From contig JBEKMM010000005.1 in assembly GCA_050008515.1 (NCBI GenBank), positions 70,888 through 134,887 of the forward strand: a stretch of 64,000 bases of DNA, given 5' to 3'. This document shows, one piece after another, positions 1-64,000 of the stretch; the stretch's first letter is position 1, and each line of letters starts with the position of its first letter. Under the pieces are notes generated by a model. The model had not been told where the DNA came from. It did not search any database and saw only the letters and a list, made by a program, of their open reading frames with translations. Both the position numbers and the translations under genes were made by a program. Source of the DNA: Candidatus Limnocylindrales bacterium (GTDB lineage: Bacteria > Chloroflexota > Limnocylindria > Limnocylindrales > CSP1-4).

Positions 1-1639
1 TGCAGACCGGGAAGATCGCCAGGGCCGGCGCCGCGTCAACTTCCGAATCACCCGTCATCTGGCCGGTATAGGGCACGGTGTAGATCGGCGGCCCGATCCA
101 ATCCGGCCGCGACTTCATCTCCAGGATCGGCCCCAGCGGCTTCACGATCTGGGACCGCTCCAGCACCAGCCAGCGCGCGCCGTAGTCGGCGGCCACCTCG
201 CGGATCACGGCCAGCGAGTCGTTGGGCGTGACGACGCCGCCGTGACCGGTGAAGTACTCGAACCCCGCCGGGTCGGCCGAGAGCAGCAGGTCGGTTTCGG
301 GGACGCCGGCCTGGTCGAGGGCCGCGCCGGCCTCGAGCCGCAGGTCGCGATCCTGATCCCAGGACCGTCCCGCGAGGAACGCGAAAGCGCCCGCGTTGAG
401 CAACACCGTAGCCACGGCCGCCGCCACGAAGAGCCGGGCGGCGCGGTCCTCCTGCCAGCCGCGCCGCCGACGCGCGCCCCACGTCGCGACGATCGCGACC
501 CCCTCCAGGCCGATGATGTAAGTGAACGGGACCAGCGCTACGGCCGAATGCAGGAAGGTCCCATAGGGCACGTGGACCGCGAAGATCAGCCCCGCCGCGG
601 CGAAGAGCAGGCCGGCGTAGACGAAGAACGGACCGAAGTCGATCGAGCGGCGGCGAGCCCACCCGCCCGCGAGCGCGAACGGCGCCAGCACGGCCGAGCA
701 GGCGAGGACGGAGAAGACCTGGATCGCCGACACGAGCCCCAGGATACGGCTCGTCAGCAGCGGCCCGAGCCCCTGGCTCAGGAAGCCCGCCAGCGAGGTG
801 TCGCTGGTGACGCTGTTCATCTGCTCGTAGTTCTGGATCAACAGGATTCGGCCCGAGCTCGACGACGGCGAGAAGCTGCCGAAGACGGCCAGCTGGCGCA
901 GATACCAGGGCGCCATGACGACGAGGAAGAGGCCGAAGCAGGCAAACGCGTAGCGCCACGGGATGGCCGGCACTCGGCCGCTCTTCGAGCGCCAGGCCCG
1001 CCATCGATCCCACAGGAAGGCGAGCCCGATCGCGGCGCCCAGCAGCACGCCGTCGTTGCGGGCCAGCGTCGCCAGGCCGACCGTCAGCCCCGCCAGCGCG
1101 AACGATCGGCCGTGGCCCCGCAGCCCGCGAGCGCAGAGCCACAGGGCGGCAGTGCCCAGCGGCTGGAACAGCGAGAAGTTGTCGGGCTGGGCCATGTAGA
1201 TGGCCGCGGCGGCCGGGACGGAGACCGCGATGGCGGCCGCCACGGCGATTCGATCGCCCGCCCCGACTTCCCGGGCCAGGAACCAGGTCATCGGCGCCGC
1301 CACCGCCCCGATGAGCAGGAAGGGGATCGCCGACGCCAGCGGGGTGGGGCCGAGCAGCCACATCGTCGGCAGCTGCACGAGCGAGGCGAGCGGCATCCAG
1401 TGGGCGTTGCTCGGGATCGGCAGCATCGGCTGGGCCGGAATCCGGCCGCCCACGTCCACGAACGACCAGATGAAGTCGATGTTGAAGCCGTGCCCGGCCT
1501 GCAGCGCCCGGGCCACGTCGACGTAGTAGTAGGAATCCGGATACGCCGCGTCGGGGTGCACGCCGAAGAGCACGACCCGAGCGGCCAGGGCGAACGCATA
1601 CAGAGCGATGGGGATCCGCACGGCGTCGCAGCGTAGCAT
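1..1639 (-). CDS. Polytopic GT-C family glycosyltransferase (COG1807 / PMT-ArnT-like), 3'-truncated at the window edge
   Basis: Hand-translated minus-strand frame with ATG at 1639..1637 (RBS-like GGTGGAGTGGG upstream) and no stop before position 1; this frame is absent from the ORF track because it runs off the edge. Product MLRCDAVRIPIALYAFALAARVVLFGVHPDAAYPDSYYYVDVARALQAGHGF..., with many TM helices, an acidic/aromatic first periplasmic loop, and a C-terminal soluble region. Divergent from a Dpm1-like GT2. Confidence 0.55.
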   Translation of the reverse strand, partial: MLRCDAVRIPIALYAFALAARVVLFGVHPDAAYPDSYYYVDVARALQAGHGFNIDFIWSFVDVGGRIPAQPMLPIPSNAHWMPLASLVQLPTMWLLGPTPLASAIPFLLIGAVAAPMTWFLAREVGAGDRIAVAAAIAVSVPAAAAIYMAQPDNFSLFQPLGTAALWLCARGLRGHGRSFALAGLTVGLATLARNDGVLLGAAIGLAFLWDRWRAWRSKSGRVPAIPWRYAFACFGLFLVVMAPWYLRQLAVFGSFSPSSSSGRILLIQNYEQMNSVTSDTSLAGFLSQGLGPLLTSRILGLVSAIQVFSVLACSAVLAPFALAGGWARRRSIDFGPFFVYAGLLFAAAGLIFAVHVPYGTFLHSAVALVPFTYIIGLEGVAIVATWGARRRRGWQEDRAARLFVAAAVATVLLNAGAFAFLAGRSWDQDRDLRLEAGAALDQAGVPETDLLLSADPAGFEYFTGHGGVVTPNDSLAVIREVAADYGARWLVLERSQIVKPLGPILEMKSRPDWIGPPIYTVPYTGQMTGDSEVDAAPALAIFPVC

Positions 1640-1782
1640 CGGCCGGGTCCCACTCCACCGGTACTAACGGCCTATGGGGCCTCCCCGACCTGCGGCGGGG
1701 CCCGCTGGAGGTCGTCCCGGGCGGCGCGGATGGTGGGCTGGAGGTGCTGCGGCGCGCTGGCTCCGCATCTAAACTCGCAACG

Positions 1783-2580
1783 ATGGTTGCCAGCAGCCTG
1801 TCGATCGTTCTGCCCGCGTTCAACGAGGAGGCCCGGCTCGGGCCCGCGCTGGACGAGCTTTTCGCGTATCTCTGCGAAGCGCCGAAGGGTGCGCTGCCCG
1901 AGAAGGTCGACGTGCTCATCGTGGACGACGGCAGCACCGACGGCACGGCCGCGCTGGTTCGGGCGCGGGCCGAATACGTCGGTGAGGTCAGGGCGCCGAA
2001 GGGCGACTGCCCCGAGCTGCGACTGCTGAGCGTCGCGCACGCCGGCAAAGGTTCCGCGGTACGGGTCGGGATGCTGGCCGCGCAGGGCGATCTGATCGTG
2101 TTCGCCGACGCGGATATGGCCACGCCGCCGGACCAGCTGCCCCGGCTGGTCGAGGCGCTGGAGAACGCGGATGTCGCGCTGGGGAGCCGGATCCAGCCCG
2201 ACGGTTCGGACATGCGCGCCTCGCAGCCGCGCTTTCGTAGGCTCGTCGGCAAGCTCTTCCGCCTCGCGGCGCGGATCTGGGTGACCGGCCCGATCGACGA
2301 CACGCAGTGCGGCTTCAAGGGGTTCCGGCGCGACGTGGCGCGCGATCTGTTCGGCCGGCTGCGAATCACGAGCATCGTCTTCGACGTGGACCTGATCTTC
2401 CTGGCCCGGCGGCGGGGCTACCGGATGGCGGTGGTGCCCGTGAGCTGGGCCGATCGACGCGGCTCGCGCATGCACGCCCGCCCGCGGCTGGCCCTTCGCG
2501 TCGGCTGGGATCTGCTGCGCATCAGGTTCATCCACCGCGGCCTCAAGCGGGTGGCCGTCGGGGGCGCGCCGGCGAAATGA
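1783..2580 (+). CDS. GT2 polyprenol-phosphate glycosyltransferase (Dpm1/Ppm1-like dolichyl/polyprenyl-phosphate mannose or glucose synthase)
   Basis: Motifs SIVLPAFNEE, VLIVDDGSTDGT, DAD and QCGFKGF in the 1744..2580 ORF. ATG 1783 chosen (alternative GTG 1744). Confidence 0.8.
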   Translation: MVASSLSIVLPAFNEEARLGPALDELFAYLCEAPKGALPEKVDVLIVDDGSTDGTAALVRARAEYVGEVRAPKGDCPELRLLSVAHAGKGSAVRVGMLAAQGDLIVFADADMATPPDQLPRLVEALENADVALGSRIQPDGSDMRASQPRFRRLVGKLFRLAARIWVTGPIDDTQCGFKGFRRDVARDLFGRLRITSIVFDVDLIFLARRRGYRMAVVPVSWADRRGSRMHARPRLALRVGWDLLRIRFIHRGLKRVAVGGAPAK

Positions 2581-2601
2581 ACGCGCCGCGGTGACCGGGC
2601 G

Positions 2602-3732
2602 ATGACCGAGCCGGTGGCGCAGGCGAGGTCGCGCTCGCGGCTGGCCGGGGCTATCGTGCCCGTCGGTTCGGTGGCGCTGCTGGTCGGAATGCTCGCCCTC
2701 GTTCTCGCGTCCGCGGGTCAGACCCTCGGCTACGACTACCGCTGCTACGAGGGCGCGGCCCAGGCCCTGCGTGACGGCAAGCCGATATACGACGTCACCT
2801 TCTCCGTCAACGTCGGCACGTGCCCGGGCACCTACACCTACCCGCCGGCCTTCGCCGCGGCCCTCGTTCCGTGGCTCCTCCTGGGGGGAGCGGCCGCGGG
2901 GCTGTGGTGCGTGGCGATGGCCGCGTGCTTCCTCGCCGGAGTGGCGCTGCTGCCGGTCCGTCGCGACGTGCGCTGGCTGATCGTGATCGTGGCCGCGCTC
3001 GACTGGCCGCTCCTGTACGCGGTCAAGCTCGGGCAGGTCGAGCCGCTCCTCTTCCTGGGCTTCGCGGCGGTGTGGCGGTGGATGGATCGGGCCGCCGTCG
3101 TGGGGGCGGTGACGGCGATCGGGGCGCTGGTGAAGGTGCAGCCGGCGCTGCTGGCGGTCTGGGCGATCTCTACGGGTCGATTCCGCGCGGCGGCGTTGGC
3201 GGCTGCAGCCGCCGTTGCGCTTGCTGCCGCGGCGACGCTCGTCACCGGCGTGGATGCCTGGGCCACGTACGCCACTCTGCTCCGGGACCTGGGCGGGCAG
3301 CTGACGACGCCCCACAACTTCGCGCCGGGCGCGGTCGCCCACATGGCCGGAGCGCCGGACCCGGTGGCCGCGGCCATCCAGCTCGCCTCGGCGGCTATGG
3401 CAGTGGCGGCGCTCCTGGTCGCGTGGCGATTCGCGAGCCCCGAGCTAAGCCTGCAGGTCACGATCGTGGCCAGCCAGCTCATCTCGTCGCCGCTGCGCGA
3501 CCACTACGCCGTGCTGCTCTTGCTGCCGACGGCCTGGCTCGTACAGCGCGGTCGAGCGTGGGCGGTCGTCTTCCCGCTTGTGGGCTGGATCGCGCTCTTC
3601 GGCAGCGGCGCCTGGCTCCCCGCGGCCAGCATCCCGATCACCTTCTTCGCCTGCCTGGCGGTGCTGCTCTGGGAGGCGCTGCTCGAACGGCGCGCTCGAA
3701 CGGCGCGCTCGAACGCCGCGCAGCCCGCATGA
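2602..3732 (+). CDS. Polytopic membrane protein, DUF2029/GT87-like (PimE-type polyprenol-P-sugar dependent glycosyltransferase family)
   Basis: 376 aa with about 9 TM helices and a TYTYPPAFAAALVPW motif. It starts 22 bp after the GT2 stop, consistent with an operon. Confidence 0.55.
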   Translation: MTEPVAQARSRSRLAGAIVPVGSVALLVGMLALVLASAGQTLGYDYRCYEGAAQALRDGKPIYDVTFSVNVGTCPGTYTYPPAFAAALVPWLLLGGAAAGLWCVAMAACFLAGVALLPVRRDVRWLIVIVAALDWPLLYAVKLGQVEPLLFLGFAAVWRWMDRAAVVGAVTAIGALVKVQPALLAVWAISTGRFRAAALAAAAAVALAAAATLVTGVDAWATYATLLRDLGGQLTTPHNFAPGAVAHMAGAPDPVAAAIQLASAAMAVAALLVAWRFASPELSLQVTIVASQLISSPLRDHYAVLLLLPTAWLVQRGRAWAVVFPLVGWIALFGSGAWLPAASIPITFFACLAVLLWEALLERRARTARSNAAQPA

Positions 3733-3834
3733 CCGCCTGAGGTCCGGGCCGCCGCCTGCGCCGCGCCCCGCCGGCCCTCGCGCCGCAAGGTTGCGCCGGC
3801 AAGCAGGCCGGGGGCGTGGTGCTATCCTCGGCGA

Positions 3835-5010
3835 GTGACCATCCCCTCCATCTCGGCCGGCGGGCCTGCCCGTCCGGACGAGCAGCGGCGCATCCTCGTC
3901 GCCCGCCGCCGAGCCTTCGATGCCATCGCGGGCGAGACGTGGGACGCGCTCGTCGGTCTGACCCCGGCCGCGACTCCCTTCTCGCGCCACTGCGTGCAGC
4001 GGGCGTGGTGGGACGCCTACGGCACCACGGCCCACGACCAGACGATGGTCGTCGTGGACGAGGCCGCCCCGGAGGTGATCGTCGGGATCGCGCCCCTGAT
4101 GCATCGCCACGAGCTGGAGCCGGGGGACGTGGCGGCGCGCACGACGATCCGCCATCAAGTCGGCCCGGTCCTCCGACCCGTGCCCGCCTCCGCGACCGCG
4201 GTCTTCTTCGGCGCCTCGTACCACGCCGACTATGCCACGATCCTGGCGGCGCCCGCGGACCTGCCGGCGGTTTGCGATGCCGTGGTGGCGGCCCTCGCCG
4301 CTGAAGATCCGTCGCGCTGGGACGTCGTGGACCTGCGCCGCCTCCGCGCCGGCGACCCGGCCACCGATGCGCTGGTCGCCGCCTTCGAGTGGGTCGCCCC
4401 GCGCGGCTGCTGGCTGGTGACGCGCGAGCAGGAGGAGGTCTGCCCGGTCCTGACGCTCCCGGCCGGCCTCGACTTCGAGGGCTACCTCGGGACTCTCGAC
4501 AAGAAGGAGCGCCACGAGATCCGGCGCAAGATCCGCCGGGCGGAGGCCGCCGGGCCCATCGCCCTGACAAGGTCGGCCGACCCCTTTGCGGACCTGGAGG
4601 CGTTCATCGACCTGCATCAGAAGCGCTGGGGAGAAAAGGGCCTCTTCCCCGCGACAGCGGGCGGAGCCGCGAGCCGCCGTTTCTTCGCGGAACTGTTCGA
4701 GAGCTGCGCGCCGACCGGAATCGTCGAGCTGGACTTCCTGACGGTCGGAGGGCGCCGAATCGCGGCCGGAGTGATCCTCGACGACGGCCACACCGTTTAC
4801 TACTACAACGCCGGCGTCGAGCCGGATGCCAGAGAGCTTTCTCCCGGAGTGGTCATGGTCGCGTCCTACATCCAACGAGCCATCGAGCTGGGTCGCACCC
4901 GCCTCGACTTCATGAGGGGCAACGAGCCCTACAAGTACGAATGGGGCGCGGTCGACGAACCGATCGAACGGCTGCTCGTCCAGCGGACGGCCGCACCGGA
5001 GGGCCGCTAG
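3835..5010 (+). CDS. GNAT-fold acyltransferase, CelD/BcsL / FemAB-like (Acetyltransf_6-type)
   Basis: 391 aa with GTG start. The C-terminal LDFMRGNEPYKYEWGA and overall length are typical of CelD/FemX-like proteins in glycan loci. Confidence 0.6.
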   Translation: MTIPSISAGGPARPDEQRRILVARRRAFDAIAGETWDALVGLTPAATPFSRHCVQRAWWDAYGTTAHDQTMVVVDEAAPEVIVGIAPLMHRHELEPGDVAARTTIRHQVGPVLRPVPASATAVFFGASYHADYATILAAPADLPAVCDAVVAALAAEDPSRWDVVDLRRLRAGDPATDALVAAFEWVAPRGCWLVTREQEEVCPVLTLPAGLDFEGYLGTLDKKERHEIRRKIRRAEAAGPIALTRSADPFADLEAFIDLHQKRWGEKGLFPATAGGAASRRFFAELFESCAPTGIVELDFLTVGGRRIAAGVILDDGHTVYYYNAGVEPDARELSPGVVMVASYIQRAIELGRTRLDFMRGNEPYKYEWGAVDEPIERLLVQRTAAPEGR

Positions 5011-5105
5011 CGATGGGCGCCGACGAAGACCTCCACGAGGAGCCCTGTGCCGAGCAGGACGGACGCGGGCCACTCCCCGGTGGGCGGGTTCGGGTCGTGG
5101 AGGTC

Positions 5106-6218
5106 ATGGCCACCGGCACCAACGGCGGAGCGCAAGAGCACGTCTTCTCCCTCGCCTCGCGGCTGAACTTGGCCCGCTACGACGTCAGGGTCGTCTCGCT
5201 CTCGCACGGCAGCAGCGTCCGCCGGTTGCAGAAGGCGGGCATCGAAGCGTCGGTGATCGACGAGCCGGACGACCGCCTGGCCGTTCTGGCGCTGGCCGAG
5301 GAGCTGGCCGCCTTCGAGCCCGAGGTCGTCCACAACCACATGTATCGCGCCGAGGTCGTGGGCACGCTGGCGGCGCTGCACCTGGGCGAGAAGGGTTGCC
5401 GCCGCCCGGCCGTCATCTCGACCGTGCATTCGAGCCGAGTCCGCTGCGTCGAGGACCGCGAGAAGCTCCGCCAGCTCACGCCGCTGATGGATCGCCTCAT
5501 CGTCGTGTCCAAAGCGATCGAGCGGAAGATCGCCGACGAGGGGCGCCGTGGCGCGCCGGTCAGCCTCATCTACAACGGCGTGGACCTGCAGCGCTACAAC
5601 CACCAGCAGCCGTGCTGCACGCTCCACGAGGACTACAAGATCGACCCCGATGCCCCGATCGTCGGCGTCGTGGCTAGACTCGAGGCCGAGAAGGGCCACC
5701 GCACGCTGCTCGACGCCTGGCCGCTGGTCCTCGCCGTCGTCCCCAATGCGTGGCTTCTCGTCGTCGGCGAAGGCTCGGAGCGCGACTCGCTCGAGGCCCA
5801 GGCCGACATCCTGGGCATCTCCGGGAGGGTCGTCTTCACCGGCCGCCGCGAGGACGTGCCGGCGGTCACGGCCGCGCTGGACATCTCGGTCCTGCCGTCG
5901 TACCGCGAGGCCCAGGGCCTGAGCGTTCTCGAGGCGATGGCGCTAAGCCGCCCGGTCGTGGCGTCGGCGGTGGGCGGCATTCCGGAGATGATCGAGGACG
6001 GGGTCAGTGGGCTGCTCGTCCCGCCCCACGACTGCGACGCGCTGGCGGCGGCGATCATCCGGCTGCTGACCGATCACCCGCTGGCCGACACGGTCGCCCG
6101 CCGCGGCCACGATCTGGTCCACGACCGCTTCTGCATCGAGCTGATGGTCAAGGCCGTCTCGGACAAGTACGACGAGGCCGCGGTCCGGATCCGCGAGTCG
6201 AAGAGCGTCGCGCGGTAG
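5106..6218 (+). CDS. GT4 (group 1) glycosyltransferase
   Basis: Only the C-terminal 370 aa of ORF 4389..6218 look like protein. N-term MATGTNGGAQEHVFSLA, EAMALSRPVVASAVGGIPE (E-X7-E) and GVSGLLVPP. Start ATG 5106 (alternative GTG 5097). Confidence 0.8.
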   Translation: MATGTNGGAQEHVFSLASRLNLARYDVRVVSLSHGSSVRRLQKAGIEASVIDEPDDRLAVLALAEELAAFEPEVVHNHMYRAEVVGTLAALHLGEKGCRRPAVISTVHSSRVRCVEDREKLRQLTPLMDRLIVVSKAIERKIADEGRRGAPVSLIYNGVDLQRYNHQQPCCTLHEDYKIDPDAPIVGVVARLEAEKGHRTLLDAWPLVLAVVPNAWLLVVGEGSERDSLEAQADILGISGRVVFTGRREDVPAVTAALDISVLPSYREAQGLSVLEAMALSRPVVASAVGGIPEMIEDGVSGLLVPPHDCDALAAAIIRLLTDHPLADTVARRGHDLVHDRFCIELMVKAVSDKYDEAAVRIRESKSVAR

Positions 6219-6247
6219 CGCTTCGCCATGGCTTCGCCACGGTGTCG

Positions 6248-7135
6248 TCAGGGCGCCGTCGCCCGCCAGTAGCGTTCGGCCGGCTCCGTCCCGGCCACCG
6301 TGCCGACCCGCACGGCCCGGGCTCGAATGACGGCGGCCATCTCCGCGTCGCTGCCGAACAGTCGATCGATCTGGCTGGCGTAGGCTCGGATGCCGGCGAG
6401 CTTGCGGTCAGCCAGGTCGCCGCTCAGCTCCACGCACTCTGGGACCAGCCTGATCCAGGGCGAGAGCCCGGCGAGCTGGTCGGGCCTGAGCTGCTCGAGG
6501 CTGTGGAACTCGGCCACCGCGGCGTACGGCAGATCCTCGTAGAAGACGAGCTGACAGTGGCGCTTCGGCGGGATCCCGCCATGCGGGTAGCGCCCACCCC
6601 CCAGCACGATGATGCCGGCCTGGTGGACCAGGCGATGGTCCACGTGCCCGCCGACGGCCAGCGGCAGGTACGCCACCGCGGGGCGCAGGGAGTCCAGGGC
6701 GGCCTCCAGGCACTTGTAGGGCGGCAGGTCGTCGGGCCTGGGCGGGCCCATCAGCTGGTCCTCGCCCTCGTAGCCACGGAACACCGCGTCGGGCTCGTCC
6801 GCCCGGAACAGCCGCGCACCGACGGTGACGGCATAGGCCGCGTCCTCCGCCGCGCGCTCCCTCATCACGTCGGCGGGGGCGAGCGAACCCCGCCGCTCCC
6901 CGAAGCCGAGGGCCTGGCGCTGGTATGGCGTCAGCTCCGCCCGCGAGCCGGCCCCGGAGTAGACGGTGGCGATGCCGACGCTCTCGCCGCGCTTCCGCAG
7001 CCGCGCAACCAGCCCACCGCAGGAGAGTGCCACGTCGTCGGGGTGAGGGGCGACGAAGAGGTGCGTCACCGGCGGTCCCGTGAAAGCCTGCCGGCAAAGC
7101 TCCGGCCCGCGGATCTCCCGGAAGAGGTCGGTCAC
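6248..7135 (-). CDS. PIG-L / LmbE family N-acetylglucosaminyl deacetylase
   Basis: HPDDVALSCGG motif and HVDH. Start re-assigned to GTG 7135..7133, which overlaps the pcm stop in a GTGA arrangement. The upstream 150 aa of ORF 6248..7585 is Arg-rich junk. Confidence 0.75.
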   Translation of the reverse strand: MTDLFREIRGPELCRQAFTGPPVTHLFVAPHPDDVALSCGGLVARLRKRGESVGIATVYSGAGSRAELTPYQRQALGFGERRGSLAPADVMRERAAEDAAYAVTVGARLFRADEPDAVFRGYEGEDQLMGPPRPDDLPPYKCLEAALDSLRPAVAYLPLAVGGHVDHRLVHQAGIIVLGGGRYPHGGIPPKRHCQLVFYEDLPYAAVAEFHSLEQLRPDQLAGLSPWIRLVPECVELSGDLADRKLAGIRAYASQIDRLFGSDAEMAAVIRARAVRVGTVAGTEPAERYWRATAP

Positions 7136-7854
7136 GGCCGCTGCCCGCGGAACCGCCCCGGCCAGTGGCGGCCCGCTCGCGCCAGCGCCTGCTCGTCGTA
7201 AGCCGCGGCGCCGATGAGCGGCACGAAGACGCAGCCACCGAAGGTCCGCTCCTCGAAACCCTCCCCGCGACGGATCACCTGGGTCAGCTCCTGGCCGCCG
7301 AGCGGCCCGACGGGTATGACCAGCCGGCCGCCGTCGGCGAGCTGCCGGCGCAACTGGTCGGGCACTCGGGGCGCGGCGGCGGTCACGATGATGCCTTCGA
7401 ACGGGGCTCCCAATCTCCAGCCGACACTGCCGTCGGCGACCTCGATCCGAATGCGATCGGCCAGCCGCGAGCCCGCAGCCAGGCCCGGCTCGTCCGGGCC
7501 CGTGTCGTTCAGGCTCGGAGAAGCCAGTCGAACGCGAGCGGCGGACGCAAGCTCGGGGTGGCGCTCGAGCGACAGCACCTCGCATCCGATCCGGGCCAGG
7601 ACCGCCGCTTGATAGCCCGAGCCGGTGCCGATCTCAAGGACCCGCATCCCCGCATGCGGCTCCAGGAGCTCGGTCATGAGGGCGACGATGTACGGCTGGC
7701 TGATCGACTGGCCCGAGGCGATCGGCAGGGCCCCGTCGCAGTACGCGTCGTCAACGAGGTTCGGCGGCAGGAACAGCTCGCGCGGCAGCTCGCCCATCGC
7801 GGCCAGGACGCGCTCGTCGCGAATGCCGCGGCCGCGGAGCTGGCGCTCGACCAT
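7132..7854 (-). CDS. pcm: Protein-L-isoaspartate O-methyltransferase
   Basis: MVERQLRGRGIRDERVLAAMGELPRELF... VLEIGTGSGYQAAVLA ... ATG at 7854..7852. The upstream part of ORF 7132..8256 was rejected. Confidence 0.85.
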   Translation of the reverse strand: MVERQLRGRGIRDERVLAAMGELPRELFLPPNLVDDAYCDGALPIASGQSISQPYIVALMTELLEPHAGMRVLEIGTGSGYQAAVLARIGCEVLSLERHPELASAARVRLASPSLNDTGPDEPGLAAGSRLADRIRIEVADGSVGWRLGAPFEGIIVTAAAPRVPDQLRRQLADGGRLVIPVGPLGGQELTQVIRRGEGFEERTFGGCVFVPLIGAAAYDEQALARAGRHWPGRFRGQRP

Positions 7855-7994
7855 CTCCGTGCGCAGCCGGCGGGCATCCTCGGCATCCACCCGTCGAAGA
7901 TACGCCCTCGCCGGGCGCGCGCACGCGAAGATGTGGGCGAGAGCGGGCTCCCGAGCGGCGAGTTCCGGTTCCGGTGGTTGGCCGGCCGAGTCTG

Positions 7995-8513
7995 CTACGA
8001 GGCGCTGGCGCTCGGCGCGGCGGTCGGCGTCGCTGCCGGCGTCGGGGTCACCACCGGCGTGGGCGTCGCGGCGGGCGTCGGCGTTGCCACGGGCGTGGGC
8101 GTCGCCACGGGCGTGGGAGTCGGCACCGGCGTTGGGGTCGCGGGCGGGGGCGAGTACGTCTGCAGGTTCAGCGGCGCAAGCGTGGGTGCGGGGCCCGCGG
8201 GGATGATGCCCGCCACGTACGAGCCGACCAGGATTCCGACCAGGCCCAGCGCGCACACCAGGGTGAACAGCGCCGAAGCGCGGTCGTCGACGTAGACCCG
8301 CTCGTGCGTGGCTTTTACCGAGCCCTGGGCATGGACCTCTTCCTGGGCCGGCGAACGACCGAAGCCGAAGCGACGCCCGGGCCTGCTGGGTTCGAACGCA
8401 GCCCCAGCCCCGGCCTCGTCGCCGGCTTCGAGGTCTTCTTCGAACTCTTCTTCGCCCGGCATGAATTCGTTGGGCTCGCCCTGCTCGAGGGTGTCCTTGT
8501 CCTGGTCCGACAT
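7995..8513 (-). CDS. Small single-pass membrane protein with acidic N-terminus and Pro/Thr/Val-rich C-terminal repeat tail
   Basis: Coherent C-terminal 172 aa of ORF 7995..9845 (MSDQDKDTLEQGEPNEF...). One TM (ALFTLVCALGLVGILVGSYVAGII), then (A/V)TPTP repeats encoded by a GC-rich tandem DNA repeat at about 8000-8150. Confidence 0.5.
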   Translation of the reverse strand: MSDQDKDTLEQGEPNEFMPGEEEFEEDLEAGDEAGAGAAFEPSRPGRRFGFGRSPAQEEVHAQGSVKATHERVYVDDRASALFTLVCALGLVGILVGSYVAGIIPAGPAPTLAPLNLQTYSPPPATPTPVPTPTPVATPTPVATPTPAATPTPVVTPTPAATPTAAPSASAS

Positions 8514-8662
8514 GCCCTGGCTTCGCTCCTGTGTTGGTTCGGCACCGGCGTGCCTTGTTCGCCGGGTACGGGCTGCCCGCACGGTGACGGGTCGGGCGCG
8601 ACCCTCCCGCGGCAGTTTAGCCGGATCGTCCGGTTCTCGCGTGGCGACGCGGCCCGACCGCT

Positions 8663-10480
8663 TCAGGCGTCGCGGATGGCGCGGACGCCCAGGCCGGCCA
8701 GGCCGGCGGCCACGGTCAGGATGCCGCAGCCCGCCAGCACGACGTCGAGGCCGAAGATCTGGGCGAAGAGCCCGCTCGTGACCATCGACACGGCGAGCAT
8801 CGCGTTCACCAGCGCGAGGCGGATCGCGACTACTCGCCCGAGCATGTCGTCCGGGGTGCGCTGCTGGAAGACGGTCTGGCTCGGGACGACGAAGGTGACG
8901 TTGGCCAGGCCGACGACCGCCGCCAGCGCCAGCGCCACCCACAGGCTGCCGGTCACCGAGAAGAGGATCAGCGCCGCGCCAAACGCCGTGAACCCGGCCA
9001 CGATCGCCGGCCCCTTGGGGAGGCGCGTCGCGACGGCCCCGATCGCCACGCCGCCGCCCACCAGGCCCACGCCCATCGACATCTCGAAGAAGCCGTACGC
9101 GGTCGGCGCGTCCAGCCTGCCCAGCGGCAGCGCGGCCACGAGCAACGGGGAGAGCGCCATCAGCGCCCCCATTCCATATTCCGCGATCGTGGCCTGGACC
9201 GTCGTCGCGAACAGGACCGTCTCCGCGCGCAGGAACCGCCAGCCGGCCACGAGATCGGCTCGCAGCGAGGCGCGCACACCGCCGGCCCCCGCCCCCACCG
9301 CCGGCACGATGCGCGGGATCGCGACCGCCGCCACCAGCGCACCCGAGGCGAGATAGCTCGCCCCGTCGATCCAGAACGCCAGCGCCAGCGACGATCCCAG
9401 GAACGCCACGAACAGCCCGCCCAGGCCGTAGCCCGCCAGGTCGCTGACGTTGTCCGCCACCCACATCGCCGAGTTGGCCGTGAGCAGGTCCTCGTCCGGG
9501 ACCACCTGCGGGAGCGCCGCCGCGCGAGCCGGCCGGAAGAACGACGAGGCGACCGCGATCAGGAAGACCAGCCCCACGACCAGACCCATGTGCAGGCCCG
9601 AGACGACCGGGATGGCGAACACGAGGGCGGCCCGCACCAGGTCCGAGCCCACCATCACCCACTTGCGGTCCCAGCGATCCACCAGCGCGCCGGCCAGCGG
9701 GCCCACCACCGACGTGGGGATCGTCATGGCGGCGAAGGTCAGGCCGAGCGCCAGCGGCGATCCGTTGGTGGCGCGCGCGACCAGGAAGACGAGCGCGATC
9801 TGGTGGACGCGGTCTCCGAGCGAGCTTACGACCTGGGCCAGCCACATGGCGGAGAACGGGCCGTTCGTCGCCAGCCGGACGTACGGGTGGGCCAGCGCCC
9901 CCGTACGAACAGGGGCGATGGAGACCGAGACCAGGACCGGCGCCCGGACGACCGCGGCGAAGACGAAGAAGGCCAGGCCGGCGCCCAGCAGCAGGTCGCC
10001 CACCGACGCGACCGACTGGATGATCGGGATCGGGATCGGGATGACGTCGGCCAGCGGACCGCCGTGGGCGAGGAAGCCGGCGTCAACGGGGCCGGTCAGC
10101 AGGACGTGGAAGTTCGAATGGACGGCGGACGGGTCGAAGCCGGCGGCAGCCAGGCTGGGCTGCCAGACCGGCATCCAACCGCCGTTGACGACGATGGCGG
10201 TGCCGTTGGCGATCGTGCCGAGCGCGGCGGCCGCGAACCCGGGCAGGCTCCGGTTGGCCAGCAGCGCGGCCGCGAGGTAGACGTACGTGACCAGGACCAG
10301 CCACAGCCGTATGTCGTTCGGAACGCCGCCCGCCGCCAGCGCCGCGTCCAGCCCGAAGCGCGCCCCGGCCGCCACGAGCAGCACCGGCCACCAGCGCAGC
10401 CGGACGTCGAGCAGGTTGTCCAGCCGTCCGCCCGCGGCCAGACCGAGCAAGAACCCGAGGAGTACGCCGAGGACCGGCAC
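8663..10480 (-). CDS. MFS transporter with an extra N-terminal ~190-aa polytopic membrane domain (apparent fusion)
   Basis: 605 aa. Residues about 200-605 have an MFS signature (NGPFSAMWLAQVVSSLGDR, 12 TM). The N-terminal domain is hydrophobic and of unknown function. There is no stop between the two parts, and the start is 4 bp from the HD-GYP stop. Confidence 0.65.
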   Translation of the reverse strand: MPVLGVLLGFLLGLAAGGRLDNLLDVRLRWWPVLLVAAGARFGLDAALAAGGVPNDIRLWLVLVTYVYLAAALLANRSLPGFAAAALGTIANGTAIVVNGGWMPVWQPSLAAAGFDPSAVHSNFHVLLTGPVDAGFLAHGGPLADVIPIPIPIIQSVASVGDLLLGAGLAFFVFAAVVRAPVLVSVSIAPVRTGALAHPYVRLATNGPFSAMWLAQVVSSLGDRVHQIALVFLVARATNGSPLALGLTFAAMTIPTSVVGPLAGALVDRWDRKWVMVGSDLVRAALVFAIPVVSGLHMGLVVGLVFLIAVASSFFRPARAAALPQVVPDEDLLTANSAMWVADNVSDLAGYGLGGLFVAFLGSSLALAFWIDGASYLASGALVAAVAIPRIVPAVGAGAGGVRASLRADLVAGWRFLRAETVLFATTVQATIAEYGMGALMALSPLLVAALPLGRLDAPTAYGFFEMSMGVGLVGGGVAIGAVATRLPKGPAIVAGFTAFGAALILFSVTGSLWVALALAAVVGLANVTFVVPSQTVFQQRTPDDMLGRVVAIRLALVNAMLAVSMVTSGLFAQIFGLDVVLAGCGILTVAAGLAGLGVRAIRDA

Positions 10481-10483
10481 CTG

Positions 10484-11818
10484 CTAGGTGGCTGCGCCGG
10501 CGATCGAGCCCGCCGCCTGGCCGATCAGCGGCACGTCGCGGACATCGTCACGTCCTGGGTCCGGGAGCCCGCGCGCCCACTTCGTCCGAACGAAGGCGTC
10601 TACGACCTCCGGGTCGAACTGGATCCCCCCGAACTTGCGCAGCTCGGCCAGCGCCTGCTCGGGCGTGAGCGCCGTCATCCGATACGGCCGGGGGGCCGTC
10701 ATCGCCTCGAAGGCGTCGGCGACGTGCAGGATTCGAGCCAGCTTGGGGATCTCCTCGCCCGCCAATCGGTCGGGATAGCCCGATCCGTTGAACCACTCGT
10801 GGTGGTGGAGGATGATCGGCAGCTCCGGGGCCAGGTGCTTGACCGGCCTGATGATGTCCGCGCCCAGGACCGGGTGCTTGTTCATCTTCTCCCGCTCCTC
10901 GCGCGTGAGCCGCTCCTGCTTGAGCAACACATCGTCCCGCACGCCGATCTTACCGATGTCGTGGAGGAGGCCGCCCCACTCCAGGGCCTCCAGGTCGTCG
11001 TCGCTCACCTTCATCGCCCGCCCGATGTCCATGGCGATCTCCTGGACCTTGTGGCTGTGGCCGCTGGTTAACGGGTCGCGCTTGTCCACTGCCTCCGCCA
11101 GGCTGGCCACGGTTTCGGTGAACATCTCCCGCACTTCCACGAAGCGCCGAAAGGCCAGCCTGGTCGTGTACAGCGGCACCGCGAACAGCAGCACCGCCCA
11201 CCAAGCGGAGAGGTACATCTGCGCCATAAGCCACGCGACCGGCGCGAGGGCCAGCATGTTGAGGTACGCGCCCCCGGATCCGCGCAGCTGCCTCGATACC
11301 GGTTGCCCCTCCCTCAGAGAGACGAACGTGGCCGTCAGGAGCACGTTCAGCGAGAAGCAGATGAAGGCCGCAAACGTCGTCGCGAGGAAATCCACAGCAG
11401 CGATCTCGCGAGAGGGGATTGCCTGCAGCACGGCTGCCGCGAAAATCGACGGCGCAACAATGACGCAGCGGTTAGCGACAACGCCGTACCACGGGACTTC
11501 GCCCCTGACTTCCCGGGCCTGAGTGGTTCCGATCAGACTGACCCATCCCGCGACGGCGGCTCCCCCAAGGGTCATGGTGGCGACAAGCGGAGCAAAGGCC
11601 ACGTCCAGCGAGCTGCCGCTCGGCATGCGCACTGGAAGCGAAGAACCAAGGAGAGTCAGGCAAACCCAGAAGGCGACACCTGCCAGAACGCCGCTGGAGG
11701 TCCTGTTGACAGATATGTCTTCGGTCGGCTTGCAGAAGTAAGAAACGGCCGCCAGCAATGCGGCCGTTCCGACCGTTGCGCAGACCAGCGTGACCAAGAG
11801 CCGTCGATTCATGGACAC
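10484..11818 (-). CDS. Membrane-anchored HD-GYP domain phosphohydrolase (likely c-di-GMP phosphodiesterase)
   Basis: N-terminal multi-TM sensor region, then HKVQEIA, HDIGK, and HHEWFNGSGYP (HD-GYP). Confidence 0.8.
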   Translation of the reverse strand: MSMNRRLLVTLVCATVGTAALLAAVSYFCKPTEDISVNRTSSGVLAGVAFWVCLTLLGSSLPVRMPSGSSLDVAFAPLVATMTLGGAAVAGWVSLIGTTQAREVRGEVPWYGVVANRCVIVAPSIFAAAVLQAIPSREIAAVDFLATTFAAFICFSLNVLLTATFVSLREGQPVSRQLRGSGGAYLNMLALAPVAWLMAQMYLSAWWAVLLFAVPLYTTRLAFRRFVEVREMFTETVASLAEAVDKRDPLTSGHSHKVQEIAMDIGRAMKVSDDDLEALEWGGLLHDIGKIGVRDDVLLKQERLTREEREKMNKHPVLGADIIRPVKHLAPELPIILHHHEWFNGSGYPDRLAGEEIPKLARILHVADAFEAMTAPRPYRMTALTPEQALAELRKFGGIQFDPEVVDAFVRTKWARGLPDPGRDDVRDVPLIGQAAGSIAGAAT

Positions 11819-11972
11819 CTCATCGACGGCGGAACGCTACATCCTGCGAGTATCCCGGCCAATCGGCCAGATGTACTCAGAACGGCCGGTAGCTGGCTTC
11901 AGCGGCGAGGGCAACGAGCAGCGTTAGCGAAAGTGCACGCAGAGTTGCGCGAAGGCGAGCACTCATGACAGT

Positions 11973-12050
11973 GACCACGGCTTGTTGATCCGCTCTGCCG
12001 ACCACGGCTTGTTGATCCGCTCTGGCGACCACGGCTTGTTGATCCGCTCG
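11973..12050. repeat. Three tandem copies of a 27-bp unit GACCACGGCTTGTTGATCCGCTCTG(C/G)C
   Basis: Direct reading: copies at 11973-11999, 12000-12026 and 12027-~12050 (the third diverges at its end). The site lies about 150-230 bp upstream of the HD-GYP start, in a 760-bp gene-free island. Confidence 0.85.
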
Positions 12051-12577
12051 GGGGACACGAGAGTCCGCTCCTAGATGGCGAGCAACGCGCGGCGGGTCGC
12101 ACTAGCTGCTAGGTCCCTGCTCAAGTGCCCGAGTTCGGCCGGGGCCGCCAAGCGTCCGAGCGTTCTCATCCGGAGGGCATGAGATGACGTCAGCCCCGGA
12201 CCTTTGGCAGGTTAGGAAGCCAAAAGTACTCGGGTCAATACGCTATCTGTCCTACCCTCGGGACGTCACCAGGTCAAATCGACCCCCAAAGGCGGCCGCT
12301 CGACCGCCAATTGCCCTCGAATGAAGCGCCCGTGATGCGCGTCGTGGTCGGCAGCGCTACTCCTTTCGCCCCGACCACTTACGGGTTTCGCAGCTCGGCC
12401 GGCAGTACCGCTGCCCGCCCGTGTGGATGCCATGGCCGCCAATGTCCGTAGTGGCGGCCGAATTCGTGGCCGAGGTCATCCCACTAATCGAGGCCTACAT
12501 CGCCAGGCACCCTGACCAGCTTACGACGCTGCGTTGCCCGCTGGCCCGCTGGCCCGTTGGCCCGCCGGCCGCGCCGG

Positions 12578-13882
12578 TCAGGTGCCCTGGGCGACCGTCT
12601 CCGGGGCCGGGGTGTAGCCCTGCGTCCATGTCGCGGGCACGTACGTCGGCACGACCTGGATGAAGATCTGCCCTCGGACCATCGGAACCGGCTGGCCCTT
12701 GTTCGGACCGGTCGCGTACGTGAGGAGCGTGGGAGCGTATTCCTTCTTCTTGGTCCAGATCGCCTGGGTCGCGATGCCGTTGTTGAAGACCATCGCGTTG
12801 CCGTGGCCGATGTACTGCACGTCCAGGCGGTGCTTCGTCAGGGCGGCTGGGCTGCCCCGGAGCATGCCGACGTTCATGAAGAGCAGGATGACGTTCGAGG
12901 GTGCGATGCGCTCATCGGTGGCGGCGTCCTTCTCGGCGCCTTCGATTTGCACCGTGCGCGGATACGTGTTCGTCTTCCAGTCGTAGGCGTAGGAGACGTG
13001 GTTGGCGCTGTAGGGGATGGTGATCGTGCCGCCCACGAGTCGGGAGCTGGCGGGGAGCGGATCCGCGAAGGTGAAGGGCGACGTCGTGAGGGCCGCCTTG
13101 CCGCCGAGCCTCTGCGTCAGCGCCTCCAGCTTGTTGTACGAGCTGTAGAGGTTGTGGGGCGCCGCTCGGAACGCCGTCCGCCACATGTAGCCGCTCATGC
13201 CGCCAAAGCGGAGCCCGTCGATGTTGTAGATGTACTTGCCGTTGTCGGTGGCCAGGCGGTTCATTGCGTTGGGCGCGCCCCACATGTGCACGTACGCGGC
13301 CTTGTACTCCTCCGCCCAGGCCACGAAGTAGAGCCTGGCGCTGCGGATCGGTCCGATGGCCGGCGGGGCCTGCGTCTGGAATAGCGCCATGTAGCGCGGA
13401 ATGCCGCCCTCGGCAGGACCCTGATAGACGATGTTGGCCATCGACAGTCCCGATTGCGGCCTGGCGCCCCAGTGGTCGTCGATCATGACGGCGATCGGTT
13501 TGCGCGTGGCCAGCTCGGCCTGGTCGGCGGGGAGCCACACCCCATCGGTGGTGGCAGCCACCATCGGCGCCGGGGTGGGCGTGGGGGACGGCGTCGGGAT
13601 CAGCGTGGGCGTGGCCGTCGGCGTCGGCGTGGCTGTGGGCGTGGGCGCGGCGGTGGCTTCGGCGATCTCGGTCGGGCTCGGGGTCGGCGTCGCCGAGCTG
13701 CTCGAGATCTGCGCGACGGCGATGCCGCTGCCCACCAGGGCGACCACGATCACGACGGCGGCCCCGACCACGACCGGACGGCGCGAAAGAAGGCTTCGCA
13801 CGAACGCGGGCGACCGCCCGACCGCGGCACGGCCGCGCCCGAGAAGGCTGCGAATGAGCACGAAGGGGCCCCCACCTTTCAT
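12578..13882 (-). CDS. DUF3048 domain protein (YerB-like), membrane-anchored with Pro/Thr linker
   Basis: N-terminal TM, PTPT linker, and IAVMIDDHWGARPQSGLSMANIVYQGPAEGGIPRYMALF typical of DUF3048. Confidence 0.65.
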   Translation of the reverse strand: MKGGGPFVLIRSLLGRGRAAVGRSPAFVRSLLSRRPVVVGAAVVIVVALVGSGIAVAQISSSSATPTPSPTEIAEATAAPTPTATPTPTATPTLIPTPSPTPTPAPMVAATTDGVWLPADQAELATRKPIAVMIDDHWGARPQSGLSMANIVYQGPAEGGIPRYMALFQTQAPPAIGPIRSARLYFVAWAEEYKAAYVHMWGAPNAMNRLATDNGKYIYNIDGLRFGGMSGYMWRTAFRAAPHNLYSSYNKLEALTQRLGGKAALTTSPFTFADPLPASSRLVGGTITIPYSANHVSYAYDWKTNTYPRTVQIEGAEKDAATDERIAPSNVILLFMNVGMLRGSPAALTKHRLDVQYIGHGNAMVFNNGIATQAIWTKKKEYAPTLLTYATGPNKGQPVPMVRGQIFIQVVPTYVPATWTQGYTPAPETVAQGT

Positions 13883-13939
13883 GCCCGGAAGCCTATCACG
13901 CTCGCCAGACGGCGACGTTTTCAGAATCTCCCGCGCCGG

Positions 13940-14143
13940 CTACGACTCGTATTCGAAGCCGAGCTTCATCTGGACGCGGTACTCCACGATCTCGCCGTTC
14001 TCGACGCGGGCGGTCGACTGGACCACCTCGATCGTCCGGATGTTGCGGACCGTCTTGGATGCCAGGGTCACGGCCTGGCGCGCCGCGTCGCTCCATGAAT
14101 GCGGGCTGGTGCCCACCATCTCTCGCACGATGATCGCGCCCAT
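13940..14143 (-). CDS. Dodecin family flavin-binding protein
   Basis: 67 aa MGAIIVREMVGTSPHSWSDAARQAVTLASKTVRNIRTIEVVQSTARVENGEIVEYRVQMKLGFEYES. ATG 14143 with strong RBS AAGGAGGAG. The rest of ORF 13940..14350 was rejected. Confidence 0.8.
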   Translation of the reverse strand: MGAIIVREMVGTSPHSWSDAARQAVTLASKTVRNIRTIEVVQSTARVENGEIVEYRVQMKLGFEYES

Positions 14144-14266
14144 CGGTCTCCTCCTTTGGCGGGCTAAGTGGCGCCCTACTGGCCGAAGTGTAGGGCCAGA
14201 GGGTCGCGTCCCCACGTCGGTTGGTGGCGCTGGTACTGGGCGCCGACCCACAGGGCGCCTCAAGTA

Positions 14267-14301
14267 TTGACAGTACTCAGCCGATGTTCGATTATCGAAC
14301 A
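14267..14301 (+). promoter_or_regulatory. Putative promoter (TTGACA -35) with a perfect 17-bp palindromic operator TGTTCGATTATCGAACA overlapping the -10, upstream of the XRE gene
   Basis: TTGACA at 14267-14272. Palindrome 14285-14301 (8+1+8, perfect). It sits 19 bp upstream of the XRE ATG with RBS GAGAAGGGAG. Confidence 0.5.
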
Positions 14302-14319
14302 CGAGAGAAGGGAGCTGGG

Positions 14320-14649
14320 ATGAATGACCTAGCGGCCCGCATTCGGGCATTGAGGGAACAGCACGGCTGGAATCAAGCGGACCTTGCCGAGGCAGCCGGC
14401 AACGGCTTGGATCGCGTGAAGGTCAATAAGATCGAGGGCGGGACGCGGAAGTTGAGCTCCATGGAGTTCGCGGCGATCGCCGAGGCGCTGCATGTTCGGA
14501 CGGATGATCTGCTGCAGCCAGAGCCCGCCGTCAGTGCGTACCGCGCCGAGAACGCCGATTCGCCGGCGGCGCGCGAGGCCATGGAATGGTTCGATGGGTT
14601 CATAAGGGACTACCGTCGGATGCAGCGTCTGGACCGCCTTGGTGCCTGA
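14320..14649 (+). CDS. XRE-family helix-turn-helix transcriptional regulator
   Basis: MNDLAARIRALREQHGWNQADLAEAAG... HTH_3 signature. ATG 14320 with RBS. The upstream part of ORF 14221..14649 was rejected. Confidence 0.8.
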   Translation: MNDLAARIRALREQHGWNQADLAEAAGNGLDRVKVNKIEGGTRKLSSMEFAAIAEALHVRTDDLLQPEPAVSAYRAENADSPAAREAMEWFDGFIRDYRRMQRLDRLGA

Positions 14650-14662
14650 GCCCCGGCCGAGA

Positions 14663-15421
14663 ATGGCCGCTCACGCACTCCGCCAGGAGTTGGCCCTCGG
14701 CCATGGATGGGTCGATCCGTTCGCCGCTCTGAGGCAGCGGGGCGTGGTGCTCGTCCGCCATGCCGTGAAGGATGAGGGAGATCTCGACGGCAACTACCGC
14801 CTTGTCGACGATCAGGCCTTCGTGTTTGTCAACTCAAGCCGCCCGGCCGTCCGGCAGCGATTCACGGCGGCCCACGAGTTGGCCCATCACGAGCTGGACG
14901 TGGCGTCGGTACGAGCCAACATCGTCGACGCGGATGTCTACGGCGTCCAAGGCACTCACCGAGACATGAACTTCTTCGCCGCGGCATTCCTGATCGACCA
15001 GGCGGGGGCATGCCAGATGAGAGACGAGGGCCTGGCTGGCGAGGCTCTCGTGGCGGCGACGATCGCCAGGTTCGAAGTCAGCTTCAAGGCGGCGGCCATC
15101 GAGCTGAAGTACCTACACCTGATCACAACGCAGCAGTACGACGATCTGGTCGCCAGGCACGCAGACGAGGAGTTCCGGGTAGGGGAGTTCGTTGCCCAGT
15201 TCGGGCACACGATGCCCACTGGCCCAAGTGTTTCTGAAGAACTGGACCCCAGCTTCCTGGCGATGGTCAAGCGCCGCTATGAGCGCGGCGGTCTGAACCT
15301 CACGGCGGTGGCGGCGGCTCTGCGCACGAGCATGCAGGGAGCGCAGGGTTGGTTAGAGGAAGCGGGCGCTAAAGGGCCTGTGGTCGTCCAAGACGACGGC
15401 GGGTTCTATTTGCCGGAATAG
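14663..15421 (+). CDS. ImmA/IrrE family metallo-endopeptidase (COG2856/DUF955)
   Basis: HEXXH as AAHELAHHELD, about 250 aa, immediately downstream of the XRE gene (alternative TTG start 14639 overlaps the XRE end). Confidence 0.75.
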   Translation: MAAHALRQELALGHGWVDPFAALRQRGVVLVRHAVKDEGDLDGNYRLVDDQAFVFVNSSRPAVRQRFTAAHELAHHELDVASVRANIVDADVYGVQGTHRDMNFFAAAFLIDQAGACQMRDEGLAGEALVAATIARFEVSFKAAAIELKYLHLITTQQYDDLVARHADEEFRVGEFVAQFGHTMPTGPSVSEELDPSFLAMVKRRYERGGLNLTAVAAALRTSMQGAQGWLEEAGAKGPVVVQDDGGFYLPE

Positions 15422-15429
15422 GGGGACGA

Positions 15430-16104
15430 TCAGGCATTCGCCCGCACACTGCTTAGCCGCTCGAGGAAAGCCTTCTGGCCTGGGGGTTCCGCGCTGAGCC
15501 ACAGATACCCCTTCATGCCGTGCGTGTGCACCATCGACTGATAGCCGCGCCAGGCTTCCATCGGGTCGAGGTAGCCCTGGTGGACGAACAGGGCGACGAC
15601 GGAGAATGGGTTGACCGTATGCACCTTCAAGAGCCGGGCGCTGACTGTTGCATCGTGATCGTTGGTGACGAAGGTCCAGCCAGCGGCAGCGTTGCGCCGG
15701 CGGAGGCAGACCACGATCGATTCAGCTTCGCCTAGGTTGTACCTGGCGTCATACGACAATCCATGCTTGGCTTCCCAGTCTCGTTGCAAGTCCAACACCG
15801 TCTGCAGTTCGTCTCTGTCCAGCAGCCCTTCCGGAGACCAATACCGGGGCAAGTGGAAAAAGCTCTCGATCTTCGGGGTGCCGTGCTTCTGATTGAGCAG
15901 CTCTCGATGGACCGCATCGGCCACGTGGAGACGTCCATCGAACGCCATCCGCAGGTGCTCTTCCCAGTCAACGCAGCAGAGGTAGCGGACGACGTGAGTG
16001 TCGACGACGACCTGTCTGGCCGCGAGGATTGTCAGATCCCCCGGCGCTGGTCGAGCGGCCGGTGGCCCGACGCCGGTCGCGGCTGACCCACCCGTTCCCG
16101 TCAA
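15430..16104 (-). CDS. PIN-like domain protein (DUF4411-like), hypothetical nuclease
   Basis: The frame continues from ORF 15430..16305, but a start must lie below the dnaB stop (16134); TTG 16104 is proposed. VVVDTHVV (β1 Asp), NLGEAESIVV and FVTNDHDA (TxD motif) fit a PIN fold. Convergent with and 8 bp from ImmA. Function is uncertain. Confidence 0.45.
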   Translation of the reverse strand: MTGTGGSAATGVGPPAARPAPGDLTILAARQVVVDTHVVRYLCCVDWEEHLRMAFDGRLHVADAVHRELLNQKHGTPKIESFFHLPRYWSPEGLLDRDELQTVLDLQRDWEAKHGLSYDARYNLGEAESIVVCLRRRNAAAGWTFVTNDHDATVSARLLKVHTVNPFSVVALFVHQGYLDPMEAWRGYQSMVHTHGMKGYLWLSAEPPGQKAFLERLSSVRANA

Positions 16105-16133
16105 GAGTGCTCGCCCCCGCGCGCCTGCACGTC

Positions 16134-17483
16134 TCAGACCGCCTCGGCGTAGCGCTCGGCCGCATAGCTCACGAAGCGGGTCTGGCTCTTCTTGAACCAT
16201 AGCTTGACTTCGCCCGTGGGGCCATTTCGATGCTTGGCCAGGCGCAGGTTCACGACCTCGCCGTCCGACTCGCTCTCCTCGCCGGGCTTGTCCCTCTCCC
16301 GCCACAGGAAGAGGACCAGGTCCGCGTCCTGCTCGATGGCGCCCGACTCCCGCAGGTCCGACAGGCGGGGCTCGCGCGACTCGCGCATCTCCGGCTGGCG
16401 CGAGAGCTGGGAGAGGGCGAGGACCGGCACCTTGAGCTCGCGGGCGAGGGACTTGAGCCCGCGGCTGATCTCGGACACCTCCTGGACGCGGTTGGCGTCG
16501 CGGTTGTTGGTGGTCGCCTGCATGAGCTGCAGGTAGTCCACGATCAGCAGGTCCAGCCCGTGCTCCGCCTGGAGCCGGCGGGCCTTGGTTCGAAGCTCCA
16601 TGGTGCTGATGGCCGGCGTGTCGTCGATGAAGAGCGGGGCTTCCGACAGGGAGTTCATCGCCGGCGCGATCCGGGCGAAGTCCATCTCCTCGAGAAAGCC
16701 CGACCGAAGCCGCTGCGAGTCGATCGAGGCGACGCTGGAGAGCAGGCGCAGGACGAGCTGCTCCTTGCTCATCTCCAGGCTGAAGACACCGACGGTCTTG
16801 CCCTCGCGCACGGCGGCGTGCTCGGCGATGTTGAGAGCCAGGCTGGTCTTGCCCACGCTGGGCCGGGCCGCCAGGACGATCAGGTCGTTCGCCTGGAAAC
16901 CGGTCGTGAGCAGGTCCAGGTCCGGGAAGCCCGAGGCGATGCCGATGATCTCGCCGCGGTGGGCGTGCAGGAAGTCCAGCCGGTCGTAGGCGTCGTGGAG
17001 GAGGGCCTTGAGGGCGCTGAAGCTGTCGCCCGAGCGGCGCTGGCTGACCGAGAACAGCTCGGCCTCCGACCGATCGATCGCCTCCTGGATGTCCGGTCCA
17101 TCCTCGTAGCCGATGGCTGCGATCTTGCCGGCCGCCTGGATCAGCCGCCGGAGGAGGGCCTTGCGCTCGACGATTCGGCCGTACTGGGCGACGTGGACCG
17201 CGGTGGGAGTGTCGTTGCCAAGGGTGGAGAGGTAGCTCGCGCCGCCCACCGCCTCGAGCTCGTTGGCGCGCTCGAGCGCCTCCGCGACCGTGACCACGTC
17301 GATCGGCTCGCGATGCTCGAAGAGATCCAGCATCGCCGCGTAGATGCGGCCGTGGGCCTGGCGGTAGAAGTCCTCCGCGTGGAGGAAATCCGCGACCTCG
17401 ATGATCGCGTCGCGATCGATGAGGATGGACCCGAGCACGGCCTGCTCGGAATCCATGTTCTGGGGCGGCAGTCGATCGATCAC
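16134..17483 (-). CDS. dnaB: Replicative DNA helicase DnaB
   Basis: PPQNMDSEQAVLGSIL N-terminus, Walker A GARPSVGKTSLAL, and full-length 449 aa with no intein. Confidence 0.9.
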   Translation of the reverse strand: MIDRLPPQNMDSEQAVLGSILIDRDAIIEVADFLHAEDFYRQAHGRIYAAMLDLFEHREPIDVVTVAEALERANELEAVGGASYLSTLGNDTPTAVHVAQYGRIVERKALLRRLIQAAGKIAAIGYEDGPDIQEAIDRSEAELFSVSQRRSGDSFSALKALLHDAYDRLDFLHAHRGEIIGIASGFPDLDLLTTGFQANDLIVLAARPSVGKTSLALNIAEHAAVREGKTVGVFSLEMSKEQLVLRLLSSVASIDSQRLRSGFLEEMDFARIAPAMNSLSEAPLFIDDTPAISTMELRTKARRLQAEHGLDLLIVDYLQLMQATTNNRDANRVQEVSEISRGLKSLARELKVPVLALSQLSRQPEMRESREPRLSDLRESGAIEQDADLVLFLWRERDKPGEESESDGEVVNLRLAKHRNGPTGEVKLWFKKSQTRFVSYAAERYAEAV

Positions 17484-17759
17484 GGGCGGCGGCTCTGCTG
17501 TGGGTGGCTATGGTGGGTTGCCGATATGGTGGCGCGGCCGCGAGCCGACGGATGAACCAACCGGCCCGGACGGCCTCGACCTATCCCCGAATTCGTGCCC
17601 GGTGTGGGCGGACTGTGGACTGCCGAATGTGGACAAACCTCCCACCGGCCCGACGGCCGAGGCCGAGGCGCCGCCGAGCACCAGAGCCAGCGCACGTAGG
17701 TGTGTGAGCGAGGAGCGCAGCGCGGCAACGAAGGCATCGGCTGGCCGACGGCGAGATGG

Positions 17760-18410
17760 CTAGTCCAGCCGGCGGATGACCCCGATGAGCTTGCCCTGGA
17801 TCCGGACGTCCGCGTAGAACATGGGCGCGTACGCCGAGTTGGCCGGCTGCAGGCGGATCCGGCCGGCTTCCTTGAAGAACTGCTTGAGGGTGACGGAGTT
17901 CTCTTCGACCTGGGCGACGACGATGTCGCCGTCGCGGGCCGTCTGCTGCGGCCGGATCAGGACGAAGTCGCCGTCCTGGATATGGGCGTCGATCATCGAA
18001 TCGCCGCGGACGCGCAGGACGTAGGCATCGCCCGAGGGGGCGAGCAGGTCCGGCACGGCCATGCTCTCCGACGCGTCCTGGTAGGCCTCGATCGGGCCGC
18101 CGGCGGCGATCTCGCCGACGATCGGCAGGACGTGGGCCTCCGTGGCGGTGGCCTGGGGCATCAGCTCGCCCGACAGGCCGAGGCGCAAAGCCGCAAGGGG
18201 CGTCAGGCGGATCGCGCGCGACTGGGCCGCCCCGCGCTCCAGGTAGCCTTCGCGCTCGAGCATCTGCAGGTGATGGTGGACCGCCGACGTGGAGGCGAGA
18301 TCCACCGCTACGGCGATCTCGCGGACGGACGGCGGATAGCCGCGAGTACGCAACGTCGCGGCGATGAAGTCCAGGATCTTGCGTTTGCGTTCGGCGTCGT
18401 GCTTGGTCAC
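17760..18410 (-). CDS. lexA: LexA repressor (S24 peptidase)
   Basis: Winged HTH N-terminus, AG cleavage site (EIAAGGP), RVRGDSM (Ser) and LKQF (Lys). GTG start 18410. Confidence 0.9.
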   Translation of the reverse strand: MTKHDAERKRKILDFIAATLRTRGYPPSVREIAVAVDLASTSAVHHHLQMLEREGYLERGAAQSRAIRLTPLAALRLGLSGELMPQATATEAHVLPIVGEIAAGGPIEAYQDASESMAVPDLLAPSGDAYVLRVRGDSMIDAHIQDGDFVLIRPQQTARDGDIVVAQVEENSVTLKQFFKEAGRIRLQPANSAYAPMFYADVRIQGKLIGVIRRLD

Positions 18411-18460
18411 CGGCGCCTCCTTCCCATCGGAGGGTACAGAACGCCCGTTCGATTGTCAAG
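18411..18460 (-). promoter_or_regulatory. lexA promoter with embedded LexA (Cheo-type) operator
   Basis: On the minus strand: TTGACA - ATCGAACGGGCGTTCTG (17 nt containing GAAC-N4-GTTC) - TACCCT - GGAGG - GTG. Operator core 18428-18442. Confidence 0.75.
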
Positions 18461-18601
18461 CCGCACAGGCGGTCGGCGCCCGGTGGGCCGGCGGCGCTCG
18501 GCGCGCGGTCCGGAAGGGCCATTACCAGCGCCGGCGGTTCGCGCCATACTCGCCGCAGAGCGGGAGCTCGGGTCCCGCCGGCGTTGCGGAGTGGTCGGCC
18601 C

Positions 18602-19609
18602 ATGAGAGCGCATCGAATCCTGACGGCCGCGGTCGTGGCAGTGTCGCTCGCGGCGGCGGCCTGCTCCGGGTCGAGCACGGCGCCGTTTCTCCCCACGGGC
18701 TCCACCGCGGGCTCCACCGCGGGCGCCACCTCGCCCGCCAATTCGCCCGCGACGCCGCCCGCTACCCAGGCCTCGACGTCGCAGGGGGCGCCCACGCAAT
18801 CCGCGGCACTGAACGGCTTCTATCTTCGAAGCTGGAATGTGGGCGCCTCCGATCCCGCCGGGCTCTACTTCGCCGTGCCCGAGGTGATATCCGATGGCCA
18901 GGTGAAATACCTGCCCGAGGTCCCCTGGGTCGACAACCAGCCGACGCTGATCTACACCGCGCCGATTGCCCGCTCGATCAGCCCGGCCGGCCAGGCCGCG
19001 ATCGTCGCGCTCGCCCAGGCGGACGGCCTGCTCGGAGACGCGTCCACCTTCGATTGCCCGCCCAGCGCCAGCGGCGAGCCCTCGATCGGTGGCGGCGTCC
19101 CCAATTTTGAGCTGAAGGTGAACGGCGTTTCGCACTTCATCTCGGGCTCGTGCGATCTCGAAGGGCCCAGTCCGGCCGCCGCAAGCCCGGCGCCGGGAAC
19201 CTGGGCCGCCTTCAACGATTTCGCGACTCACATCTACAACCTCTCCGGCTGGCTCGGTGCCGAGCTTGGCCCCGAGACTCCGTTCGAGCCGACGGCCCTG
19301 ATGGTCTGGACGGCCCCGCCCGCGGACGCGTGGTGGGGGCCGTACGAGCCCGACCCGAAGGCCGCCTCCAGGCCGTGGCCGCTCAGCACGCCGCTCGCCT
19401 CGTTCGGCAACCCGGTCCACTGGAGCGGCGCCGTTCTGGCCGATCCCAGCCGCTGCGTGCTCCTCACCGGCCCCGACGTCCACACGTTGCTGGCGGGCGT
19501 CCAGGGCGCGAACGACGACACGCGGTTCACGGACGGCACGACGACCAAGGTGGTGGCGGTCAGCGTGGTCATGCCGGGCGAGCCGACGGACACCCTCTGC
19601 GGGGAGTAG
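18602..19609 (+). CDS. Lipoprotein of unknown function
   Basis: MRAHRILTAAVVAVSLAAAACSGSS lipobox, followed by an S/T/A-rich linker. Divergent from lexA. Confidence 0.6.
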   Translation: MRAHRILTAAVVAVSLAAAACSGSSTAPFLPTGSTAGSTAGATSPANSPATPPATQASTSQGAPTQSAALNGFYLRSWNVGASDPAGLYFAVPEVISDGQVKYLPEVPWVDNQPTLIYTAPIARSISPAGQAAIVALAQADGLLGDASTFDCPPSASGEPSIGGGVPNFELKVNGVSHFISGSCDLEGPSPAAASPAPGTWAAFNDFATHIYNLSGWLGAELGPETPFEPTALMVWTAPPADAWWGPYEPDPKAASRPWPLSTPLASFGNPVHWSGAVLADPSRCVLLTGPDVHTLLAGVQGANDDTRFTDGTTTKVVAVSVVMPGEPTDTLCGE

Positions 19610-19635
19610 CCCGCGAGAGCCGTCTCGCTCCCAGG

Positions 19636-22236
<2,601 letters not shown>

Positions 22237-22295
22237 GCTCTCACGTCGCTGATGCTACGCCTGCCGAGCCCCCGTAACAGCGGGCTCCGACAGGA

Positions 22296-23210
22296 CTATT
22301 GACCGATCGCGACTAGCCAATCTGTCGCCCCCTCGAATAGGAGGCCGTCCCAGCCGGGCCGGAATTCGACCTTCGGAAAGCCGGCCTGGGACAGGATCGC
22401 CGCGATCTCGGGCTGCTCGAAGGCGCGCTCGGTGACACCGAAGATCGAGAGGGCGCCGGTCTCGACGTCGAGGACGAGATGGCGCTCGACGGTGGCGCGG
22501 GCGTCGGGATCCCAGGCCCGCTCGGTCAGGACGACGTGGGCCTCACGACCGAACAGATCGTCGGCACCGGCCCACCACGAGCTTGCGGGCGAGCGATCGA
22601 CAGTGGCGGCGTCGCGCATCTCCAGAACGAGCGGTGCCCCGGGGCGGAGCGACCGCCGCACACGGAACAGGATCTCGCGCAGGTCGTCGGGGCGGGGCAC
22701 GCCGCTCTGGCCGTAGAGGTAGATCGCGGCGTCGAACTCGGCGAGCGGCAACGGGACCTCGCGCACGTCCGCTTCGATGAAGGTGCACGGCATTCCGGCC
22801 GTGATCTCGATGGCGTGGCGGATCGCGGCGGGGGACACGTCCACGCCGGTGACGGAGATGGCCCGGCGGGCGAACGCCGCGGCCACGAGTCCCGGGCCGC
22901 AGGTGACGTCCAGGAGCGACGAGCCGGGCCCGATCCGAAGCCACTCGATGAGGCGATCCGTCTGCCGCTCGATCGTGTCCAGGCGCCGGCTGGCCAGCTC
23001 GTGGGCCTGGTCGAGATGCTCGCGCAGCATCCGCTCGCTGAACGCGGGGTCGCCCCACGGCAGGTCCGTGGCGTCGGCACTCCACGCCCGCAGCGGCTCG
23101 TGGGCGGCGATCCGGCGAAGGGCTTCGCGATGGTCGGCCACGGGCGCATTGTGACGCAGAGGTCGACCCGTGGCGGCCCCGGGTGTGCTAAGAATCGGCG
23201 GTGCAACCAC
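22296..23210 (-). CDS. Class I SAM-dependent methyltransferase
   Basis: Motif I LLDVTCGPGLVAAAFARRAISVTGVDVS. The start is uncertain (GTG 23210, or GTG 23141 which avoids overlap with the divergent gene). Confidence 0.6.
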   Translation of the reverse strand: MVAPPILSTPGAATGRPLRHNAPVADHREALRRIAAHEPLRAWSADATDLPWGDPAFSERMLREHLDQAHELASRRLDTIERQTDRLIEWLRIGPGSSLLDVTCGPGLVAAAFARRAISVTGVDVSPAAIRHAIEITAGMPCTFIEADVREVPLPLAEFDAAIYLYGQSGVPRPDDLREILFRVRRSLRPGAPLVLEMRDAATVDRSPASSWWAGADDLFGREAHVVLTERAWDPDARATVERHLVLDVETGALSIFGVTERAFEQPEIAAILSQAGFPKVEFRPGWDGLLFEGATDWLVAIGQ

Positions 23211-24010
23211 ACCCGCGGCCAGCGCACCCCCGGCAGGCGCACCCCCGGCATCTGGAGCGCCCGCGGCGCGACGCGCGACTCCCTATCGTCCTGGCCGTCC
23301 TGCTGGTCGGGGTCCTGGCCTGGGTCGCGGTCGGGGGCCCGCGGGCGCTCGGCGGCTCCGCCGGGGCCGGCCCGGTGGCGGCGGTCACGCCCTCTCCCAC
23401 TCCGACTCCGGTTCCGACTCCGACGCCCACCCCTCCGCCCCTGCCCGCGTGCGAGATGGGGGACGTGCCCGCCGTCCACGGCCAGCTCTCCGACTGGGAC
23501 CGGACGTTGCTCGACACGACATACATGCTCGACAGCTTGTACGCGCCCCCGGATCTGGTTCCGGTCGGCCAGGCCGGCCTGGATGGAACCGGCTCGGTTC
23601 GATCGTTCGTCCTCCCGGACCTCGAGGTGCTGTACCAGGCCGCCAAAGGCGACGGCGTGACACCCAGGGTCAACTCCGCCTACCGCAGCTACAAGGATCA
23701 GGCCGACACCTTCGACGCAACCAAGAAGTCCCTGGGCTCCGAGTACGCGCTCGCCTCGGTCGCGCGGCCGGGCCATTCCGAGCACCAGCTGGGCACCGCG
23801 GTCGACTTCGGCGGCGCCGCCGGTGCCTGGCTGGCGGTGAACGCCTGGAAGTACGGCTTCATCGCCAGCTACCCCGCCGACCTCAGCCCGGGCTTCACCT
23901 GCTACAAGGCGGAGGCCTGGCACTATCGCTACTTCGGTCGGGAGACGGCCGCCGCCATCCACGACTCCGGGCTGAGCGCCCGCGAATGGCTCTGGATCAA
24001 CGCCCGATAG
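23201..24010 (+). CDS. Membrane-anchored D-Ala-D-Ala carboxypeptidase family protein (peptidase M15B, VanY-like)
   Basis: TM, then PTPTP linker, then SAYRSYKDQ, ARPGHSEHQLGTAVDF and EAWHYRY. The start as called overlaps the divergent MT ORF by 10 bp, so the true start is uncertain. Confidence 0.65.
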   Translation: MQPHPRPAHPRQAHPRHLERPRRDARLPIVLAVLLVGVLAWVAVGGPRALGGSAGAGPVAAVTPSPTPTPVPTPTPTPPPLPACEMGDVPAVHGQLSDWDRTLLDTTYMLDSLYAPPDLVPVGQAGLDGTGSVRSFVLPDLEVLYQAAKGDGVTPRVNSAYRSYKDQADTFDATKKSLGSEYALASVARPGHSEHQLGTAVDFGGAAGAWLAVNAWKYGFIASYPADLSPGFTCYKAEAWHYRYFGRETAAAIHDSGLSAREWLWINAR

Positions 24011-24115
24011 CCGCGGGCGCCGCCCGCCGCCTCGTTGTCCACGGTCGCGCCTGATAGACTCACGATTCCCCGGAGCGGACCCGCCAGTTGGGTTGCCCGG
24101 CGGGGCCGAGGACTG

Positions 24116-24637
24116 ATGGCGAGCATGGGTCGAGTCGCAGCCACTAGGAGGCGTCGCAGCCGCAACGGCGGGCTGATGCGCGCTCTCAACTTGCTCGCCT
24201 TCATGCCGCTCGCCAGTCGCGTGCCGATGTACGCGCGCCTCATCTGGGCGCTTGTCATGGACCCGCGGATCCCGGCCAGCCGCAAGGTCGTCCTCGTCGG
24301 AGCTGCCGGCTACGTGCTCGTGGGTCGGGACCTGATCCCGGACGACATACCCGTCCTGGGCGGGCTCGACGATGTGGCTGTGGTCATCCTGGCAGTGGAA
24401 GTATTCTTCGACGGCATTCCCGACGAGATCCTCGAGGAGAAGCTCGAAGAGCTCGCCATCGACCGCGAGGCTTTCCGGCGAGACATGGGTCAGGTGCGAC
24501 GGTTCACCCCCGCACCCGTAAGAAGGATCATTCGTCGGCTGCCCGGTGCAATCGACTCGGCGGGCCGGCTGATCGCCAAAGCAGAGATCGGGCCGAAGGT
24601 TCGATCGCTCATCTCTAAGGAGGAATCGTTCGCGTGA
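24116..24637 (+). CDS. DUF1232 (YkvA-like) membrane protein
   Basis: LIPDDIPVLGGLDDVAVV motif. ATG 24116 chosen within ORF 24035..24637. Confidence 0.6.
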   Translation: MASMGRVAATRRRRSRNGGLMRALNLLAFMPLASRVPMYARLIWALVMDPRIPASRKVVLVGAAGYVLVGRDLIPDDIPVLGGLDDVAVVILAVEVFFDGIPDEILEEKLEELAIDREAFRRDMGQVRRFTPAPVRRIIRRLPGAIDSAGRLIAKAEIGPKVRSLISKEESFA

Positions 24638-25080
24638 AGGTCATCCTGACCGCCGACGTCGACAAGCTCGGCAAGAGCGGCGAGATGAAGGATGTCGCCG
24701 AAGGCTATGCCCGGAACTTCCTGATCCCTCGGAAGCTTGCAGTCCCCGCAGCGGGCGGCGCCTTTCGCGCCTGGCAGCACGACATCGCCAACCGCGAAGA
24801 GAAGCGGCAGCGCGAGCGCGAGGACGCCGACATCGCGGCCACCCGCATCGCCAGCACGACCCTGACGATGGGCGTCAAGGTGGGCGAGGGCGGGAAGCTG
24901 TACGGCTCGATCACCGCCAAGGACATCGCCGACGCGCTGGCCCGCCGCGGCATCACGGTCGATCGCCACAAGGTGGAGCTGCCCGACCCGCTCAAGTCGC
25001 TGGGCACGTACAAGGTGGCGATCAAGGTCTACCCGGGCATGACGCCCGAGGTCACGATCGTCGTCGAACCCAAGGGCTGA
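24634..25080 (+). CDS. rplI: 50S ribosomal protein L9
   Basis: VKVILTADVDKLGKSGEMKDVAEGYARNFLIP. GTG start with AAGGAGG RBS. Confidence 0.9.
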   Translation: MKVILTADVDKLGKSGEMKDVAEGYARNFLIPRKLAVPAAGGAFRAWQHDIANREEKRQREREDADIAATRIASTTLTMGVKVGEGGKLYGSITAKDIADALARRGITVDRHKVELPDPLKSLGTYKVAIKVYPGMTPEVTIVVEPKG

Positions 25081-25114
25081 GCCCCGGGGCGGCACCTGGC
25101 CGCGTTAGAAGCGA

Positions 25115-25143
25115 GAAACGGCGCCCAGATCGGGCGCCGTTTC
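25115..25143. terminator. Bidirectional intrinsic-terminator-like hairpin between convergent rplI and 25173..25886 gene
   Basis: Perfect 12-bp stem GAAACGGCGCCC / GGGCGCCGTTTC with a 5-nt loop. Confidence 0.5.
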
Positions 25144-25172
25144 GCACATGTCGCGGCTTGAGGCCGGGAGAT

Positions 25173-25886
25173 CTACCGCCCGATAACGCGGCGTCGCTTG
25201 ATCGAGGTGAAGGCGGCGGCCGCGGCGACGCCGGCGAGGCCGGCGAAGACGATCAGGAGGCCCCCATTGCCCTTGCTGTCGGCCGGGCCGGAGACGGCGG
25301 TCCCGGTCGGAGGTGGTGTGGCGTTCGTATTGACGTAGGTTCGGAACGCGAAGTCCTGCACGCAGTACTGGTCGTTCCAATTCGCGATCGTCTTCCAGGT
25401 GGTGTCGAAGATGAGAGCGGTTCCAGGACCGTAGTTGTCCGCGCAGGCGCCGTCCCACTCGAGGCCGCCCGTCCCCTGAATCAGGATGGCGTACTTGGTT
25501 CCCGCGACAACGCTATTGGCGGGCGAGAACTCGAACAAGTTCCAATCACCGTCGGCCGGGTTGGACAGGGTCTCGCTGGCCAGGATCGTGCTCGTCGGCA
25601 GGCCGCTGCCGTCGGTGCCCGTGATCTGGATGGTGATGCTGCCGGCGTGCGGCTTCGCGACCCCGGCCGGAACCACCTGCAGGGCGGTGTGGACCTGGAC
25701 TGCGTCCAACGCTCCCGACAGGCCGGCGGTGAAGGTTTGGGCGAGCAGCGTCTGGGGCGGCAGGGTCGCCGTCGTGGCGGTCTGATCCTGATCGAGAGTC
25801 CCCGGGACCGTGGCTAGAGCCGTTCCGGCCGTCATCGTCAGCAGGAACGCGACGGCCGCCGCGAGCGCTGGAATCCGGTGTTTCAT
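25173..25886 (-). CDS. Secreted protein with C-terminal TM anchor and basic tail
   Basis: ATG 25886 with GGAGGAG RBS. Signal peptide MKHRIPALAAAVAFLLTMTAGTALA. C-term GGLLIVFAGLAGVAAAAAFTSIKRRRVIGR resembles a sortase- or exosortase-type sorting signal without a recognisable LPXTG. Confidence 0.5.
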   Translation of the reverse strand: MKHRIPALAAAVAFLLTMTAGTALATVPGTLDQDQTATTATLPPQTLLAQTFTAGLSGALDAVQVHTALQVVPAGVAKPHAGSITIQITGTDGSGLPTSTILASETLSNPADGDWNLFEFSPANSVVAGTKYAILIQGTGGLEWDGACADNYGPGTALIFDTTWKTIANWNDQYCVQDFAFRTYVNTNATPPPTGTAVSGPADSKGNGGLLIVFAGLAGVAAAAAFTSIKRRRVIGR

Positions 25887-26149
25887 GCCTGTCTCCTCCG
25901 TGCTGCTCCCTGGCTCCGATCGAGCTATCCGGACCTCTGCCGGGCTGAACCCGGGCGATCCTCGCCGACCCGTCGCCATTCGCTCCCGGCCCGCCGTCGG
26001 CAGCTGCGCGCCGGGCCCTCACGATCGTATGGGCCTCGTGGCGCCGCCAATTGCGGGGCCGGCCCTGTGCCGGCGGGTGGGACCGAGAGGGTGGCGGCCA
26101 CGCTTGCAGTCCCGCCTGCCGGGACGGTCCCCGTCTGGCCGGTCCGGTC

Positions 26150-27466
26150 CTAGGGCGTCAGCAGACGCCAGCTCCGGCCGCCGTCGGCCGTGGAGTACAG
26201 CCTGGCGGTGGGGACCTGGTCGTTCGGGCCCGTCCAGCCGTGGGTCGCGTCGACGAAGTGGGCGATCGAGCCGTTGAAGGGCTGGGCGCCCTCGAGGGCC
26301 CAATGGTGGCCGCCGTCGATCGTGTAGATCGTCTGCGACGGACCCACGCCGCTGCCGGTGACCGTCCCCTCCGTTCCGATCCATTCCAGCGGCCCGAGGA
26401 ACTGGACCTGCGCGCTGGACAGGTTCGCGATGCCCGGGACGCTCGAGGTGTAGTTGGTCCAGGTATGGCCCTGGTCGGTCGAGTCCGTGTAGTTGTACTG
26501 AACTGTGCCGTAGTCAAGGCCCAGGTCGCCATACCACTTGGTCGTGCCCAGGAAGCTGATCACGGGCTCCGAGTAGTCGGTCGTCGGCAGGTGCCGATGG
26601 GTCCAGTGGCCCCAGCCGGTGATCGTGCTTGAGATCTGGTCGTCATACTCCGCGACCCCGATGCTCGGCGTCATGAACTGCACGCGATAGGCGTCGCCCG
26701 ACCCCGTGCCCGGATCCGGGGGCGTATAGGCGAGGGGCGCCGACCACGTGCGTCCGCCGTCGGTCGTCTCGAAGATGGAGGTATTGACGCCGTCGAACCC
26801 GGTCCGCATCCAGATGTAGACGAACGCGGTGTTCGCGTCCACGTAGTCGAAGGTCGCCGCCGGGTCGCCCGGGGCGCCGCAGAAATCCCCCGAGGTGCAG
26901 GGCGAGGCCATCACATCGTGGGCGATCGGCGTGAGGGCGGTGTAGGCCCAGGTCTGGCCGCCATCGCTGGTGCGCCAGATGTAGTAGGTGCTGGTCGAGT
27001 GGCCGACGTCGACGGCGGCGAGCAGCGCGTGATTGGCATCCAGCGCGCCGAGACCGCGGATCGTGCTGGCGATCAGCCTGCGGGGGTATGCGTTCGCCCA
27101 GGTAGACCCGTCATCGATGGTCTGCCACAGGCCGCTGTTGGTGAGGACCCAGCCGACGCCCGGCGCGACGAGGACGTCCTGCTTCACGGTCTGGCCGTGG
27201 ACCCAGGCGACGCGGGGGGCCGGAGTGGCCGCCGGGCCGGTCGTGGGCGTCGCGGCCTCGGTCGCCGACAGCGTCGCGGAGGGGTCTGTCGCGAGCGTTG
27301 GAGTGGGCGTGTCGGTCGGCGAAGCGGCGGGCGTCGCGGTAGCGGCGGCGAAGGTATCGGCGGGCGTGTCGGTCGGCGCTCCTGTGCTCGCGGACGAGCC
27401 GCATGCTGCGGCCAGCGCCAGTACCGCGGAGATACCGGCTAGTCGAAGAAGCGTCAGATATCTCAT
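26150..27466 (-). CDS. Lipoprotein with BNR/Asp-box repeats (sialidase/Ycf48-like beta-propeller)
   Basis: Lipobox LALAAACGSS and T/P-rich linker. Repeats DGGQTW, DGGRTW, DQGHTW, DGGHHW and DGGRSW. Confidence 0.65.
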   Translation of the reverse strand: MRYLTLLRLAGISAVLALAAACGSSASTGAPTDTPADTFAAATATPAASPTDTPTPTLATDPSATLSATEAATPTTGPAATPAPRVAWVHGQTVKQDVLVAPGVGWVLTNSGLWQTIDDGSTWANAYPRRLIASTIRGLGALDANHALLAAVDVGHSTSTYYIWRTSDGGQTWAYTALTPIAHDVMASPCTSGDFCGAPGDPAATFDYVDANTAFVYIWMRTGFDGVNTSIFETTDGGRTWSAPLAYTPPDPGTGSGDAYRVQFMTPSIGVAEYDDQISSTITGWGHWTHRHLPTTDYSEPVISFLGTTKWYGDLGLDYGTVQYNYTDSTDQGHTWTNYTSSVPGIANLSSAQVQFLGPLEWIGTEGTVTGSGVGPSQTIYTIDGGHHWALEGAQPFNGSIAHFVDATHGWTGPNDQVPTARLYSTADGGRSWRLLTP

Positions 27467-27612
27467 CGGCCCATGTTGCGTCGCCGGCCGCGGCTGTCCA
27501 GAGGTCGGACTACCTGTCCCAGTGGGCGCGCCGCGAACGGCTCGGCATTGCCCGGAAGGAGGGCCTGGCTCGCCCTCTCGCCAGGCGTGCCCGCCCGCGG
27601 CATCATTCGGCC

Positions 27613-28860
27613 ATGAGCGGCGGCCGGCTGTGCATCATCCACGTGGACCTGGACGCGTTCTTCGCGGCCGTGGAGCAGCGCGACCGCCCGGAGTTGCGCG
27701 GCAAGCCGGTGATCGTCGGCGGCGACCCGCGGTCCCGCGGCGTCGTAAGCACGTGCAGCTACGAGGCCCGCAAGTTCGGAGTGCATTCGGCGATGCCGCT
27801 GCGGACGGCGCTCTCGCTCTGCCCTCAGGGCGTGTTCGTGCCCGTGGACGGTGCCAAGTACCAGCGCGTAAGCCGCGAAGTCATGACGGTGCTGCGGCAC
27901 TTCACGCCCGTGGTCGAGCAGGTCTCGATCGACGAGGCGTTCCTCGACGTCGCCGGGTCGGAGGGGCTCTTCGGACCCGCGCCGGAGATCGCCCGCCGCA
28001 TCAAGGCGGAGGTCGTCGATGCGGTCGGTCTCACCGTCTCGGTCGGCGTGGCGACCAACAAGCTCATCGCCAAAGTGGCAAGCGACCTGCGCAAGCCTGA
28101 CGGCCTGGTCGTGGTTCAGCCTGGGGACGAGGCCACCTTCCTCGCCCCGCTGGAGATTCGGCGGCTGTGGGGGATCGGGCCCAAAACGGCCGATCGACTG
28201 CACGGCCTGGGCATTGCGACGATAGGCGAGCTGGCGGCGCTGCCGGTGGAGACGCTCACGCGCGCGCTCGGCGAGCACGGCGCCACGCTCCACGATCGGG
28301 CGCTCGGCATCGATCCGGAGCCGGTTCATGGGGGAGGAGAGGCCGCCAAATCTGTCAGCCACGAGACGACGTTCGCGGTCGACGTGACCGACGCCGCCGA
28401 GATCGAGCGGACGCTGCTGGCGCTCACGGAAGGCGTCTCGGCTCGGCTTCGGGCGGCCGGGATTCGGGCGGGGACGGTGGCTGTCAAGATCCGCGACTCG
28501 CAGTTCCGGACGATCACCCGCCAGAAGTCGCTGCCGGAACCTTCCGACCTCACCGACACGATCTGGCGGGCGGCGGTCGAGCTCACCCGGCCGGAGGTGC
28601 GCGGCAAGAAGATCAGGCTGCTCGGAGTCGCCGCGACTCAGCTCGGCCAGCCCGAACAGACCAGCATGTTCGAGATCGTGGACGAGAAGCAGCGGCGCGT
28701 GGTGGACGCCACCGATGCGGTCCGCCGACGCTTCGGCGATCGAGCCGTGACGCGCGGGAGCCTGCTCCATCGTCCAATGCCCTCGCCGTTCGAGCGCGAC
28801 CCGGCATCCGCGGTCGAAGGCCGCGTGGGGATCCCGCCGATCGAGGACGAGATCGAATAG
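27613..28860 (+). CDS. dinB: DNA polymerase IV
   Basis: MSGGRLCIIHVDLDAFFAAVEQRDRPELRGKPVIVGG... SIDEAFLDV. ATG 27613 within ORF 27403..28860. Confidence 0.9.
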   Translation: MSGGRLCIIHVDLDAFFAAVEQRDRPELRGKPVIVGGDPRSRGVVSTCSYEARKFGVHSAMPLRTALSLCPQGVFVPVDGAKYQRVSREVMTVLRHFTPVVEQVSIDEAFLDVAGSEGLFGPAPEIARRIKAEVVDAVGLTVSVGVATNKLIAKVASDLRKPDGLVVVQPGDEATFLAPLEIRRLWGIGPKTADRLHGLGIATIGELAALPVETLTRALGEHGATLHDRALGIDPEPVHGGGEAAKSVSHETTFAVDVTDAAEIERTLLALTEGVSARLRAAGIRAGTVAVKIRDSQFRTITRQKSLPEPSDLTDTIWRAAVELTRPEVRGKKIRLLGVAATQLGQPEQTSMFEIVDEKQRRVVDATDAVRRRFGDRAVTRGSLLHRPMPSPFERDPASAVEGRVGIPPIEDEIE

Positions 28861-28977
28861 GGCCGGCGGGGCAGCGACGGGCGCTAATCGAACGGGCGTC
28901 CGCTTTCGCGTGACACGCTAGCTGGCACAGCCGCCCGCCATTGTCGCGGCGTGACTGGACGCGCAAGACGAAAGCTC

Positions 28978-29032
28978 TTGACGCCGAACGTTTGTTCGAG
29001 TAGTCTCAGGCATGTAATAGAACGTCCGTTCT
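28978..29032 (+). promoter_or_regulatory. SOS promoter with two LexA (Cheo) boxes
   Basis: TTGACG(28978-28983) - CCGAACGTTTGTTCGAG (17-nt spacer; box CGAACGTTTGTTCGA 28985-28999) - TAGTCT (-10, 29001-29006), then a second box AGAACGTCCGTTCT at 29019-29032. Same architecture as the lexA promoter. Confidence 0.75.
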
Positions 29033-29088
29033 TACGCTCAAGTGCCCGCGAGCGAACGACGGCCCGCCAAAGCGAAGAGGAGTCCGCG

Positions 29089-29358
29089 ATGGCCATCGTC
29101 CGCATGGAACCCGTCAACGTCCACGTCCGAGCCGACTGGCTGGACGGAACCCCGCGCGAGATCACCTGGGGCGACGTCCGCCTGCCGGTGACGCGCCTGA
29201 CCGCGGTGCGCAGCGAAACCTCGGCCTATCGAGCCGCCGTCGGCCCTCGCACCTACTTCGAAGTCGAGACGCCGGGGGTCAAGCTGGCGCTCTGCTACAC
29301 GCACCGATCGCACCGCTGGACGGTCGATGGGGTGGACGACGAGGTGGGCCTGGCCTAG
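29089..29358 (+). CDS. Hypothetical 89-aa protein, predicted SOS-inducible
   Basis: ATG 29089 with RBS GAAGAGGAG, within ORF 28951..29358. MAIVRMEPVNVHVRADWLDGTPREITWGDVRLPVTRLTAVRSETSAYRAAVGPRTYFEVETPGVKLALCYTHRSHRWTVDGVDDEVGLA. No family recognised. Confidence 0.5.
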   Translation: MAIVRMEPVNVHVRADWLDGTPREITWGDVRLPVTRLTAVRSETSAYRAAVGPRTYFEVETPGVKLALCYTHRSHRWTVDGVDDEVGLA

Positions 29359-29364
29359 CCGGGA

Positions 29365-29955
29365 TCAGAGTCGAACCGCCACGAGCTCGCCCCCGCCGAT
29401 CGGAACGACGAGGCCCGAAAGCCGCGGATCGGCGAGGGCTCGAGCGCGGAACTCCTCGAGGGCGGAGGCATGAGAGGTGAGGTTGTCGGCGACGAGCAGC
29501 CCGCCCTGGCGGAGGGCATCGATTGCGGGGCCGAGGAGGCGGAGGTAGTCGTCCTTCTCGGCGTCGATGAAGACCAGATCCGCGTGACCGGCGAAGCCGG
29601 CCAGGCCCTCGCCGCCGTCGCCCTCGCGCAGATCCACGAACGGCTCCACTCCCGCGGCCGCGAAGGTGCGGCGAGCGATCGCAACCTTGGCGGGATCCAC
29701 CTCAAAGGTGGTCACGCGGCCAGCGGTCTTCGCCGCGGCCATGGCCAGCCAGAGCGTGGAGTAGCCGCTGCTCGTGCCCACTTCCACGATTGTCACGGCA
29801 CGAGTCGCAACGGCCAGGGTCAGCAGGAACTGACCCACGTCCGGTGCGATCGCGCGCAGCCTGGCGCCCTGTGGAGTTCCGTCCACCCGATCGGCGGCGT
29901 CGCGGGCCTGGAGCTCGGCCATCACAGCTCTCACGAGTTCGGTCGCGAGGTCCAA
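29365..29955 (-). CDS. Class I SAM-dependent O-methyltransferase (family 3, caffeoyl-CoA OMT-like)
   Basis: VEVGTSSGYSTLWLA motif I, and DLVFIDAEKDDY. Confidence 0.7.
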   Translation of the reverse strand: MDLATELVRAVMAELQARDAADRVDGTPQGARLRAIAPDVGQFLLTLAVATRAVTIVEVGTSSGYSTLWLAMAAAKTAGRVTTFEVDPAKVAIARRTFAAAGVEPFVDLREGDGGEGLAGFAGHADLVFIDAEKDDYLRLLGPAIDALRQGGLLVADNLTSHASALEEFRARALADPRLSGLVVPIGGGELVAVRL

Positions 29956-30124
29956 GGCTGCCTCCAGACGGGGTGCGATTCGCGGCTGAGTCGTCGATCA
30001 TGACCCGTTCGGCCGATCCGGGAGGGCGCTTGATCCCTCCTTGCGCCCGGAGCCCGCAGGGCGCGACGACGGCAGCGACCATCCAATCGAACGCCGCGGG
30101 CCCGCCAATCCCTACAATCAGCCC

Positions 30125-30799
30125 ATGGAGAAGCCGCAGAAGTCCGTCTCGCTCGCAGATCTGACCGTCGGCAAGTTCGTAGAGCGCCTCTCCTCGGCTG
30201 AACCCGTTCCCGGAGGAGGAGCGGCCTCGGCCCTGGCGGCGGCGCTGGGCGCGGCGCTGGTATCCATGGTCGCGGGCCTGTCGCTGGGTCGGTCCAAGTA
30301 CGCGGCCTACGAGGCCACGCTGGCCCGGGCCGACGCCGCGGGCAAGGAGCTCGCGGCGGAGTTGCTCGCTCTCTCCGATCGAGACGCGGAAGCCTATGCG
30401 GGCTATTCCGCCGCGCTCAAGCTGCCGCGGGACACGCACGAGCAGAGGGAGGCGCGGCGGTCGGCAATCCGGGCGGCGGCGCGGGTGGCGTCGGACGCGC
30501 CGTGGGATTGCGTTCGGGCGTGCCTGCGGCTGGCCGAGATCGCGGAGGCGATCGCCGGGCGAAGCAACGTCAACGCCTCGAGCGACGTGCTGGTCGCGGC
30601 GCTGCTCGCCGAAGCGGGCGCCAGGGGAGCGGCCGAGAACGTCCGCATCAACCTGCCGTCCACAGGCGACGAGGAGTACTCCGAGGCGATGAGCCGCCAG
30701 CTCGACGAGACGCTCCACGACATCTCGGCGCTGGCCTCCCGGACCCGCGAGATCGTCCTGTCGGGCGGGCCCCAGGACCCGGAGGCCGAGGCGCCGTGA
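30125..30799 (+). CDS. Cyclodeaminase/cyclohydrolase family protein (FTCD C-terminal domain / FchA-like)
   Basis: ATG 30125. FVERLSSAEPVPGGGAASALAAALGAALVSMVAGLS. Stop overlaps folD GTG (GTGA). Confidence 0.75.
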   Translation: MEKPQKSVSLADLTVGKFVERLSSAEPVPGGGAASALAAALGAALVSMVAGLSLGRSKYAAYEATLARADAAGKELAAELLALSDRDAEAYAGYSAALKLPRDTHEQREARRSAIRAAARVASDAPWDCVRACLRLAEIAEAIAGRSNVNASSDVLVAALLAEAGARGAAENVRINLPSTGDEEYSEAMSRQLDETLHDISALASRTREIVLSGGPQDPEAEAP

Positions 30800-31734
30800 G
30801 CGTCCACGGAGACGGGACGCCCACCGCCACCGCTACCGCGGCGTCGGCGGGTCCGCGGCTGCTGGCTGGAAGCCCCATCGCGGCCGAGATTCGAGCCGGC
30901 CTGACCGCCGACTTCGCCGCGTTCAAGGAGCGCTGGGGCTACGCGCCGACGCTCGCGGTCGTCCTGGTCGGCGCGGACGCGCCTTCGGCCGTGTACCTGC
31001 AGCAGATCCTTCGGACGTGCGAGAAGGTCGGCGTCCAGGGGCGGCTGGTGGAGATCGGCTCGGACGTGACTCCGGACGCGCTCTGCAACGAGATCGAGCG
31101 CCTCAACGCCGATCCGGCCGTGGCCGGGATCATCGTCCAGATGCCGCTCCCGGACCACATCCCGCTGCGGACCGTGATCGATTCGATCGACCCGGCCAAG
31201 GACATCGATGGCATCCACCCCCACAACGCCGGCCTGCTCTCGCTCGGCTACGACGGCTTCCTGCCGGCGACGGCCCAGGCCGCGGTCGAGATCCTCAAGC
31301 GCTCGGGGATCGAGATCGCTGGCAAGCGCGTGGTCGTCGTCGGGCGGTCGAACGTGGTCGGCAAGCCCGCGGCGCTGCTGCTCCTGCGCGAGCACGGCAC
31401 GGTCGGCATCCTCCACTCGAAGACCCGCGACCTGGGCCACTACACCCGCGACGCCGAGATCCTGGTCGTCGCGGCCGGCAGGCCGGGCCTGGTCACCGGC
31501 GAGATGCTCTCGCCGGGGGTCGTGGTCGTGGACGTGGGCATCAACGTGGTGGGCGACAGGCTCGTCGGCGACGTTGACTTCGAGTCGGCGAAGGATGTGG
31601 TCGGCGCGATCACCCCGGTGCCCGGCGGCGTCGGGCCGCTCACGAACGCGCTCCTGCTGGCGCATCTCCTGCGCGCGGCTACGGACCAGGCGGAGCGGCG
31701 CGCCGGGGCCGCGGCGAAGGCGGCCGCTCGATGA
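30796..31734 (+). CDS. folD: Bifunctional methylene-THF dehydrogenase / methenyl-THF cyclohydrolase
   Basis: GVQGRLVEI..., VVVVGRSNVVGKPAALLL, and PVPGGVGPLT. GTG 30796 (start uncertain by about 20 aa). Confidence 0.9.
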   Translation: MSVHGDGTPTATATAASAGPRLLAGSPIAAEIRAGLTADFAAFKERWGYAPTLAVVLVGADAPSAVYLQQILRTCEKVGVQGRLVEIGSDVTPDALCNEIERLNADPAVAGIIVQMPLPDHIPLRTVIDSIDPAKDIDGIHPHNAGLLSLGYDGFLPATAQAAVEILKRSGIEIAGKRVVVVGRSNVVGKPAALLLLREHGTVGILHSKTRDLGHYTRDAEILVVAAGRPGLVTGEMLSPGVVVVDVGINVVGDRLVGDVDFESAKDVVGAITPVPGGVGPLTNALLLAHLLRAATDQAERRAGAAAKAAAR

Positions 31735-33461
31735 CCGCCGCCGGCCCCATGCCCAACAGCCTCGAGATCGCCCGGTCCGTGACCCTGCGGCCGATCATGG
31801 AGCTCGCGCGGGAGCTCGGCCTCCACGATGACGAGGTCGAGCTGTACGGGCCGTACAAGGCCAAGATCAGCCTGGCCGGCATCACGCGCCTGGAGGCTGA
31901 GGCGGCCGCGTCGGGCAAGCACGGCAAGTACGTCGTCGTCACGGCCATCACGCCCACTCCGCTGGGCGAGGGCAAGACGACCACCAACATCGGCCTGGTC
32001 CAGGGGCTCAACCGGATCGGCCACAAGGCGGCGGTCTGCATTCGCCAGCCTTCGCTCGGCCCAGTGTTCGGGATCAAGGGCGGGGCCGCCGGCGGCGGAT
32101 ACAGCCAGGTAATCCCGATGGAGGACTTCAACCTTCACCTCACCGGCGACAACCATGCCGTCGGGGCGGCGCACAACCTGCTCGCCGCCTTCGTCGACAA
32201 CTCGCTGACGCACAACAACCCGCTCGGCATCGATCCGCTAGGCGTGCTCTGGCCGCGCGTCGTCGACATCTCCGACCGGGCGGTCCGAAAGGCGATCATC
32301 GGCCTCGGCGGGCGCGAGAACGGCTACCCGCGCGAGACCGAATGGCAGATCACCGTCGCCAGCGAGGTCATGGCGGTGCTGGCGCTCGCGTCCGACCTAC
32401 AGGACCTGCGCCGCCGGCTCGGCCGAATGGTCGTCGCCACCAGCTTCGACGGTCGGATGATCACTGCCGAGGACCTCAAGTGCGCCGGCGCGATGACCGT
32501 CCTGCTGCTCGACGCGATCAAGCCGAACCTGCTCCAGACCCTGGAGGGCGGGCCCGCGTTCGTCCACTGCGGGCCGTTCGCCAACATCGCCCACGGCAAC
32601 AACAGCGTCCTGGCCGATCGCCTGGCGCTCGCCACGTGCGAGATCGCTTGCACCGAAGCCGGCTTCGGTGCGGACATGGGCGCCGAGAAGTTCTTCGACA
32701 TCAAGTGCCGCCAGAGCGGCCTTCGCCCCGACGCGGCGGTCATGGTCGCGACGGTCCGCGCCCTCAAGATGCACGGCGGCGTCGGCCGGATCGTGGCCGG
32801 CAAGCCGCTCGACCCGGCGCTCGAAGCGGAGAACGTGGAGGCCGTTCGAAGGGGCTCGGCCAACCTGGCCGCCCAGATCGAGAACGTGCGCCACTTCCAT
32901 GTCCCCGTGGTGGTGGCCGTCAACCACTATCCCGGCGACACCGAAGCGGAGGTGGCCGCGATCCGGGAAGTGGCGCTGGCCGCCGGCTCGCGCGACGTGG
33001 TGGTGAGCCGCCACTTCGCCGAGGGCGGGGCCGGGGCCGAGGACCTGGCCCGGGCCGTCTGGTCGGCGGCGGAGGAAGGGGCACCGGACTTCACGCTGCT
33101 CTACCCCGACGACCTGCCGCTGCGCGAGAAGATCGAGACCGTCGCGGTCCGGATCTACGGCGCCCGCGGCGTCGACGAGCTGCCGGCGGCGAGCAAGGCT
33201 CTGAAGCTGTACGAGGAGCTGGGCTTCGGCAACCTGCCGGTTTGCATGGCCAAGACCCACCTCTCGCTCAGCCACGACCCGAACCTCAAGGGCCGGCCGA
33301 CCGGCTTCCGCGTCCCCATCCGCGAGGTCCGACTCTCGGCCGGGGCCGGCTTCGTCACCCCGCTCCTGGGGGAGATGCGCACCATGCCGGGGCTGCCCTC
33401 GCACCCCGCCGGCGAGTCGATCGACATCGACTCCGACGGCAACATCGTCGGCCTGTTCTAG
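31731..33461 (+). CDS. fhs: Formate--tetrahydrofolate ligase
   Basis: TPTPLGEGKTTTNIGL, and full length 576 aa. ATGA overlap with folD. Confidence 0.9.
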   Translation: MTAAGPMPNSLEIARSVTLRPIMELARELGLHDDEVELYGPYKAKISLAGITRLEAEAAASGKHGKYVVVTAITPTPLGEGKTTTNIGLVQGLNRIGHKAAVCIRQPSLGPVFGIKGGAAGGGYSQVIPMEDFNLHLTGDNHAVGAAHNLLAAFVDNSLTHNNPLGIDPLGVLWPRVVDISDRAVRKAIIGLGGRENGYPRETEWQITVASEVMAVLALASDLQDLRRRLGRMVVATSFDGRMITAEDLKCAGAMTVLLLDAIKPNLLQTLEGGPAFVHCGPFANIAHGNNSVLADRLALATCEIACTEAGFGADMGAEKFFDIKCRQSGLRPDAAVMVATVRALKMHGGVGRIVAGKPLDPALEAENVEAVRRGSANLAAQIENVRHFHVPVVVAVNHYPGDTEAEVAAIREVALAAGSRDVVVSRHFAEGGAGAEDLARAVWSAAEEGAPDFTLLYPDDLPLREKIETVAVRIYGARGVDELPAASKALKLYEELGFGNLPVCMAKTHLSLSHDPNLKGRPTGFRVPIREVRLSAGAGFVTPLLGEMRTMPGLPSHPAGESIDIDSDGNIVGLF

Positions 33462-33486
33462 GCCGCGGCCGAAGGCGGGGCCGACC

Positions 33487-34254
33487 ATGCTCACGCTGAT
33501 CCTCACCCGACACGGTCAGGCTGCCGAAGGTGACGTCATGCTCGGCGGACAGCTCGACCTGGCGCTGATGCCCCGAGGGCGGGAGGAGGCCGAGGCCCTG
33601 GCGCGGCGGCTGTCGGGCGTCCGGATCGATCGCATCATCGCCAGCCCGATGCTTCGCGCGCTCGAGACCGCCCAGACGATCGCGCGAGGCCGGCCGGTCG
33701 AGGTGGACGAGCGGCTGCGCGAGCTCGACTACGGGCGATGGGAGAGCCTGACCTACGCCGAGATCGATGCCCACGATCCGGAGCTGCGGGCGCGCTGGGA
33801 GCACGATCCGGCAGAGACTCACGCACCCGGCGGCGAATCCGGTGACGACGTGGCTGCCCGCGCCCTCAACTTCCTGGTCGACTTGATCGCGGCCGAAGAG
33901 GCGGCCGAAGAGGCGGCGGCCGAAGGCACGCCCGGCACCTTCCCCGCGCCCGGCACCCGAGAGGGCCGGCATTCGCCCGACCCCGGCGGCTCGCGGGCTA
34001 TCGTTTCGGAAGCCCAGGCCGAAGCCGAGGGCGAGCGTCGCGTCCTCGTCGTCGGCCACGGAACCTTCAATCGCATCCTTCTGTGCGTCGCCCTGGGCAT
34101 CCCCGTGCGCGACTACCGCCGCCGCTTCCTCCAGGACCGTACCAACCTGACCGTGCTGCGCTACGAGCGGGGCGACACGCCCGACGGCGCCCAGCTGATC
34201 CTCGCCAACGACGTCAGCCACCTCCGCCACCCCGGCGAGGCGCCCTGGGGCTAA
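33487..34254 (+). CDS. Histidine phosphatase family protein (phosphoglycerate mutase-like)
   Basis: LTRHGQ (RHG motif) and GHG later. It carries an acidic low-complexity insert. Confidence 0.75.
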   Translation: MLTLILTRHGQAAEGDVMLGGQLDLALMPRGREEAEALARRLSGVRIDRIIASPMLRALETAQTIARGRPVEVDERLRELDYGRWESLTYAEIDAHDPELRARWEHDPAETHAPGGESGDDVAARALNFLVDLIAAEEAAEEAAAEGTPGTFPAPGTREGRHSPDPGGSRAIVSEAQAEAEGERRVLVVGHGTFNRILLCVALGIPVRDYRRRFLQDRTNLTVLRYERGDTPDGAQLILANDVSHLRHPGEAPWG

Positions 34255-34374
34255 ACACCCCGCGCCGCCCCGAGTAGTCGCCGGCGAAGCGGACGGCCTC
34301 TGCGTCATCGGGCCCCGAGTGGCAGACTGGCGGAAGGGGAACGTCACGATCGGCCGAATGGAGGCCTGACCCGG

Positions 34375-35574
34375 GTGTTTCGAGCAGCGACGGCCTACGT
34401 CATCCTGTTCGCCGCCGTCGGCGCATACGCGCCGTTCCTGCAGCAGTACTACCAGAGCCTCGGCATCCCGCTGCCGGCGATCGGGCTGCTGGCGGCCTTC
34501 GCCTCGGCCATGGTCGTGGTCGCGGCGCCGTTCTGGGGCGCGATCCACGACCACGTTCCCGCCTCGCGGCTGCTCATCCCGTTCGCGGCGGCGATCGCCA
34601 CGGTCGGCGCGCTGGGCCTGGCCACGGCCGGAGCCACGCCGCTGATCGTTCTCGCGGCGGCGACATGGGCGATCGGCATGGCCGGCACGAGCCCGATGAT
34701 GGACGTCCGCGTCCTGTCGATGGTCGGCGCCGACCGGACCCGCTACGCCTGGATTCGAGCCTGCGGCTCCGCGAGCTTCATCGTCTGTGCCCCGCTCGTG
34801 GGCCTGCTCGTCGACCGCAACGGCATGAGCGCCATGTTCTGGGTCATGGTTCCGGCCCTGGCCCTGGTCGGCGCCTCCGTCATCGCCCTTCCTCCGCGCC
34901 TGGATTCCGTTCGCCCGCCGAGCCTCCGCAAGGCCCCGGGCACGGTCCTGCGCCATCGCCCGATCGCGCTCTTCCTCATCGGCTCGACCGTGGCGTGGAC
35001 CGCCATCTCCGCCCAGAACTCGTTCTTCTCGATCTACCTGCGGGACCTCGGGGCGCCGGACAGTGTGGTCGGCTGGACATGGGCCGTCGCCGCCACGATG
35101 GAGATCCCGGTCATGTTCCTGTTCCCCTGGCTGGCCAGACGCTACGGGGTCGAGCGCCTGATCGTCGTCGGGGCCGCGATCGCGTGCGCTCGCGAGGTCG
35201 CCAACGTCGTCTTCACGGCGCCGGCGCTGCTGCTTGCCTGCTCGCTCATGCAGGGCGCGGGCTACGCCCTGATCCTGATCGGAGGCGTGACATTCGTCTC
35301 GCTTCAGGCGCCGCAGGGGACCGCCGCCACGGCCCAGGGGATGTTCAGCGGCGTGGCCGGCAGCCTGGCCGCGATCCTGGGCGCGGGCGTCGGGGGTCAA
35401 CTGGCGGGCTTGCTGGCGATTCGCGGGCTGTACGCCGTTGCCGCGTGCCTGGGCGCGCTCGCCGTTGCGTTGATCGCCGTGGCCGTGCTACCCGTGGCCC
35501 GAAGCGGCGTGCCCCGGCCCGCCCCCGCCCCGGCCCCGGCCGACCTCGCCGAGGCTACAGACCCAGGCGCCTGA
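34375..35574 (+). CDS. MFS transporter
   Basis: 399 aa, 12 predicted TM, GTG start. Confidence 0.7.
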   Translation: MFRAATAYVILFAAVGAYAPFLQQYYQSLGIPLPAIGLLAAFASAMVVVAAPFWGAIHDHVPASRLLIPFAAAIATVGALGLATAGATPLIVLAAATWAIGMAGTSPMMDVRVLSMVGADRTRYAWIRACGSASFIVCAPLVGLLVDRNGMSAMFWVMVPALALVGASVIALPPRLDSVRPPSLRKAPGTVLRHRPIALFLIGSTVAWTAISAQNSFFSIYLRDLGAPDSVVGWTWAVAATMEIPVMFLFPWLARRYGVERLIVVGAAIACAREVANVVFTAPALLLACSLMQGAGYALILIGGVTFVSLQAPQGTAATAQGMFSGVAGSLAAILGAGVGGQLAGLLAIRGLYAVAACLGALAVALIAVAVLPVARSGVPRPAPAPAPADLAEATDPGA

Positions 35575-36358
35575 TTCGAACTCGGATCGTGTTCGCCACC
35601 ACCTGGGCCCCGAGGTCGCTGAAATGCAGGCCGTCCGTCGTGTACTTCGGATAGTAGACACCGTTCCCGTTCGCGAGGGGGGCGTGGATGTCCACGTAGT
35701 TGACCTTCTGGGAATTAGCCAGGTTGATGATCGCCGCGTTGAGAGAGTTGATCTTGGGCGCCATAGAGGTCCATGAGTCGGGCGGTACAAGGAGCAGGAT
35801 GACCGTGATCTTGTGCGCCTTCGCTCCAACGATGATGGCCCGCAGGTTGGCGATCGTGGCGCTGCCCTTGATGTTGTACCCGAGGTCGTTCGTGCCGCCC
35901 AGGACGAACAGCACATCGGGATGGTAGTTGTACACGTCGCTGGCGAGCCGGGCCCGCATCTGGGCGGTCGTGTTGCCGGGCACGCCGGCGTTGTGGAGCA
36001 GCTTGAGGACCGTGTCCTGGGCATCCAGCCGCGTGGGCCACGGCGTGTCCGGCCACGCGGTCAGCGAGTCGCCCAGGGCCACGAAGCTGCGAACCTTCAC
36101 GGGCTTCGGTGTCGCCTTCTTGGCGGGCGCCGGCTTGGGCTTGGGCTTTGCCGTTGGGGTCGCCGTCGGGGCCGGCGTGATGTCCGGTGAGGCCGTGTCT
36201 TCCGGATTCACCGTCTCGGTCGGAGTCGGGCTGGGATCTGCGTTGACGTTGGCGGCGATCTCGTTGTTGGGCGTCGAGCTGGCCGCCCCGGCTCCGGCGA
36301 TCGGCCCAGTCACCGAGATCAGCGAGGCGATCATCAGCAGCATCAGCACTCCGAGCAT
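35555..36358 (-). CDS. SGNH/GDSL hydrolase family lipase/esterase, membrane-anchored with P/T/K-rich linker
   Basis: ALGDSLT, GGTND and DGLHFS blocks. ATG 36358 chosen (alternative upstream start adds a basic cytoplasmic tail). Confidence 0.7.
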   Translation of the reverse strand: MLGVLMLLMIASLISVTGPIAGAGAASSTPNNEIAANVNADPSPTPTETVNPEDTASPDITPAPTATPTAKPKPKPAPAKKATPKPVKVRSFVALGDSLTAWPDTPWPTRLDAQDTVLKLLHNAGVPGNTTAQMRARLASDVYNYHPDVLFVLGGTNDLGYNIKGSATIANLRAIIVGAKAHKITVILLLVPPDSWTSMAPKINSLNAAIINLANSQKVNYVDIHAPLANGNGVYYPKYTTDGLHFSDLGAQVVANTIRVRIRRLGL

Positions 36359-36869
36359 CTCGCGCCGCCTGGGTTCCTTGGGCAGGAATCGTCGCCCCAG
36401 CTCAGCGGCCGCCGTCGCCAGGGCCGCTCCCTCGCCGCCCACGGAACCCGCGGCGGGGCGCGCCATGTGCCTGGACGACTCGGCGACATGGTGGGGGTCC
36501 AGGTGGGCCATCGGCCTGGGCGTGGCCGGGTAGAAGAGGATGGCGCGCAGCCAGCCGGGAATCCAGGAGATGCGGCGCGCACCAGCCGGTCGACCCACTT
36601 GGGCGGCCTGCCCCTGCGCGGCCCGATCTCGGATGGAGCCGCCCGATGGGTCGCGGCCGCGGATGCTGCTCACGCCGCGACGGTGCTAATCGGTTCGTTC
36701 AGCATGGGGACGCGCTCCGTGCCGTTGATGGCCGACAGCCCGGTCTTCCCCGGACGCCGGTTCAAGTCTGCCACGGAATGGGTCGATGGCGCACGCCGGC
36801 CGCCCGCCCGGCTCCCGTGCCCGGCCGATCCCGGGGCGGATTCGGCGCAGCCCGAGCGATTTCTTAGGC

Positions 36870-37529
36870 CTATTGCTCGGCCCGCCGCCAGCCGGGATGG
36901 CCCAGGCGCCACCACACGAAGGCGACGACGGCGAGCACGCACGCGACCAGGATGAGGGTGTCGAAGGGCCGGAGCGTCTCGCGGATCTGCCTCCAGTTCT
37001 CGCCCAGGACCGTGCCGGCGTAGACCAGGGCGATCGTCCACGGGATGGCGCCCAGGGTCGAATAGACGGTGAAGCGACCGAGGGGCATGTGCGACACGCC
37101 GGCGATGAAGCTGATCACGCTTCGAACGCCCGGCAGCAGGCGGCTGATGAAGGCGGTCGGCGAGCCCCAGCGGGCGAAGAAGCTCTCGGCCAGGTCGACC
37201 TCATGGGGGCGGATCAGAAGGAACCTCCCCCACCGATCGAGGAAGGGCCGGCCCAGCTTCGAGCCCAACGCGTAGCCGCACAGAGAGCCGGTCGTGTTGG
37301 CCAGGATCCCGATGACCACGACCACCCAGAAGTTCCACGGGCCGTGGGTCAGCGGCTCGATCTTGGTCGGGTCGCTCACGAGAAAGCCGGCGTACGGCAG
37401 GATCAGCTCGGACGGCAGCGGTAGCAGCGTCGATTCGATGACCATGGCGAAGGCGACGCCGAGATAGCCGACGGTGGCGTACAGCTGGTCGAGAAACGGG
37501 ATGACGATCGTGTCGATGAATGCGAGCAC
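36870..37529 (-). CDS. DedA/SNARE-associated family membrane protein
   Basis: Typical DedA length and topology. ESTLLPLPSELILPYAGFL. Confidence 0.75.
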   Translation of the reverse strand: MLAFIDTIVIPFLDQLYATVGYLGVAFAMVIESTLLPLPSELILPYAGFLVSDPTKIEPLTHGPWNFWVVVVIGILANTTGSLCGYALGSKLGRPFLDRWGRFLLIRPHEVDLAESFFARWGSPTAFISRLLPGVRSVISFIAGVSHMPLGRFTVYSTLGAIPWTIALVYAGTVLGENWRQIRETLRPFDTLILVACVLAVVAFVWWRLGHPGWRRAEQ

Positions 37530-37693
37530 GCGGCCCTCGAATGGTTGGGGTTGCGAGGCCGCCGGGTGACGGCGGGCGGAACGTTGGGCAGGATACCCGA
37601 GCCGCGGCGCCAGCGCCCGGCGCGCCCCACCCGAGCCGCCGCGCCCGCACCCGGTCGGCTCGCCAGGGGTCGCGGAGTTGCGCGCGGAGCCGT

Positions 37694-38500
37694 CTAGGCC
37701 AGCAGGACCGGCCGTTCCTGGCCGGAGCAGCGATCGATCGCCCGGCGGATCCGCACGGCGTCGGCCAGGCCGGCCCGCTGCAGCGCCCAGAGGGCCGGCA
37801 GAAGTCGCGGATCGCGGGCCTCGGCGGCGGCGTCCAGCTCGAGCCCGACGACCGCCGGCGACTCGAGGGCCCGGATGAGATGCGGTACCGCTCGCGGGTC
37901 GCGCCGGACCGCCAGGCCGAACAGGGCCTCGGCGCGCGTGGTGTGGTAGGCGTCCTCGGTTCGAGCCAGCAACGCCGCGCGAACGTCCGGGCCATCGTCG
38001 CTCGAGAGCGTGCCCAGCCCAAACGTGGCCCAGTCGCGCACCTCCGGCTCCGCGTCACCGGAGAGCTTGATCAGCGCGAACCTCACGTCGCGGCTCAGCG
38101 GCTGGGGGCTCAGCGTGGCGACGGCGAAGGCGACGGCGAGTCGGACGCCGGCGTCGGAATTGCCGGCCAGGGGCACGATTCGGCCGAGCGCGTCCGCGGA
38201 GCCGATATGACCCAGGGCAGCGACGATCGACGCCACTGCGCAGGAATCGGTTTCGACGGAGAGCGCGTCGAGCAGCGCCGTCAGTGCGGCGGGGCGTGCG
38301 CCCGGATCGATCCCCACGAGGCGGCCCAGGACGTCAGCTCCGAGGGTTCGCTCGTGGGCGGCGGCATCGCGGAGCAACCGCAGGCACAGCTGGAGCACGT
38401 CGTCGGGACAGTCCCTGACGATGCCGCCGATCAGCTCCCAGCGGCAGTCCTCATCGACGCTCGCGAGCGCAGCCTCGACGCGGACGTCAAGTGCCCTCAT
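37694..38500 (-). CDS. HEAT-repeat (PBS lyase-like) protein
   Basis: Repeated D.xVR..A..ALG.IG units. Weak. Confidence 0.45.
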   Translation of the reverse strand: MRALDVRVEAALASVDEDCRWELIGGIVRDCPDDVLQLCLRLLRDAAAHERTLGADVLGRLVGIDPGARPAALTALLDALSVETDSCAVASIVAALGHIGSADALGRIVPLAGNSDAGVRLAVAFAVATLSPQPLSRDVRFALIKLSGDAEPEVRDWATFGLGTLSSDDGPDVRAALLARTEDAYHTTRAEALFGLAVRRDPRAVPHLIRALESPAVVGLELDAAAEARDPRLLPALWALQRAGLADAVRIRRAIDRCSGQERPVLLA

Positions 38501-38775
38501 GGCGCACCTCGTGCAGTTTCGACGACCGTCCCCCGGCCGCGCGACTCTCTATTGGACGGGACCTCGGCGCGGCCCTTCCCCTGCCGCGTGGAACCTACGT
38601 TAACGATCCTGCAACCTTTGGGAACTCAGTCGCGCGGGAGGGAACGGCGGGTACGTCAGATGGGCTAGCGACCCCGTAACAACTCGATTGAGTGGGCCCG
38701 CAACTCCAGCTAGCTGGTCAGGCCGCTGCCCCGCTGCAGGATGCGCTTGGCCAGCAATCGGCGGCAACCTCTCGG

Positions 38776-40704
38776 TCAGCGACCCGCCGGATTCACCTCG
38801 AGCTGCCAGCCAGGCGGTATGACCATCGAGCAGGTCGTGGTTCGCTGGTCGACGCACCTGGCGAACGGCGCCCAGTCCGACGCCGCTGTCGGGCTGAGGT
38901 GGTAGCCGCTCAGGATGCCGCCTGCCAGGAGAAGGCAGGCCAGGCCGGCCGCGGCCCGTGTGAATTGTCCCGCGGGCCGGGAGATGAGCAGCGCCACGTA
39001 GAGAACGGCGATCGGGGCGAGGAAGTACCGGGGTGTGGCGCCGGGCCCGAGGAGCGTCCGAATGCTGAGGTCTATGCCGGTCATGGCCCACAGCGCTAGG
39101 ACCCAACCCCCGAGGAGGGTGAGCAGGAGCGCGGCCGCTTCGAGTCGAGGAAGGCGGATCCAGACGGCGACGAGCGCCGCAGTAAGCACTATCGCCACGA
39201 ACCACACCAACAGGTGAGGGGACGCGGTCGCCAGGTTCGTGGGCCCCAGGGCGGCCATGGCAGGTACGCGCTTGATGAGTACCAGGAGCGCGCTCACGGG
39301 TTGGGCCATGCCGGCGATGTTCCCGCGCCTGCTGGATGCGAGAAGGAAGCCGACCTGGACGAGAACGCCGGCCACCGCCACTCCGAGGAGGAGGACCGAA
39401 TGCCGGGATCGGTTTCGCAGTGCTCGGACCGCAAGGCTCGGGAGGCAGTAGAGCGCCGCGAACCCGGACAGCGCGGTCAGCGCGGTGAACGCGACCTCCC
39501 CGGCCTTGAGCTTCCGGCTCACCGGGTCGTAGAACATACCGAGCAGCACCAGGCCGATGCCCATCCACCAGTGGGCATTGGCCAGCACCAGGTAGGTCTC
39601 CCCGATCCCGGGTGCGCACAGGAGCGCCAGCAGGCACAGGACGCGCATGTTCGGCGAAACCGGGATCCGCCATCGGGACGAGAGCACGAAGCCGCACGAG
39701 ATGACGGCGGCAGCCGCCGCTACGGCGGCGTACACGGCCGGTTGTACGGAGATGGGCAGGGGCGCGGCCAGGCTGGCCACGACGCGCTGAAGCAGGAAGA
39801 ACTGGCCGTTGTACGGCTCGAACACGGCTCCCCAGCCGCGCTCGATCGCATCCTTGAAGAAGATCGTGCCGTCCTCCGCGAAGAACACGGGGGACGCAAG
39901 GCCGGTCGGCCTTCGCAGGATGAAGAGGTATACCGCGCCGGCCAGGATCGCCAGGGTCGATACAGGTGACGAGGGCGCCATCAGCCTCGAGAACTGCCCG
40001 CGCAGCGCCTCGAAGTACCAGTGGAGGTAGTGGGGCAGCCACTTGCGCAGCTTGAAGTTGCTCTTGCCGGCGGTCCGATCGCGCCACGTCGTTGGTACCT
40101 CAGCCAGCCTGCGGCCGGCGAGGGTCGCCTTGACCGAGAGCTCCAGGGCGAGCTCGAAGCCCGCCGTGCTCTCGATCGAGACGGTGTCGAGGAAGCGGCG
40201 GCTGTAGAGCTTGAAATTGTTGGTCGGGTCGTGGATCGGGACCCTGGCGAGCCAGTGCAGCGAGAGGCCGGCGGCACGGCTCATCAGGCGCTTCAGCAGT
40301 GGGCCGCCGACCTGCCTGCCGCCGCGCATGTACCTGCTCGCGGCCACGACGTCCGCGCCGTCGCGGGCCAGCGCCACCATGCCGTCCACCACCTCGGGCT
40401 CATCGGAACCGTCGGCCATGGAGATCAGCACGTAAGGCGCGCGGGCGGCGGCGAGGCCCGCCTTCATGGCGTTGAGGACTCCCCGACCGAGCTCGTTGCG
40501 CAGCGGCCGGAGCTCGGGTATCTCGGCCTGGAGGGCCCGCACGACCGGTACCGTCGTGTCCTCGTCGAAGTCGTAGACGACGAGGATCTCGCACGGCTCG
40601 TGGATGCCGGCGGCGAGCGCCCGGAGGACCGGCGCGACCGCCTCGCCCTCGTTGTACACGGGGATGACGACGGACAGCTCGGGCGCCTTGACGGCGGCCC
40701 TCAT
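38776..40704 (-). CDS. GT2 glycosyltransferase (Dpm1-like) fused to a ~410-aa C-terminal polytopic membrane domain
   Basis: LSVVIPVYNE, ILVVYDFDEDTT, and ISMADGSD at the N-terminus, followed by at least 10 TM helices. Confidence 0.7.
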   Translation of the reverse strand: MRAAVKAPELSVVIPVYNEGEAVAPVLRALAAGIHEPCEILVVYDFDEDTTVPVVRALQAEIPELRPLRNELGRGVLNAMKAGLAAARAPYVLISMADGSDEPEVVDGMVALARDGADVVAASRYMRGGRQVGGPLLKRLMSRAAGLSLHWLARVPIHDPTNNFKLYSRRFLDTVSIESTAGFELALELSVKATLAGRRLAEVPTTWRDRTAGKSNFKLRKWLPHYLHWYFEALRGQFSRLMAPSSPVSTLAILAGAVYLFILRRPTGLASPVFFAEDGTIFFKDAIERGWGAVFEPYNGQFFLLQRVVASLAAPLPISVQPAVYAAVAAAAAVISCGFVLSSRWRIPVSPNMRVLCLLALLCAPGIGETYLVLANAHWWMGIGLVLLGMFYDPVSRKLKAGEVAFTALTALSGFAALYCLPSLAVRALRNRSRHSVLLLGVAVAGVLVQVGFLLASSRRGNIAGMAQPVSALLVLIKRVPAMAALGPTNLATASPHLLVWFVAIVLTAALVAVWIRLPRLEAAALLLTLLGGWVLALWAMTGIDLSIRTLLGPGATPRYFLAPIAVLYVALLISRPAGQFTRAAAGLACLLLAGGILSGYHLSPTAASDWAPFARCVDQRTTTCSMVIPPGWQLEVNPAGR

Positions 40705-41741
40705 AGCGGGGTGGCCGCCGGTTCGAGCGGGCGATCCGGCCCGGAGGCCTCATCGGCCAGCCGGCCCAGGCCCACGTCCATGGCGGCCAGCGAGACCGCT
40801 CCCGCGATCGCGACGGGCAGCACGGACATGACGTGGGCAACCACCGCCAGCGCCAGCGCCGGGGCGGCCGCCACACCGAAAGCTCCGGCGGTTGTCGCCG
40901 CGGCCAGCTCGAAGGTGCCCACGTAGCCGGGCGCCGAAGGAAGCGCGGTCCCCAGCACCGTGACCGCTCCAATGAGGAGCGCGGCCGCTGGGCTCACCGA
41001 GATGCCGATCGCGCGCGCCGCGAGCCAGAAAGTGGTCGCATCGAGCATCCAGCACGCCGCGCTGATCACGACGGCCATGAAGACGGCTCGCGAGCGGCTG
41101 GGCCGGTCGATGCCGCGGGCGAAGTTGGCTAGACGCACCAGCATCGGCTCGGCCCGGGCGGCGCCGGGGAGATGGCCGAGCAGTCCGCGCAGTATCCGCA
41201 CCAGTGGCCCAAAGCCGACCACGATCAGGGCCGCCGTCAGAGCGGTAGCGGCCAGCGCGACGAGCGCCGTCGACTGCACGATCCAGCCTGGGGCGTTGAC
41301 GAGGGCCGCGGCCGCGAAGGCGACGACCGCCAGGGTCGCCGTGTCGACGATGCGCTCGAGGACGACCGAGCCGAAAGCCTCGGCCGCGTCGAGCTTCTCG
41401 CGACGGGCCACGAGGTACGCCCGGATGGGCTCGCCCAGCCGGGCGGGGAGGACGGCGTTGCCGAGATAGCCCACGAGCAGCACCGGGGCGATCCGCCCGA
41501 GTCGAATCCGGCCGCCGCCGGGCGGAGGGGGAAGGAGAAGGCGCCAGCGCACCGAGCGCAGCGTGACCTGCGTCGCCACGACCGCCAGGCAGGCCGCGAC
41601 CGGGATCGGGTTTGCGCCGGCGAGCAGCTTGACGCTGGCCCCCAGGTCCACGGAGCGGAGCACGAGCCAGAGGGACGCGAGGCTGACGAGCAGCCCAACT
41701 ACGCGAATGACTCGACCGTGCCTCCGACCGCCCATGCTCAA
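40701..41741 (-). CDS. Flippase-like / lysylphosphatidylglycerol-synthase-TM-region family membrane protein (UPF0104)
   Basis: 346 aa, about 8 TM. ATGA overlap with the GT2 fusion gene. This family is commonly paired with GT2 polyprenol-P-sugar synthases. Confidence 0.55.
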   Translation of the reverse strand: MSMGGRRHGRVIRVVGLLVSLASLWLVLRSVDLGASVKLLAGANPIPVAACLAVVATQVTLRSVRWRLLLPPPPGGGRIRLGRIAPVLLVGYLGNAVLPARLGEPIRAYLVARREKLDAAEAFGSVVLERIVDTATLAVVAFAAAALVNAPGWIVQSTALVALAATALTAALIVVGFGPLVRILRGLLGHLPGAARAEPMLVRLANFARGIDRPSRSRAVFMAVVISAACWMLDATTFWLAARAIGISVSPAAALLIGAVTVLGTALPSAPGYVGTFELAAATTAGAFGVAAAPALALAVVAHVMSVLPVAIAGAVSLAAMDVGLGRLADEASGPDRPLEPAATPL

Positions 41742-41762
41742 CTCATCGGGCTCCGCCGCCCA

Positions 41763-42782
41763 TCAGATTCGCCCGGCCTCGTACTCGCCCTTGATCCAGG
41801 GGATCACCTCGTCGAGCATCGTGTCCAGGCTCGTCGTCGCCTCGAAGCCGAGCACCTCTCGAGCCTTGCGGACGTCCGGGACGCGCATCTGGACGTCGTG
41901 CTCGAAGGGCGGATCCGTCACGTATCGGAACGGCCGGTTGCCGTTGATCTTGCGCCAGATCGTCTGAGCGAGGTCGAGCACCGTGGTGCTCTGGGCCGTC
42001 GATAGGTTGAAGTCCTCGTTGATCGCCTTGGGGCTCTCGACGGCGAGGCGGATGCCGTGGGCGAGATCGCCGCCGTACGTGTAGTGGCGAACCTGGTTGC
42101 CCTCGCCCAGGATGTGGAGCGGGTCCTGGCCCTTGAGCACCTTGGCCACCAGGTCGGGCACGACGTGGCTCATCGCCAGCTTGACGTTGCCCGACATCAC
42201 GTCGGAGTCGCGGAGCGCACGGCGCTCGCCGATGCCGACGCAGTTGAAGGGGCGCACGATCGTCGACGGGAGGCGGTACTGCTCCAGGGCGCCCATGGCG
42301 AAGTACTCCGACGCGAGCTTCTGGAAGCCGTAGGTGGAGACGGGCGGCGGGCTGGTCAGCTGCGCTCCCTCGGGCGTGGGGAAGACCGTCGCCGATTCGA
42401 AGACCATTGAGGACGAGATCACCGTCACGCGTTCGAGATGGCCGTTGCGGTGGGCTTCGATCGCCCCGCGGAAGGTCGAGGCGAGGATGGCCTCGTTCTC
42501 GGCGAGCAGGTCGAAGGCGAACTCGTGGAAGTAGCTGATGCCGCCGATCATCGCCGCCGCGGCCACGACCTGGTCGCAGTCGGCGGCCAGCTCTCGGACC
42601 AGCGCCTCGTCCTTGGCGTCGCCCTCCACGAAGCGGTACCGCGGGTGGCCGTCGTAGCTCTTGGCTGTCGGGCCGTACTTGCTGAAGTTGTCCAGCCCGA
42701 CGACGGTATGGCCGGCCTCGAGCAGCTCGGGGACGAGGTACCCGCAGATGAACCCGGCCGCCCCGGTGACGAGGATCTTCAC
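41763..42782 (-). CDS. NAD-dependent epimerase/dehydratase (SDR family)
   Basis: MKILVTGAAGFIC Rossmann motif and YGFQK (YxxxK). Confidence 0.8.
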   Translation of the reverse strand: MKILVTGAAGFICGYLVPELLEAGHTVVGLDNFSKYGPTAKSYDGHPRYRFVEGDAKDEALVRELAADCDQVVAAAAMIGGISYFHEFAFDLLAENEAILASTFRGAIEAHRNGHLERVTVISSSMVFESATVFPTPEGAQLTSPPPVSTYGFQKLASEYFAMGALEQYRLPSTIVRPFNCVGIGERRALRDSDVMSGNVKLAMSHVVPDLVAKVLKGQDPLHILGEGNQVRHYTYGGDLAHGIRLAVESPKAINEDFNLSTAQSTTVLDLAQTIWRKINGNRPFRYVTDPPFEHDVQMRVPDVRKAREVLGFEATTSLDTMLDEVIPWIKGEYEAGRI

Positions 42783-42804
42783 TTTGCCTCCGATGAAGCG
42801 GGCG

Positions 42805-44040
42805 CTACAGGCGGATGCTGCCGAGCGCGCCCCAGATGTCGACTACCTCACGCCCGGTGAGGTCCAGGTCGCGATAGACGCGATGCGGGGCGCCCAGCAC
42901 GAGGATCTCCGTCTCGGCAAGGACCTTCTCCAGGGGCACGAGGCGCGGATCGTTGACGTAAGGATCGGTGCAAAGCACTCGAGCGCCCGACCAGACCAGG
43001 AGCTTTCGCAGCTTGTAGCTCAGCGACGAACGAACGTCGTCGGACTCGGACTTGAAGGCCATGCCCAGCACGCCCACCGCTCTGCCGCGCAGGCTTCCGT
43101 AGCGCCGCTCCATCGCGTGGACCATGTAGGCGGGCAGCCCCTCGTTGACCTGCATGGCCGACTGGCCGAGCGGGAAATGGTCCGAGGTGAAAGCCGCCAG
43201 CTGCATGGTGTCCTTGAGCAGGCACGGGCCGGCCGCGAAACCCGGTTTGGGCAGATCGGCGGCGCGCGGGTAGTCGGTCCGGATCGCGTCGAGGACACGG
43301 CTGTAGTCGACTCCCTCGGCATGGGCGATCTCGAAGAACTGGTTGGCCACCGCGAACTTCATGTACCGCCAGGCGTTCGTGAAGAGCTTGGCGAGCTCGG
43401 CCTCCCTGGTCGAAGTGCGGATGACCCTGAACGCGAGACGGCAGTAGAGCGCCTCGGCCCGATCGCCGGCGGCGTCGTCGTCCGAGCCCACGATCTGGGG
43501 CAGCGTGGCCAGCTCCTCGAGCGCGTGCCCCTCGGCTATCCGCTCCGGGCAAAAGGCGACATCGACCTTGCAGCCGCGGGCCGCGAATGCGCCGGCGACG
43601 TATTCGCTTGTGCCCGGGTACACCGTGCTGCGCAGGATCACGAGCGTGCCCGGCTGCAGGTGCTGCGCAATCTGATCGACGGTCCGCTCGAAGATGGTCA
43701 TGGACGGGTTCAGGAACTCGTCGATCGGCGTGCCGACGACGACGATCACCTGGTGCGTCCGCTCGAGCAGCTCCGAGCTTGCGCTGAGCTCCAGCCGGCC
43801 CGTGGGCAGCAGCTCGGCCAGGAGTTCCTGGGCCCCGTTCTCCATGAACGGCATCTCTCCGCGACCGATCCTGGCGAGCGTGGCTTCCGCTATGTCGACG
43901 ATGCCGACCCGCAGCCCGGCCTTCGCGAACGCCAGGCTCAAGGGCAATCCGACGTGCCCGCCTCCCCCGAGGACGACGACATCCAGCTCAGGTTCGTGCC
44001 CTTCCCGAGGCTTGCCGGTAGCGGACAGCGGCATGGTCAT
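42805..44040 (-). CDS. Nucleotide-sugar (UDP-glucose/GDP-mannose) dehydrogenase family protein
   Basis: VVVLGGGGHVG Rossmann motif, and GFAAGPCLLKD (catalytic Cys region). ATG 44040 with AGGAG RBS. Confidence 0.8.
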   Translation of the reverse strand: MTMPLSATGKPREGHEPELDVVVLGGGGHVGLPLSLAFAKAGLRVGIVDIAEATLARIGRGEMPFMENGAQELLAELLPTGRLELSASSELLERTHQVIVVVGTPIDEFLNPSMTIFERTVDQIAQHLQPGTLVILRSTVYPGTSEYVAGAFAARGCKVDVAFCPERIAEGHALEELATLPQIVGSDDDAAGDRAEALYCRLAFRVIRTSTREAELAKLFTNAWRYMKFAVANQFFEIAHAEGVDYSRVLDAIRTDYPRAADLPKPGFAAGPCLLKDTMQLAAFTSDHFPLGQSAMQVNEGLPAYMVHAMERRYGSLRGRAVGVLGMAFKSESDDVRSSLSYKLRKLLVWSGARVLCTDPYVNDPRLVPLEKVLAETEILVLGAPHRVYRDLDLTGREVVDIWGALGSIRL

Positions 44041-44146
44041 CCACACACTCCTGGACAGATCAGCGGTCACCGCACTCTACCAGAGCGAGGTCTCCCCTGG
44101 CCCGCTCGCCGTCGCATGCAGACCGCGGCGGTCGTGCCGTGCGAAC

Positions 44147-45499
44147 CTACGCTGTCGCCTTCGGCCGAACCGTGGCCAGCAGCAGCACCACGGCCGCGGC
44201 TGAGCAGGCGGAGCCGAACCAGAACGGGGCCGGCGGGGCGATCGCGCTCCAGAGGATGCCGGCGATCACCGAGGCGGGCAGGATCATCAAGCCCTGGGTG
44301 GCGTTGAGGATGCCGAAGGCGGTCGCGCGCAGCTCGGTGGGGGCGAGGTCGGCCACCAGCGCCTTGCCGACGCCCTCGCTCAGCGCGTAGTAAGTGCCAT
44401 AGGCGACCCACAGCGGCACGACCCAGACGGCTTGCGTGGCGATGGCGAAGCCGGCGTAGCAGGCGGCGTACACGAGCCAGGCGAGGGCGATCAAGCCGCG
44501 CCGCCCGATCCGATCCGAGAGCGCGCCGGCCGGCCAGGCCACCACGGCGTTGGTGGCGTTGAAGGCGACGATCGTCAGCAGTAGCGCCAGCAGCGTGAGG
44601 CCCAGGTTCTGCGATCGAAGGGCGAGGAAGGCGTCGCTCGAGTTGCCAAGGGTGAACAGCGCGTTGGCCAGCATGAAGAGCCAGAACGGGCGGGGGAAGC
44701 GGCGCCATTCGGAGGTGCCACCGACGATTCGCCGGACGAGGCCAACTGGTGCGGGGGCGGCCGAAGCGGCCGGCGCGGCCGAAGCGCCCGGCGCGCCCGA
44801 AGCGGCAAAGGCGGCGGCCCCGCCTGCAGTCGGCGCCCGCCGGACGTCCCGAACGCCGACGACGATCGTCGCCACCGCGAGGAGCCCCGGCACCAGGGCC
44901 AGCAGCACAAGGACCCGGAACGCGTCGCCGGTGAGTCGGGTCGCGTCGCCCTCCATGGCCCAGATGACCGCGGCCGCGACCAGCACGCCGGCGAAGGCGC
45001 CGGTCGTGTCCATCGCTCGATGGAAGCCGTATGCGACGCCGCGGTACTCAGCAGCGGTGGAGTCGGCGATCAGGGCGTCGCGCGGCGAGGTCCTGATCCC
45101 CTTGCCGAACCGGTCCCCGACGCGGCCGACCAGCACCACGGGCCATGCCGTCGCCACGAGATACAGCGCCTTGGCGGCGACGGACGTCCCGTAGCCGATC
45201 CCCACCAGCAGGCGCCGGCGGCCGATGCGGTCGGACACCGCGCCGCTGATCAGCTTGAGGATCGAGGCCGTGCTCTCCGCCACTCCCTCGATCAGCCCGA
45301 TCGCCGCGGCCGGGGCCAGCAGCACGTTCGCGAGGAAGAGCGGGATGAGGTACACGAGCATCTCGCTCGAGATGTCCGTGAACAGGCTGACCAGCCCGAG
45401 CGCGACGACGTTGCGGGTGATGCCGCGCGTCAGCGCCCGCCGCCAGCGGGGCCCTGCGCCCGGGGCTCCGGAAGCTGTTGGCGTCGAGGCGGTCATCAC
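44147..45499 (-). CDS. MFS transporter
   Basis: 450 aa, 12-14 TM. GAVSDRIGRR motif A. Confidence 0.7.
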   Translation of the reverse strand: MMTASTPTASGAPGAGPRWRRALTRGITRNVVALGLVSLFTDISSEMLVYLIPLFLANVLLAPAAAIGLIEGVAESTASILKLISGAVSDRIGRRRLLVGIGYGTSVAAKALYLVATAWPVVLVGRVGDRFGKGIRTSPRDALIADSTAAEYRGVAYGFHRAMDTTGAFAGVLVAAAVIWAMEGDATRLTGDAFRVLVLLALVPGLLAVATIVVGVRDVRRAPTAGGAAAFAASGAPGASAAPAASAAPAPVGLVRRIVGGTSEWRRFPRPFWLFMLANALFTLGNSSDAFLALRSQNLGLTLLALLLTIVAFNATNAVVAWPAGALSDRIGRRGLIALAWLVYAACYAGFAIATQAVWVVPLWVAYGTYYALSEGVGKALVADLAPTELRATAFGILNATQGLMILPASVIAGILWSAIAPPAPFWFGSACSAAAVVLLLATVRPKATA

Positions 45500-45597
45500 C
45501 GGAGTCTAGCCGCCGGTCCGCACGGCCGCGCCCCGCGCCCGCCCCTCAACGCGCGCCCCGGCGCCGCCGATCCGCCCGCCTGGCGTACAGTTGGGCC

Positions 45598-46416
45598 ATG
45601 GCAACGATCGAGATCGTGGACGTCACCGACGAAGCTCGCTTCGGGCTGATCCCGCCCTGCGCCGATCCTTCGTTCGACCATCGCACCTGCGACTACTGGG
45701 AGGACGTCGATCGGGGGGCGAAGGCGAGCCGGCCGAGCTGGCTGCCCGCGGGTGCCGCTTCGACCGCCGGTTCGACCGCCTCGACCGCGGGTTCGGCCGA
45801 ACGCTCGGGCAACCCGTTCGCCCCGCCGCGAAGGTTCGAGTCGAACCCGTTCGCCCCGCCGCCGAAGACTTCGGCCAATCCGTTCGCGCCGGCCTTCTCC
45901 GCGCCGGCCCGCAACCCCTTCGTCGACGAGTCGACCGACCCGCCGGCCGACAACCCGTTCGCGCCGAGCCGCCCCGCCCGCCCGACGATCGCGGCCCAGG
46001 CCCCCCGCAAGCTGCAGCTGCTCGGTCGCGGGCTCGGCATCTTCGGCAGCTACGCCAAGCTGCTGCTCGTCGACGGCGACGCCGTGGCCTACTGCCAGTT
46101 CGGGCCGCTCTCCGCCTACCCGCGCGCGCTCCGAACGCGCGAGCTGTACCCGCAGCTGCCCGACGCCCCGCTGCCGGCGGTGATCGCCTGCATCGCCACC
46201 ACGCCGGCCTCTCGGAAGAGTGGCCACGCTCTCCGTCTCGTGGCGGAGGTCTGCGCCGACCTGGCCGGTCGTGGCTTCGCCGCGGTGGAAGCCTATCCAG
46301 AAACGCGGGCCGTCCTCGACGCGACCCCCGCCGCCAGGCCGCGGTTCTGGCTCCGGGCCGGCTTCGCCCTGGCCGTGGACGACGAGCGCTACCCGGTCAT
46401 GCGGAAGGAGCTGTAG
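45598..46416 (+). CDS. GNAT-like acetyltransferase with internal disordered insert carrying five NPF(A)P repeats
   Basis: ATG 45598 within ORF 45478..46416. Core ...AVIACIATTPASRKSGHALRLVAEVCADLAGRGFAAVEAYP. Insert GNPFAPP...SNPFAPP...ANPFAPA...RNPFVDE...DNPFAPS. Confidence 0.45.
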   Translation: MATIEIVDVTDEARFGLIPPCADPSFDHRTCDYWEDVDRGAKASRPSWLPAGAASTAGSTASTAGSAERSGNPFAPPRRFESNPFAPPPKTSANPFAPAFSAPARNPFVDESTDPPADNPFAPSRPARPTIAAQAPRKLQLLGRGLGIFGSYAKLLLVDGDAVAYCQFGPLSAYPRALRTRELYPQLPDAPLPAVIACIATTPASRKSGHALRLVAEVCADLAGRGFAAVEAYPETRAVLDATPAARPRFWLRAGFALAVDDERYPVMRKEL

Positions 46417-47064
46417 ATGCGGGTTCGGATCGTCGGGCTCCGGGCGGCCTTCCTCCTGGCCGTGGCTGCCCTGACCGTCCTGGCCGCCGCTGCCTCGGGC
46501 TGCACCTACAGCGTCGTGGTCCAGAGCGCGACGCCTTCGGCCGACCGACCCGGCCTGGCAACGGGAACCGAGGTGCCGATCGAGCCGACCGGGTGGCCGG
46601 GCGGCACGACCGGGGCGTACGGCCTGCGCATCGATCCGAGCTTGATGAGCAACATCCCCTCGATCGTGGGCGGCAACCCGCTGATCGAGGACGTGCTCGT
46701 CGAGTCCGCCGCTCTCGACGACTCCCAGTACGCGAGTTCGTTCAGCAGCTTCTACGTCGCCCACATCGGGACGATCACGGACCTCAACTTCGTCCAGGTC
46801 AGCATCGCGGCGCTCAAGCCCGACGCGCAGAGTGAGGACTTTTACACGGCCTGGCGCGACGACTGGTTCAAGGCGACCTGCTCGCAGGCCGACGGCATCG
46901 GCTCCACGGGCGTGCAATCGATCAACGACTGGCAGGTCGACGTGGCGACATGCACCGGCGGTGTGGACGCGTACGTCCTGAGCCTGGACAACGGCCTCCT
47001 CGTCTCCATCGTGGACCTGGGCCCTCGACGCCTCGGAAAGCAGCTTATTCAAGGGATCAACTAG
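46417..47064 (+). CDS. Lipoprotein of unknown function
   Basis: LAAAASGC lipobox, 215 aa. It starts immediately after the previous stop. Confidence 0.5.
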
Positions 47065-47066
47065 AG

Positions 47067-48764
47067 ATGGCTATGCAGACGAACGCAACCGGCGCCACCG
47101 CCAAATCTGGACCTCGAGCCGTCCGCGCGCCACGCGGGCCGGAGCGGAGCTGCAAGGGCTGGGCCCAGGAGGCCGCGCTTCGAATGCTCATGAACAACCT
47201 CGACCCCGAGGTAGCCGAGCGCCCGGACGACCTCGTCGTCTATGGGGGCACGGGCCGGGCCGCACGGAGCTGGGCCGCCTTCGACGCGATAGTGCGCGAG
47301 CTGCGCCGGCTCGAGGACGACGAGACGCTGCTCGTGCAGTCGGGCAAGCCGGTCGGCGTCTTCCGCACGAACGAATGGGCGCCCCGCGTCCTGATCGCGA
47401 ATTCGAACCTGGTCGGCAAGTGGGCGAACTGGGACACATTCCGCGAGCTGGAGAGGGCCGGCCTGACGATGTACGGCCAGATGACGGCCGGGTCGTGGAT
47501 CTACATCGGGACGCAGGGGATTCTGCAGGGCACCTACGAGACGTTCGCCGAGATGGCTCGCCAGCATTTCGGCGGGTCGCTGCGCGGGCGGGTGACCCTA
47601 ACCGCCGGCCTGGGCGGCATGGGCGGGGCGCAGCCCCTGGCCGTGACGATGAACGGGGGAGTGGCGCTGGTCGTGGAAGTGGACGTGGCCCGCGCCACGC
47701 GACGGCTCGAGATGGGGTACGTGGATCGGCTCACGGACTCGCTCGACGAGGGGCTCGCGTGGGCGCGAGCGGCCGCCGCGGAAGGCCGGGCGGAATCCAT
47801 CGCCCTGGTCGGCAACGCCGCCGAGATCGAGCCGGAGCTGGTTCGGCGGGGCGAGCGCTTCGACGCGGTCACGGACCAGACCTCCGCCCACGACGCGCTG
47901 AACGGCTACGTGCCGGCGGGGGTCTCCGTCGTGGAGGCGGTCGAATTCCGACGCTCGAACCCCGACGGGTATGTCCGCCGCGCCATGGCGTCGATGGCCG
48001 ACCACGTCCGGGCGATGCTGGCGCTGCAGCAGGCGGGGGCGATCACCTTCGACTACGGCAACAACATCCGCGCCCAGGCGCAGATCGCCGGCGTCGCCGA
48101 CGCCTTCGACATCCCCGGCTTCGTGCCCGCGTTCATCCGGCCGCTCTTCTGCGAGGGCAAGGGTCCCTTCCGGTGGGCCGCGCTCTCGGGCGATCCGGCG
48201 GACATCCTGACCACGGACCGGGCGATCCTGGAGCTGTTCCCGGAGAACGAATCGCTGCGGCGATGGATCGAGATGGCCGAGGCCCGCGTGCCCTTCCAGG
48301 GCCTGCCGGCCCGGATCTGCTGGCTTGGCTACGGGGAGCGCGCCCTGGCCGGGGCCGCGTTCAACGAGCTGGTCCGCTCGGACGCCGTCTCCGCCCCGAT
48401 CGTCATCGGCCGCGACCACCTCGACTCGGGCTCCGTGGCGTCGCCCAACCGCGAGACGGAGTCGATGCGCGACGGCTCCGACGCGATCGCCGACTGGCCG
48501 CTCCTCAACGCTCTCGTGAACACAGCCTCGGGCGCGAGCTGGGTGAGCATCCACCACGGCGGCGGAACGGGGATCGGGTACTCGCAGCATGCGGGCATGG
48601 TGGTCGTCGCCGACGGCACGGACCTCGCGGCGCGGAAGCTCGAGCGGGTCCTCACCACGGACCCGGGGATGGGCGTGATCCGCCACGCCGACGCCGGCTA
48701 CGAGCGAGCCATCGAGGTCGCGCGCGAGCGCGGGATCCGCATTCCGATGCTCGACGGGGACTGA
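47067..48764 (+). CDS. hutU: Urocanate hydratase
   Basis: Full-length 565 aa. [43 protein letters not shown]. Confidence 0.9.
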
Positions 48765-48776
48765 CGCGCCGGCGCC

Positions 48777-50072
48777 TCAGGCCGCTTTGACCAGGCCGGG
48801 ATTCTCGGCCTCCGGTTCCGCCGGCATCTCACGCAACGAGCGAACCGGCGAGAAGAGCACCCACAGCGACGAGGCGAACGATCCCAGCGCCGCGATGACC
48901 AACGCCACGCGGACCGGCAGCAGGGTCGCCATCACGCCGCCCATCAGCGACCCGATCGGGATCGTGCCCCAGACGATGAAGCGCATCGTGGCGTTCATGC
49001 GGCTCTGCATCGCCAGCGGGGTGATCGATTGGCGAAGGCTGATCTGGGCCACGTTGTAGATCACCTGCGTGAAGCCGACCACGAACCAGCCGCCGAAGAG
49101 CGTGATCGCCGCCCACCCGAGCGAGGCCGGCGTGAGCGTCATCAGCAGGAACGCCGGCGAGCTCAGCGCCGCCGAGACCACGATCGTGGGTCCGATCCCG
49201 ATGCTGCGCGGCAGGCGACTCGACATCGCCGCCCCCGCCAGGAACCCGAAGCTGGCCAGGCCCATGACCGTGCCGTAGAAGGCCGTCGGGAGATCGAGCT
49301 CCCGCCAGATCAGGACCGGGAAGATGCCGAAGAGGGCCGCCCCGAACAGGTTCGAGGTCCCGGTGCAGCCGGCGATCGGGCGGAGGTAGCGATCGCCCAC
49401 TACGTACCGCAGCCCGATGGCGATCTCCGACCGCAGCGACGTCGGCCGGCCGTTCTCGTCGAGGGCCCGCTCTGGCTTGGGTTCGCGCTTCTTGATGGCG
49501 CTGATCAGGCCGCCCGAGATGAAGAAGCTCAGGGCGTCGACGACGATGGCTATCGGCGCTGCCACGACCGCGATCATGTTGCCTGCCAGCGTCGGCCCGC
49601 CGATCTGCGCCGCCGAATAGCTGATCTGCAGGCGGGCGTTGCCCTCGACGAGGTCCGCGCGTTCGAGCAGGTCGGGCAGGAAGGACTGGTCGGCGATGTC
49701 GAAGAGGGCGGTGAAGGTACCCGTGATGAAAGCGACGACGAACAGCTGCGTCAGGGTCAGCGCACCGGCCACGTAGGCGACGGGGATGCTCATCAGCGCC
49801 ACGCCCCGACCGATATCCGCCGCGACCAGGATCGGCCGCCTGCGGACGCGATCGAGCCACGCTCCCGCCGGAAGCGTGAACAGCAGGAACGGGAGCATCT
49901 CGATGGCGGCGAGCAGCGAGACCTGGAAGACCGTTGCGCTCAGCATCTTCAGCGCGATGTACGGCAGGGCGATGAGCGTGACCTGGCTGCCGAGGACGCT
50001 GACGGTGGCGGCCGTCCAGAGCTTGCGGAAGTCGCCGTGGCGCCAGAGTGAAGGTCGAGCTACGCCTAACAT
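48777..50072 (-). CDS. MFS transporter
   Basis: 431 aa, 12 TM. Confidence 0.7.
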   Translation of the reverse strand: MLGVARPSLWRHGDFRKLWTAATVSVLGSQVTLIALPYIALKMLSATVFQVSLLAAIEMLPFLLFTLPAGAWLDRVRRRPILVAADIGRGVALMSIPVAYVAGALTLTQLFVVAFITGTFTALFDIADQSFLPDLLERADLVEGNARLQISYSAAQIGGPTLAGNMIAVVAAPIAIVVDALSFFISGGLISAIKKREPKPERALDENGRPTSLRSEIAIGLRYVVGDRYLRPIAGCTGTSNLFGAALFGIFPVLIWRELDLPTAFYGTVMGLASFGFLAGAAMSSRLPRSIGIGPTIVVSAALSSPAFLLMTLTPASLGWAAITLFGGWFVVGFTQVIYNVAQISLRQSITPLAMQSRMNATMRFIVWGTIPIGSLMGGVMATLLPVRVALVIAALGSFASSLWVLFSPVRSLREMPAEPEAENPGLVKAA

Positions 50073-50203
50073 GCCACTTCCATATCTCGCGGCATGGTAG
50101 CCAGCGCTTCCTTGCCCGGCATTAGGCGACCCGTCTCATTCCAGCTGTGCCACGATAGGCATCGGCTACACGGGTGGGCGGTTACTGTTGGATCGGAGGC
50201 AGA

Positions 50204-51166
50204 GTGACCAAGCTCGTCGAATCCGTTCCCAACTTCAGCGAAGGCCGGCGACTCGAGGTCGTCGACAAGCTGTGCGCGGCGGTCGAAAGCGTGCCCGGCG
50301 CCTGCCTGCTCGACCGCACCAGCGACGTCAGCCACAACCGCAGCGTCCTGACGATCGCCGGGGAGGCCGCTCCGATCCTCGAGGCGCTCGAGCGCGCCTT
50401 TGCCGTCGCCGTCGCCGAGATCGACATGGAGGCGCACGCCGGCGAGCACCCTCGCATCGGGGCCGTGGACGTGGTTCCGTTCGTCCCCCTGGGCGACACG
50501 AAGATGTCCGATTGCGTGGAGCTGGCGCGGGCCTTCGGGTCGCGGGTCGCCGGCCGCTTCTCGGTGCCGGTCTACCTCTACGGCGAGGCGGCCACGGCTC
50601 CGACTCGGGTGCGTCTGGCGGACGTGCGGCGCGGCCAGTACGAGGGGCTCAAGAGCCAGATCGGCGAGCTCGGCCGCGAGCCGGACTTCGGGCCCGCGAA
50701 GATGCACCCGAGCGCCGGGGCGGTGGCGGTTGGGGCGCGGCCGTTCCTGATCGCCTACAACATCAACCTCGCCAGCGAGGATCTGGAGCTGGCGAAGCGG
50801 ATCGCGCGCCGGATTCGCGAATCGAGCGGCGGCCTGCCGCGGGTCCAGGCGAACGGCTTCTGGATCGAGGAGATCCGGCGGGCCCAGGTGTCGATGAATC
50901 TGCTCGACTTCCGGACGACGCCGATATGGCTCGTCTGGGAGGCGGTTCGGGCGGAAGCTGCCGAAGATGCCGTCGACCCGGCCGAGTCCGAGCTTATCGG
51001 CCTGGCGCCTCTGGCCTCGCTCCTGGACGTGGCCGACCACGCCGGCATTCCGCAGAGCCGATCCACGGCCGAACGGCTGGCCGGCGCGGCCGACTTCCTG
51101 AAGCTTCGCGACTTCTCGCCGATGCAGGCCCTCGAGCTGCGCCTCGACGCGGTTCGCGGGCTGTGA
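50204..51166 (+). CDS. ftcD: Glutamate formimidoyltransferase (FTCD N-terminal transferase domain only)
   Basis: GTG 50204 with GGAGG RBS. KLVESVPNFSEGRR... No cyclodeaminase domain is attached. Confidence 0.8.
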   Translation: MTKLVESVPNFSEGRRLEVVDKLCAAVESVPGACLLDRTSDVSHNRSVLTIAGEAAPILEALERAFAVAVAEIDMEAHAGEHPRIGAVDVVPFVPLGDTKMSDCVELARAFGSRVAGRFSVPVYLYGEAATAPTRVRLADVRRGQYEGLKSQIGELGREPDFGPAKMHPSAGAVAVGARPFLIAYNINLASEDLELAKRIARRIRESSGGLPRVQANGFWIEEIRRAQVSMNLLDFRTTPIWLVWEAVRAEAAEDAVDPAESELIGLAPLASLLDVADHAGIPQSRSTAERLAGAADFLKLRDFSPMQALELRLDAVRGL

Positions 51167-51194
51167 GCCGGCAGGGCGCGGGCGGAGCGAGGCG

Positions 51195-52703
51195 GTGACC
51201 GGCCTGCTGGTCGAAGGGGCGAGCGGGATCGCCACGCTGGCCGGGGGCCTGCGGCGCGGTGGCGGCCAGGGGGAGGCGGGCGTGGTCTCGGGCGGAGCGC
51301 TCGCCGTCGCGTGCTGGGAAGGACGCATCCTGGCCGTGGGCGCGGCCGACGAGGTCAACCGCCAGATCGCGGCTGTGGGGCTCCCCATCAACGCGTTTCG
51401 CCGTCTCGACGCCCGTGGCGGGCTGATCACGCCGGGCCTCGTAGACGCCCACACGCATCTGCTATTCGCCGGTACGCGCGAGGGCGAGTGGCAGCTCCGC
51501 GCCGGCGGCGCCGGCTATCTCGAGGTCCTGGCGGCGGGCGGCGGGATCCTCTCCACGGTGGCCGCGACTCGCGCCGCCTCGGACGAGGAGCTGCTGGCCG
51601 GCGGGCGGACTCGCCTGGCCCAGATGCTCGCCAACGGAACGACGACGGCGGAGGCCAAGTCCGGGTATGCGCTGGACGTGACCGGCGAGCTGCGGCTGCT
51701 CGAGCTGACGGCCCGCCTGGGTCGTGATGGGCCCGTCGAGCTGGTGCCCACGTTCCTGGGCGCCCACGCCGTCCCCGCCGAGTTCCGCGGCGCGGAGGGC
51801 GCGCCGTCGGCCAAGGCGGCCAAGGGCGGCGCACCCGCAGCCAAGCGCGGCGCGCCGGCCGCCGGCCCAAACGGAACAGATGCCTATGTCGCCTCAGTCA
51901 TCGACGAGCAGCTGCCGGCGGTGGCCCGCCAGGGGATCGCCCGCTTCTGCGACGTCTTCTGCGAGCGGGGCGTCTTCTCCGCCGACCAGAGCCGCCGCAT
52001 CCTGCGCGCCGCCGCCGGCCACGGCCTGGGGCTCCGCCTCCACGCCGACGAGCTGGCGCCATCGGGCGGCGCCGAGCTGGCCGCCGAGCTGGGCGCCGAG
52101 CTGGCCACCGCGCCGGCCGCGGCCGCGAACCCGGCCGGCCCCGCCCCAGACGCGGGCGCCGCGACCCGCGCGGCCGCCGTCGACCCGACCACGTGGCGCG
52201 GCACTCCCGCCGCCGCCAACCCCGCGGGGCGCGGCTGCCTGTCTGTCGATCACCTCGCGGCGCCGTCGGAGGAGGGGATCGCGGCGCTGGCGCGCGCCGC
52301 CGCAGCGGGCACTCCCGTGGTCGCGACGCTGCTACCCGCCACGAGCTGGTTCCTGGGCAAGCACCACTTCGCCCCGGCCCGCCGTTTCATTGACGCGGGG
52401 ATTCCCGTGGCCCTCGCCTCGGACCTGAACCCGGGCACGAGCCCCACGCTGAGCCTGCCGCTGGTGATGTCGATCGCCTGCGTGGAGATGGGCCTGACGC
52501 CGGCCGAGGCGCTCGTGGCGGTGACGATCAACGCGGCCCATTCGCTCGGCCTGGACGGCGCGATCGGCTCGATCGAGCCCGGCAAGCAGGCCGACCTCGT
52601 CGTCTGGGACGTGCGCACTGTCGAGCAGATCCCTTACTGGCTCGGCGCCCGTCTCGCCCGCATCGTCGTCAAGCGCGGCCAGCCGGTGTTCGAGCGGGCC
52701 TGA
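51195..52703 (+). CDS. hutI: Imidazolonepropionase
   Basis: GLVDAHTHLLFAG, ...HADE..., and DLNPG. It carries two Ala/Pro-rich low-complexity inserts, so it is about 90 aa longer than usual. Confidence 0.85.
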   Translation: MTGLLVEGASGIATLAGGLRRGGGQGEAGVVSGGALAVACWEGRILAVGAADEVNRQIAAVGLPINAFRRLDARGGLITPGLVDAHTHLLFAGTREGEWQLRAGGAGYLEVLAAGGGILSTVAATRAASDEELLAGGRTRLAQMLANGTTTAEAKSGYALDVTGELRLLELTARLGRDGPVELVPTFLGAHAVPAEFRGAEGAPSAKAAKGGAPAAKRGAPAAGPNGTDAYVASVIDEQLPAVARQGIARFCDVFCERGVFSADQSRRILRAAAGHGLGLRLHADELAPSGGAELAAELGAELATAPAAAANPAGPAPDAGAATRAAAVDPTTWRGTPAAANPAGRGCLSVDHLAAPSEEGIAALARAAAAGTPVVATLLPATSWFLGKHHFAPARRFIDAGIPVALASDLNPGTSPTLSLPLVMSIACVEMGLTPAEALVAVTINAAHSLGLDGAIGSIEPGKQADLVVWDVRTVEQIPYWLGARLARIVVKRGQPVFERA

Positions 52704-52747
52704 CCGAGCCGGCCCGCCCGCTCTGGGGTCGGCTTCGCTGCCTGCCG

Positions 52748-53422
52748 TCAGACCTTGCCGCGCTGCTCCAGCAGGACCGTCGTCACTTCCGCGGGCAGCG
52801 ACGAGGGCATGAGCGCCAGCTTCGATTGGGGCGCCGGCGCCGTCGAGACGCCCATCTCGTGCAGGAACTTGGCCAGGGCCTCGTCCGAGTCGGCGTCCTC
52901 GCAGACCAGCATCGGGACGACGACCTTCGCGTCCAGCTGGGCCACCAGCTCGGCGGCCTTCGTGGCGGACAACGTGCCGCCGACGGGGATGCAGGCCACG
53001 TCCACCGGCCCGATGTCGGTCAGCTTGTCCTCGGTGAGGAGGTGGCCGATGTCGCCCAGGTGGATGACGTGGACGCCGTCCAGCTCCACGATGAAGGCGA
53101 TGTTGCGGCCCCGCTCGCTGCCCTTGTGCTCGTCACGGAACGTCTTGACGCCGGTGATCAGGACGTCCTTGATCTCGTACTCGCCGGGCCCGTCGAGGCA
53201 GAACGAATCTTCGAGGCTGCCCGGCAGCAGCGTCGAGCCGTCCCGGGAGACTCGGCCCTTCGCCTTGGGATGAGGGGCGTCGTCCGGATGGCTGTAGGTG
53301 ACGATGTCGCCGGTGATGCCGCGGCCGGTCGGCCCGACGATGGCCTGATAGGCGTCGGCGACCACGACCGCGTCTTTGCTGCGCATGCGCACGCACGTGC
53401 GCCCGTACCAGGTGAGTTCCAT
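52748..53422 (-). CDS. MBL-fold metallo-hydrolase (UPF0173-like)
   Basis: MELTWYGRTCVRM..., YSHPDDAPH, and HLGDIGH. Confidence 0.65.
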   Translation of the reverse strand: MELTWYGRTCVRMRSKDAVVVADAYQAIVGPTGRGITGDIVTYSHPDDAPHPKAKGRVSRDGSTLLPGSLEDSFCLDGPGEYEIKDVLITGVKTFRDEHKGSERGRNIAFIVELDGVHVIHLGDIGHLLTEDKLTDIGPVDVACIPVGGTLSATKAAELVAQLDAKVVVPMLVCEDADSDEALAKFLHEMGVSTAPAPQSKLALMPSSLPAEVTTVLLEQRGKV

Positions 53423-53772
53423 GAGCTGATTCTTGCACAAGCCGATCATCGGCCGCTCACCGGGGGCTCACCCCCCGCGCGCCACGCCCGCCCGCTCGCT
53501 CGCCGGCCGCGATGCGCGTCGACCTCCACGCCGGCCTACACAAAAGGAGGACCGGAGGCGCCTGCCCAATCGGCACCTCCGGTCGGAGGGAGGGAGGATG
53601 GAACTTCAGGAGGCTCGTCCAGTGTTCCGCCTCAGAATCTAAACCGGCTCCATGAAAGCGGCATAGATCAGAAGGTTAAGAAACGCACACCGTGGGACGG
53701 GCGCCTGGTGCAGATCCAGGATCGATCCCTGCGGCAACGGGCCCGAGGCGGCTTCGCCTGGCACAATTGCGC

Positions 53773-55093
53773 CATGCACAGCCGACATCTCCGCCTCGAC
53801 CTTTCGCTTCTGCTAGTCGCGGCGGCAATCGCTGCGGCCTGCGGTTCCACCACGATCACACCGGCCCCGACGCTCCAACCCAGCGCCAATCCGACGGCGT
53901 CCGCCTCGCCGACGGGCGTGGCAAGCCCGGCGTCCTCCGTCACGCCCGGCGCCACCCCCAACTCCTCCGCCAATCAGGCCACGTACGCTCAGATCGAATC
54001 GCAGGTGGAGGAGCTGCGCCAGCTGATGCCCAAATCCCCCGTCACGCCGACGTTGCTCGACGAACAGGGGGTTCGCGACTGGATGACCAGGGCGATCGAG
54101 AACGGCGTCGACAAGACGGCGATGGCCGCTCAGAGCCGGCTCTTCGCCCACCTGGGCCTGCTGCCCACGGGCGCTTCGCTCGAACAGCTCGAGCTCGATC
54201 TGAACTCCGGTCAGGCGATCGGCTTCTACGACCCCGACACGAAGCAGCTGTATCTGCTCTCCCAATCGGGCACGATCGGCCCCGAGCAGCAGCTGACCTT
54301 CTCGCATGAGTTCACCCACGCCCTCCAGGACCAGAACTTCGGGCTCGACAAGCTGGCCATCGACACGGTCGATCAGGGCGACCGCGATCTCGCCCGGACC
54401 GCTCTGCCCGAGGGCGACGCCACGCTGTCGATGACGCAGTGGGCCACCGCCCACATGTCGGTCGCGGACCTGCTGTCGGTCAGCCTCTCCGCCGGATCCG
54501 GCGCCCAGAACGACCAGCTCAACAACGCACCGGCGATCCTGCGCGAAGACCTGATGTTCCCCTACCTGGACGGGCTGGACTTCATCCAGGGCGTCTATTC
54601 CCGAGGTGGCTGGGCCGCCGTAGACAAGCTCTACGCCAAACCGCCCAGCTCGACCTCCCAGATCCTTCATCCGGATCTCTATACGAAGGGCATCGAGCCG
54701 GTGGTCGTGGCCCTCCAGGTGGTTCCCGCCCCGGCAGGCACCGGCTGGAGGCTGTCGATGCAGGACACCATGGGCGAGCTGCAGCTGCGGGTCTGGCTCG
54801 AAGGCGAGCACCCGACGGCCGCTCAGAAGAAAGCCGCCGCCGCCGCCGCCTCGATGTGGGCCGGCGACCGGATCGGCCTCTACGAAGGCCCGAGCGGAGC
54901 GTGGGCCGTGGTCCTTCGCACGCAGTGGCGGAGCACGGCGGGACGCACTGCCTTCGCCGCCGCCGCGACCCAGACGCTCGATGGGCTCTCCAGCCCGTCG
55001 GTCGTGTGCGGCGATGCCGTCCACGCGGACATCATCATCGGCTCGGACTGGACCGTCCTGGGAGCCTTCGCGACCTGCAAACCCGGGGAGTAG
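53773..55093 (+). CDS. Lipoprotein with HExxH zinc-metalloprotease-like motif
   Basis: ATG 53773 within ORF 52826..55093. LLLVAAAIAAACGS lipobox, S/T/P linker, and FSHEFTHALQD. Confidence 0.5.
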
Positions 55094-55154
55094 GGGCAGG
55101 CGCGGCGATTCGGCGCGGGCCGCGAGCCTGCGGCGATACCCGCCGCGCGCGTCC

Positions 55155-56864
55155 CTACATCGATTCGGGGGCGGAGATGCCGAGCAGGCCGAGGGCGTTG
55201 GCGAGGGTCGTCTTCGCGGCCGCGACCAGGGCGAGGCGCGCCGCCGATCGCTCGGGTTCGTCGGGGTCCACGACGCGGGCGTCGCGGTAGAAGGCGTGGA
55301 ACGTGGTCGCCAGCTCCGTGGCGTAGGCCGTGATGCCGTGCGTCTCCTCGCTCGCGGCCGCATCCTCCACGACCTCGGGCAGGCGCACGATCTGGCGGGT
55401 CAGCAGCGCCTCGGGCGCGCCCGGGAGGATCCCGGCCAGCAGAGCGGCGAGGCCTCCATGACCGGCTGCCGGCGGCTGCATGCCGGCCTCCTCGGCCTTG
55501 CGCAGGATCGACGCGATTCGAGCGTGGGCGTACTGGACGTAGTAGACCGGGTTCTCGTTCGACTGCTTCTTGGCCAGCTCGATGTCGAAGTCGATCCCGC
55601 TCGAGGCGGCGCGTGAGGCGAAGAACCAGCGGGCGGCGTCGACGCCGATCTCGCCCAGCAGCTCGTCGAGGGTGATGAACTCGCCGGTGCGCTTCGACAT
55701 CGGGACCTCCTTACCGTCCCGAACGAAGCGGACCCAGGCCGTGAGGATCATCTGGACGTGGTCGCGGTCGAAGCCGAGCGACTGAGCCGCGGCCTTGACC
55801 CGGGCCACGTAGCCGTGATGGTCCTCGCCCCAGATGAAGACAATGCGCTGGTAGCCGCGGCTGAACTTCTCGACGATGTAGCCGATGTCGGCCGCGAAGT
55901 AGGTCGGGGCGGCGTCGTCGGTGGAGCGCAGGATGACCCGATCCTTGTCGTCGCCGTACTTCGTCGACCGGAAGACGATCGCTCCGTCCTCCTCGTAGAC
56001 GTCTCCGGCAGCCCGCAGCCGATCGATCGCCTTCGCGACCCAGCCGTCGTTGTGGAGCGTGCTCTCCGATCGCCAGACGTCGAAATGGCAGCCGAGGTGC
56101 TCGAGGCTGGCTTCGATGCCGGCTCGAACCTGCTCGGAGGCCCATCGACCGGCCGCCCAGCTGGGATCCTCGTCCGACTTCTCGGCCTCGGCCAGGACCT
56201 CGGCCGGCAGCTCCCTCGCCAGGTCGTAGACGTAGTCGCCGTGGTAGCCGTCCTCCGGCAGCTCGCAGCCTTCGCGGATCGCCATCACGGACGCGCCGAG
56301 GTTCTTGACCTGGCTGCCGAAGTCGTTGAAGTAATACTCGCGCTCCACCCTGTGCCCGGCGGCGGTCAGCACGCGGCACAGCAGGTCCCCGGTGAAGGCG
56401 CCGCGGGCGTTGCCGATGTGGAGGGGCCCGGTCGGATTGGCCGAGACGAACTCGACGTTGATGTGCTCCGGATGGGCCGCCGCGACGTGGCCCCAGGTCG
56501 CGGGGTTGGCGAGGATGTGCTGCGCCGTGGCGGCAAGGGCGTGGTCGGCGAGACGGATATTGAGGAAACCGGGCGGCGCCACCTCCACCGAGGCGATCGG
56601 CGAGGCCGGGTCCGCGGCCGTCGTGGCGACGTGCGCGGCGATAGCCTGGGCGATCTGGAGTGGCGCGCGCCGGTACGGCTTGGCCAGCCGCAGGGCGATG
56701 GTGCTGGCGAAGTCGCCGAAGCTCGGGTCCGCCGGGCGCTCGATCGTGACGGGCGCGTCGTGCGGCTCGGTGGGTTCGGGCAGGTCGGCCTGGGCGCGCT
56801 CCCACGCGGCCTCGATGGCCTCGCGTACTTGTGATCGCAGGTTGGCGGTTGGGTCGGGGCTCAT
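55155..56864 (-). CDS. argS: Arginine--tRNA ligase
   Basis: Class I HIGH motif (PTGPLHIGNARG) and KMSKR-like SKR. Confidence 0.9.
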   Translation of the reverse strand: MSPDPTANLRSQVREAIEAAWERAQADLPEPTEPHDAPVTIERPADPSFGDFASTIALRLAKPYRRAPLQIAQAIAAHVATTAADPASPIASVEVAPPGFLNIRLADHALAATAQHILANPATWGHVAAAHPEHINVEFVSANPTGPLHIGNARGAFTGDLLCRVLTAAGHRVEREYYFNDFGSQVKNLGASVMAIREGCELPEDGYHGDYVYDLARELPAEVLAEAEKSDEDPSWAAGRWASEQVRAGIEASLEHLGCHFDVWRSESTLHNDGWVAKAIDRLRAAGDVYEEDGAIVFRSTKYGDDKDRVILRSTDDAAPTYFAADIGYIVEKFSRGYQRIVFIWGEDHHGYVARVKAAAQSLGFDRDHVQMILTAWVRFVRDGKEVPMSKRTGEFITLDELLGEIGVDAARWFFASRAASSGIDFDIELAKKQSNENPVYYVQYAHARIASILRKAEEAGMQPPAAGHGGLAALLAGILPGAPEALLTRQIVRLPEVVEDAAASEETHGITAYATELATTFHAFYRDARVVDPDEPERSAARLALVAAAKTTLANALGLLGISAPESM

Positions 56865-56945
56865 GAGCGAATGGTAGCGAGACGCAAGCAGTCACGTGAT
56901 CGGAGGCTGAGAGGCGTTTCAATCGGTTGCTGTGCCGGATCTGCC

Positions 56946-57782
56946 ATGCTGCGCCTCAGTCCGAAGCCCCATCGACTACCAACTCAGAGGCCAATCTTGT
57001 ACGCCCACCACGCCGAGACCATTCAGAGAGTGGTCGAGCACTTCCAGAGCGATGGCGAAGTGGAGGCGTTGCTGCTGGGCGGCTCGGTGGCGCACGGTTT
57101 CGAGCGCCCCGAGTCCGACATCGACCTGCTGATCATCGTCTCCGATGAACGCCACGCCCAGCGAAGCCTCCTTGGCCAGCTTGCCTTCTACAGCTCCGAG
57201 CTGTGCACCTACCCGGAGGGGTACGTGGACGGCAAGTACCTGAGCCCGGGCCTCTTGCAGCTGCTCGCCGAGAAGGGCAGCGAACCCGCGCGCTTCGCGT
57301 TCCAGGATGCGGGCGTCCTGTTCTCGCGGCTGGATGGTCTCGACGCAACCCTGACGAGGATCACGCGATATCCCCTGGAGGCCAAAGCGGAGCGCATGGT
57401 GCGCTTTGCCGCGCAGCTGGAAGCGTGGAACTGGTATGCGTCTGAGGCGCTCAAGCTCGACAATCCGTACTTGCTCGGCGTTTCCGTCGACAAGCTCGTG
57501 CTGTTCGGTGGGCGGCTGATACTCGCCCACAACGAGCTGCTCCACCCGTACCACAAGTGGTTCCCGCGGGTCCTCGAGAACGCTCCGGACAAGCCGGCGG
57601 ACCTCATGACCGCCATCGGCGATCTCCTCGCCGGCCCCTCCGGCGAGAACATCGGACGGTTCTACGAGATGGTCAAAGGTTTTCGGGAATGGGGCTCCCT
57701 GGACGTGAGCTGGCCCGTTCAGTTCATGGCGGACAGCGAGCTGAACTGGGTCAACGGCCCGACGCCCATCGACGACCTGTAG
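56946..57782 (+). CDS. Nucleotidyltransferase-domain protein (Pol-beta superfamily, aminoglycoside-NTase-like)
   Basis: LLLGGSVAHGFERPESDIDLLIIV. Start uncertain. Confidence 0.55.
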   Translation: MLRLSPKPHRLPTQRPILYAHHAETIQRVVEHFQSDGEVEALLLGGSVAHGFERPESDIDLLIIVSDERHAQRSLLGQLAFYSSELCTYPEGYVDGKYLSPGLLQLLAEKGSEPARFAFQDAGVLFSRLDGLDATLTRITRYPLEAKAERMVRFAAQLEAWNWYASEALKLDNPYLLGVSVDKLVLFGGRLILAHNELLHPYHKWFPRVLENAPDKPADLMTAIGDLLAGPSGENIGRFYEMVKGFREWGSLDVSWPVQFMADSELNWVNGPTPIDDL

Positions 57783-58019
57783 CGCGGCCCATCGCGGCAA
57801 CTGCGAAGGCCGCGCCCAGGCGCAGGTATCGCTCAACGTCACCGTGGGTGGCACAAAGCAATGTATGAGGTCGCGAGATGGGTTCGCGGCACCCGGCCGA
57901 GGCGTCGGGGCGTCGGTTTCACGCTCGGCGGCGGTCGTTCGGTGGCCGCCGCTTGGCTGCGCCGGGGCGGTCGCTCGGACAATGTCACTCGGGGTGACGT
58001 TGAGTGGAAACGGCGGCGC

Positions 58020-58140
58020 TGCCCGCACGCGCCGCCCGCACACGCCGCCCGCCGGCCCCCGCCGCGCGCCGGCCGCCCGACCCCCGCCGCCCGGCCCCCG
58101 CCCGGCCCCCGCCGCGCGCCGCCCGCCCGGCCCCCGCCGC
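58020..58140. repeat. GC-rich low-complexity CCGCC/GCGCGCCG repeat tract between convergent genes
   Basis: Direct reading: GCCCGCCGCGCGCCG-like units repeated at least 5 times. Confidence 0.6.
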
Positions 58141-58157
58141 CCTCTTCTGCGAGTGTC

Positions 58158-60551
58158 CTAGTACGGCCAGACCCAGTCGGCGATCTCGGGCGCGTCCTCG
58201 CCCTCGGCGCGGGTGTAGGCGCGGGCTTCGGTGCGCTTGTCCTGCATCAGCTGGCGAACGTGGCCGGCCCGCGGCGCCAGCCCGGGGATCCGGTCGATCG
58301 CGTCGATCACGAGATGGAAGCGGTCCAGGTCGTTGAGCATGACCATGTCGAACGGAGTGGTGGTCGTGCCCTCTTCCTTGTAGCCGCGGACGTGGAGGTT
58401 GTCGTGGCCGTGGCGGCGGTAGGTAAGGCGGTGGATCAACCACGGGTAGCCGTGGTAGGCGAAGACGATCGGCTTGTCGGCGGTGAAGAGCGAGTCGAAC
58501 TCCTGGTCCGTCATGCCGTGCGGGTGCTCGGTCTCGGGCTGGAGGCGCATCAGGTCGACCACGTTGACGACCCGGATCTTCACGTCGGGCAGATGCTGGC
58601 GCATCAGGTCGACGGCGGCGAGGGTCTCCAGCGTGGGGATATCGCCGCAGCATGCCATCACGACATCGGGTTCGCCGACCTGGTCGTTGCTGGCCCAGTC
58701 CCAGATGCCGATGCCGCGGGTGCAGTGGAGAATCGCCTCCTCCATAGTCAGCCAGTTCGGGGCGGGCTGCTTGCCGGCCACGATGACGTTGACGTAGTTG
58801 CGGCTGCGCAGGCAGTGGTCGGTGACCGACAGCATCGTGTTCGCGTCCGGCGGCAGGTAGACGCGGATGATCTCGGCCTTCTTGTTGACCACGTGGTCGA
58901 TGAAGCCCGGGTCCTGGTGGGTGAAGCCGTTGTGGTCCTGGCGCCAGACGAGGGACGAAAGCACGTAGTTGAGCGAGGCGATCGGGCGGCGCCACGGAAT
59001 GTCGCGCGTCACCTTCAGCCACTTGGCGTGCTGGTTGAACATCGAGTCGATGATGTGGATGAAGGCCTCGTAGCAGTTGAACATGCCGTGCCGGCCGGTC
59101 AGCAGGTAGCCCTCCAGCCAGCCCTCGCACTGGTGCTCGGAGAGGACCTCCATGACCCGGCCGTCGGTCGAGAGATGGTCGTCGCCGGGGATGACCTCGG
59201 CATCCCAGGCTCGATCGGTCACCTCGAAGATCGCCTGGAAGCGGTTCGAGGCCGTCTCGTCCGGCCCGAACATCCGGAAGTTGTCGGGGTTCTTGGCCAT
59301 GACGTCGCGGACGAACGTGCCGGCCACATACGTCGCCTCGCTCGTCGAGCTGCCCGGCTTGGGCACGTCGACGGCGTACTCGCGGAAGTCGGGCAGGACC
59401 AGCTCGCGCAGCAGCAGGCCGCCGTTGGCGTGGGGGTTGGCGCCCATTCGCCGCTTGCCGTGCGGGGCCAGCGCCGCGAGCTCGGGCAGCAGCCTGCCCT
59501 TCTCGTCGAAGAGCTCCTCGGGCTTGTAGCTGCGCAGCCAGGTCTCGAGCAGCGCTCGGTGGGCCGGGTTGGTCCGGGCAGCGTCAATCGGGACCTGATG
59601 CGATCGCCAGGTGCCCTCGACCTGCTTGCCGTCGACCATCTTCGGCCCGGTCCAGCCCTTGGGCGTCCGAAGCACGATCATCGGCCAGGCGGGCCGCCCC
59701 TTCGGCTTGCCCGATCGGGCGGCCTTCTGGATCTCGCAGATCTCGTCGAGGACGGTGTCGAGAGTCGCAGCCAGCGCCTGATGCACGACGGCCGGGTCGT
59801 CGGCCGTGACGAAGTACGGGTTGTACCCGTAGCCGACCATGAGGTCGCGCAGCTCGCCCTCGGGGATGCGGGCCAGAACGGTGGGGTTGGCGATCTTGTA
59901 GCCGTTGAGGTGCAGGATCGGCAGGACGGCGCCGTCGCCCTTGGGGTCGAGGAACTTGTTCGAGTGCCAGCCGGTCGCCAGCGGGCCGGTCTCGGCCTCG
60001 CCATCGCCGACGATGCAGCACACCAGGAGGTCGGGGTTGTCGAAGGCGGCGCCGTACGCGTGCGAGAGCGAGTAGCCGAGCTCGCCGCCCTCGTGGATCG
60101 AGCCGGGGGTCTCCGGGGCGACGTGGCTGGGGATGCCGCCCGGGAACGAGAACTGGCGGAAGAGCTTGCGCATGCCGTCTTCATCGCGCGTGATGCTCGG
60201 GTAGAAGTCGGTGTAGCTGCCCTCGAGATACGTGTTGGCGACGAGGCCCGGGCCGCCGTGCCCGGGGCCGATGATGTAGATGCAGTTGAGGTCGCGGGCC
60301 TTGATCTCGCGGTTCATGTGGGCGTAGATGAGGTTGAGGCCCGGGGTGGTGCCCCAGTGGCCGAGCAGCCTCGGCTTGACGTCGCCGGCCTCGAGGGGCC
60401 GCCGCAGCAGCGCGTTGTCGAGCAGGTAGATCTGCCCGACCGACAGGTAGTTGGCCGCCCGCCAGTAAGCGTCGATCAATCGGAGCTCATCGGCCGATAG
60501 CGGTCCGCTGGCGGCTCCCGCCGGTCGAGCTGTCGTGCCGCTGTCAGCCAT
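58158..60551 (-). CDS. Phosphoketolase (xylulose-5-P/fructose-6-P phosphoketolase)
   Basis: 797 aa. [29 protein letters not shown], and [22 protein letters not shown]. Confidence 0.9.
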
Positions 60552-60709
60552 GGTGGGGTCTCCTTGGAGTCGATTGGAGTCGATGCCGATCCGGCCTTCC
60601 GTTCGTCGCCGTCAATCTTGCCGGACTGGGGCAAATGGCGCGCGGGCGGTCGACCATGCGCTCGGCGGGGACGTCCGGGGCCGCGTCAGCTACGAGAACC
60701 TCTCGCTCC

Positions 60710-61468
60710 TCAGACCTCGAAGCGGTCGCCCTCGGTGACGATCTGGATCGGGCCGGCGAAGGCGGCCTGGCCGACGGCGAGCGCGTCGGCGCGCGAGTAG
60801 CCCATCTGGATGTGGGTCAGCAGGAGGCGTGCGGCCTGGCCGGCGGTCGCGGCCCGGCCGGCATCGGCGGCGGTCAGATGCTCGGCGCCCGCGGGAACCG
60901 GCCCGGCTCCGAATGAGGCCTCGGAGAGCAGCGTGTCGCCGGGGCGGATCAGCGGGACCAGGTCGTCGGCACGGCCGCAGTCGCCGGAGTAGACGAGGCC
61001 CGGGCCGGAGGGCGCTCCCGCGGCGCCGGCGATGGACACCCGAAACGCGTAGCTCTCCTCGGTGTGATGGACGAGGCGCGCCTCCACCTCGAACGGCCCG
61101 ACGCGCTGCAGCGCGGCCAGCGGCCCCACGTCCAGTGAGGCCGCGGCGAACCCGGCCTGGGCATGGAGCGCGTCCAGCCTGTCTCCGAGGCCCACCGGGC
61201 CCATGACCCGTACGCGTCGGGGCGGGTCGAACTCGAAGCGCAGGTAGTGGCGCAACGGGACGAGATCGATGAAGTGGTCGGGGTGGAGGTGGCTGACGAC
61301 GACCGCGGCGAGCTCGCTCGGCTCGAGCGTGGACGCCAGGTTCGGGAACGCGCCCTGGCCCAGCTCCAGGAGGAGCGCCGCCTCACCGGCGCGCACGAGG
61401 TAGCTCGACGCGGCCGCTCCGCGACGGTCGGTATAGGCGGGCCCTGCCCCGATGACGATCAGCTCCAT
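60710..61468 (-). CDS. MBL-fold metallo-hydrolase (RNase Z / beta-lactamase-like)
   Basis: VVSHLHPDHF (HxHxDH). Confidence 0.65.
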   Translation of the reverse strand: MELIVIGAGPAYTDRRGAAASSYLVRAGEAALLLELGQGAFPNLASTLEPSELAAVVVSHLHPDHFIDLVPLRHYLRFEFDPPRRVRVMGPVGLGDRLDALHAQAGFAAASLDVGPLAALQRVGPFEVEARLVHHTEESYAFRVSIAGAAGAPSGPGLVYSGDCGRADDLVPLIRPGDTLLSEASFGAGPVPAGAEHLTAADAGRAATAGQAARLLLTHIQMGYSRADALAVGQAAFAGPIQIVTEGDRFEV

Positions 61469-61514
61469 CGGGCAAGGGTAAGCGGGCGGGCGGGCGGCCG
61501 CTGTCGGCCAGGCG

Positions 61515-62407
61515 TCAGTCCCGCGCGGAAGTTCGGCCGCGGAACCGCTCGGGTAGGACCAGGTCGCCGCGGTCCACGGCCCGCTGAAGCGCCAATCGAT
61601 CGAAACCCGCGGCAGTCACGATCTCGCAGGCCTCCTCGATCCCGAACGCGAAGCAGTTGGGCAGGTGCGAATCCGATCCCACTGTGACCCGCTGCCCGCC
61701 CAGCTCGCGGAACCTGGCCACGACCCACGGCGCCGGGTACGTCTCGCCGGTCTGCTGGCGCAGCCCCGACGCGTTCACTTCGAGGGTCGTGCCGCTTTCC
61801 ACCAGCGCGACCAGGAGCGGCTCGTAGACCTCGGGAATGGCCGCGTAGTCGGCCGCGGGCCAATACGCGATGAGGTAGCGCTTGATCATGTCCAGGTGGC
61901 CCAGGGTGTCGAACAGGCCGCTCCGAATCGCGGCGGCGACTTCGGCGAAGTACGGCGCCACCGCTTCGGCGAGGGTCTTGCCGGCCACGAACGACGCGAT
62001 CCGCGACCGGGCGTATGGCCCATCCGACATGTTGTGGACGGAGCCGATCGAGTAGTCGTACGAGTGAGTGCCGAGGTGCTCGCGGATCTCGTCCTCGTAG
62101 CGGCTCTCGTACGTCAGCTCCACGCCGAATCGGATCGTGACCTTGCCGGCCCACCGTTCCGCGGCGTCCCGGACCACCTTCTCGCGGTGCCTGTACGAGG
62201 CGTACTGGTAGGCCGGCGCCCCCGGCATGAAGTCGAGGTGATCCGTGATGGCGATCTCGCGGACTCCGCGCTCGGCTGCCTGGGCGCAGTAGAGCTCCAG
62301 CGGCACGGCCGAATCGGGCGAAAGGTCGGTATGGAGGTGCGCGTCGAGCGGGACGTCGAACGCCTGGGCGGGCTGACGCCGGCCGTCCTGGGGAGCGCGC
62401 TTCTCCA

Positions 62408-62408
<1 letters not shown>
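61515..62408 (-). CDS. PHP-family histidinol-phosphatase-like protein (HisJ/HisK type)
   Basis: DAHLHTDLSPDS, TDHLDFMPG, and GSDSH. GTG 62408 proposed (1-nt overlap with upstream stop); the alternative 62462 would overlap the upstream gene by 54 nt. Confidence 0.65.
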
Positions 62409-63640
<1,232 letters not shown>

Positions 63641-63824
63641 CGAGCTTGCCGTCCTTCCGACCGATCGAGCGTGCTTCCGCCGTGGCTTGCCGACGCCCGT
63701 CCGAGCGCGCCTCCGCCCGATCGTTCAACCACCTCGGTCGTCATCGTCAGCCTCCGTGCGGCACCCCAGACGGGGCCATCATAGGCCGGCTATCCAGCGC
63801 CGCTTTGGGGACCGGCCCGTCTCC

Positions 63825-63911
63825 GTCATTTACGCCCACCAGGCGTGTCTGACATCAACTGCGCCGATTCGCCGTCACTTACGCCCACCAGGCGTGGCTG
63901 ACATCAACTGC
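63825..63911. repeat. Two 38-bp direct repeats GTCA(T/C)TTACGCCCACCAGGCGTG(T/G)CTGACATCAACTGC separated by 11 bp
   Basis: Copies at 63825-63862 and 63874-63911 (36/38 identical), about 190-270 bp upstream of the minus-strand Kbl-like gene start. Confidence 0.8.
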
Positions 63912-64000
63912 TGAGTCGGGTTGGCTATTCGTCAGTCCGGCTGCCTTTCCGGGTACTGCCGGAACTCCTCGACCATCTTCCAGAACTCGTCAACGTAACG

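Follow-up and report, generated by a model that had tools for sequence, protein, structure and literature searches.

The analysed window is a 64,000 nt stretch of DNA from an uncultured soil Chloroflexota bacterium (Ca. Limnocylindria). The following genes are found at its beginning:

1..1639, minus strand: GT-C polytopic glycosyltransferase 'A' (PMT_2/ArnT-like), 560 aa at full length, codons 1-546 in the window (2..1639)
1783..2580, plus strand: GT2 'B', soluble Dpm1/Ppm1/ArnC-like predicted polyprenyl-phosphate-sugar synthase, 265 aa (PF00535, E = 2e-26)
2602..3732, plus strand: GT87 (PimE-like) GT-C glycosyltransferase 'C', 376 aa (PF09594, E = 6.5e-19)
3835..5010, plus strand: Fem-like dupli-GNAT 'D' (PF13480, 'CelD/BcsL'), 391 aa, cytoplasmic (Acetyltransf_6, E = 5.7e-33)
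5013..6218, plus strand: GT4 glycosyltransferase 'E', 401 aa, starting 2 bp past the GNAT stop (PF00534/PF13692, about 1e-41)
6248..7135, minus strand: PIG-L/LmbE-family deacetylase 'F', 295 aa, encoded convergently to the GT4 gene (PF02585, E = 1e-15)
7132..7854, minus strand: pcm, protein-L-isoaspartate O-methyltransferase, 240 aa (PF01135, 1.3e-51; TIGR00080 and NF001453 cut-offs passed)

The six genes listed before pcm are all real. Their reading frames in this DNA of ~71% GC are backed by the GC3 frame plot, and the Pfam profile search assigned each of them to the family named in the first-pass annotation. Most gene coordinates given there also stood, as did the translational coupling of PIG-L to pcm: the pcm stop overlaps the PIG-L start (GTGA), and pcm is the upstream gene of the same operon. 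The GT4 start, previously placed at 5106, is more likely the ATG at 5013, since this is the choice of the gene caller and orthologue residues are conserved upstream of 5106. The part missing from the GT-C gene, which had been described as truncated, amounts to the last 14 codons only, as is evident from its full length in a metagenome contig of Ca. Limnocylindria (L001) to which the window is 100% identical. The GT2, GT87, GNAT and GT4 genes are co-directional, with successive gaps of 21, 102 and 2 bp. No flippase gene is present in 1..7135. The pcm gene probably lies outside the pathway; in Limnocylindrus no pcm is found beside PIG-L.

The product of the first gene contains about 11-12 hydrophobic segments. 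It matches PMT_2 (PF13231) with 31 bits, above the cut-off of 26.1, and PF02366 with 19.5 bits, below the cut-off of 22.7; its homologues are labelled GT39 or ArnT-like by the sources. Its AF2 model is of low confidence (pLDDT 62). The 12 best Foldseek matches all belong to GT-C enzymes, with AglB (4.8e-5) and ArnT (5.9e-5) ranking first, which weakly suggests a GT-C fold and agrees with the earlier placement among GT-C families. A second GT-C paralogue of 568 aa (X568), translationally coupled to the first, lies just outside the window; the two share 26% identity (BLASTP 7e-20), and X568 gave no Pfam match. The GT-C operon runs on into a HisKA_3/GerE-type two-component system. The GT2 carries DDGSTDG and DAD motifs and no TM helix, resembling M. 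smegmatis Ppm1 in the latter. As had been proposed, it is nearest to the Dpm1/ArnC-type polyprenyl-phosphate-sugar synthases (PDB matches to P. furiosus DPMS 5mlz, 6e-14, and ArnC, about 6e-13). In NCBIfam its best match is ArnC, followed by dolichyl-P-hexose transferase and PpgS, all below cut-off. The profile of the GT87 orthologues matches the PimE structure 9dm5 (1.7e-17), and the catalytic base of PimE and four other key residues are kept in the window protein (D45=D58, Y49=Y62, Q145=Q163, K178=K195 and H301=H321); the position of W319 is occupied by R299. The roles of these residues in PimE are taken from PMC12041525. The PimE-type model NF009915 scores 35 bits and does not reach its cut-off of 413.

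In a confident model of the GNAT, aminoacyl-tRNA-dependent Fem/MprF-type transferases are clearly ahead of CoA-dependent GNATs. At the sequence level the match of its profile to FemX is marginal (E = 1.2), and the protein is filed under PF13480, with no match to PF02388. The FemAB/CelD family assignment was retained, but the modelled fold points to, without proving, aminoacyl-tRNA-dependent aminoacylation rather than fatty N-acylation. The GT4 keeps the E-x7-E motif and has no PIG-A domain in Pfam; its PDB matches are BshA-like enzymes (about 4e-22), PimB' (1.5e-17) and PimA (2e-15). Its NCBIfam scores are 160 bits for stp2 (<409), 131 for BshA (<274) and 94 for MshA (<462). The PIG-L product contains HPDD and HVDH motifs that are conserved among its orthologues; Dbv21 is its best PDB match (2e-8), and it scores 36 bits for BshB1 (<182) and 17 for MshB (<224). 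With all equivalog scores far under the NCBIfam cut-offs, the GT4 and PIG-L genes were rejected as canonical mshA/mshB or bshA/bshB, an identity that would have been fatal to the reading of the first-pass annotation by its own account. The likeness to the mycothiol (MshA-MshB-MshC-MshD) and bacillithiol (BshA-BshB-BshC) pathways consists in a GT4 adding GlcNAc, deacetylation by a PIG-L/LmbE enzyme and attachment of an amino acid to the amine, and BshA enzymes are the closest solved relatives of the GT4. In contrast to these pathways, which use the CysRS paralogue MshC or BshC, a Fem-like aminoacyl-tRNA-dependent transferase would act here, and the genes are embedded in a membrane-glycan island instead of lying among redox genes.

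Conservation was surveyed in 80 related genomic loci anchored on the GNAT gene (3835..5010). The GT4 gene directly follows the GNAT gene in 72 of 75 loci, and a convergent PIG-L gene is found within 10 kb in at least 21 of 50; four of the nearest relatives (L004, L007, L009 and L062) do not have it there. GNAT, GT4 and PIG-L lie side by side in 11 loci, among them those of Limnocylindrus, the most distant genus (GNAT identity 36-39%). Here PIG-L is still adjacent and stands in the same co-directional series as an MMPL transporter gene, all other neighbours are different, and no GT2 or GT-C accompanies the trio. GT2 is encoded upstream in 38/54 loci and GT87 in 34/54; the GT-C gene is conserved in 9/54. 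GT2 and GT87 sit behind variable insertions, and in most loci the modules are set apart by insertions of 1-9 kb containing extra GT87, PIG-V-like, ALG6-like and PMT_2 GT-Cs and extra GT2, as well as sugar dehydrogenase, epimerase, methyltransferase and UPF0104 flippase-like genes. A GT2 or GT87 gene is located immediately 5' of the GNAT gene in the window and 16 other loci, GT2 taking this position in 5 loci. Two compact loci (L070 and L091) have the arrangement GT-C / GT2, GNAT / PIG-L, with neither GT4 nor GT87. Class-wide, GNAT-GT4 lies in the middle, not at the edge, of a co-directional run of GT-C, GT2 and sugar-nucleotide genes. Two distant GNAT relatives are also found beside a GT4 gene (PF13480+GT4), in unrelated contexts without GT-C genes; these GT4 partners are not clear orthologues of the window protein. 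Because the clearly unrelated pcm, MFS, HD and HK/RR genes are equally syntenic across the class, synteny lends weak support to the looser links, and part of the co-localisation is inherited gene order. The co-localisation expected in relatives is conserved but uneven, ranging from GNAT-GT4 down to the GT-C gene. The earlier view that such a gene set in one place is unusual does not hold for this lineage: conservation across the 80 loci implies a GT-C-rich, class-wide envelope-glycan island, usually with many more GT-C genes, of which the window carries a compact version.

An additional module of the same island is located at 38776..44070 on the minus strand:

38776..40704, minus strand: second GT2 (polyprenyl-phosphate-hexose-transferase-like) with a fused polytopic membrane domain of ~400 aa (PF00535, 2e-20)
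40701..41741, minus strand: UPF0104 / LPG_synthase_TM flippase-like membrane protein (PF03706, 1.7e-49; TIGR00374, 82 bits > 43.2)
41763..42782, minus strand: NAD-dependent sugar-nucleotide epimerase/dehydratase (PF01370, 1.9e-36)
42805..44070, minus strand: nucleotide-sugar 6-dehydrogenase (PF03721/PF00984/PF03720; TIGR03026, 273 bits > 189.8)

The second GT2, hydrophobic in its C-terminal part, shares 72% identity with a GT2 paralogue downstream of GNAT-GT4 in relatives; its NCBIfam matches (dolichyl-P-hexose transferase, AglJ, ArnC and PpgS) are all below cut-off. The dehydrogenase, whose nearest equivalogs (UDP-ManNAc dehydrogenase and UDP-Glc dehydrogenase) are below cut-off, shares 71% identity with a family downstream of GNAT-GT4 in 26 related loci. 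A related epimerase family occurs in this position in 27 loci, the window protein sharing only 29% identity with its representative and having no NCBIfam equivalog. The UPF0104 protein shares its family with GpgF, which is encoded in the GlcN-PG operon (PMC12713373).

We propose, with a probability of roughly 0.45, that this region represents, in compact form, an island for envelope-glycoconjugate assembly common to the class Ca. Limnocylindria and acting on both membrane sides, and that the intracellular product of the GNAT-GT4-PIG-L trio is an aminoacylated, lipid-linked amino-sugar core, which the GT-C enzymes extend outside with polyprenyl-phosphate sugars made by the GT2. The first reaction would be the transfer of an N-acetyl-hexosamine from a nucleotide sugar onto a membrane-bound acceptor by the GT4 inside the cell. 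The amine of the added sugar would be freed by the PIG-L/LmbE deacetylase and re-acylated by the Fem-like dupli-GNAT, most probably with an amino acid from aminoacyl-tRNA. The core would then be flipped and extended or decorated outside by the PimE-like GT87 and the two PMT_2/ArnT-like paralogues, for which the Dpm1/Ppm1-like GT2 would make polyprenyl-phosphate sugars at the inner face. The genes with their families and catalytic motifs, the operon layout and the conservation pattern are shown directly; we infer which sugars and which acceptor are involved, in what order the steps proceed, that aminoacyl-tRNA is used and that both modules act on one molecule. The donor sugar is not readable from the sequence. 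Of the GlcN-containing, mannosylated lipid-linked glycoconjugate suggested in the first-pass annotation, the family assignments hold, but nothing identifies GlcNAc, mannose, inositol or thiol. Against a joint pathway speak the co-transcription of PIG-L with pcm, not with the transferases, and the absence of GT4 from the two compact loci.

The same two-compartment logic is known from mycobacterial PIM/LM/LAM (PimA/PimB' GT4, PatA, Ppm1 GT2, PimE GT87, MptA/MptB GT-C), where cytoplasmic GT4 steps and acylation lead to a glycolipid core, GT87 and further GT-Cs extend it outside, and the polyprenyl-phosphate sugar comes from a soluble Dpm1-type GT2. The island in Chloroflexota, another phylum, differs in that phosphatidylinositol is without evidence, a Fem-like dupli-GNAT is found instead of a PatA-type acyltransferase, a PIG-L deacetylase not used in the PIM pathway is present, and the window GT87 departs from PimE in its equivalog score and in the Arg at the W319 equivalent. 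The GNAT shares only 10-15% identity with FemX/FemA/FemB, the MprF-type aminoacyl-phosphatidylglycerol synthases and the aminoacyl-tRNA-dependent peptide synthases Sbb17/Sba18. It has no fused flippase domain, and its obligate partner, a GT4, is found in none of these families.

It is rather unlikely that two independent systems are merely adjacent through inherited gene order. The GT2 and GT-C enzymes would then glycosylate secreted or membrane proteins (O-glycosylation) or a wall polymer by way of polyprenyl-phosphate sugars, and GNAT-GT4, with or without PIG-L, would make a separate product. Candidates for this product are an aminoacylated amino-glycolipid that modifies charge, comparable to GlcN-PG or Lys-Glc-DAG, and a soluble aminoacyl-amino-sugar conjugate. 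The modules may be independent because the trio stands alone in Limnocylindrus and the distant PF13480+GT4 pairs lack GT-C genes and share no context. The insertions between the modules and the equal synteny of unrelated genes are in line with this, and a Pro/Thr-rich membrane protein, with a tail of the kind typical of O-glycosylation substrates, is encoded nearby (7995..8513). A precedent is the GlcN-PG system with its GT4, deacetylase and UPF0104 flippase. However, GNAT-GT4 is central in the co-directional runs class-wide, the GNAT gene is directly preceded by GT2 or GT87 in the window and elsewhere, and the compact loci retain exactly these genes. GpgSDF (P. aeruginosa GlcN-phosphatidylglycerol) and HexSDF (C. 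difficile amino-glycolipid) likewise combine a GT4 that transfers HexNAc onto a lipid with a deacetylase and a UPF0104 flippase-like protein (PMC12713373), and the Limnocylindria island, too, includes a UPF0104 gene. In GpgSDF and HexSDF the deacetylase is of the COG3233 type instead of PIG-L, they contain neither a Fem-like GNAT nor GT-C enzymes, and the GT4 described here reaches 60 bits against the GlcN_PG_synth cut-off of 480.

An amino-sugar decoration system resembling Arn or PpgS is improbable. Here the GT2 would make polyprenyl-phosphate-HexNAc, PIG-L would deacetylate it as ArnD does, and a GT-C ('A', X568 or GT87) would transfer the cationic sugar to an envelope polymer outside the membrane; the GNAT may aminoacylate, and the role of the GT4 would be limited to helping build the acceptor. 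In ArnC-ArnD-ArnT (lipid A L-Ara4N) and PpgS-Rv3779, a GT2 likewise loads an N-acylated amino-sugar on polyprenyl phosphate, and de-acylation precedes GT-C transfer outside the membrane; in mycobacteria polyprenyl-P-GalNAc is the product of PpgS and serves Rv3779 in attaching GalN to arabinogalactan (PMC3485146). The matches of the GT2 to ArnC and PpgS, the ArnT-like GT-C fold, the gene content of L070 and L091, the five loci with GT2 directly before GNAT and the continuation of the GT-C operon into the two-component system are consistent with this scheme. Nevertheless, the steadiest partner of the GNAT is the GT4, far above the GT2, the trio occurs without GT2 in Limnocylindrus, and the ArnC and PpgS scores are far below the equivalog cut-offs. 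Moreover, PIG-L takes the place of ArnD (CE4), neither ArnA nor ArnB is present, and those systems have no counterpart of the Fem-like GNAT and GT4. A true GPI-, PIM- or mycothiol/bacillithiol-type pathway, with GlcNAc placed on inositol, phosphatidylinositol or malate, deacetylated and acylated or mannosylated, is very improbable and as family membership largely refuted: the parallels are real (GT4, PIG-L and acyltransferase, plus GT2 and GT87; BshA, PimB' and PimA among the closest solved relatives of the GT4; PimE catalytic residues in GT87), but the MshA, BshA, MshB, BshB1 and NF009915 cut-offs are all missed, the GT4 lacks a PIG-A domain, the locus contains no MshC, MshD or BshC-like gene and the window offers no evidence of inositol metabolism.

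The compact two-sided assembly island remains the preferred reading. The enzyme trio at its conserved core is uncharacterised and is not the GPI, PIM or mycothiol pathway that it resembles, and the island would represent known pathway logic in a new variant.

The window has a G+C content of about 71%, at which raw lists of open reading frames are full of spurious frames, and a GC3 frame plot was used to pick the frames. The plot showed a single frame per stretch, matching the six genes that the first-pass annotation had read as a GPI/PIM/mycothiol-like glycolipid pathway. All six of the proposed families were recovered in Pfam searches. The genes, designated A to F, and the adjacent pcm gene are as follows.

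2..1639, minus strand: A, GT-C enzyme (PMT_2, PF13231, 31 bits, cut-off 26.1)
1783..2580: B, GT2 glycosyltransferase (PF00535, E = 2e-26)
2602..3732: C, GT87 glycosyltransferase (PF09594, E = 6.5e-19)
3835..5010: D, GNAT (Acetyltransf_6, PF13480, E = 5.7e-33)
5013..6218: E, GT4 glycosyltransferase (PF00534/PF13692, about 1e-41)
6248..7135, minus strand: F, PIG-L deacetylase (PF02585, E = 1e-15)
7132..7854, minus strand: pcm (corrected call, from the identical contig L001)

L001 is the ENA metagenome contig ERZ27250144 k141_522941, which is 100% identical to the window and whose position 8219 corresponds to window position 1. The start of the GT4 gene, previously placed at 5106, was called instead from the ATG at 5013, 2 bp past the GNAT stop; the upstream residues are conserved in orthologues. 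The GTGA overlap between the PIG-L start and the pcm stop was confirmed, and the gap between the GT87 and GNAT genes is 102 bp. Gene A had been described as 3′-truncated. It is indeed cut by the window, but the full protein of 560 aa in L001 shows that only 14 codons are missing. None of the products of the GNAT, GT4 and PIG-L genes, referred to here as the trio, has a signal peptide or a transmembrane helix. Scans of positions 1..8600, uninformative for Chloroflexota, found no sigma-70 promoter, and terminator-like sites at chance level inside genes.

The organism names of GNAT and GT-C homologues and of related loci assign the contig to the class Ca. Limnocylindria of the Chloroflexota. The remaining part of the window is ordinary chromosome, encoding DnaB, LexA, a DinB-type polymerase, ArgRS, formate-tetrahydrofolate ligase, histidine-utilisation enzymes and phosphoketolase. 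The one-carbon and histidine-utilisation genes lie in two groups (30041-33461 and 46950-52703), one with an FTCD C-terminal domain and formate-tetrahydrofolate ligase and the other with urocanase, formiminotransferase and an amidohydrolase. Scans of the whole window for tRNAs and Rfam families found nothing. Between pcm and an MFS gene, a 172-aa ORF (7995-8513, minus strand) encodes a protein with an acidic N-terminus, a single transmembrane helix and a Pro/Thr-rich tail (…ATPTPVPTPTPVATPTPVATPTP…), and is syntenic among close relatives. At higher coordinates the window encodes a DUF5317-MFS_3 transporter fusion (605 aa) beside an HD_5/HD-domain protein (444 aa; both within 8663-11818, minus strand), which keep synteny with the glycan genes class-wide. 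Horizontal acquisition of the glycan genes as an island was rejected in view of the even GC content across the region and the class-wide synteny of the locus.

We propose that the trio and the second module, formed by the GT2, GT87 and GT-C enzymes, jointly build one envelope glycoconjugate across the membrane, and assign this reading a probability of roughly 0.45. The conservation of the locus was studied in 80 loci, retrieved with an alignment of the GNAT and relatives down to 34% identity from one-genome-per-species reference genomes, almost all of them Limnocylindria or Chloroflexota MAGs, with GNAT identities from 88% down to 36%. Every protein of the window was mapped on these loci, and the following frequencies were observed among the loci whose flanks were long enough.

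GT4 directly downstream of the GNAT: 72/75 loci, median gap 35 bp
GT2 ≤9 kb upstream of the GNAT: 38/54 loci
GT87 ≤9 kb upstream of the GNAT: 34/54 loci
PIG-L convergent, ≤10 kb from the GNAT: 21/50 loci, a lower bound because the distances observed reach the 10-kb flank limit
GT-C A ≤9 kb upstream of the GNAT: 9/54 loci

Co-localisation in relatives is thus firm for the GNAT–GT4 pair and partial for the rest, least of all for GT-C A. The GNAT, GT4 and PIG-L genes are contiguous in 11 loci. In four of the closest relatives (L004, L007, L009 and L062, with GNATs 75-88% identical to D) there is no PIG-L gene between the GT4 gene and pcm; it is kept in more distant relatives, and its absence is either a recent loss or a move elsewhere in the genome.

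Unrelated genes, namely pcm, the MFS transporter, the HD-domain protein and kinase/regulator genes, likewise keep their order, as L058 and L070 illustrate, and for the looser links conserved gene order is therefore little proof by itself. Three observations go beyond inherited order: the trio of Limnocylindrus, the recurrence of a GNAT with a GT4, and the insertion of glycan genes between the modules. Limnocylindrus (L075-L079) is the most distant genus and every flank differs there: one holds MreB and a xylose-isomerase-like gene, the other genes for an MMPL transporter, a lipocalin-like protein and a phosphoesterase. The pcm, GT2 and GT-C genes were not found at these loci, and the GNAT, GT4 and convergent PIG-L genes are still contiguous. 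The Limnocylindrus PIG-L gene is co-directional with genes for a CrtC/lipocalin-like protein and an MMPL-family transporter (L075:12227-16995, minus strand; also L077 and L079), which hints that the product of the trio is an exported lipid. Among distant GNAT relatives (34-37% identity) in unrelated contexts, two of the four sampled are directly followed by a GT4 gene, whose product is not a clear orthologue of E.

The stand-alone trio of Limnocylindrus also favors the view that the two modules are independent neighbors, as does the equal synteny of the unrelated genes. Pro/Thr-rich tails are classic O-glycosylation substrates of PMT-like GT-C enzymes, and the single-pass protein at 7995..8513 would then be a natural substrate for such an enzyme. 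We regard independence of the modules as rather unlikely.

The joint reading draws on what is found between the modules in the relatives. About 1,000 ORFs of the 80 loci were clustered and the cluster representatives scanned against Pfam. The genes inserted between the modules are themselves glycan genes. Recurrent additional neighbors across the loci are the following.

Polytopic protein of 488 aa without Pfam match, immediately following the GT4: 39 loci (e.g. L042:2712-4178)
Epimerase/dehydratase: 27 loci
Nucleotide-sugar dehydrogenase: 26 loci
Fused MFS/spermidine-synthase-like membrane protein, about 715-775 aa: 24 loci (e.g. L037:3082-5376)
Extra GT87 copies: at least 22 loci
Polytopic protein of 414 aa without Pfam match: 21 loci (e.g. 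L068:4080-5324)
PIG-V-like GT-C (PF04188): 13 loci
ALG6/ALG8-like GT-C (PF03155): 11 loci

Further recurrent neighbors are a second Dpm1-like GT2, another PMT_2 GT-C, a methyltransferase and a UPF0104 flippase-like protein. The order typical of the island, seen in L043, L022, L026 and L031, is PIG-V-like GT-C, GT87, GT2, GT87, polytopic protein, MFS/spermidine-synthase-like protein, GNAT and GT4, followed by a polytopic protein, the dehydrogenase, an epimerase or methyltransferase and a GT2, and then by convergent genes for an ALG6-like GT-C, PIG-L and pcm. An independent look-up of L093 with precomputed Pfam labels gave the same island content. The window contains a compact form of this larger, class-wide island; the co-localisation, earlier called unusual, is instead typical of the class. 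The 488-aa, 414-aa and MFS/spermidine-synthase-like families, all uncharacterised, are part of the island in relatives but have no copy in the window. Four genes related to the recurrent neighbors are present further along the window.

38776..40704, minus strand: GT2 fused to a ~400-aa polytopic domain, 72% identical to the family in relatives
40701..41741, minus strand: UPF0104 flippase-like protein
41763..42782, minus strand: epimerase/dehydratase, just 29% identical to the family representative
42805..44070, minus strand: nucleotide-sugar dehydrogenase, 71% identical to the family in relatives

By these identities, the second GT2 and the dehydrogenase of the block at 38776-44070 clearly correspond to the families of the relatives, where such genes are located directly downstream of the GNAT and GT4 genes. 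Part of the downstream block appears to have been relocated about 35 kb away in this genome.

The product of gene B is soluble and carries DDGSTDG and DAD motifs. Its nearest solved relatives in the PDB are the Pyrococcus dolichol-phosphate-mannose synthase and ArnC, and in NCBIfam it scored best against ArnC, dolichyl-phosphate-hexose transferase and PpgS, in each case well short of the cut-off. By family, B is predicted to be a polyprenyl-phosphate-sugar synthase. The gene is divergent from GT-C A and lies directly upstream of the GT87 gene; a Dpm1/ArnC-type GT2 thus neighbors GT-C enzymes, as in three-component glycosylation systems of a GtrB/ArnC-type GT2, a flippase and a GT-C. No gene for a small GtrA/ArnEF-like flippase was found in 1..7135; the UPF0104 flippase-like gene stands beside the second GT2. 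The ArnC and PpgS matches would also suit an Arn/PpgS-like route, in which the GT2 makes a polyprenyl-phosphate-HexNAc, PIG-L and the GNAT modify it and the GT-C transfers it. Two compact loci (L070 and L091) have just this content, GT-C / GT2, GNAT / PIG-L, without GT4 or GT87. The link between the GNAT and the GT4 is far tighter, however, and this route is considered quite unlikely.

In the joint pathway that we prefer, the GT87 and GT-C enzymes would act outside the membrane. Gene C scored 69.1 bits against PF09594 (gathering score 25). Its single sequence had no match in the PDB; the profile of its orthologues matched the PimE structure 9dm5 (E = 1.7e-17). Residues D45, Y49, Q145, K178 and H301 of C align with D58, Y62, Q163, K195 and H321 of PimE, and D45 is invariant across 15 sequences. 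In PimE, D58 is the catalytic base at the tip of JM1, mutation of these five residues abolishes or reduces activity, and the W319A exchange abolishes it (PMC12041525). The residue of C at the W319 position, 299, is Arg, whereas it is Trp in most orthologues; all other key residues are kept. Against the PimE-type equivalog NF009915, C reached 35.1 bits (cut-off 413); it is a member of the GT87 family but not a PimE orthologue.

Relatives of GT-C A are labelled as GT39 or ArnT-like in the sources. Only the broader PMT_2 profile passes in Pfam, PF02366 scoring 19.5 against a cut-off of 22.7, and there is no MIR match; by these two measures A would fall outside the GT39/PMT family of protein O-mannosyltransferases. 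Searches of A against the PDB gave nothing with the single sequence and only spurious globin matches with the profile. An AF2 model built from close homologues was poor (pLDDT 62). The top 12 Foldseek matches of this weak model were exclusively GT-C enzymes with TM scores of about 0.4, including AglB, ArnT, STT3, ALG3, AftD, Pmt4, AftA and ALG9, with Pmt4 and Pmt1/2 ranking behind AglB and ArnT. The model thus supports the fold class of A, but not a subfamily. Immediately left of window position 1, L001 encodes a polytopic protein of 568 aa with no Pfam match, X568 (L001:6472-8178, minus strand), which is 26% identical to A (BLASTP 7e-20). The two genes are translationally coupled via a GTGA overlap, and A is thus one of a tandem pair. 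Beyond X568 lie genes for a HisKA_3 kinase, a GerE-type regulator, another kinase and Flp/Tad pilus proteins.

Within the trio, the E-x7-E motif of the GT4 enzyme E is an ordinary one. The top NCBIfam matches of E, the PEP-CTERM 'stp2' type and BshA, are below cut-off, and its nearest solved relatives in the PDB are BshA-like enzymes, PimB' and PimA. At residues 201-204 two cysteines stand side by side in a CCTL motif that is conserved at ≥90% in 52 orthologues and unusual for GT4. The PIG-L protein F (PF02585, 58.9 bits against 28.2) has intact, conserved HPDD and HVDH motifs, and among solved structures it comes closest to Dbv21, a GlcNAc deacetylase of lipoglycopeptides. Canonical msh or bsh orthology of the pair was rejected on NCBIfam equivalog scores: E scored 94.3 against MshA (TIGR03449, cut-off 462.5) and 131.3 against BshA (TIGR03999, 273.7), and F scored 17.1 against MshB (TIGR03445, 224.35) and 36.4 against BshB1 (TIGR04001, 182.5), the last match spanning residues 25-62 only. 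A pathway of the GPI, PIM or mycothiol type in the literal sense is highly improbable. F does have the PIG-L domain of the GPI pathway, including its metal-binding and catalytic motifs, but the literal reading is contradicted by the equivalog scores, by the absence of a PIGA domain among the seven Pfam families matched by E, and by the Fem-like acyltransferase.

This acyltransferase, GNAT D, is modelled as a tandem-GNAT fold that most resembles those of FemX, FemA and the aa-PG synthases. Its only Pfam matches are PF13480 and Mig-14, which leaves it outside PF02388 (FemAB) and PF04339 (FemAB_like); weak FemAB or FemAB_like matches occur on three tandem-domain GNAT relatives. Against the PDB the single sequence gave nothing, and the profile matched FemX no better than marginally (E = 1.2). 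Use of aminoacyl-tRNA by D would fit its conserved Arg/Lys-rich helix (223-235), though the helix is no proof of it. A role as peptidoglycan-branching Fem enzyme is unlikely given the near-obligate GT4 partner and the island context. Four PF13480 relatives (P0164, P0197, P0205 and P0265) have about 800 aa and two tandem PF13480 regions; provided that each region, like D, is a dupli-GNAT, the GNAT domains would number four. These tandem duplications account for the proteins that had been considered as GNAT–GT4 (Rosetta stone) fusions, and a 489-aa protein with PF13480 and GT4 resembles a metagenomic read-through.

We propose that the trio acts at the cytoplasmic face and builds a membrane-bound amino-sugar unit. 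The GT4 would add a HexNAc, PIG-L would remove the acetyl group, and the Fem-like GNAT would re-acylate the amine, the probable donor being an aminoacyl-tRNA that supplies its amino acid. Once the unit is flipped, the PimE-like GT87 and the two PMT_2/ArnT-like GT-C enzymes may extend or decorate the unit, drawing on the polyprenyl-phosphate sugar made by the GT2. The genes, families, motifs and conservation are observed; from these we infer the substrates, the order of the steps and the coupling of the two modules. The logic of adding, deacetylating and re-acylating is known from mycothiol, bacillithiol, teicoplanin-type lipoglycopeptides, lipid A and Nod factors. Its first two steps also occur in the amino-glycolipids GlcN-PG and HNHDRG (PMC12713373). 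External extension from a polyprenyl-phosphate sugar resembles the assembly of mycobacterial PIM, LM and LAM (PMC12041525, PMC3485146). Each half thus follows known logic, and the function is a prediction. A glycoconjugate pathway as such is plausible and its co-localisation partly conserved; the specific chemistry first suggested (GlcN, mannose, N-acyl, GPI/PIM/mycothiol-like) is unproven. It is possible, if unlikely, that the trio represents an undescribed aminoacyl-tRNA-dependent route, which attaches an amino acid to the amine freed on a glucosaminyl lipid or on a soluble GlcN conjugate and yields either an aminoacylated amino-glycolipid anchoring a GT-C-extended lipoglycan or a tRNA-dependent analogue of mycothiol or bacillithiol.

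Glycosyltransferase clusters are common. No description of the island, or of a Fem-like PF13480 protein paired with GT4 and PIG-L, was found in the accessible literature or in curated family libraries. The Limnocylindria (formerly Ellin6529) are abundant in soil and freshwater, we know of no cultured, biochemically studied member, and the composition of the Chloroflexota envelope is still debated. A class-wide, GT-C-rich island would indicate an actinobacterial-style lipoglycan or wall glycan, externally assembled, in a different phylum. The near-invariant pair of a Fem-like GNAT and a GT4 is a candidate for a new tRNA-dependent aminoacylation of a sugar or lipid, and one branch of the PF13480 ('CelD/BcsL') family, which is poorly understood, would thereby gain its first function. 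The GNAT-GT4(-PIG-L) module lends itself well to heterologous expression, and its tRNA-dependent product, if true, would be a new class of aminoacylated amino-glycolipids in a major uncultured soil lineage.

Follow-up and report, generated by a model that had tools for sequence, protein, structure and literature searches.

The c-di-GMP-II riboswitch (Rfam RF01786; Lee et al. 2010), whose structure 3Q3Z (Smith et al. 2011) is summarised in PMC7288161, PMC7583470 and PMC12564702, contacts its ligand through nucleotides C68, A69, A70, C71, C72, G73 and A74 (3Q3Z list in PMC7288161). Two Rfam variant families of this fold, c-di-GMP-II-GAG and c-di-GMP-II-GCG, are placed in clan CL00127 (PMC12452182). 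Here we describe a related RNA in a window of 64,000 nucleotides from a Candidatus Limnocylindrales bacterium (assembly GCA_050008515.1, contig JBEKMM010000005.1, positions 70,888 to 134,887), where it lies on the minus strand within the interval 11819–12577. It shares with the c-di-GMP-II riboswitch the P1–P2–P3 architecture and the complementary letters of a putative pseudoknot between the loop GGGCAC and GUGC..CC, retains A13, U37, G39, C68, A70, C71 and C72, and adjoins a c-di-GMP turnover gene; its orthologues in more distant relatives score above the Rfam threshold and possess a terminator platform that would fit an ON switch. Unlike the described riboswitch, the window RNA carries A69G, G73C and A74G and an extra C past U37, has lost two pairs, the first of P2 and the second sheared one of the kink-turn, shows conserved mismatches in P3 and a longer P1, and belongs to a host from the Chloroflexota (Limnocylindrales), not the Clostridia. 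With c-di-GMP-II-GAG and -GCG it has in common the c-di-GMP-II fold and altered binding-site nucleotides, changes that would imply altered specificity, but no member of the clan gave a gathering-level match on the window or on five loci of its clade (L021, L008, L004, L018 and L002), and on the window both scored below the parent family RF01786 and were dropped as lower-scoring clan members.

Two short open reading frames, ORF-1 and ORF-2, follow the RNA and call for comparison with other leaders. The Salmonella mgtA and mgtCBR leaders join a Mg2+- or ATP-sensing RNA to the short ORFs mgtL, mgtM and mgtP, an arrangement in which a ligand-sensing RNA and one or two very short ORFs precede a membrane-protein operon, as here; the present RNA is of another class, however, ORF-1 encodes a conserved peptide of fixed length with no codon run, and no attenuator or Rho site was found in the leader. 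Arrest peptides such as TnaC, SpeFL, ErmCL and the MAGDIS uORF resemble ORF-1 in being encoded by a very short leader ORF, conserved throughout the peptide, with a specific residue before a stop codon that varies in identity and is fixed in position. ORF-1 has no sequence similarity to them, stalling on it would be hypothetical, and to our knowledge a tandemly amplified unit is not a feature of arrest peptides. Judged by eye, ORF-2 appears to share with the secreted pro-peptides Phr, SHP and ComS and the small membrane regulators MgrB and PmrR a basic N-terminus, a hydrophobic core, a small-residue A-x-A/GGA motif and a short conserved C-terminal tail, and resembles them in being encoded beside a membrane sensor enzyme and an MFS exporter. 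Some peptide precursors contain multi-copy units, as ORF-1 does. Unlike pro-peptide systems, the operon contains no RRNPP-type receptor or processing enzyme, and ORF-1 has no export signal.

Results

The interval as a probable operon leader

We read the interval 11819–12577 as the minus-strand 5' leader of an operon comprising ORF-1, ORF-2, an HD-GYP phosphodiesterase gene and a DUF5317-MFS gene, a reading to which we assign a probability of about 75%. The comparison shows the anatomy, its conservation, the RNA fold and the coding character of both ORFs; use of the promoter, the ON logic, the ligand and the roles of the peptides are inferred from it. The first large gene of the operon (10484–11812, minus strand) encodes a membrane phosphodiesterase of the HD-GYP type (Pfam HD_5, E = 3.2e-40); an identical (100%) 442-aa protein from Candidatus Limnocylindrales is named HD-GYP domain-containing protein, and the N-terminal half shows no Pfam domain. 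The downstream member is a DUF5317-MFS_3 fusion gene assigned by Pfam (8663–10480, minus strand), found downstream of HD-GYP in 78 of the 80 orthologous loci surveyed; the literature searched contained no paper on DUF5317. The comparison set consisted of 63 orthologous leader loci from Candidatus Limnocylindrales, in which we distinguish group A, the clade of the window, with variant aptamers, from group B, the more distant relatives, with canonical aptamers.

Read along the minus strand, the leader consists of a putative promoter, a 5' hairpin, the 85-nt aptamer, a Shine-Dalgarno sequence with ORF-1, and ORF-2, and the proximal 450 nt of the interval are vertically conserved across the order, in synteny. 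An earlier note on this DNA, made from the sequence alone, had considered, among other readings, a cluster of repeated binding sites upstream of the HD-GYP operon, and the interval is indeed regulatory sequence in that position; it also holds no real gene of 60 aa or more, as the note had stated. Its description of a gene-free island does not stand, given the minus-strand ORF-1 unit (PERINKPWS) and the conserved 29-aa ORF-2. A structured RNA and small peptide genes, both proposed in the note, are indeed present, but all functional parts lie on the minus strand.

At the downstream end of the leader, an inverted repeat forms a perfect 9-bp hairpin (11800–11830, minus strand) whose 13-nt loop comprises the Shine-Dalgarno sequence (GAGG) and the ATG of HD-GYP. 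A conserved TAGATT/TAGCGT element precedes the HD-GYP gene and could be a second promoter, in which case HD-GYP would be uncoupled from the riboswitch. In group A, RNAalifold found no consensus structure in the spacer between ORF-2 and HD-GYP.

Putative promoter and 5' hairpin

From the arrangement TTGACC-N18-TAACCT at 12238–12209, we infer a sigma-70-like promoter. The -35 box TTGACC (12233–12238, minus strand) lies inside the near-invariant CGTATTGACC and is kept in all aligned group A loci. The putative -10 box TAACCT (TAnnnT; 12209–12214, minus strand) is located 18 nt past the -35 box, and the alignment shows TAACCT, TAACGT, TAGACT, TAGCCT and TACTCT at this constant distance. A promoter scan with an E. 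coli-style consensus as the criterion matched 10 of 12 positions in the group B locus L078 (TTGACC-18-TATAGT); in the window, the scan at E. coli stringency gave no match, with only 3 of 6 positions agreeing at the -10 site. Transcription would start at about 12203 and give a transcript opening with a hairpin, followed by the 85-nt RNA with the c-di-GMP-II fold. The hairpin, P0 (GUCCGGGG...CCCUCCGGA; 12168–12201, minus strand), is present in the MFE structure, and its arms GUCCGG/CCGGAC recur in almost every group A locus around loops that vary. Across the -10 box lies a partly palindromic element, TTTYGGC-N10-GCCRAAR, a possible operator.

The complementary segments CCTTTGG and CCAAAGG, suggested earlier to close a structured RNA, both exist (12201–12207 and 12286–12292), but the structured RNA is the aptamer at 12166–12082; because the CCAAAGG arm lies about 85 nt upstream of the presumed start, the two arms would not occur in one transcript from this promoter.

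Detection, distribution and fold of the aptamer

The c-di-GMP-II-type aptamer occupies 12082–12166 (minus strand) and belongs to a variant subgroup with P1, P2, P3 and a putative GGGCAC/GUGC..CC pseudoknot, identified by Rfam and by a covariance model. An Rfam scan, the check proposed in the note, returned a match to RF01786 at 12166–12082 that covers the full model with 30.6 bits (E = 6.5e-4 in 2.5 kb), far below the gathering score of 53.5 bits, and no Rfam family reached its gathering score in the window. The match is on the correct strand and directly upstream of the c-di-GMP phosphodiesterase gene. With the covariance model built here, R1, the window aptamer scored 81.9 bits (E = 2.5e-19); R1 finds one copy per locus, with exactly one element at the equivalent place in 63 of the 80 orthologous loci and no further copy elsewhere in the window. 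A scan of 10 complete group B aptamers at the same position put every one of them above the RF01786 gathering score, at 55–72 bits, and it is the orthology to such canonical members that makes the window aptamer recoverable despite its sub-threshold score.

By its gene context the aptamer is linked to c-di-GMP metabolism: both the window and the 63 orthologous loci have an HD-GYP gene downstream of it on the same strand. Of 16 variant aptamers from metagenomes, 13 have HD-GYP downstream. The other three contigs end before this gene, two of them after ORF-1 and ORF-2, and wherever downstream sequence is available the context is that of this operon alone.

The variant subgroup comprises 39 distinct sequences that retain the fold and the pseudoknot letters. 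Over all 62 aptamers, 80.8% of cells were paired, compared with 32–43% when partners were slid, and the covariation score was 0.193 versus 0.04–0.07, with 17 pairs changed on both sides. For the 39 variants alone, pairing was 87.1% versus 29–42% in the slid controls and the covariation score 0.137 versus 0.04–0.075, with nine covarying pairs, a number reached by 44 of 500 shuffles, so that covariation within group A is modest. The helices P1, P2 and P3 have covariation support across both the 62 aptamers and the 39 variants. The pseudoknot letters (GGGCAC / GUGC..CC) are complementary and invariant in 61/61 and 39/39 sequences, an invariance that neither proves nor disproves pairing. Group A does not form the two outermost P1 pairs of the Rfam model or the first pair of P2, and de novo consensus folding of the group A leader with RNAalifold gave no usable structure and did not recover the pseudoknotted aptamer. 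Much of the support for the fold within group A takes the form of invariance.

Binding pocket and proposed switching

Three of the seven contiguous contact nucleotides are changed in the window, which reads CGACCCG where all 31 group B aptamers have CAACCGA (31/31). Within group A, any base may stand at position 69 (C 11, A 11, G 7, U 2), whose identity is unconstrained; C or U occupies position 73 in 29 of 31 sequences (C 24, U 5), and position 74 is G in 21 of 31 and A in 9. An extra C is inserted after U37 in this group, and the first pair of P2 is broken. The tandem sheared pairs (G.A / A.G) of the kink-turn between P2 and P3 are GA/GA in 31/31 group B sequences, compared with G.A plus C.U in the window; most group A sequences keep the first sheared pair and not the second. 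Considering the changes at A69, G73 and A74 together with the extra C and the broken P2 pair, it is doubtful, as far as the sequence can tell, that the window aptamer binds c-di-GMP in the known way.

Group B aptamers end in a terminator that overlaps P1, as in L078, where the hairpin found by the terminator scan (5723–5747) overlaps the aptamer (5650–5736). In this group the 3' strand of P1 serves also as the 5' arm of an intrinsic terminator, and ligand binding should block termination and switch the operon ON; such logic would amount to negative feedback, with c-di-GMP inducing the enzyme that degrades it. In group A, the Shine-Dalgarno sequence and GTG start of ORF-1 have taken the place of the terminator, and the kink-turn is degenerate. 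Most likely, the variant aptamer of the window still gates expression in response to c-di-GMP or a related nucleotide, and the gated step is probably the translation of ORF-1. A search of group A by eye for a conserved expression platform, whether a terminator or an anti-Shine-Dalgarno helix, found none. A pairing of GGACGC with GUGUCC at the ORF-1 start was considered as a platform and set aside: it is possible, but shows one-sided changes only.

It is also conceivable, although we think it unlikely, that the window aptamer is a relic of a c-di-GMP-II riboswitch that has lost ligand sensing and remains as a structured leader, contributing to RNA stability or ribosome loading, with regulation now exerted by the small ORFs or a protein factor. 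In favour of this, three of seven contact nucleotides have changed, A69 varies freely, the kink-turn is gone along with the first pair of P2, and no expression platform is visible; TTTYGGC-N10-GCCRAAR across the -10 box would be a candidate operator. Against it, 39 distinct sequences preserve the variant form, which is never seen without the operon. Their near-invariant loop and pseudoknot letters and maintained stems (87% paired) point to selection on a precise tertiary fold and not on mere stability.

ORF-1 and the 27-bp tandem repeat

ORF-1 (11963–12058, minus strand), recognised by homologous ORFs and codon use, reads VSPERINKPW SPERINKPW SAERINKPW SLS* and consists of three 9-codon units. 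In the alignment its Shine-Dalgarno sequence AGGAG (12068–12072, minus strand) lies 9 nt before the GTG start, and in 55 of 62 loci the start codon is preceded by AGGAG or GGAGG at a distance of 5–10 nt. The homologues have exactly 10 codons in 49 loci and follow the pattern M-x-P-E-x-x-x-[K/R]-x-W-stop. Four different codons are used for proline, both GAG and GAA for glutamate and six for K/R, and all three stop codons occur (22 loci with TAG, 21 with TGA and 6 with TAA). As a short leader ORF with a ribosome-binding site and conservation at the amino-acid level, ORF-1 has the traits looked for in a regulatory leader peptide, and this pattern of conservation indicates a 10-codon micro-ORF that is translated. 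Searches of Pfam and NCBIfam gave no match for it, two ORF-1 queries found no exact match in the protein collection, and no attenuator structure appeared in the folds of the group A leader and spacer.

The three 27-bp tandem units described previously were recovered by TRF (27-bp unit × 2.9 copies at 11973–12049, 98% matches, score 147). Comparison with relatives identifies the repeat (11973–12053, minus strand) as an in-frame triplication of the ORF-1 unit; the earlier view that it encodes only an Arg/Ser/Gly artefact overlooked the minus strand, which encodes the conserved 9-aa unit. It is not a dispersed repeat, a question that had been raised: a 27-mer search allowing up to three mismatches across the 64 kb found the three tandem copies only, with a chance expectation of 0. 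Relatives carry 1 to 6 copies of units of 27 or 21 nt, always in frame, and expansions have occurred in at least four lineages, each of which keeps the W-stop in frame. We read the repeat as a slippage-type in-frame amplification of the 9-codon unit. The closest relatives of the window ORF-1, in L107 and L091, share the three-unit form ending S[L/P]S*; that the window ORF ends in WSLS* and not W* speaks against our reading.

That the 27-bp repeats act at the nucleic-acid level, as protein- or RNA-binding sites whose frame is incidental, is very improbable. Most relatives carry a single unit, which also speaks against the repeated binding-site cluster suggested before, and they carry it as a 10-codon ORF with a Shine-Dalgarno sequence, a start, synonymous variation and three stop types. 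All three minus-strand frames are open across the repeat, but expansion, which took place in at least four lineages, always involved units of 27 or 21 nt and left the W-stop in frame; similarly, the near-identity of copies within a genome and their difference between species could reflect sequence selection, but the nucleotides of the unit diverge widely between clades and the peptide motif persists.

Two further ideas about the end of ORF-1 were rejected. The W-stop cannot serve merely as a Shine-Dalgarno sequence of ORF-2 (GGTGA), as the two ORFs are 10–30 nt apart in group B and ORF-2 has its own Shine-Dalgarno sequence there. Strict covariation of the ORF-1 and ORF-2 C-termini was not found either; a trend exists at the clade level only, group A tending to RPW/RPF and group B to KGW/KGF, and mixed cases are numerous.

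ORF-2

The stop codon TGA of ORF-1 overlaps the ATG of ORF-2 in the window (ATGA), and ORF-2 may be translationally coupled to ORF-1 through this overlap. ORF-2 (11877–11966, minus strand) encodes the 29-aa peptide MSARLRATLRALSLTLLVALAAEASYRPF* and was identified by its conserved length and C-terminus. Among the 54 loci in which it was located, about 37 have exactly 29 codons, and this length occurs in both groups. By eye, the 54 sequences show basic residues at the N-terminus, then a hydrophobic core, and a conserved C-terminus, ...GGAS-[Y/L]-[R/K]-[P/G]-F*; in these features the product resembles either a signal peptide or a small membrane protein. ORF-2 has no Pfam or NCBIfam match and is almost never annotated; one of four sequences tested was present in the protein collection, and that one is nameless. 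Directly after the stop codon, the MFE fold contains a stem-loop without a U-tract (GAGUA..CUGGCCGAUUGGCCGG..UACUC; 11848–11878, minus strand), and the GTAC after the stop is conserved.

Composition and distal part of the interval

The GC content of 11819–12577 is 0.650, compared with 0.701 for the window, and ranges from 0.59 to 0.67 in 200-nt windows, above the 55–58% given previously; GC is likewise reduced over the wider region of 10.7–16.3 kb. In high-GC genomes, reduced GC is usual in non-coding leaders. Where GGCCCG micro-repeats had been noticed, TRF detects a genuine 8-bp microsatellite (GCCCGCTG × 4.4–5.1) at 12536–12577. An 18-nt imperfect inverted repeat from the repeat search surrounds the microsatellite and the DUF3048 stop (12503–12590, minus strand) and may be a 3'-end structure belonging to the gene upstream; L005, the aligned locus that likewise has DUF3048 upstream, lacks it. 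In most relatives an AfsR/SARP-like regulator gene occupies the position of 12273–12370 (minus strand), and this segment is probably a decayed 3' remnant of such a gene, to judge from a weak resemblance: the nucleotide alignment reaches the TGA stop of the relatives, and tblastn gives 43% identity over 28 aa (E = 0.12). Within the interval, only the distal third (about 12260–12577) resembles a rearrangement junction.

On the plus strand, the 46-aa ORF of the earlier note exists (12184–12324), but it is broken in six relatives, with in-frame stops or frameshifts at one place in L002, L024, L007, L026, L008 and L058, and the 39-aa Cys-containing mini-ORF has no counterpart in other loci. Neither has a Pfam or NCBIfam match, and by comparison across loci both ORFs are spurious.

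The proposal that the island is horizontally acquired DNA or an integration (attachment-site) scar with a foreign small protein gene on the plus strand deserves hardly any credence and is largely refuted already, because the leader is vertically conserved in 63 loci, its proximal 450 nt in synteny across the order, no tRNA lies in the window and neither an integrase nor a direct-repeat boundary is present, and the plus-strand ORFs are broken in relatives. In its favour are the GC content, 5 points under the window mean here and reduced over 10.7–16.3 kb, although such a reduction is common for leaders in high-GC genomes, and the distal part, 12260–12577, unshared by most relatives and with a possible gene remnant and a microsatellite.

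Discussion

Beyond the assignment of the interval as an operon leader, the aptamer and ORF-1 can be read together in a more far-reaching way, which we put forward tentatively and consider rather unlikely: the group A RNA would represent an undescribed specificity class of the c-di-GMP-II fold, and ORF-1 a functional peptide element. The pocket would be remodelled at positions 69, 73 and 74 and by the insertion after U37, without a kink-turn, and the RNA would sense not c-di-GMP but a different molecule, such as pGpG, 3'3'-cGAMP or some further dinucleotide that the HD-GYP enzyme handles. ORF-1, which follows canonical and variant aptamers alike, could then act as a ligand-sensing nascent chain or as an exported signal, in the latter case sharing the [K/R]-[P/G]-aromatic C-terminus with ORF-2, and the amplification of its unit from 1 to 6 copies might be a tuning device.

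The riboswitch was missed by standard annotation, as no Rfam family lies above threshold in the window. For genome scanning, the locus illustrates that a tandem repeat in an apparent gap can be the coding repeat of a micro-gene on the opposite strand, here a micro-ORF whose unit expands in frame repeatedly. Canonical and pocket-remodelled c-di-GMP-II aptamers in front of one operon form a natural pair for comparison, and such pairs have been a source of new ligand specificities in the guanine, FMN and guanidine classes. In a lineage that is widespread in soil and peat and has no cultured model, a 10-codon ORF of fixed length and a gene for a 29-aa peptide, both hardly ever annotated, are tied to c-di-GMP control.

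Conserved leader of an HD-GYP operon

Interval 11819-12577 is flanked by two genes on the minus strand, one for a DUF3048 protein (ending at 12578) and one for an HD-GYP membrane phosphodiesterase (start ATG 11812 or GTG 11818; Pfam HD_5, E 3e-40). The earlier note had singled it out as a gene-free or foreign island; the feature is real but was misread, as it is instead a dense regulatory leader conserved in relatives. On the minus strand it carries an RNA of the c-di-GMP-II fold and two translated-looking small ORFs, and relatives have a canonical, terminator-coupled form. The lower GC content held in direction (0.650 vs a window mean of 0.701), with a smaller dip than originally given, and TRF recovered both the 27-bp tandem repeat (2.9 copies, 11973-12049, 98% matches) and the 8-bp microsatellite (12536-12577). 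The 27-mer has no further occurrence in the 64-kb window outside the tandem array (chance expectation 0), and the window contains no tRNA. GC of 0.62-0.66 extends over 5-6 kb (10700-16300) vs 0.70-0.73 on either side, a stretch that includes an IrrE/M78-peptidase-domain gene (14639-15421) beside dnaB and lexA-like genes.

A Candidatus Limnocylindrales MAG encodes a protein with 100% identity to the HD-GYP protein, and a genome scan identified 80 orthologous loci (protein identity 49-87%), every one in a Chloroflexota/Limnocylindria MAG. Using blastn and iterated nhmmer, we found the proximal interval kept upstream of HD-GYP in 63 of the 80; seven of the others are truncated upstream and ten are the most distant. 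R1, a covariance model built from the alignment, detected exactly one copy per locus, in every case just upstream of HD-GYP; the window's copy scored 81.9 bits and no second one was found in the window. HD-GYP is followed by a gene with a DUF5317 membrane domain (8663-10480), fused to an MFS_3 transporter in the window's clade (group A). This DUF5317-MFS gene follows HD-GYP in 78/80 loci, which makes the unit an operon with order-wide conservation. DUF5317 weakly resembles LiaF-TM.

Canonical and variant c-di-GMP-II aptamers

At gathering thresholds, Rfam reported nothing anywhere in the window. The E-value-mode scan gave a single match, to c-di-GMP-II (RF01786), on the minus strand at 12166-12082; it spans the model in full (1-84) and scores 30.6 bits (gathering score 53.5), with E 6.5e-4 in 2.5 kb. 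It lies upstream of, and on the same strand as, the gene for a c-di-GMP-degrading enzyme, and the riboswitch class is associated with such genes (PMC12564702). The clan's variant families, c-di-GMP-II-GAG and c-di-GMP-II-GCG, scored below RF01786 on the window and under their gathering scores on the window and five group A loci.

The 62 aptamers split into two groups, the variant group A and the canonical group B of more distant relatives (HD-GYP identity ~51-60%). Group B aptamers read CGC-GCUGAA-GCCCCACC-UGAAAUGGGCACUUA-GGGUGGGGC-CGA-GCG-AGUAGUGCAACCGACCGAC, and 10/10 complete ones scanned exceeded the Rfam gathering score (55-72 bits). They run on into GUCAGGUCGGUUUUCG, which in group B locus L078 was called by a terminator scan as a hairpin (5723-5747) overlapping the aptamer (5650-5736); P1 and the terminator are therefore mutually exclusive, and from this layout, that of an ON switch, we infer the switching logic. 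Past the riboswitch terminator and ahead of the Shine-Dalgarno site of the first small ORF (ORF-1), group B loci (e.g. L051, 5745-5775) have a second hairpin that covaries, CGUGUC...GGCACG, its 5' arm aligning with the group A ORF-1 start codon region.

Pairing was evaluated on the Rfam-derived structure plus pseudoknot, with partners slid by 1-3 columns as controls. Across all 62 aptamers, 80.8% of cells were paired vs 32-43% in the controls, with a covariation score of 0.193 vs 0.04-0.07 and both-sided changes in 17 pairs. For 39 variant sequences (31 genomic and 8 metagenomic) the values were 87.1% vs 29-42% and 0.137 vs 0.04-0.075; covariation support here is modest, since the nine covarying pairs were matched in 44/500 shuffles.

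The c-di-GMP contacts in 3Q3Z (A13, A14, U37, G39, U60, A61, C68-A74; review PMC7288161) were transferred to the aptamers through the Rfam consensus. Positions 68-74 are CAACCGA in 31/31 group B aptamers and CGACCCG in the window. Group A shows no constraint at position 69 (C 11, A 11, G 7, U 2), has C/U at position 73 in 29/31 and G at position 74 in 21/31; an extra C follows U37 in 27/31, the first P2 pair is not formed in 29/31, the kink-turn lacks its second sheared pair, and C.A and purine-purine mismatches recur in P3. Almost no variation is seen in the loop GAAYUCGGGCACUUG or in the AGUGC-ACC segment. Judged from the alignment, this pattern points to a variant class under selection, not to decay. 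The window aptamer belongs in kind with c-di-GMP-II riboswitches but misses their score, kink-turn and contact nucleotides. Searching metagenomes for the group A loop sequence yielded 27 exact matches, 16 of them true aptamers, of which 13 are followed by HD-GYP and 2 by ORF-1 and the second small ORF (ORF-2) before the contig end; wherever downstream sequence exists it is this operon, and no other gene context was seen among the 16.

Probable promoter and small ORFs

On the minus strand, the alignment places a putative -35 box at 12238-12233, inside the near-invariant CGTATTGACC, with TAACCT 18 nt beyond (12214-12209); a promoter scan of L078 returned the counterpart TTGACC-18-TATAGT. A 5' hairpin, GUCCGG...CCGGA (12201-12168), precedes the aptamer. 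A partly palindromic element, TTTYGGC-N10-GCCRAAR (12202-12227), lies across the -10 box; it is semi-conserved in group A, could be an operator and is one of the CCTTTGG/CCAAAAG pairs reported earlier.

Downstream of the aptamer, AGGAG (12072-12068) precedes ORF-1, which runs from GTG 12058 to TGA 11965-11963 and translates to VSPERINKPW-SPERINKPW-SAERINKPW-SLS*. The tandem repeat, previously considered a coding artefact, is made of units of this ORF, and an ORF of exactly 10 codons with synonymous variation occupies the corresponding place in 49 loci, with AGGAG or GGAGG ahead of the start; on this comparison the repeat is coding. The consensus is M, x, P (40/49), E (33/49), x, x, x, K/R (49/49), x, W (45) or F (4), stop. 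Proline is encoded by CCC, CCG, CCT and CCA, glutamate by GAG (18) and GAA (15), the basic residue by six different codons, and all three stop codons occur (22 loci with TAG, 21 with TGA, 6 with TAA), indicating selection on the translated peptide and stop position, not on a nucleotide motif. ORF-1 is lengthened solely through in-frame repeats of a 9-codon or 7-codon unit, with two units in L006, L018 and L032, three in the window, L107, L091, L005, L001 and L039, and four to six in L007, L106, L086 and L104. Copies are near-identical inside a genome and differ between genomes, which means that slippage or conversion keeps the copy number changing. Such a repeat-expanding micro-ORF is unusual, and we found no described counterpart. 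A three-codon tail after W and an ATGA overlap with ORF-2 are common to the window and to L107 and L091, its closest relatives.

ORF-2 (ATG 11966 to TGA 11877, minus strand) comes after ORF-1 in group A and group B alike; of the 54 loci that yielded it, ~37 have exactly 29 codons, and annotation nearly always misses it. It has a basic N-terminus, ~18 hydrophobic residues, (A/G)GGAS and [Y/L]-[R/K]-[P/G]-F-stop, and no family match; by inspection it may be read as a small membrane protein or a signal-peptide-like pro-peptide. ORF-1 and ORF-2 resemble each other in their last three residues, and a shift from R-P (group A) to K-G (group B) runs parallel in both ORFs, yet not strictly. In group B locus L061 (~5573-5725), a single extra base joins the two ORFs in frame into a 50-aa product, either an assembly error or a natural fusion.

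Distal part of the interval

Most relatives show no alignment to the window between ~12260 and 12577. In most group A relatives, an AfsR/SARP-like regulator gene of ~1160 aa (ATPase, TPR, BTAD-like tail) lies directly upstream of the riboswitch promoter (L001 2060-5545; likewise L002, L003, L006-L009 and L018), its TGA aligning to window ~12275. The trace in the window is weak (43% identity over 28 aa, E 0.12), and by this comparison the gene seems to have been lost. DUF3048 is upstream here and in L005, the other aligned locus with that gene. An 18-nt, 78% complementary inverted repeat (12503-12590), enclosing the microsatellite and the DUF3048 stop, is absent from L005, where DUF3048 also lies upstream. 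This part of the interval probably marks a rearrangement junction. Neither plus-strand ORF proposed as a gene survived: the 46-aa one, which lies antisense to the conserved promoter, is broken in six relatives, and the 39-aa one has no counterpart.

Proposed regulation

In group B, c-di-GMP would stabilise the aptamer, preventing termination and raising expression of the phosphodiesterase operon, a negative feedback. In the window, where 9 nt separate the end of P1 from the ORF-1 Shine-Dalgarno site, the variant aptamer would gate ORF-1 translation, and coupling would extend the gating to ORF-2 and possibly to distal genes; we found no alternative helix accounting for gating in the window's group. 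The micro-ORF peptide could act as a nascent-chain sensor, a coupling device or an exported signal; that its length is fixed and its ends are conserved speaks for a role of the peptide itself.

A stem-loop lies immediately 3' of the ORF-2 stop on the minus strand, and a perfect 9-bp inverted repeat, GCCGTCGAT / ATCGACGGC (11800-11830), holds the HD-GYP Shine-Dalgarno site and ATG in its 13-nt loop. In the spacer between ORF-2 and HD-GYP (window 11834-11875; e.g. L055 5857-5936), RNAalifold detected no structure shared by group A loci. Group A keeps GTACCTCTCTCCCATAGCC and, ~19 nt on, TAGATTGCCGCGGCTGAGCGAGGAG there, and TAGATT (TAGCGT in the window) is conserved ~20-30 nt before the HD-GYP start. 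This conserved element may be a protein-binding site or a second promoter, and the latter, if true, would loosen the link between riboswitch and enzyme.

Follow-up and report, generated by a model that had tools for sequence, protein, structure and literature searches.

The three-gene locus described here is an inverted-gene variant of the already predicted Xre-COG2856-PIN modules and is not new in kind. It lies within a window of 64,000 nt, the whole stretch of Candidatus Limnocylindrales DNA that was analyzed, and consists of an XRE-family repressor gene, a zinc metallopeptidase gene of the M78 (COG2856, ImmA/IrrE/CapP) type and, convergent with these, a gene for a predicted PIN-fold nuclease. 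With a probability of roughly 0.6, its sequence features point to a mobile toxin-antitoxin-like or defense unit of the Xre-COG2856(M78)-PIN type, functionally a split RmrA plus a PIN toxin (Rosmer-like). The original prediction had proposed a toxin/antitoxin or phage-defense unit; this appears to be the best reading, given a conserved mobile trio whose regulatory pair resembles CapH/CapP, IrrE and RmrA. That the three genes form one module is borne out by recurrence of the trio in eight independent, unrelated metagenomic contexts, and their adjacency is therefore not due to chance.

The XRE gene (14320..14649, + strand, ATG start, 109 aa), found where first called, matches the Pfam models HTH_31 (2e-11) and HTH_3 (1e-9). 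Its best PADLOC model is capH (7.4e-10), and profile comparison with solved structures returned C.AhdI (1.3e-10) and CapH (7t5u, 2.5e-6). The HTH occupies residues 1-66 and is followed by a conserved C-terminal helix (YRAE..SPAAREAxEWFDxFIRDYRRMQR); dN/dS for this gene is 0.05-0.15. A longer ORF from TTG 14221 was rejected as the XRE gene, since the promoter and operator described below would fall inside it and all homologues begin at the Met equivalent to 14320. The adjoining gene had been recognized as a HEXXH peptidase of the ImmA/IrrE type at 14663..15421, an identity supported by Pfam (Peptidase_M78, 1.1e-11), by the PADLOC models RmrA (6e-15) and capP (3e-11), and by profile matches to the structures of an IrrE orthologue (8slm, 7.5e-9), CapP (7t5t, 1.8e-8) and IrrE (3dte, 5e-8). 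Its start required revision. A GTG at 14642, which overlaps the XRE stop codon in GTGCCTGA, is kept in every homologous locus, and the codon equivalent to 14663 is CTG or CTC in four of them; the ATG at 14663, which would give 252 aa, is thus probably seven codons short. The gene is accordingly placed at 14642..15421 (+ strand, 259 aa), and the XRE and M78 genes therefore overlap by 8 nt. The HEXXH motif reads HELAH (14873-14887), and the C-terminal part of the protein combines an HTH-like segment with an acidic-aromatic tail (DDGGFYLPE). In a nine-sequence alignment of the peptidase the motif RQRFTAAHExxH is invariant and no invariant cysteine was found. Searches of the PDB with the XRE or M78 sequence by itself yielded nothing informative.

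The XRE-peptidase operon is preceded by a sigma-70-type promoter (14267..14295, + strand; TTGACA, 17 nt, GATTAT) with 10/12 consensus matches, the sole promoter-scan match in 13800-16400. Its -35 and -10 elements are invariant in six aligned loci while neighboring bases vary, and upstream conservation between loci ends at the -35. An inverted-repeat search identified a perfect 17-bp palindrome, TGTTCGAT-T-ATCGAACA (14285..14301), overlapping the -10 and predicted to be the XRE operator. This palindrome (TGTTCGATTATCGAACA) is perfectly conserved except in one locus (L003), whose XRE protein is 45% identical and whose variant operator, TGTTCCAAAATGGAACA, retains the outer half-sites. It is unique in the window, where 0.05 chance matches are expected, and occurs exactly once per locus in ten loci, always just upstream of the XRE gene. 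In none of the loci do the 300 nt that precede the PIN gene contain an operator half-site. XRE is predicted from these features to autorepress through the palindrome at its own promoter. To our knowledge, the predicted operator is unrelated to the Deinococcus RDRM.

The third gene (15430..16104, - strand) encodes 224 aa and, as originally described, is convergent with the peptidase gene and lies 8 bp downstream of it. Its TTG start and an upstream G-rich Shine-Dalgarno sequence are conserved in all loci; the public 172-aa calls, which begin at ATG 15948, lose the invariant DTHV motif. The protein was found to have a three-layer alpha/beta/alpha PIN fold, preceded by a disordered segment (residues 1-25) and followed by a helical extension at the C-terminus. 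Comparison with VapC structures, as had been suggested, gave VapC15, VapC11, VapC21, VapC26 and Rv0301 as the closest solved folds, and a profile of the family matches the PIN domain 1o4w (E 6.8e-4), with DT.V/..EL and T.D falling on their counterparts there. The acidic motifs noticed earlier (VVVDTHVV, GEAES and FVTNDHDA) are real and carry D35 (16000-16002), E126 (15727-15729) and D149 (15658-15660), which together with E68 (15901-15903) make up the predicted active site. Among relatives recovered by homologue searches, all four residues are invariant in the close clade (8-9 sequences) and when four distant members are added (13 sequences); in the wider alignment of 43 family sequences, G125, E126 and D149 never vary, and at least 90% of the sequences retain D35 and E68. 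The third protein is best read, on this evidence, as a PIN/VapC fold with an intact acidic site and a predicted nuclease.

Searches of the PIN-like protein against Pfam, NCBIfam, PHROGs and PADLOC gave nothing significant; matches to Flavi_DEAD (0.006) and PDC-S70 (~0.02) were judged to be noise. The earlier label of DUF4411-like has to be dropped, as none of 43 family members has any Pfam match, and DUF4411 itself (PF14367) gave none at E<=1 in those 43 or at E<=10 in six. The sole indication of a known family comes from precomputed annotations, which place weak or faint DUF3368/COG2405 (PF11848) matches on the distant relatives P0012, P0035, P0040 and P0048; in hmmscan at E<=10, PF11848 was absent from these four and from the window protein. 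In the PADLOC run that had been recommended, the pair matched capH, capP and RmrA, and for the PIN-like protein neither RmrT nor any other model reached significance (best E 0.011-0.019, unrelated models).

At its 5′ end the PIN gene is separated from the dnaB stop codon by a spacer of 29 nt (16105..16133, - strand), close to the 30 bp first given. The spacer contains the Shine-Dalgarno sequence GGGGGCGAG, and no promoter-like site was detected in it by promoter scan; in two other loci (L001 and L010) a promoter-like TTTGACAT..CTGGCATG is present 65-90 nt upstream of the TTG. For a potent toxin, a promoterless position after the essential dnaB would be awkward unless neutralization is efficient. 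At the 3′ end, the PIN-like and peptidase genes converge with only 8 nt (15422..15429) between their stop codons, so that a bidirectional terminator does not fit there. The corresponding gap in homologous loci is 7-23 nt, or a 4-nt overlap, and no conserved terminator was found at these junctions. A hairpin, GTCGTC..GACGAC (15383-15400), was dismissed as a by-product of VV..DD codons and is not conserved in L001.

Three-component Xre-COG2856-PIN systems were predicted in 2009 (Makarova 2009, PMC2701414) and 2017 (Matelska 2017, PMC5499597), the latter with the PIN-like families COG2405/DUF3368, DUF4411, PIN_14, PIN_20 and PIN_26. The present cassette shares with these systems the combination of an XRE HTH, a HEXXH M78 peptidase and a VapC-like PIN protein with a conserved acidic site, the encoding of these genes together as a conserved set, and a mobile, patchy distribution. 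Distant PIN relatives, moreover, occur in exactly the co-directional operon described for them and have the weak DUF3368 matches: in P0035, P0040 and P0048 the order is HTH, M78, PIN in one operon, with start/stop overlaps of 1-4 nt. The convergent layout is probably derived, the PIN gene having been inverted from such an ancestral operon. The cassette differs from the published systems in that its PIN gene is inverted, converging on the pair across at most 23 nt and not co-transcribed with it, and possessing separate start signals and, in some cases, a separate promoter; in that HTH and peptidase are separate proteins; and in that its PIN family matches no current Pfam model, a comparison confined to families that, unlike PIN_14 and PIN_20, are in Pfam.

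Validation of ImmA-domain proteins as antitoxins came in 2022-23 with the RosmerTA systems, in which deletion of rmrA is not tolerated and the ImmA-domain antitoxin hub pairs with PIN-like toxins (Ernits 2023, PMC10440598; Millman 2022, 10.1101/2022.05.11.491447). The peptidase described here has its best PADLOC matches among RmrA models, at 6e-15 and covering their peptidase half (profile positions 121-291); the HTH half of RmrA models is matched by XRE (5e-5, profile positions 6-59). Since the two halves are matched separately, XRE and M78 together correspond to a split RmrA, and restraint of a toxin by the ImmA-domain antitoxin is a likely further resemblance. RmrA, however, is one fused protein with its toxin on the same strand, whereas here the two parts are encoded by overlapping genes, opposite in strand to the toxin gene, and none of the RmrT models recognizes the PIN protein. 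Similarities to type II VapBC systems lie in the PIN-like protein, which has VapC toxins as its closest solved folds and the same acidic active-site pattern. It differs from VapC in having no match to Pfam PIN (PF01850) and in its 224-aa length with extra N- and C-terminal segments; a small upstream VapB antitoxin is absent, and the partners are instead XRE and a peptidase on the opposite strand.

The XRE-peptidase pair was also compared with known protease-gated switches. Single-stranded DNA activates cleavage of the partner repressor (Lau 2022, 10.1101/2022.04.27.489752), as also described in PMC13228613 and PMC10904395, the former including an autoinhibitory loop with a cysteine switch in a CapP-type peptidase. 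In addition to the capH (7.4e-10) and capP (3.1e-11) models and the CapP and CapH structures (7t5t, 7t5u), the peptidase profile matches IrrE (PprI) structures at about 1e-8, a likeness to IrrE/DdrO. The repressor, with an N-terminal HTH and a conserved C-terminal helix, is of the kind that CapP and IrrE cut, and its promoter, like those of CapH/CapP, IrrE/DdrO and ImmR/ImmA, is predicted to be autoregulated through a palindromic operator. Unlike in CapH/CapP, no regulated operon lies divergent from the pair, and the operator is absent at the partner gene. The CapP cysteine switch cannot be assumed here, since at the level of sequence alignment the M78 protein lacks a conserved cysteine.

Taken together, these comparisons suggest a mechanism in which an XRE dimer would bind the palindrome over its own near-consensus -10, consistent with the architecture and conservation of the site, and would thereby limit its own synthesis, keeping expression of the translationally coupled XRE-peptidase operon low. 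The PIN-like nuclease would be expressed separately and weakly from the opposite strand, using its conserved TTG start, from its own promoter in some hosts and here probably by read-through from dnaB. Since it is not under the XRE operator, it would be restrained post-translationally, by the peptidase and/or the XRE C-terminal helix, in the manner of RosmerTA ImmA-domain antitoxins. A stress or infection cue, for which ssDNA is the precedent in CapP and IrrE/PprI, could then activate the latent peptidase, which would cleave XRE within its C-terminal helix and break the neutralizing complex. Cleavage would also derepress the antitoxin operon, whose transcripts would proceed antisense into the PIN gene, and the released nuclease would cut RNA, leading to growth arrest and thereby to abortive infection or maintenance of the cassette or its element. 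The original prediction likewise had ImmA cleave the XRE repressor, with release of the nuclease by derepression. Release by derepression is not supported, because the palindrome is found only at the XRE promoter, and the PIN gene, which lies on the opposite strand, has no copy upstream of it; protein-level neutralization as in Rosmer systems is considered more likely.

It is possible, if unlikely, that the pair serves only to switch transcription, in the manner of CapH/CapP or ImmR/ImmA, with XRE and peptidase forming a stress-sensing regulator and the PIN protein being a regulated effector, not a neutralized toxin. Control would run through transcriptional interference or antisense RNA: once XRE is cut, its strong promoter would fire across the 8-nt junction into the PIN gene and alter PIN expression. 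Consistent with such a switch are capH as the best PADLOC model for XRE, the capP and 7t5t matches of the peptidase, the near-consensus promoter with its operator over the -10, the narrow or overlapping convergent junction in every locus with no conserved terminator, and retention of the convergent layout down to 29% identity. However, regulators of the CapH/CapP type are described as lying, without exception, upstream of and divergent from the operon that they control (Lau 2022, 10.1101/2022.04.27.489752), whereas here they are convergent with the PIN gene, at whose promoter the operator is absent. Overlap of all three genes in one operon, as in the distant relatives, is a pattern typical of complex-forming proteins, and antisense read-through on induction would reduce, not raise, expression of the effector. 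A related and quite unlikely proposal, suggested by the touching or overlapping 3′ ends, is that the inversion is itself functional and adds a layer of antisense or transcriptional interference to a protease-gated protein toxin-antitoxin system. XRE cleavage would then fire the promoter antisense through the PIN gene, with read-through from dnaB or PIN doing the reverse. Convergent restriction-modification units with C-proteins offer a comparison for such a hybrid circuit, which would time or limit nuclease release and, in the window, would also couple a mobile nuclease to transcription of dnaB, the gene for the replicative helicase.

The trio is kept down to identities of 29% (PIN), 44% (M78) and 43% (XRE) and is always convergent in this clade. 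Some of the other copies lie in mobile or defense-type surroundings, near Replic_Relax/FtsK/VirB4-like conjugation genes, integrases, TIR or KAP NTPase genes. These flanks leave room for another improbable explanation, in which the trio is a mobile-element immunity module or its remnant (ImmR/ImmA-like), the pair controlling excision or transfer of an integrative conjugative element and the PIN gene being linked cargo, with a non-functional fragment in the window. In L002 and L005, conjugation genes (Replic_Relax, FtsK/TraG-like and VirB4-like) immediately precede the XRE-M78 pair, integrases occur within 4-5 kb of the trio in L001 and L003, and the copy in the window is inserted DNA with a foreign composition. 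Against this, the contexts share only the three genes, conservation ending at the XRE -35 and the PIN Shine-Dalgarno sequence, and each locus has a single operator, none facing transfer genes. Unlike ImmR/ImmA regions, the ~2-kb window insert holds only the trio, with no integrase, tRNA or terminal repeats. Selection on all three genes is purifying (dN/dS 0.05-0.38) and is still so for the window copy and for that of the sister genome L009. The PIN-like family is rare: nine homologues were found among 5.8 billion proteins and ~40 clusters among 1.84 billion representatives. The single relative recovered by a scan of genome contigs was a truncated 115-aa protein from Arthrobacter, near which neither HTH nor M78 genes occur, and a viral-contig scan and tblastn against phage and plasmid collections gave no matches.

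By sequence comparison, the trio in the window is a ~2-kb horizontally acquired cassette that separates dnaB from a dodecin gene. Close relatives have an empty lexA-dnaB-dodecin site, and measured against it the inserted segment spans 14156..16132 (~1.98 kb): in blastn against L019, whose DnaB is 94% identical and in which dodecin directly follows dnaB with no cassette, homology stops at 16133 and restarts at 14155. Several further relatives (e.g. L027, L035, L037 and L041) also have dodecin directly after dnaB. In L020 (DnaB 91%) the gap holds a different 316-aa ORF, and no XRE, M78 or PIN-like match was found. Other relatives have a lipoprotein-like or CxxC zinc-ribbon gene there, and the idea of a hotspot for toxin-antitoxin cassettes was discarded. 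The GC content of the insert is 0.638 vs 0.70 in its flanks, and GC3 of the module is 0.76-0.79 vs 0.91-0.94 in dnaB, lexA, dodecin and DUF3048 genes. Conservation between loci extends from the XRE -35 (14267) to ~15 nt upstream of the PIN-like TTG (~16120). No terminal repeats or target duplications pairing the two insert ends were found; short direct repeats (11-17 nt) and inverted repeats (11-19 nt, 74-92% complementarity) were judged to be chance. In agreement with the earlier view that this is no obvious prophage immunity region, no integrase lies within ±10 kb of the cassette, no tRNA in the 64-kb window and no prophage nearby.

LexA boxes (GAAC-N4-GTTC) are present upstream of lexA and none was found in the module; ORFs beside the LexA boxes at ~29 kb had no Pfam match. 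The significance originally attached to the position beside dnaB and lexA is not upheld: because the cassette is an insertion, as the empty site in L019 and the drop in GC3 indicate, this proximity is coincidental, an accident that leaves the picture of SOS and replication control unchanged. It is very improbable that the PIN-like protein is a housekeeping nuclease for RNA or DNA processing that is co-transcribed with dnaB, has a replication or SOS role and is unrelated to the adjoining pair. The promoterless 29-nt gap, the same placement of the PIN gene by dnaB in L009 and the LexA box of lexA favor this reading, but the empty-site comparison largely refutes it. Also against it are the dnaB-dodecin regions of the other relatives, travel of the gene in all other loci with XRE-M78 and not dnaB, its few homologues, its foreign codon usage and the lack of a LexA box in the module.

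The three-component Xre-COG2856-PIN idea, first predicted in 2009, has since seen little direct study of its mechanism, and the cassette offers a compact, naturally delimited test case of 1.85 kb. Its regulator operon is physically uncoupled from the nuclease gene, so that protein neutralization and a transcription switch are separable. Current Pfam, NCBIfam and PADLOC models miss this PIN-like family, so that defense and toxin-antitoxin annotation pipelines would be expected to overlook it. Two public gene calls are corrected by the present analysis. One copy of the trio, L004, carries frameshifts in both the M78 and PIN genes, which may reflect decay or long-read assembly error.

The 0.70-GC DNA of the window carries at this locus the genes for dodecin (13940-14143, minus strand), an XRE-type HTH protein (14320-14649, plus), an M78 peptidase (COG2856, ImmA/IrrE/CapP type; 14642-15421, plus), a 224-aa PIN-like protein (15430-16104, minus, TTG start), DnaB (16134-17483, minus) and LexA (17760-18410, minus). 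The original prediction had described the middle three correctly, and their starts were refined at three points. A long open reading frame from TTG 14221 was rejected as the XRE gene: it encloses a promoter-like site and a palindrome, and the homologues begin at the Met encoded at 14320. For the peptidase, GTG 14642 is the most likely start, judging from homologous loci, in every one of which the XRE stop overlaps this GTG as GTGCCTGA and is followed in frame by P-E-P; the codon at 14663, ATG in the window, is CTG or CTC in four of them. With this start the two genes overlap by 8 nt, an arrangement indicating translational coupling. The TTG at 16104 that opens the PIN-like gene is kept in all loci together with the G-rich Shine-Dalgarno sequence preceding it. 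By these alignments both public gene calls are too short: that for the PIN-like protein (172 aa, ATG 15948) drops the invariant DTHV motif, including the catalytic β1 Asp, and that for the peptidase (252 aa) begins at ATG 14663 rather than at the conserved GTG.

Scans of the 224-aa protein with Pfam, NCBIfam, PHROGs and PADLOC gave no match. Only nine relatives were present among 5.8 billion proteins, and 40 came up when 1.84 billion cluster representatives were searched with a profile. The protein had been called DUF4411-like, a label that has to be dropped, as neither DUF4411 nor the classical PIN model matched any of the 43 family members; the sole family hint, weak or faint precomputed DUF3368/COG2405 matches in distant relatives, was not reproduced when those relatives were rescanned. 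The family profile does align with the PIN-domain structure 1o4w (E 6.8e-4), by way of the β1 Asp, the helix Glu and the T-x-D motifs. A first AlphaFold model, from nine sequences (pLDDT 65), ranked VapC toxins at the top, and a second, from 13 sequences (pLDDT 76.8, pTM 0.75), gave stronger fold matches, the best 27 in Foldseek all being VapC/PIN at probability 0.94-1.00 (18 of the 27 at 0.99-1.00). Family members share D35, E68, E126 and D149 with few or no exceptions. On account of the 1o4w match, the Foldseek matches and these conserved residues, the protein is assigned as a predicted nuclease of VapC-like PIN fold with an intact acidic site, so that the earlier PIN-like reading is upheld by the modelled structure; its N-terminus is disordered and its C-terminal extension helical.

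Profile matches also establish the domain identities of the other two proteins. The best PADLOC model for XRE was capH (7.4e-10), and the peptidase matched RmrA (6e-15) and capP (3e-11). Against the PDB, a nine-sequence peptidase profile matched an IrrE orthologue (7.5e-9), CapP (1.8e-8) and IrrE (5e-8). RQRFTAAHExxH is invariant in the peptidase alignment, in which no invariant cysteine was found. Beyond its HTH, XRE has a conserved C-terminal helix, corresponding to the region cut in CapH by CapP, at the Phe82-Arg83 bond in helix 1 of the C-terminal dimerisation domain (Lau 2022, 10.1101/2022.04.27.489752), and in DdrO by IrrE, also in the C-terminal dimerisation domain (PMC12828697). Cleavage of XRE is predicted within residues ~85-100, EWFDGFIRDYRRM. 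The C-terminus of the peptidase (15250-15421) contains an HTH-like segment, RYERGGLNLTAVAAALRTS..AQGWL, and ends in a tail of acidic and aromatic residues that is conserved, DDGGFYLPE in the window and EDDGF in L002, L005 and L006, three of the homologous loci; we take this tail to resemble SSB-type C-terminal tips.

The only promoter-like site within 13800-16400 is TTGACA-17-GATTAT at 14267-14295, and a perfect palindrome, TGTTCGATTATCGAACA (14285-14301), overlaps the −10 element of this XRE promoter. Six loci agree in every base of the −35, the −10 and 19 nt around the palindrome but differ in the spacer and in all sequence preceding the −35; the distant L003 retains TGTTC-N7-GAACA with its inner bases changed. 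This is the architecture of an autoregulated operon, which XRE would repress; XRE is predicted to bind the palindrome but not the 300 nt preceding the PIN gene. The expression signals of the nuclease gene are separate and, with a TTG start, weak: L001 and L010 have their own promoter-like element upstream of the PIN gene, and in the window expression probably depends on dnaB read-through, because the TTG follows the dnaB stop after only 29 nt. Release of the nuclease by derepression, as originally proposed, is disfavoured, because the palindrome occurs once per locus, always before XRE, and the 300 nt preceding each PIN gene contain no half-site.

We propose instead that the nuclease would be kept inactive as a protein by the peptidase and/or the C-terminal helix of XRE, and that a cue would activate the peptidase, leading to XRE cleavage and freeing of the nuclease. 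Such a protein-level hold would parallel the role of ImmA-domain antitoxins in RosmerTA, for which an rmrA deletion was unobtainable, possibly through toxicity (Millman 2022, 10.1101/2022.05.11.491447); the ImmA-domain antitoxin hub also pairs with PIN-like toxins (Ernits 2023, PMC10440598). Single-stranded DNA may be the cue, with precedents in CapP (Lau 2022; PMC13228613) and PprI (PMC10904395). The prediction that Xre, COG2856 and PIN together make up a three-component TA system dates from 2009 (Makarova 2009, PMC2701414), a catalogue of the association covering several PIN-like families from 2017 (Matelska 2017, PMC5499597), and the validation of ImmA-domain antitoxins, in the form of RosmerTA defence systems, from 2022-23 (Millman 2022; Ernits 2023). 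New here are a rare family of PIN-like proteins that escapes annotation libraries, a regulator split into two proteins, and a conserved inversion by which the nuclease gene is uncoupled from the promoter under XRE control.

The trio is conserved. Gene order on relatives' contigs is identical (PIN gene, peptidase, XRE), the last two being convergent to the PIN gene, with 7-23 nt in between or an overlap of 4 nt. The main rival to a protein-level hold is a purely transcriptional switch acting via this convergent transcription. In P0035, P0040 and P0048, distant members of the PIN-like family, HTH, M78 and PIN genes instead form one co-directional operon, with overlaps of 1-4 nt (M78-PIN) and 4-20 nt (HTH-M78), the architecture described by Matelska 2017 (PMC5499597); the window's clade is therefore an inversion derivative of that operon. 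Values of dN/dS over the three module genes (0.05-0.38, unsaturated comparisons) indicate purifying selection on all of them. That the PIN-like protein is a housekeeping nuclease is a weaker alternative for a gene kept with these two partners.

Flanking genes vary from locus to locus: dnaB and dodecin in the window (equivalent to L013-L016) and the sister genome L009; a PNP_UDP_1 gene in L010-L012; a TIR protein and an integrase in L001; Replic_Relax, FtsK/TraG-like and VirB4-like conjugation genes in L002 and L005; and a KAP NTPase and an integrase in L003, whose PIN is only 29% identical. On the L006 contig 66 nt precede the PIN gene, and small genes without Pfam matches lie past XRE; L099 probably belongs to the same set. 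Two neighbours are defence-associated, the TIR-domain protein adjoining the PIN gene (L001 103-702; TIR_2 7e-21) and the 1176-aa KAP NTPase adjoining XRE (L003 4494-8024). In L002 (507-1511) and L005 (1933-2946) a gene for a 334-337-aa protein without Pfam match precedes the PIN-like gene by 15 nt and is read in the same direction; its product may be an additional partner, or cargo. Next to a resolvase, the L004 copy (480-2320) is frameshifted: its M78 gene shows several frame breaks and the C-terminus of its PIN protein is altered, reflecting either decay or long-read assembly errors.

A DnaB scan of metagenome contigs returned 80 loci, and the order lexA-dnaB-dodecin is widespread among relatives (L019-L051, DnaB 70-94% identical). 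Their dnaB-dodecin spacer is variable, being empty (60-160 nt) or holding ordinary genes, namely one for a lipoprotein-like protein of ~310 aa, one for a CxxC zinc-ribbon protein of ~100 aa, or both. In L019 (DnaB 94% identical) the dodecin ATG comes 93 nt after the dnaB stop, and its homology with the window breaks at 16133 and picks up again at 14155. GC3 is 0.76-0.79 in the insert versus 0.91-0.94 in host genes. A Cheo-type LexA box, GAAC-N4-GTTC, lies at 18439-18450, about 30 nt upstream of lexA, and none within the module. The placement beside dnaB and lexA, to which the original prediction had drawn attention, is coincidental, given the empty site in L019, the foreign GC3 and the lack of a LexA box in the module. 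Compared with L009, dS for the three module genes is 0.42-0.72, exceeding the value for the adjacent dnaB (0.21) two- to threefold, which hints at cassette replacement or recombination at one site rather than simple vertical descent. Sequence comparison marks the cassette as mobile. No terminal repeats of the insert were found and, as originally noted, there is no integrase within 10 kb of the module, nor any tRNA in the 64-kb window; a remnant element-immunity region is a weaker explanation. Two more GAAC-N4-GTTC boxes, at 28986 and 29020 (28986-29031), suggest another SOS-regulated promoter there, and the adjacent open reading frames have no Pfam match. Between an HD-GYP gene and a DUF3048 gene, 11973-12049 holds a tandem repeat with a 27-nt unit (2.9 copies, 98% matches).
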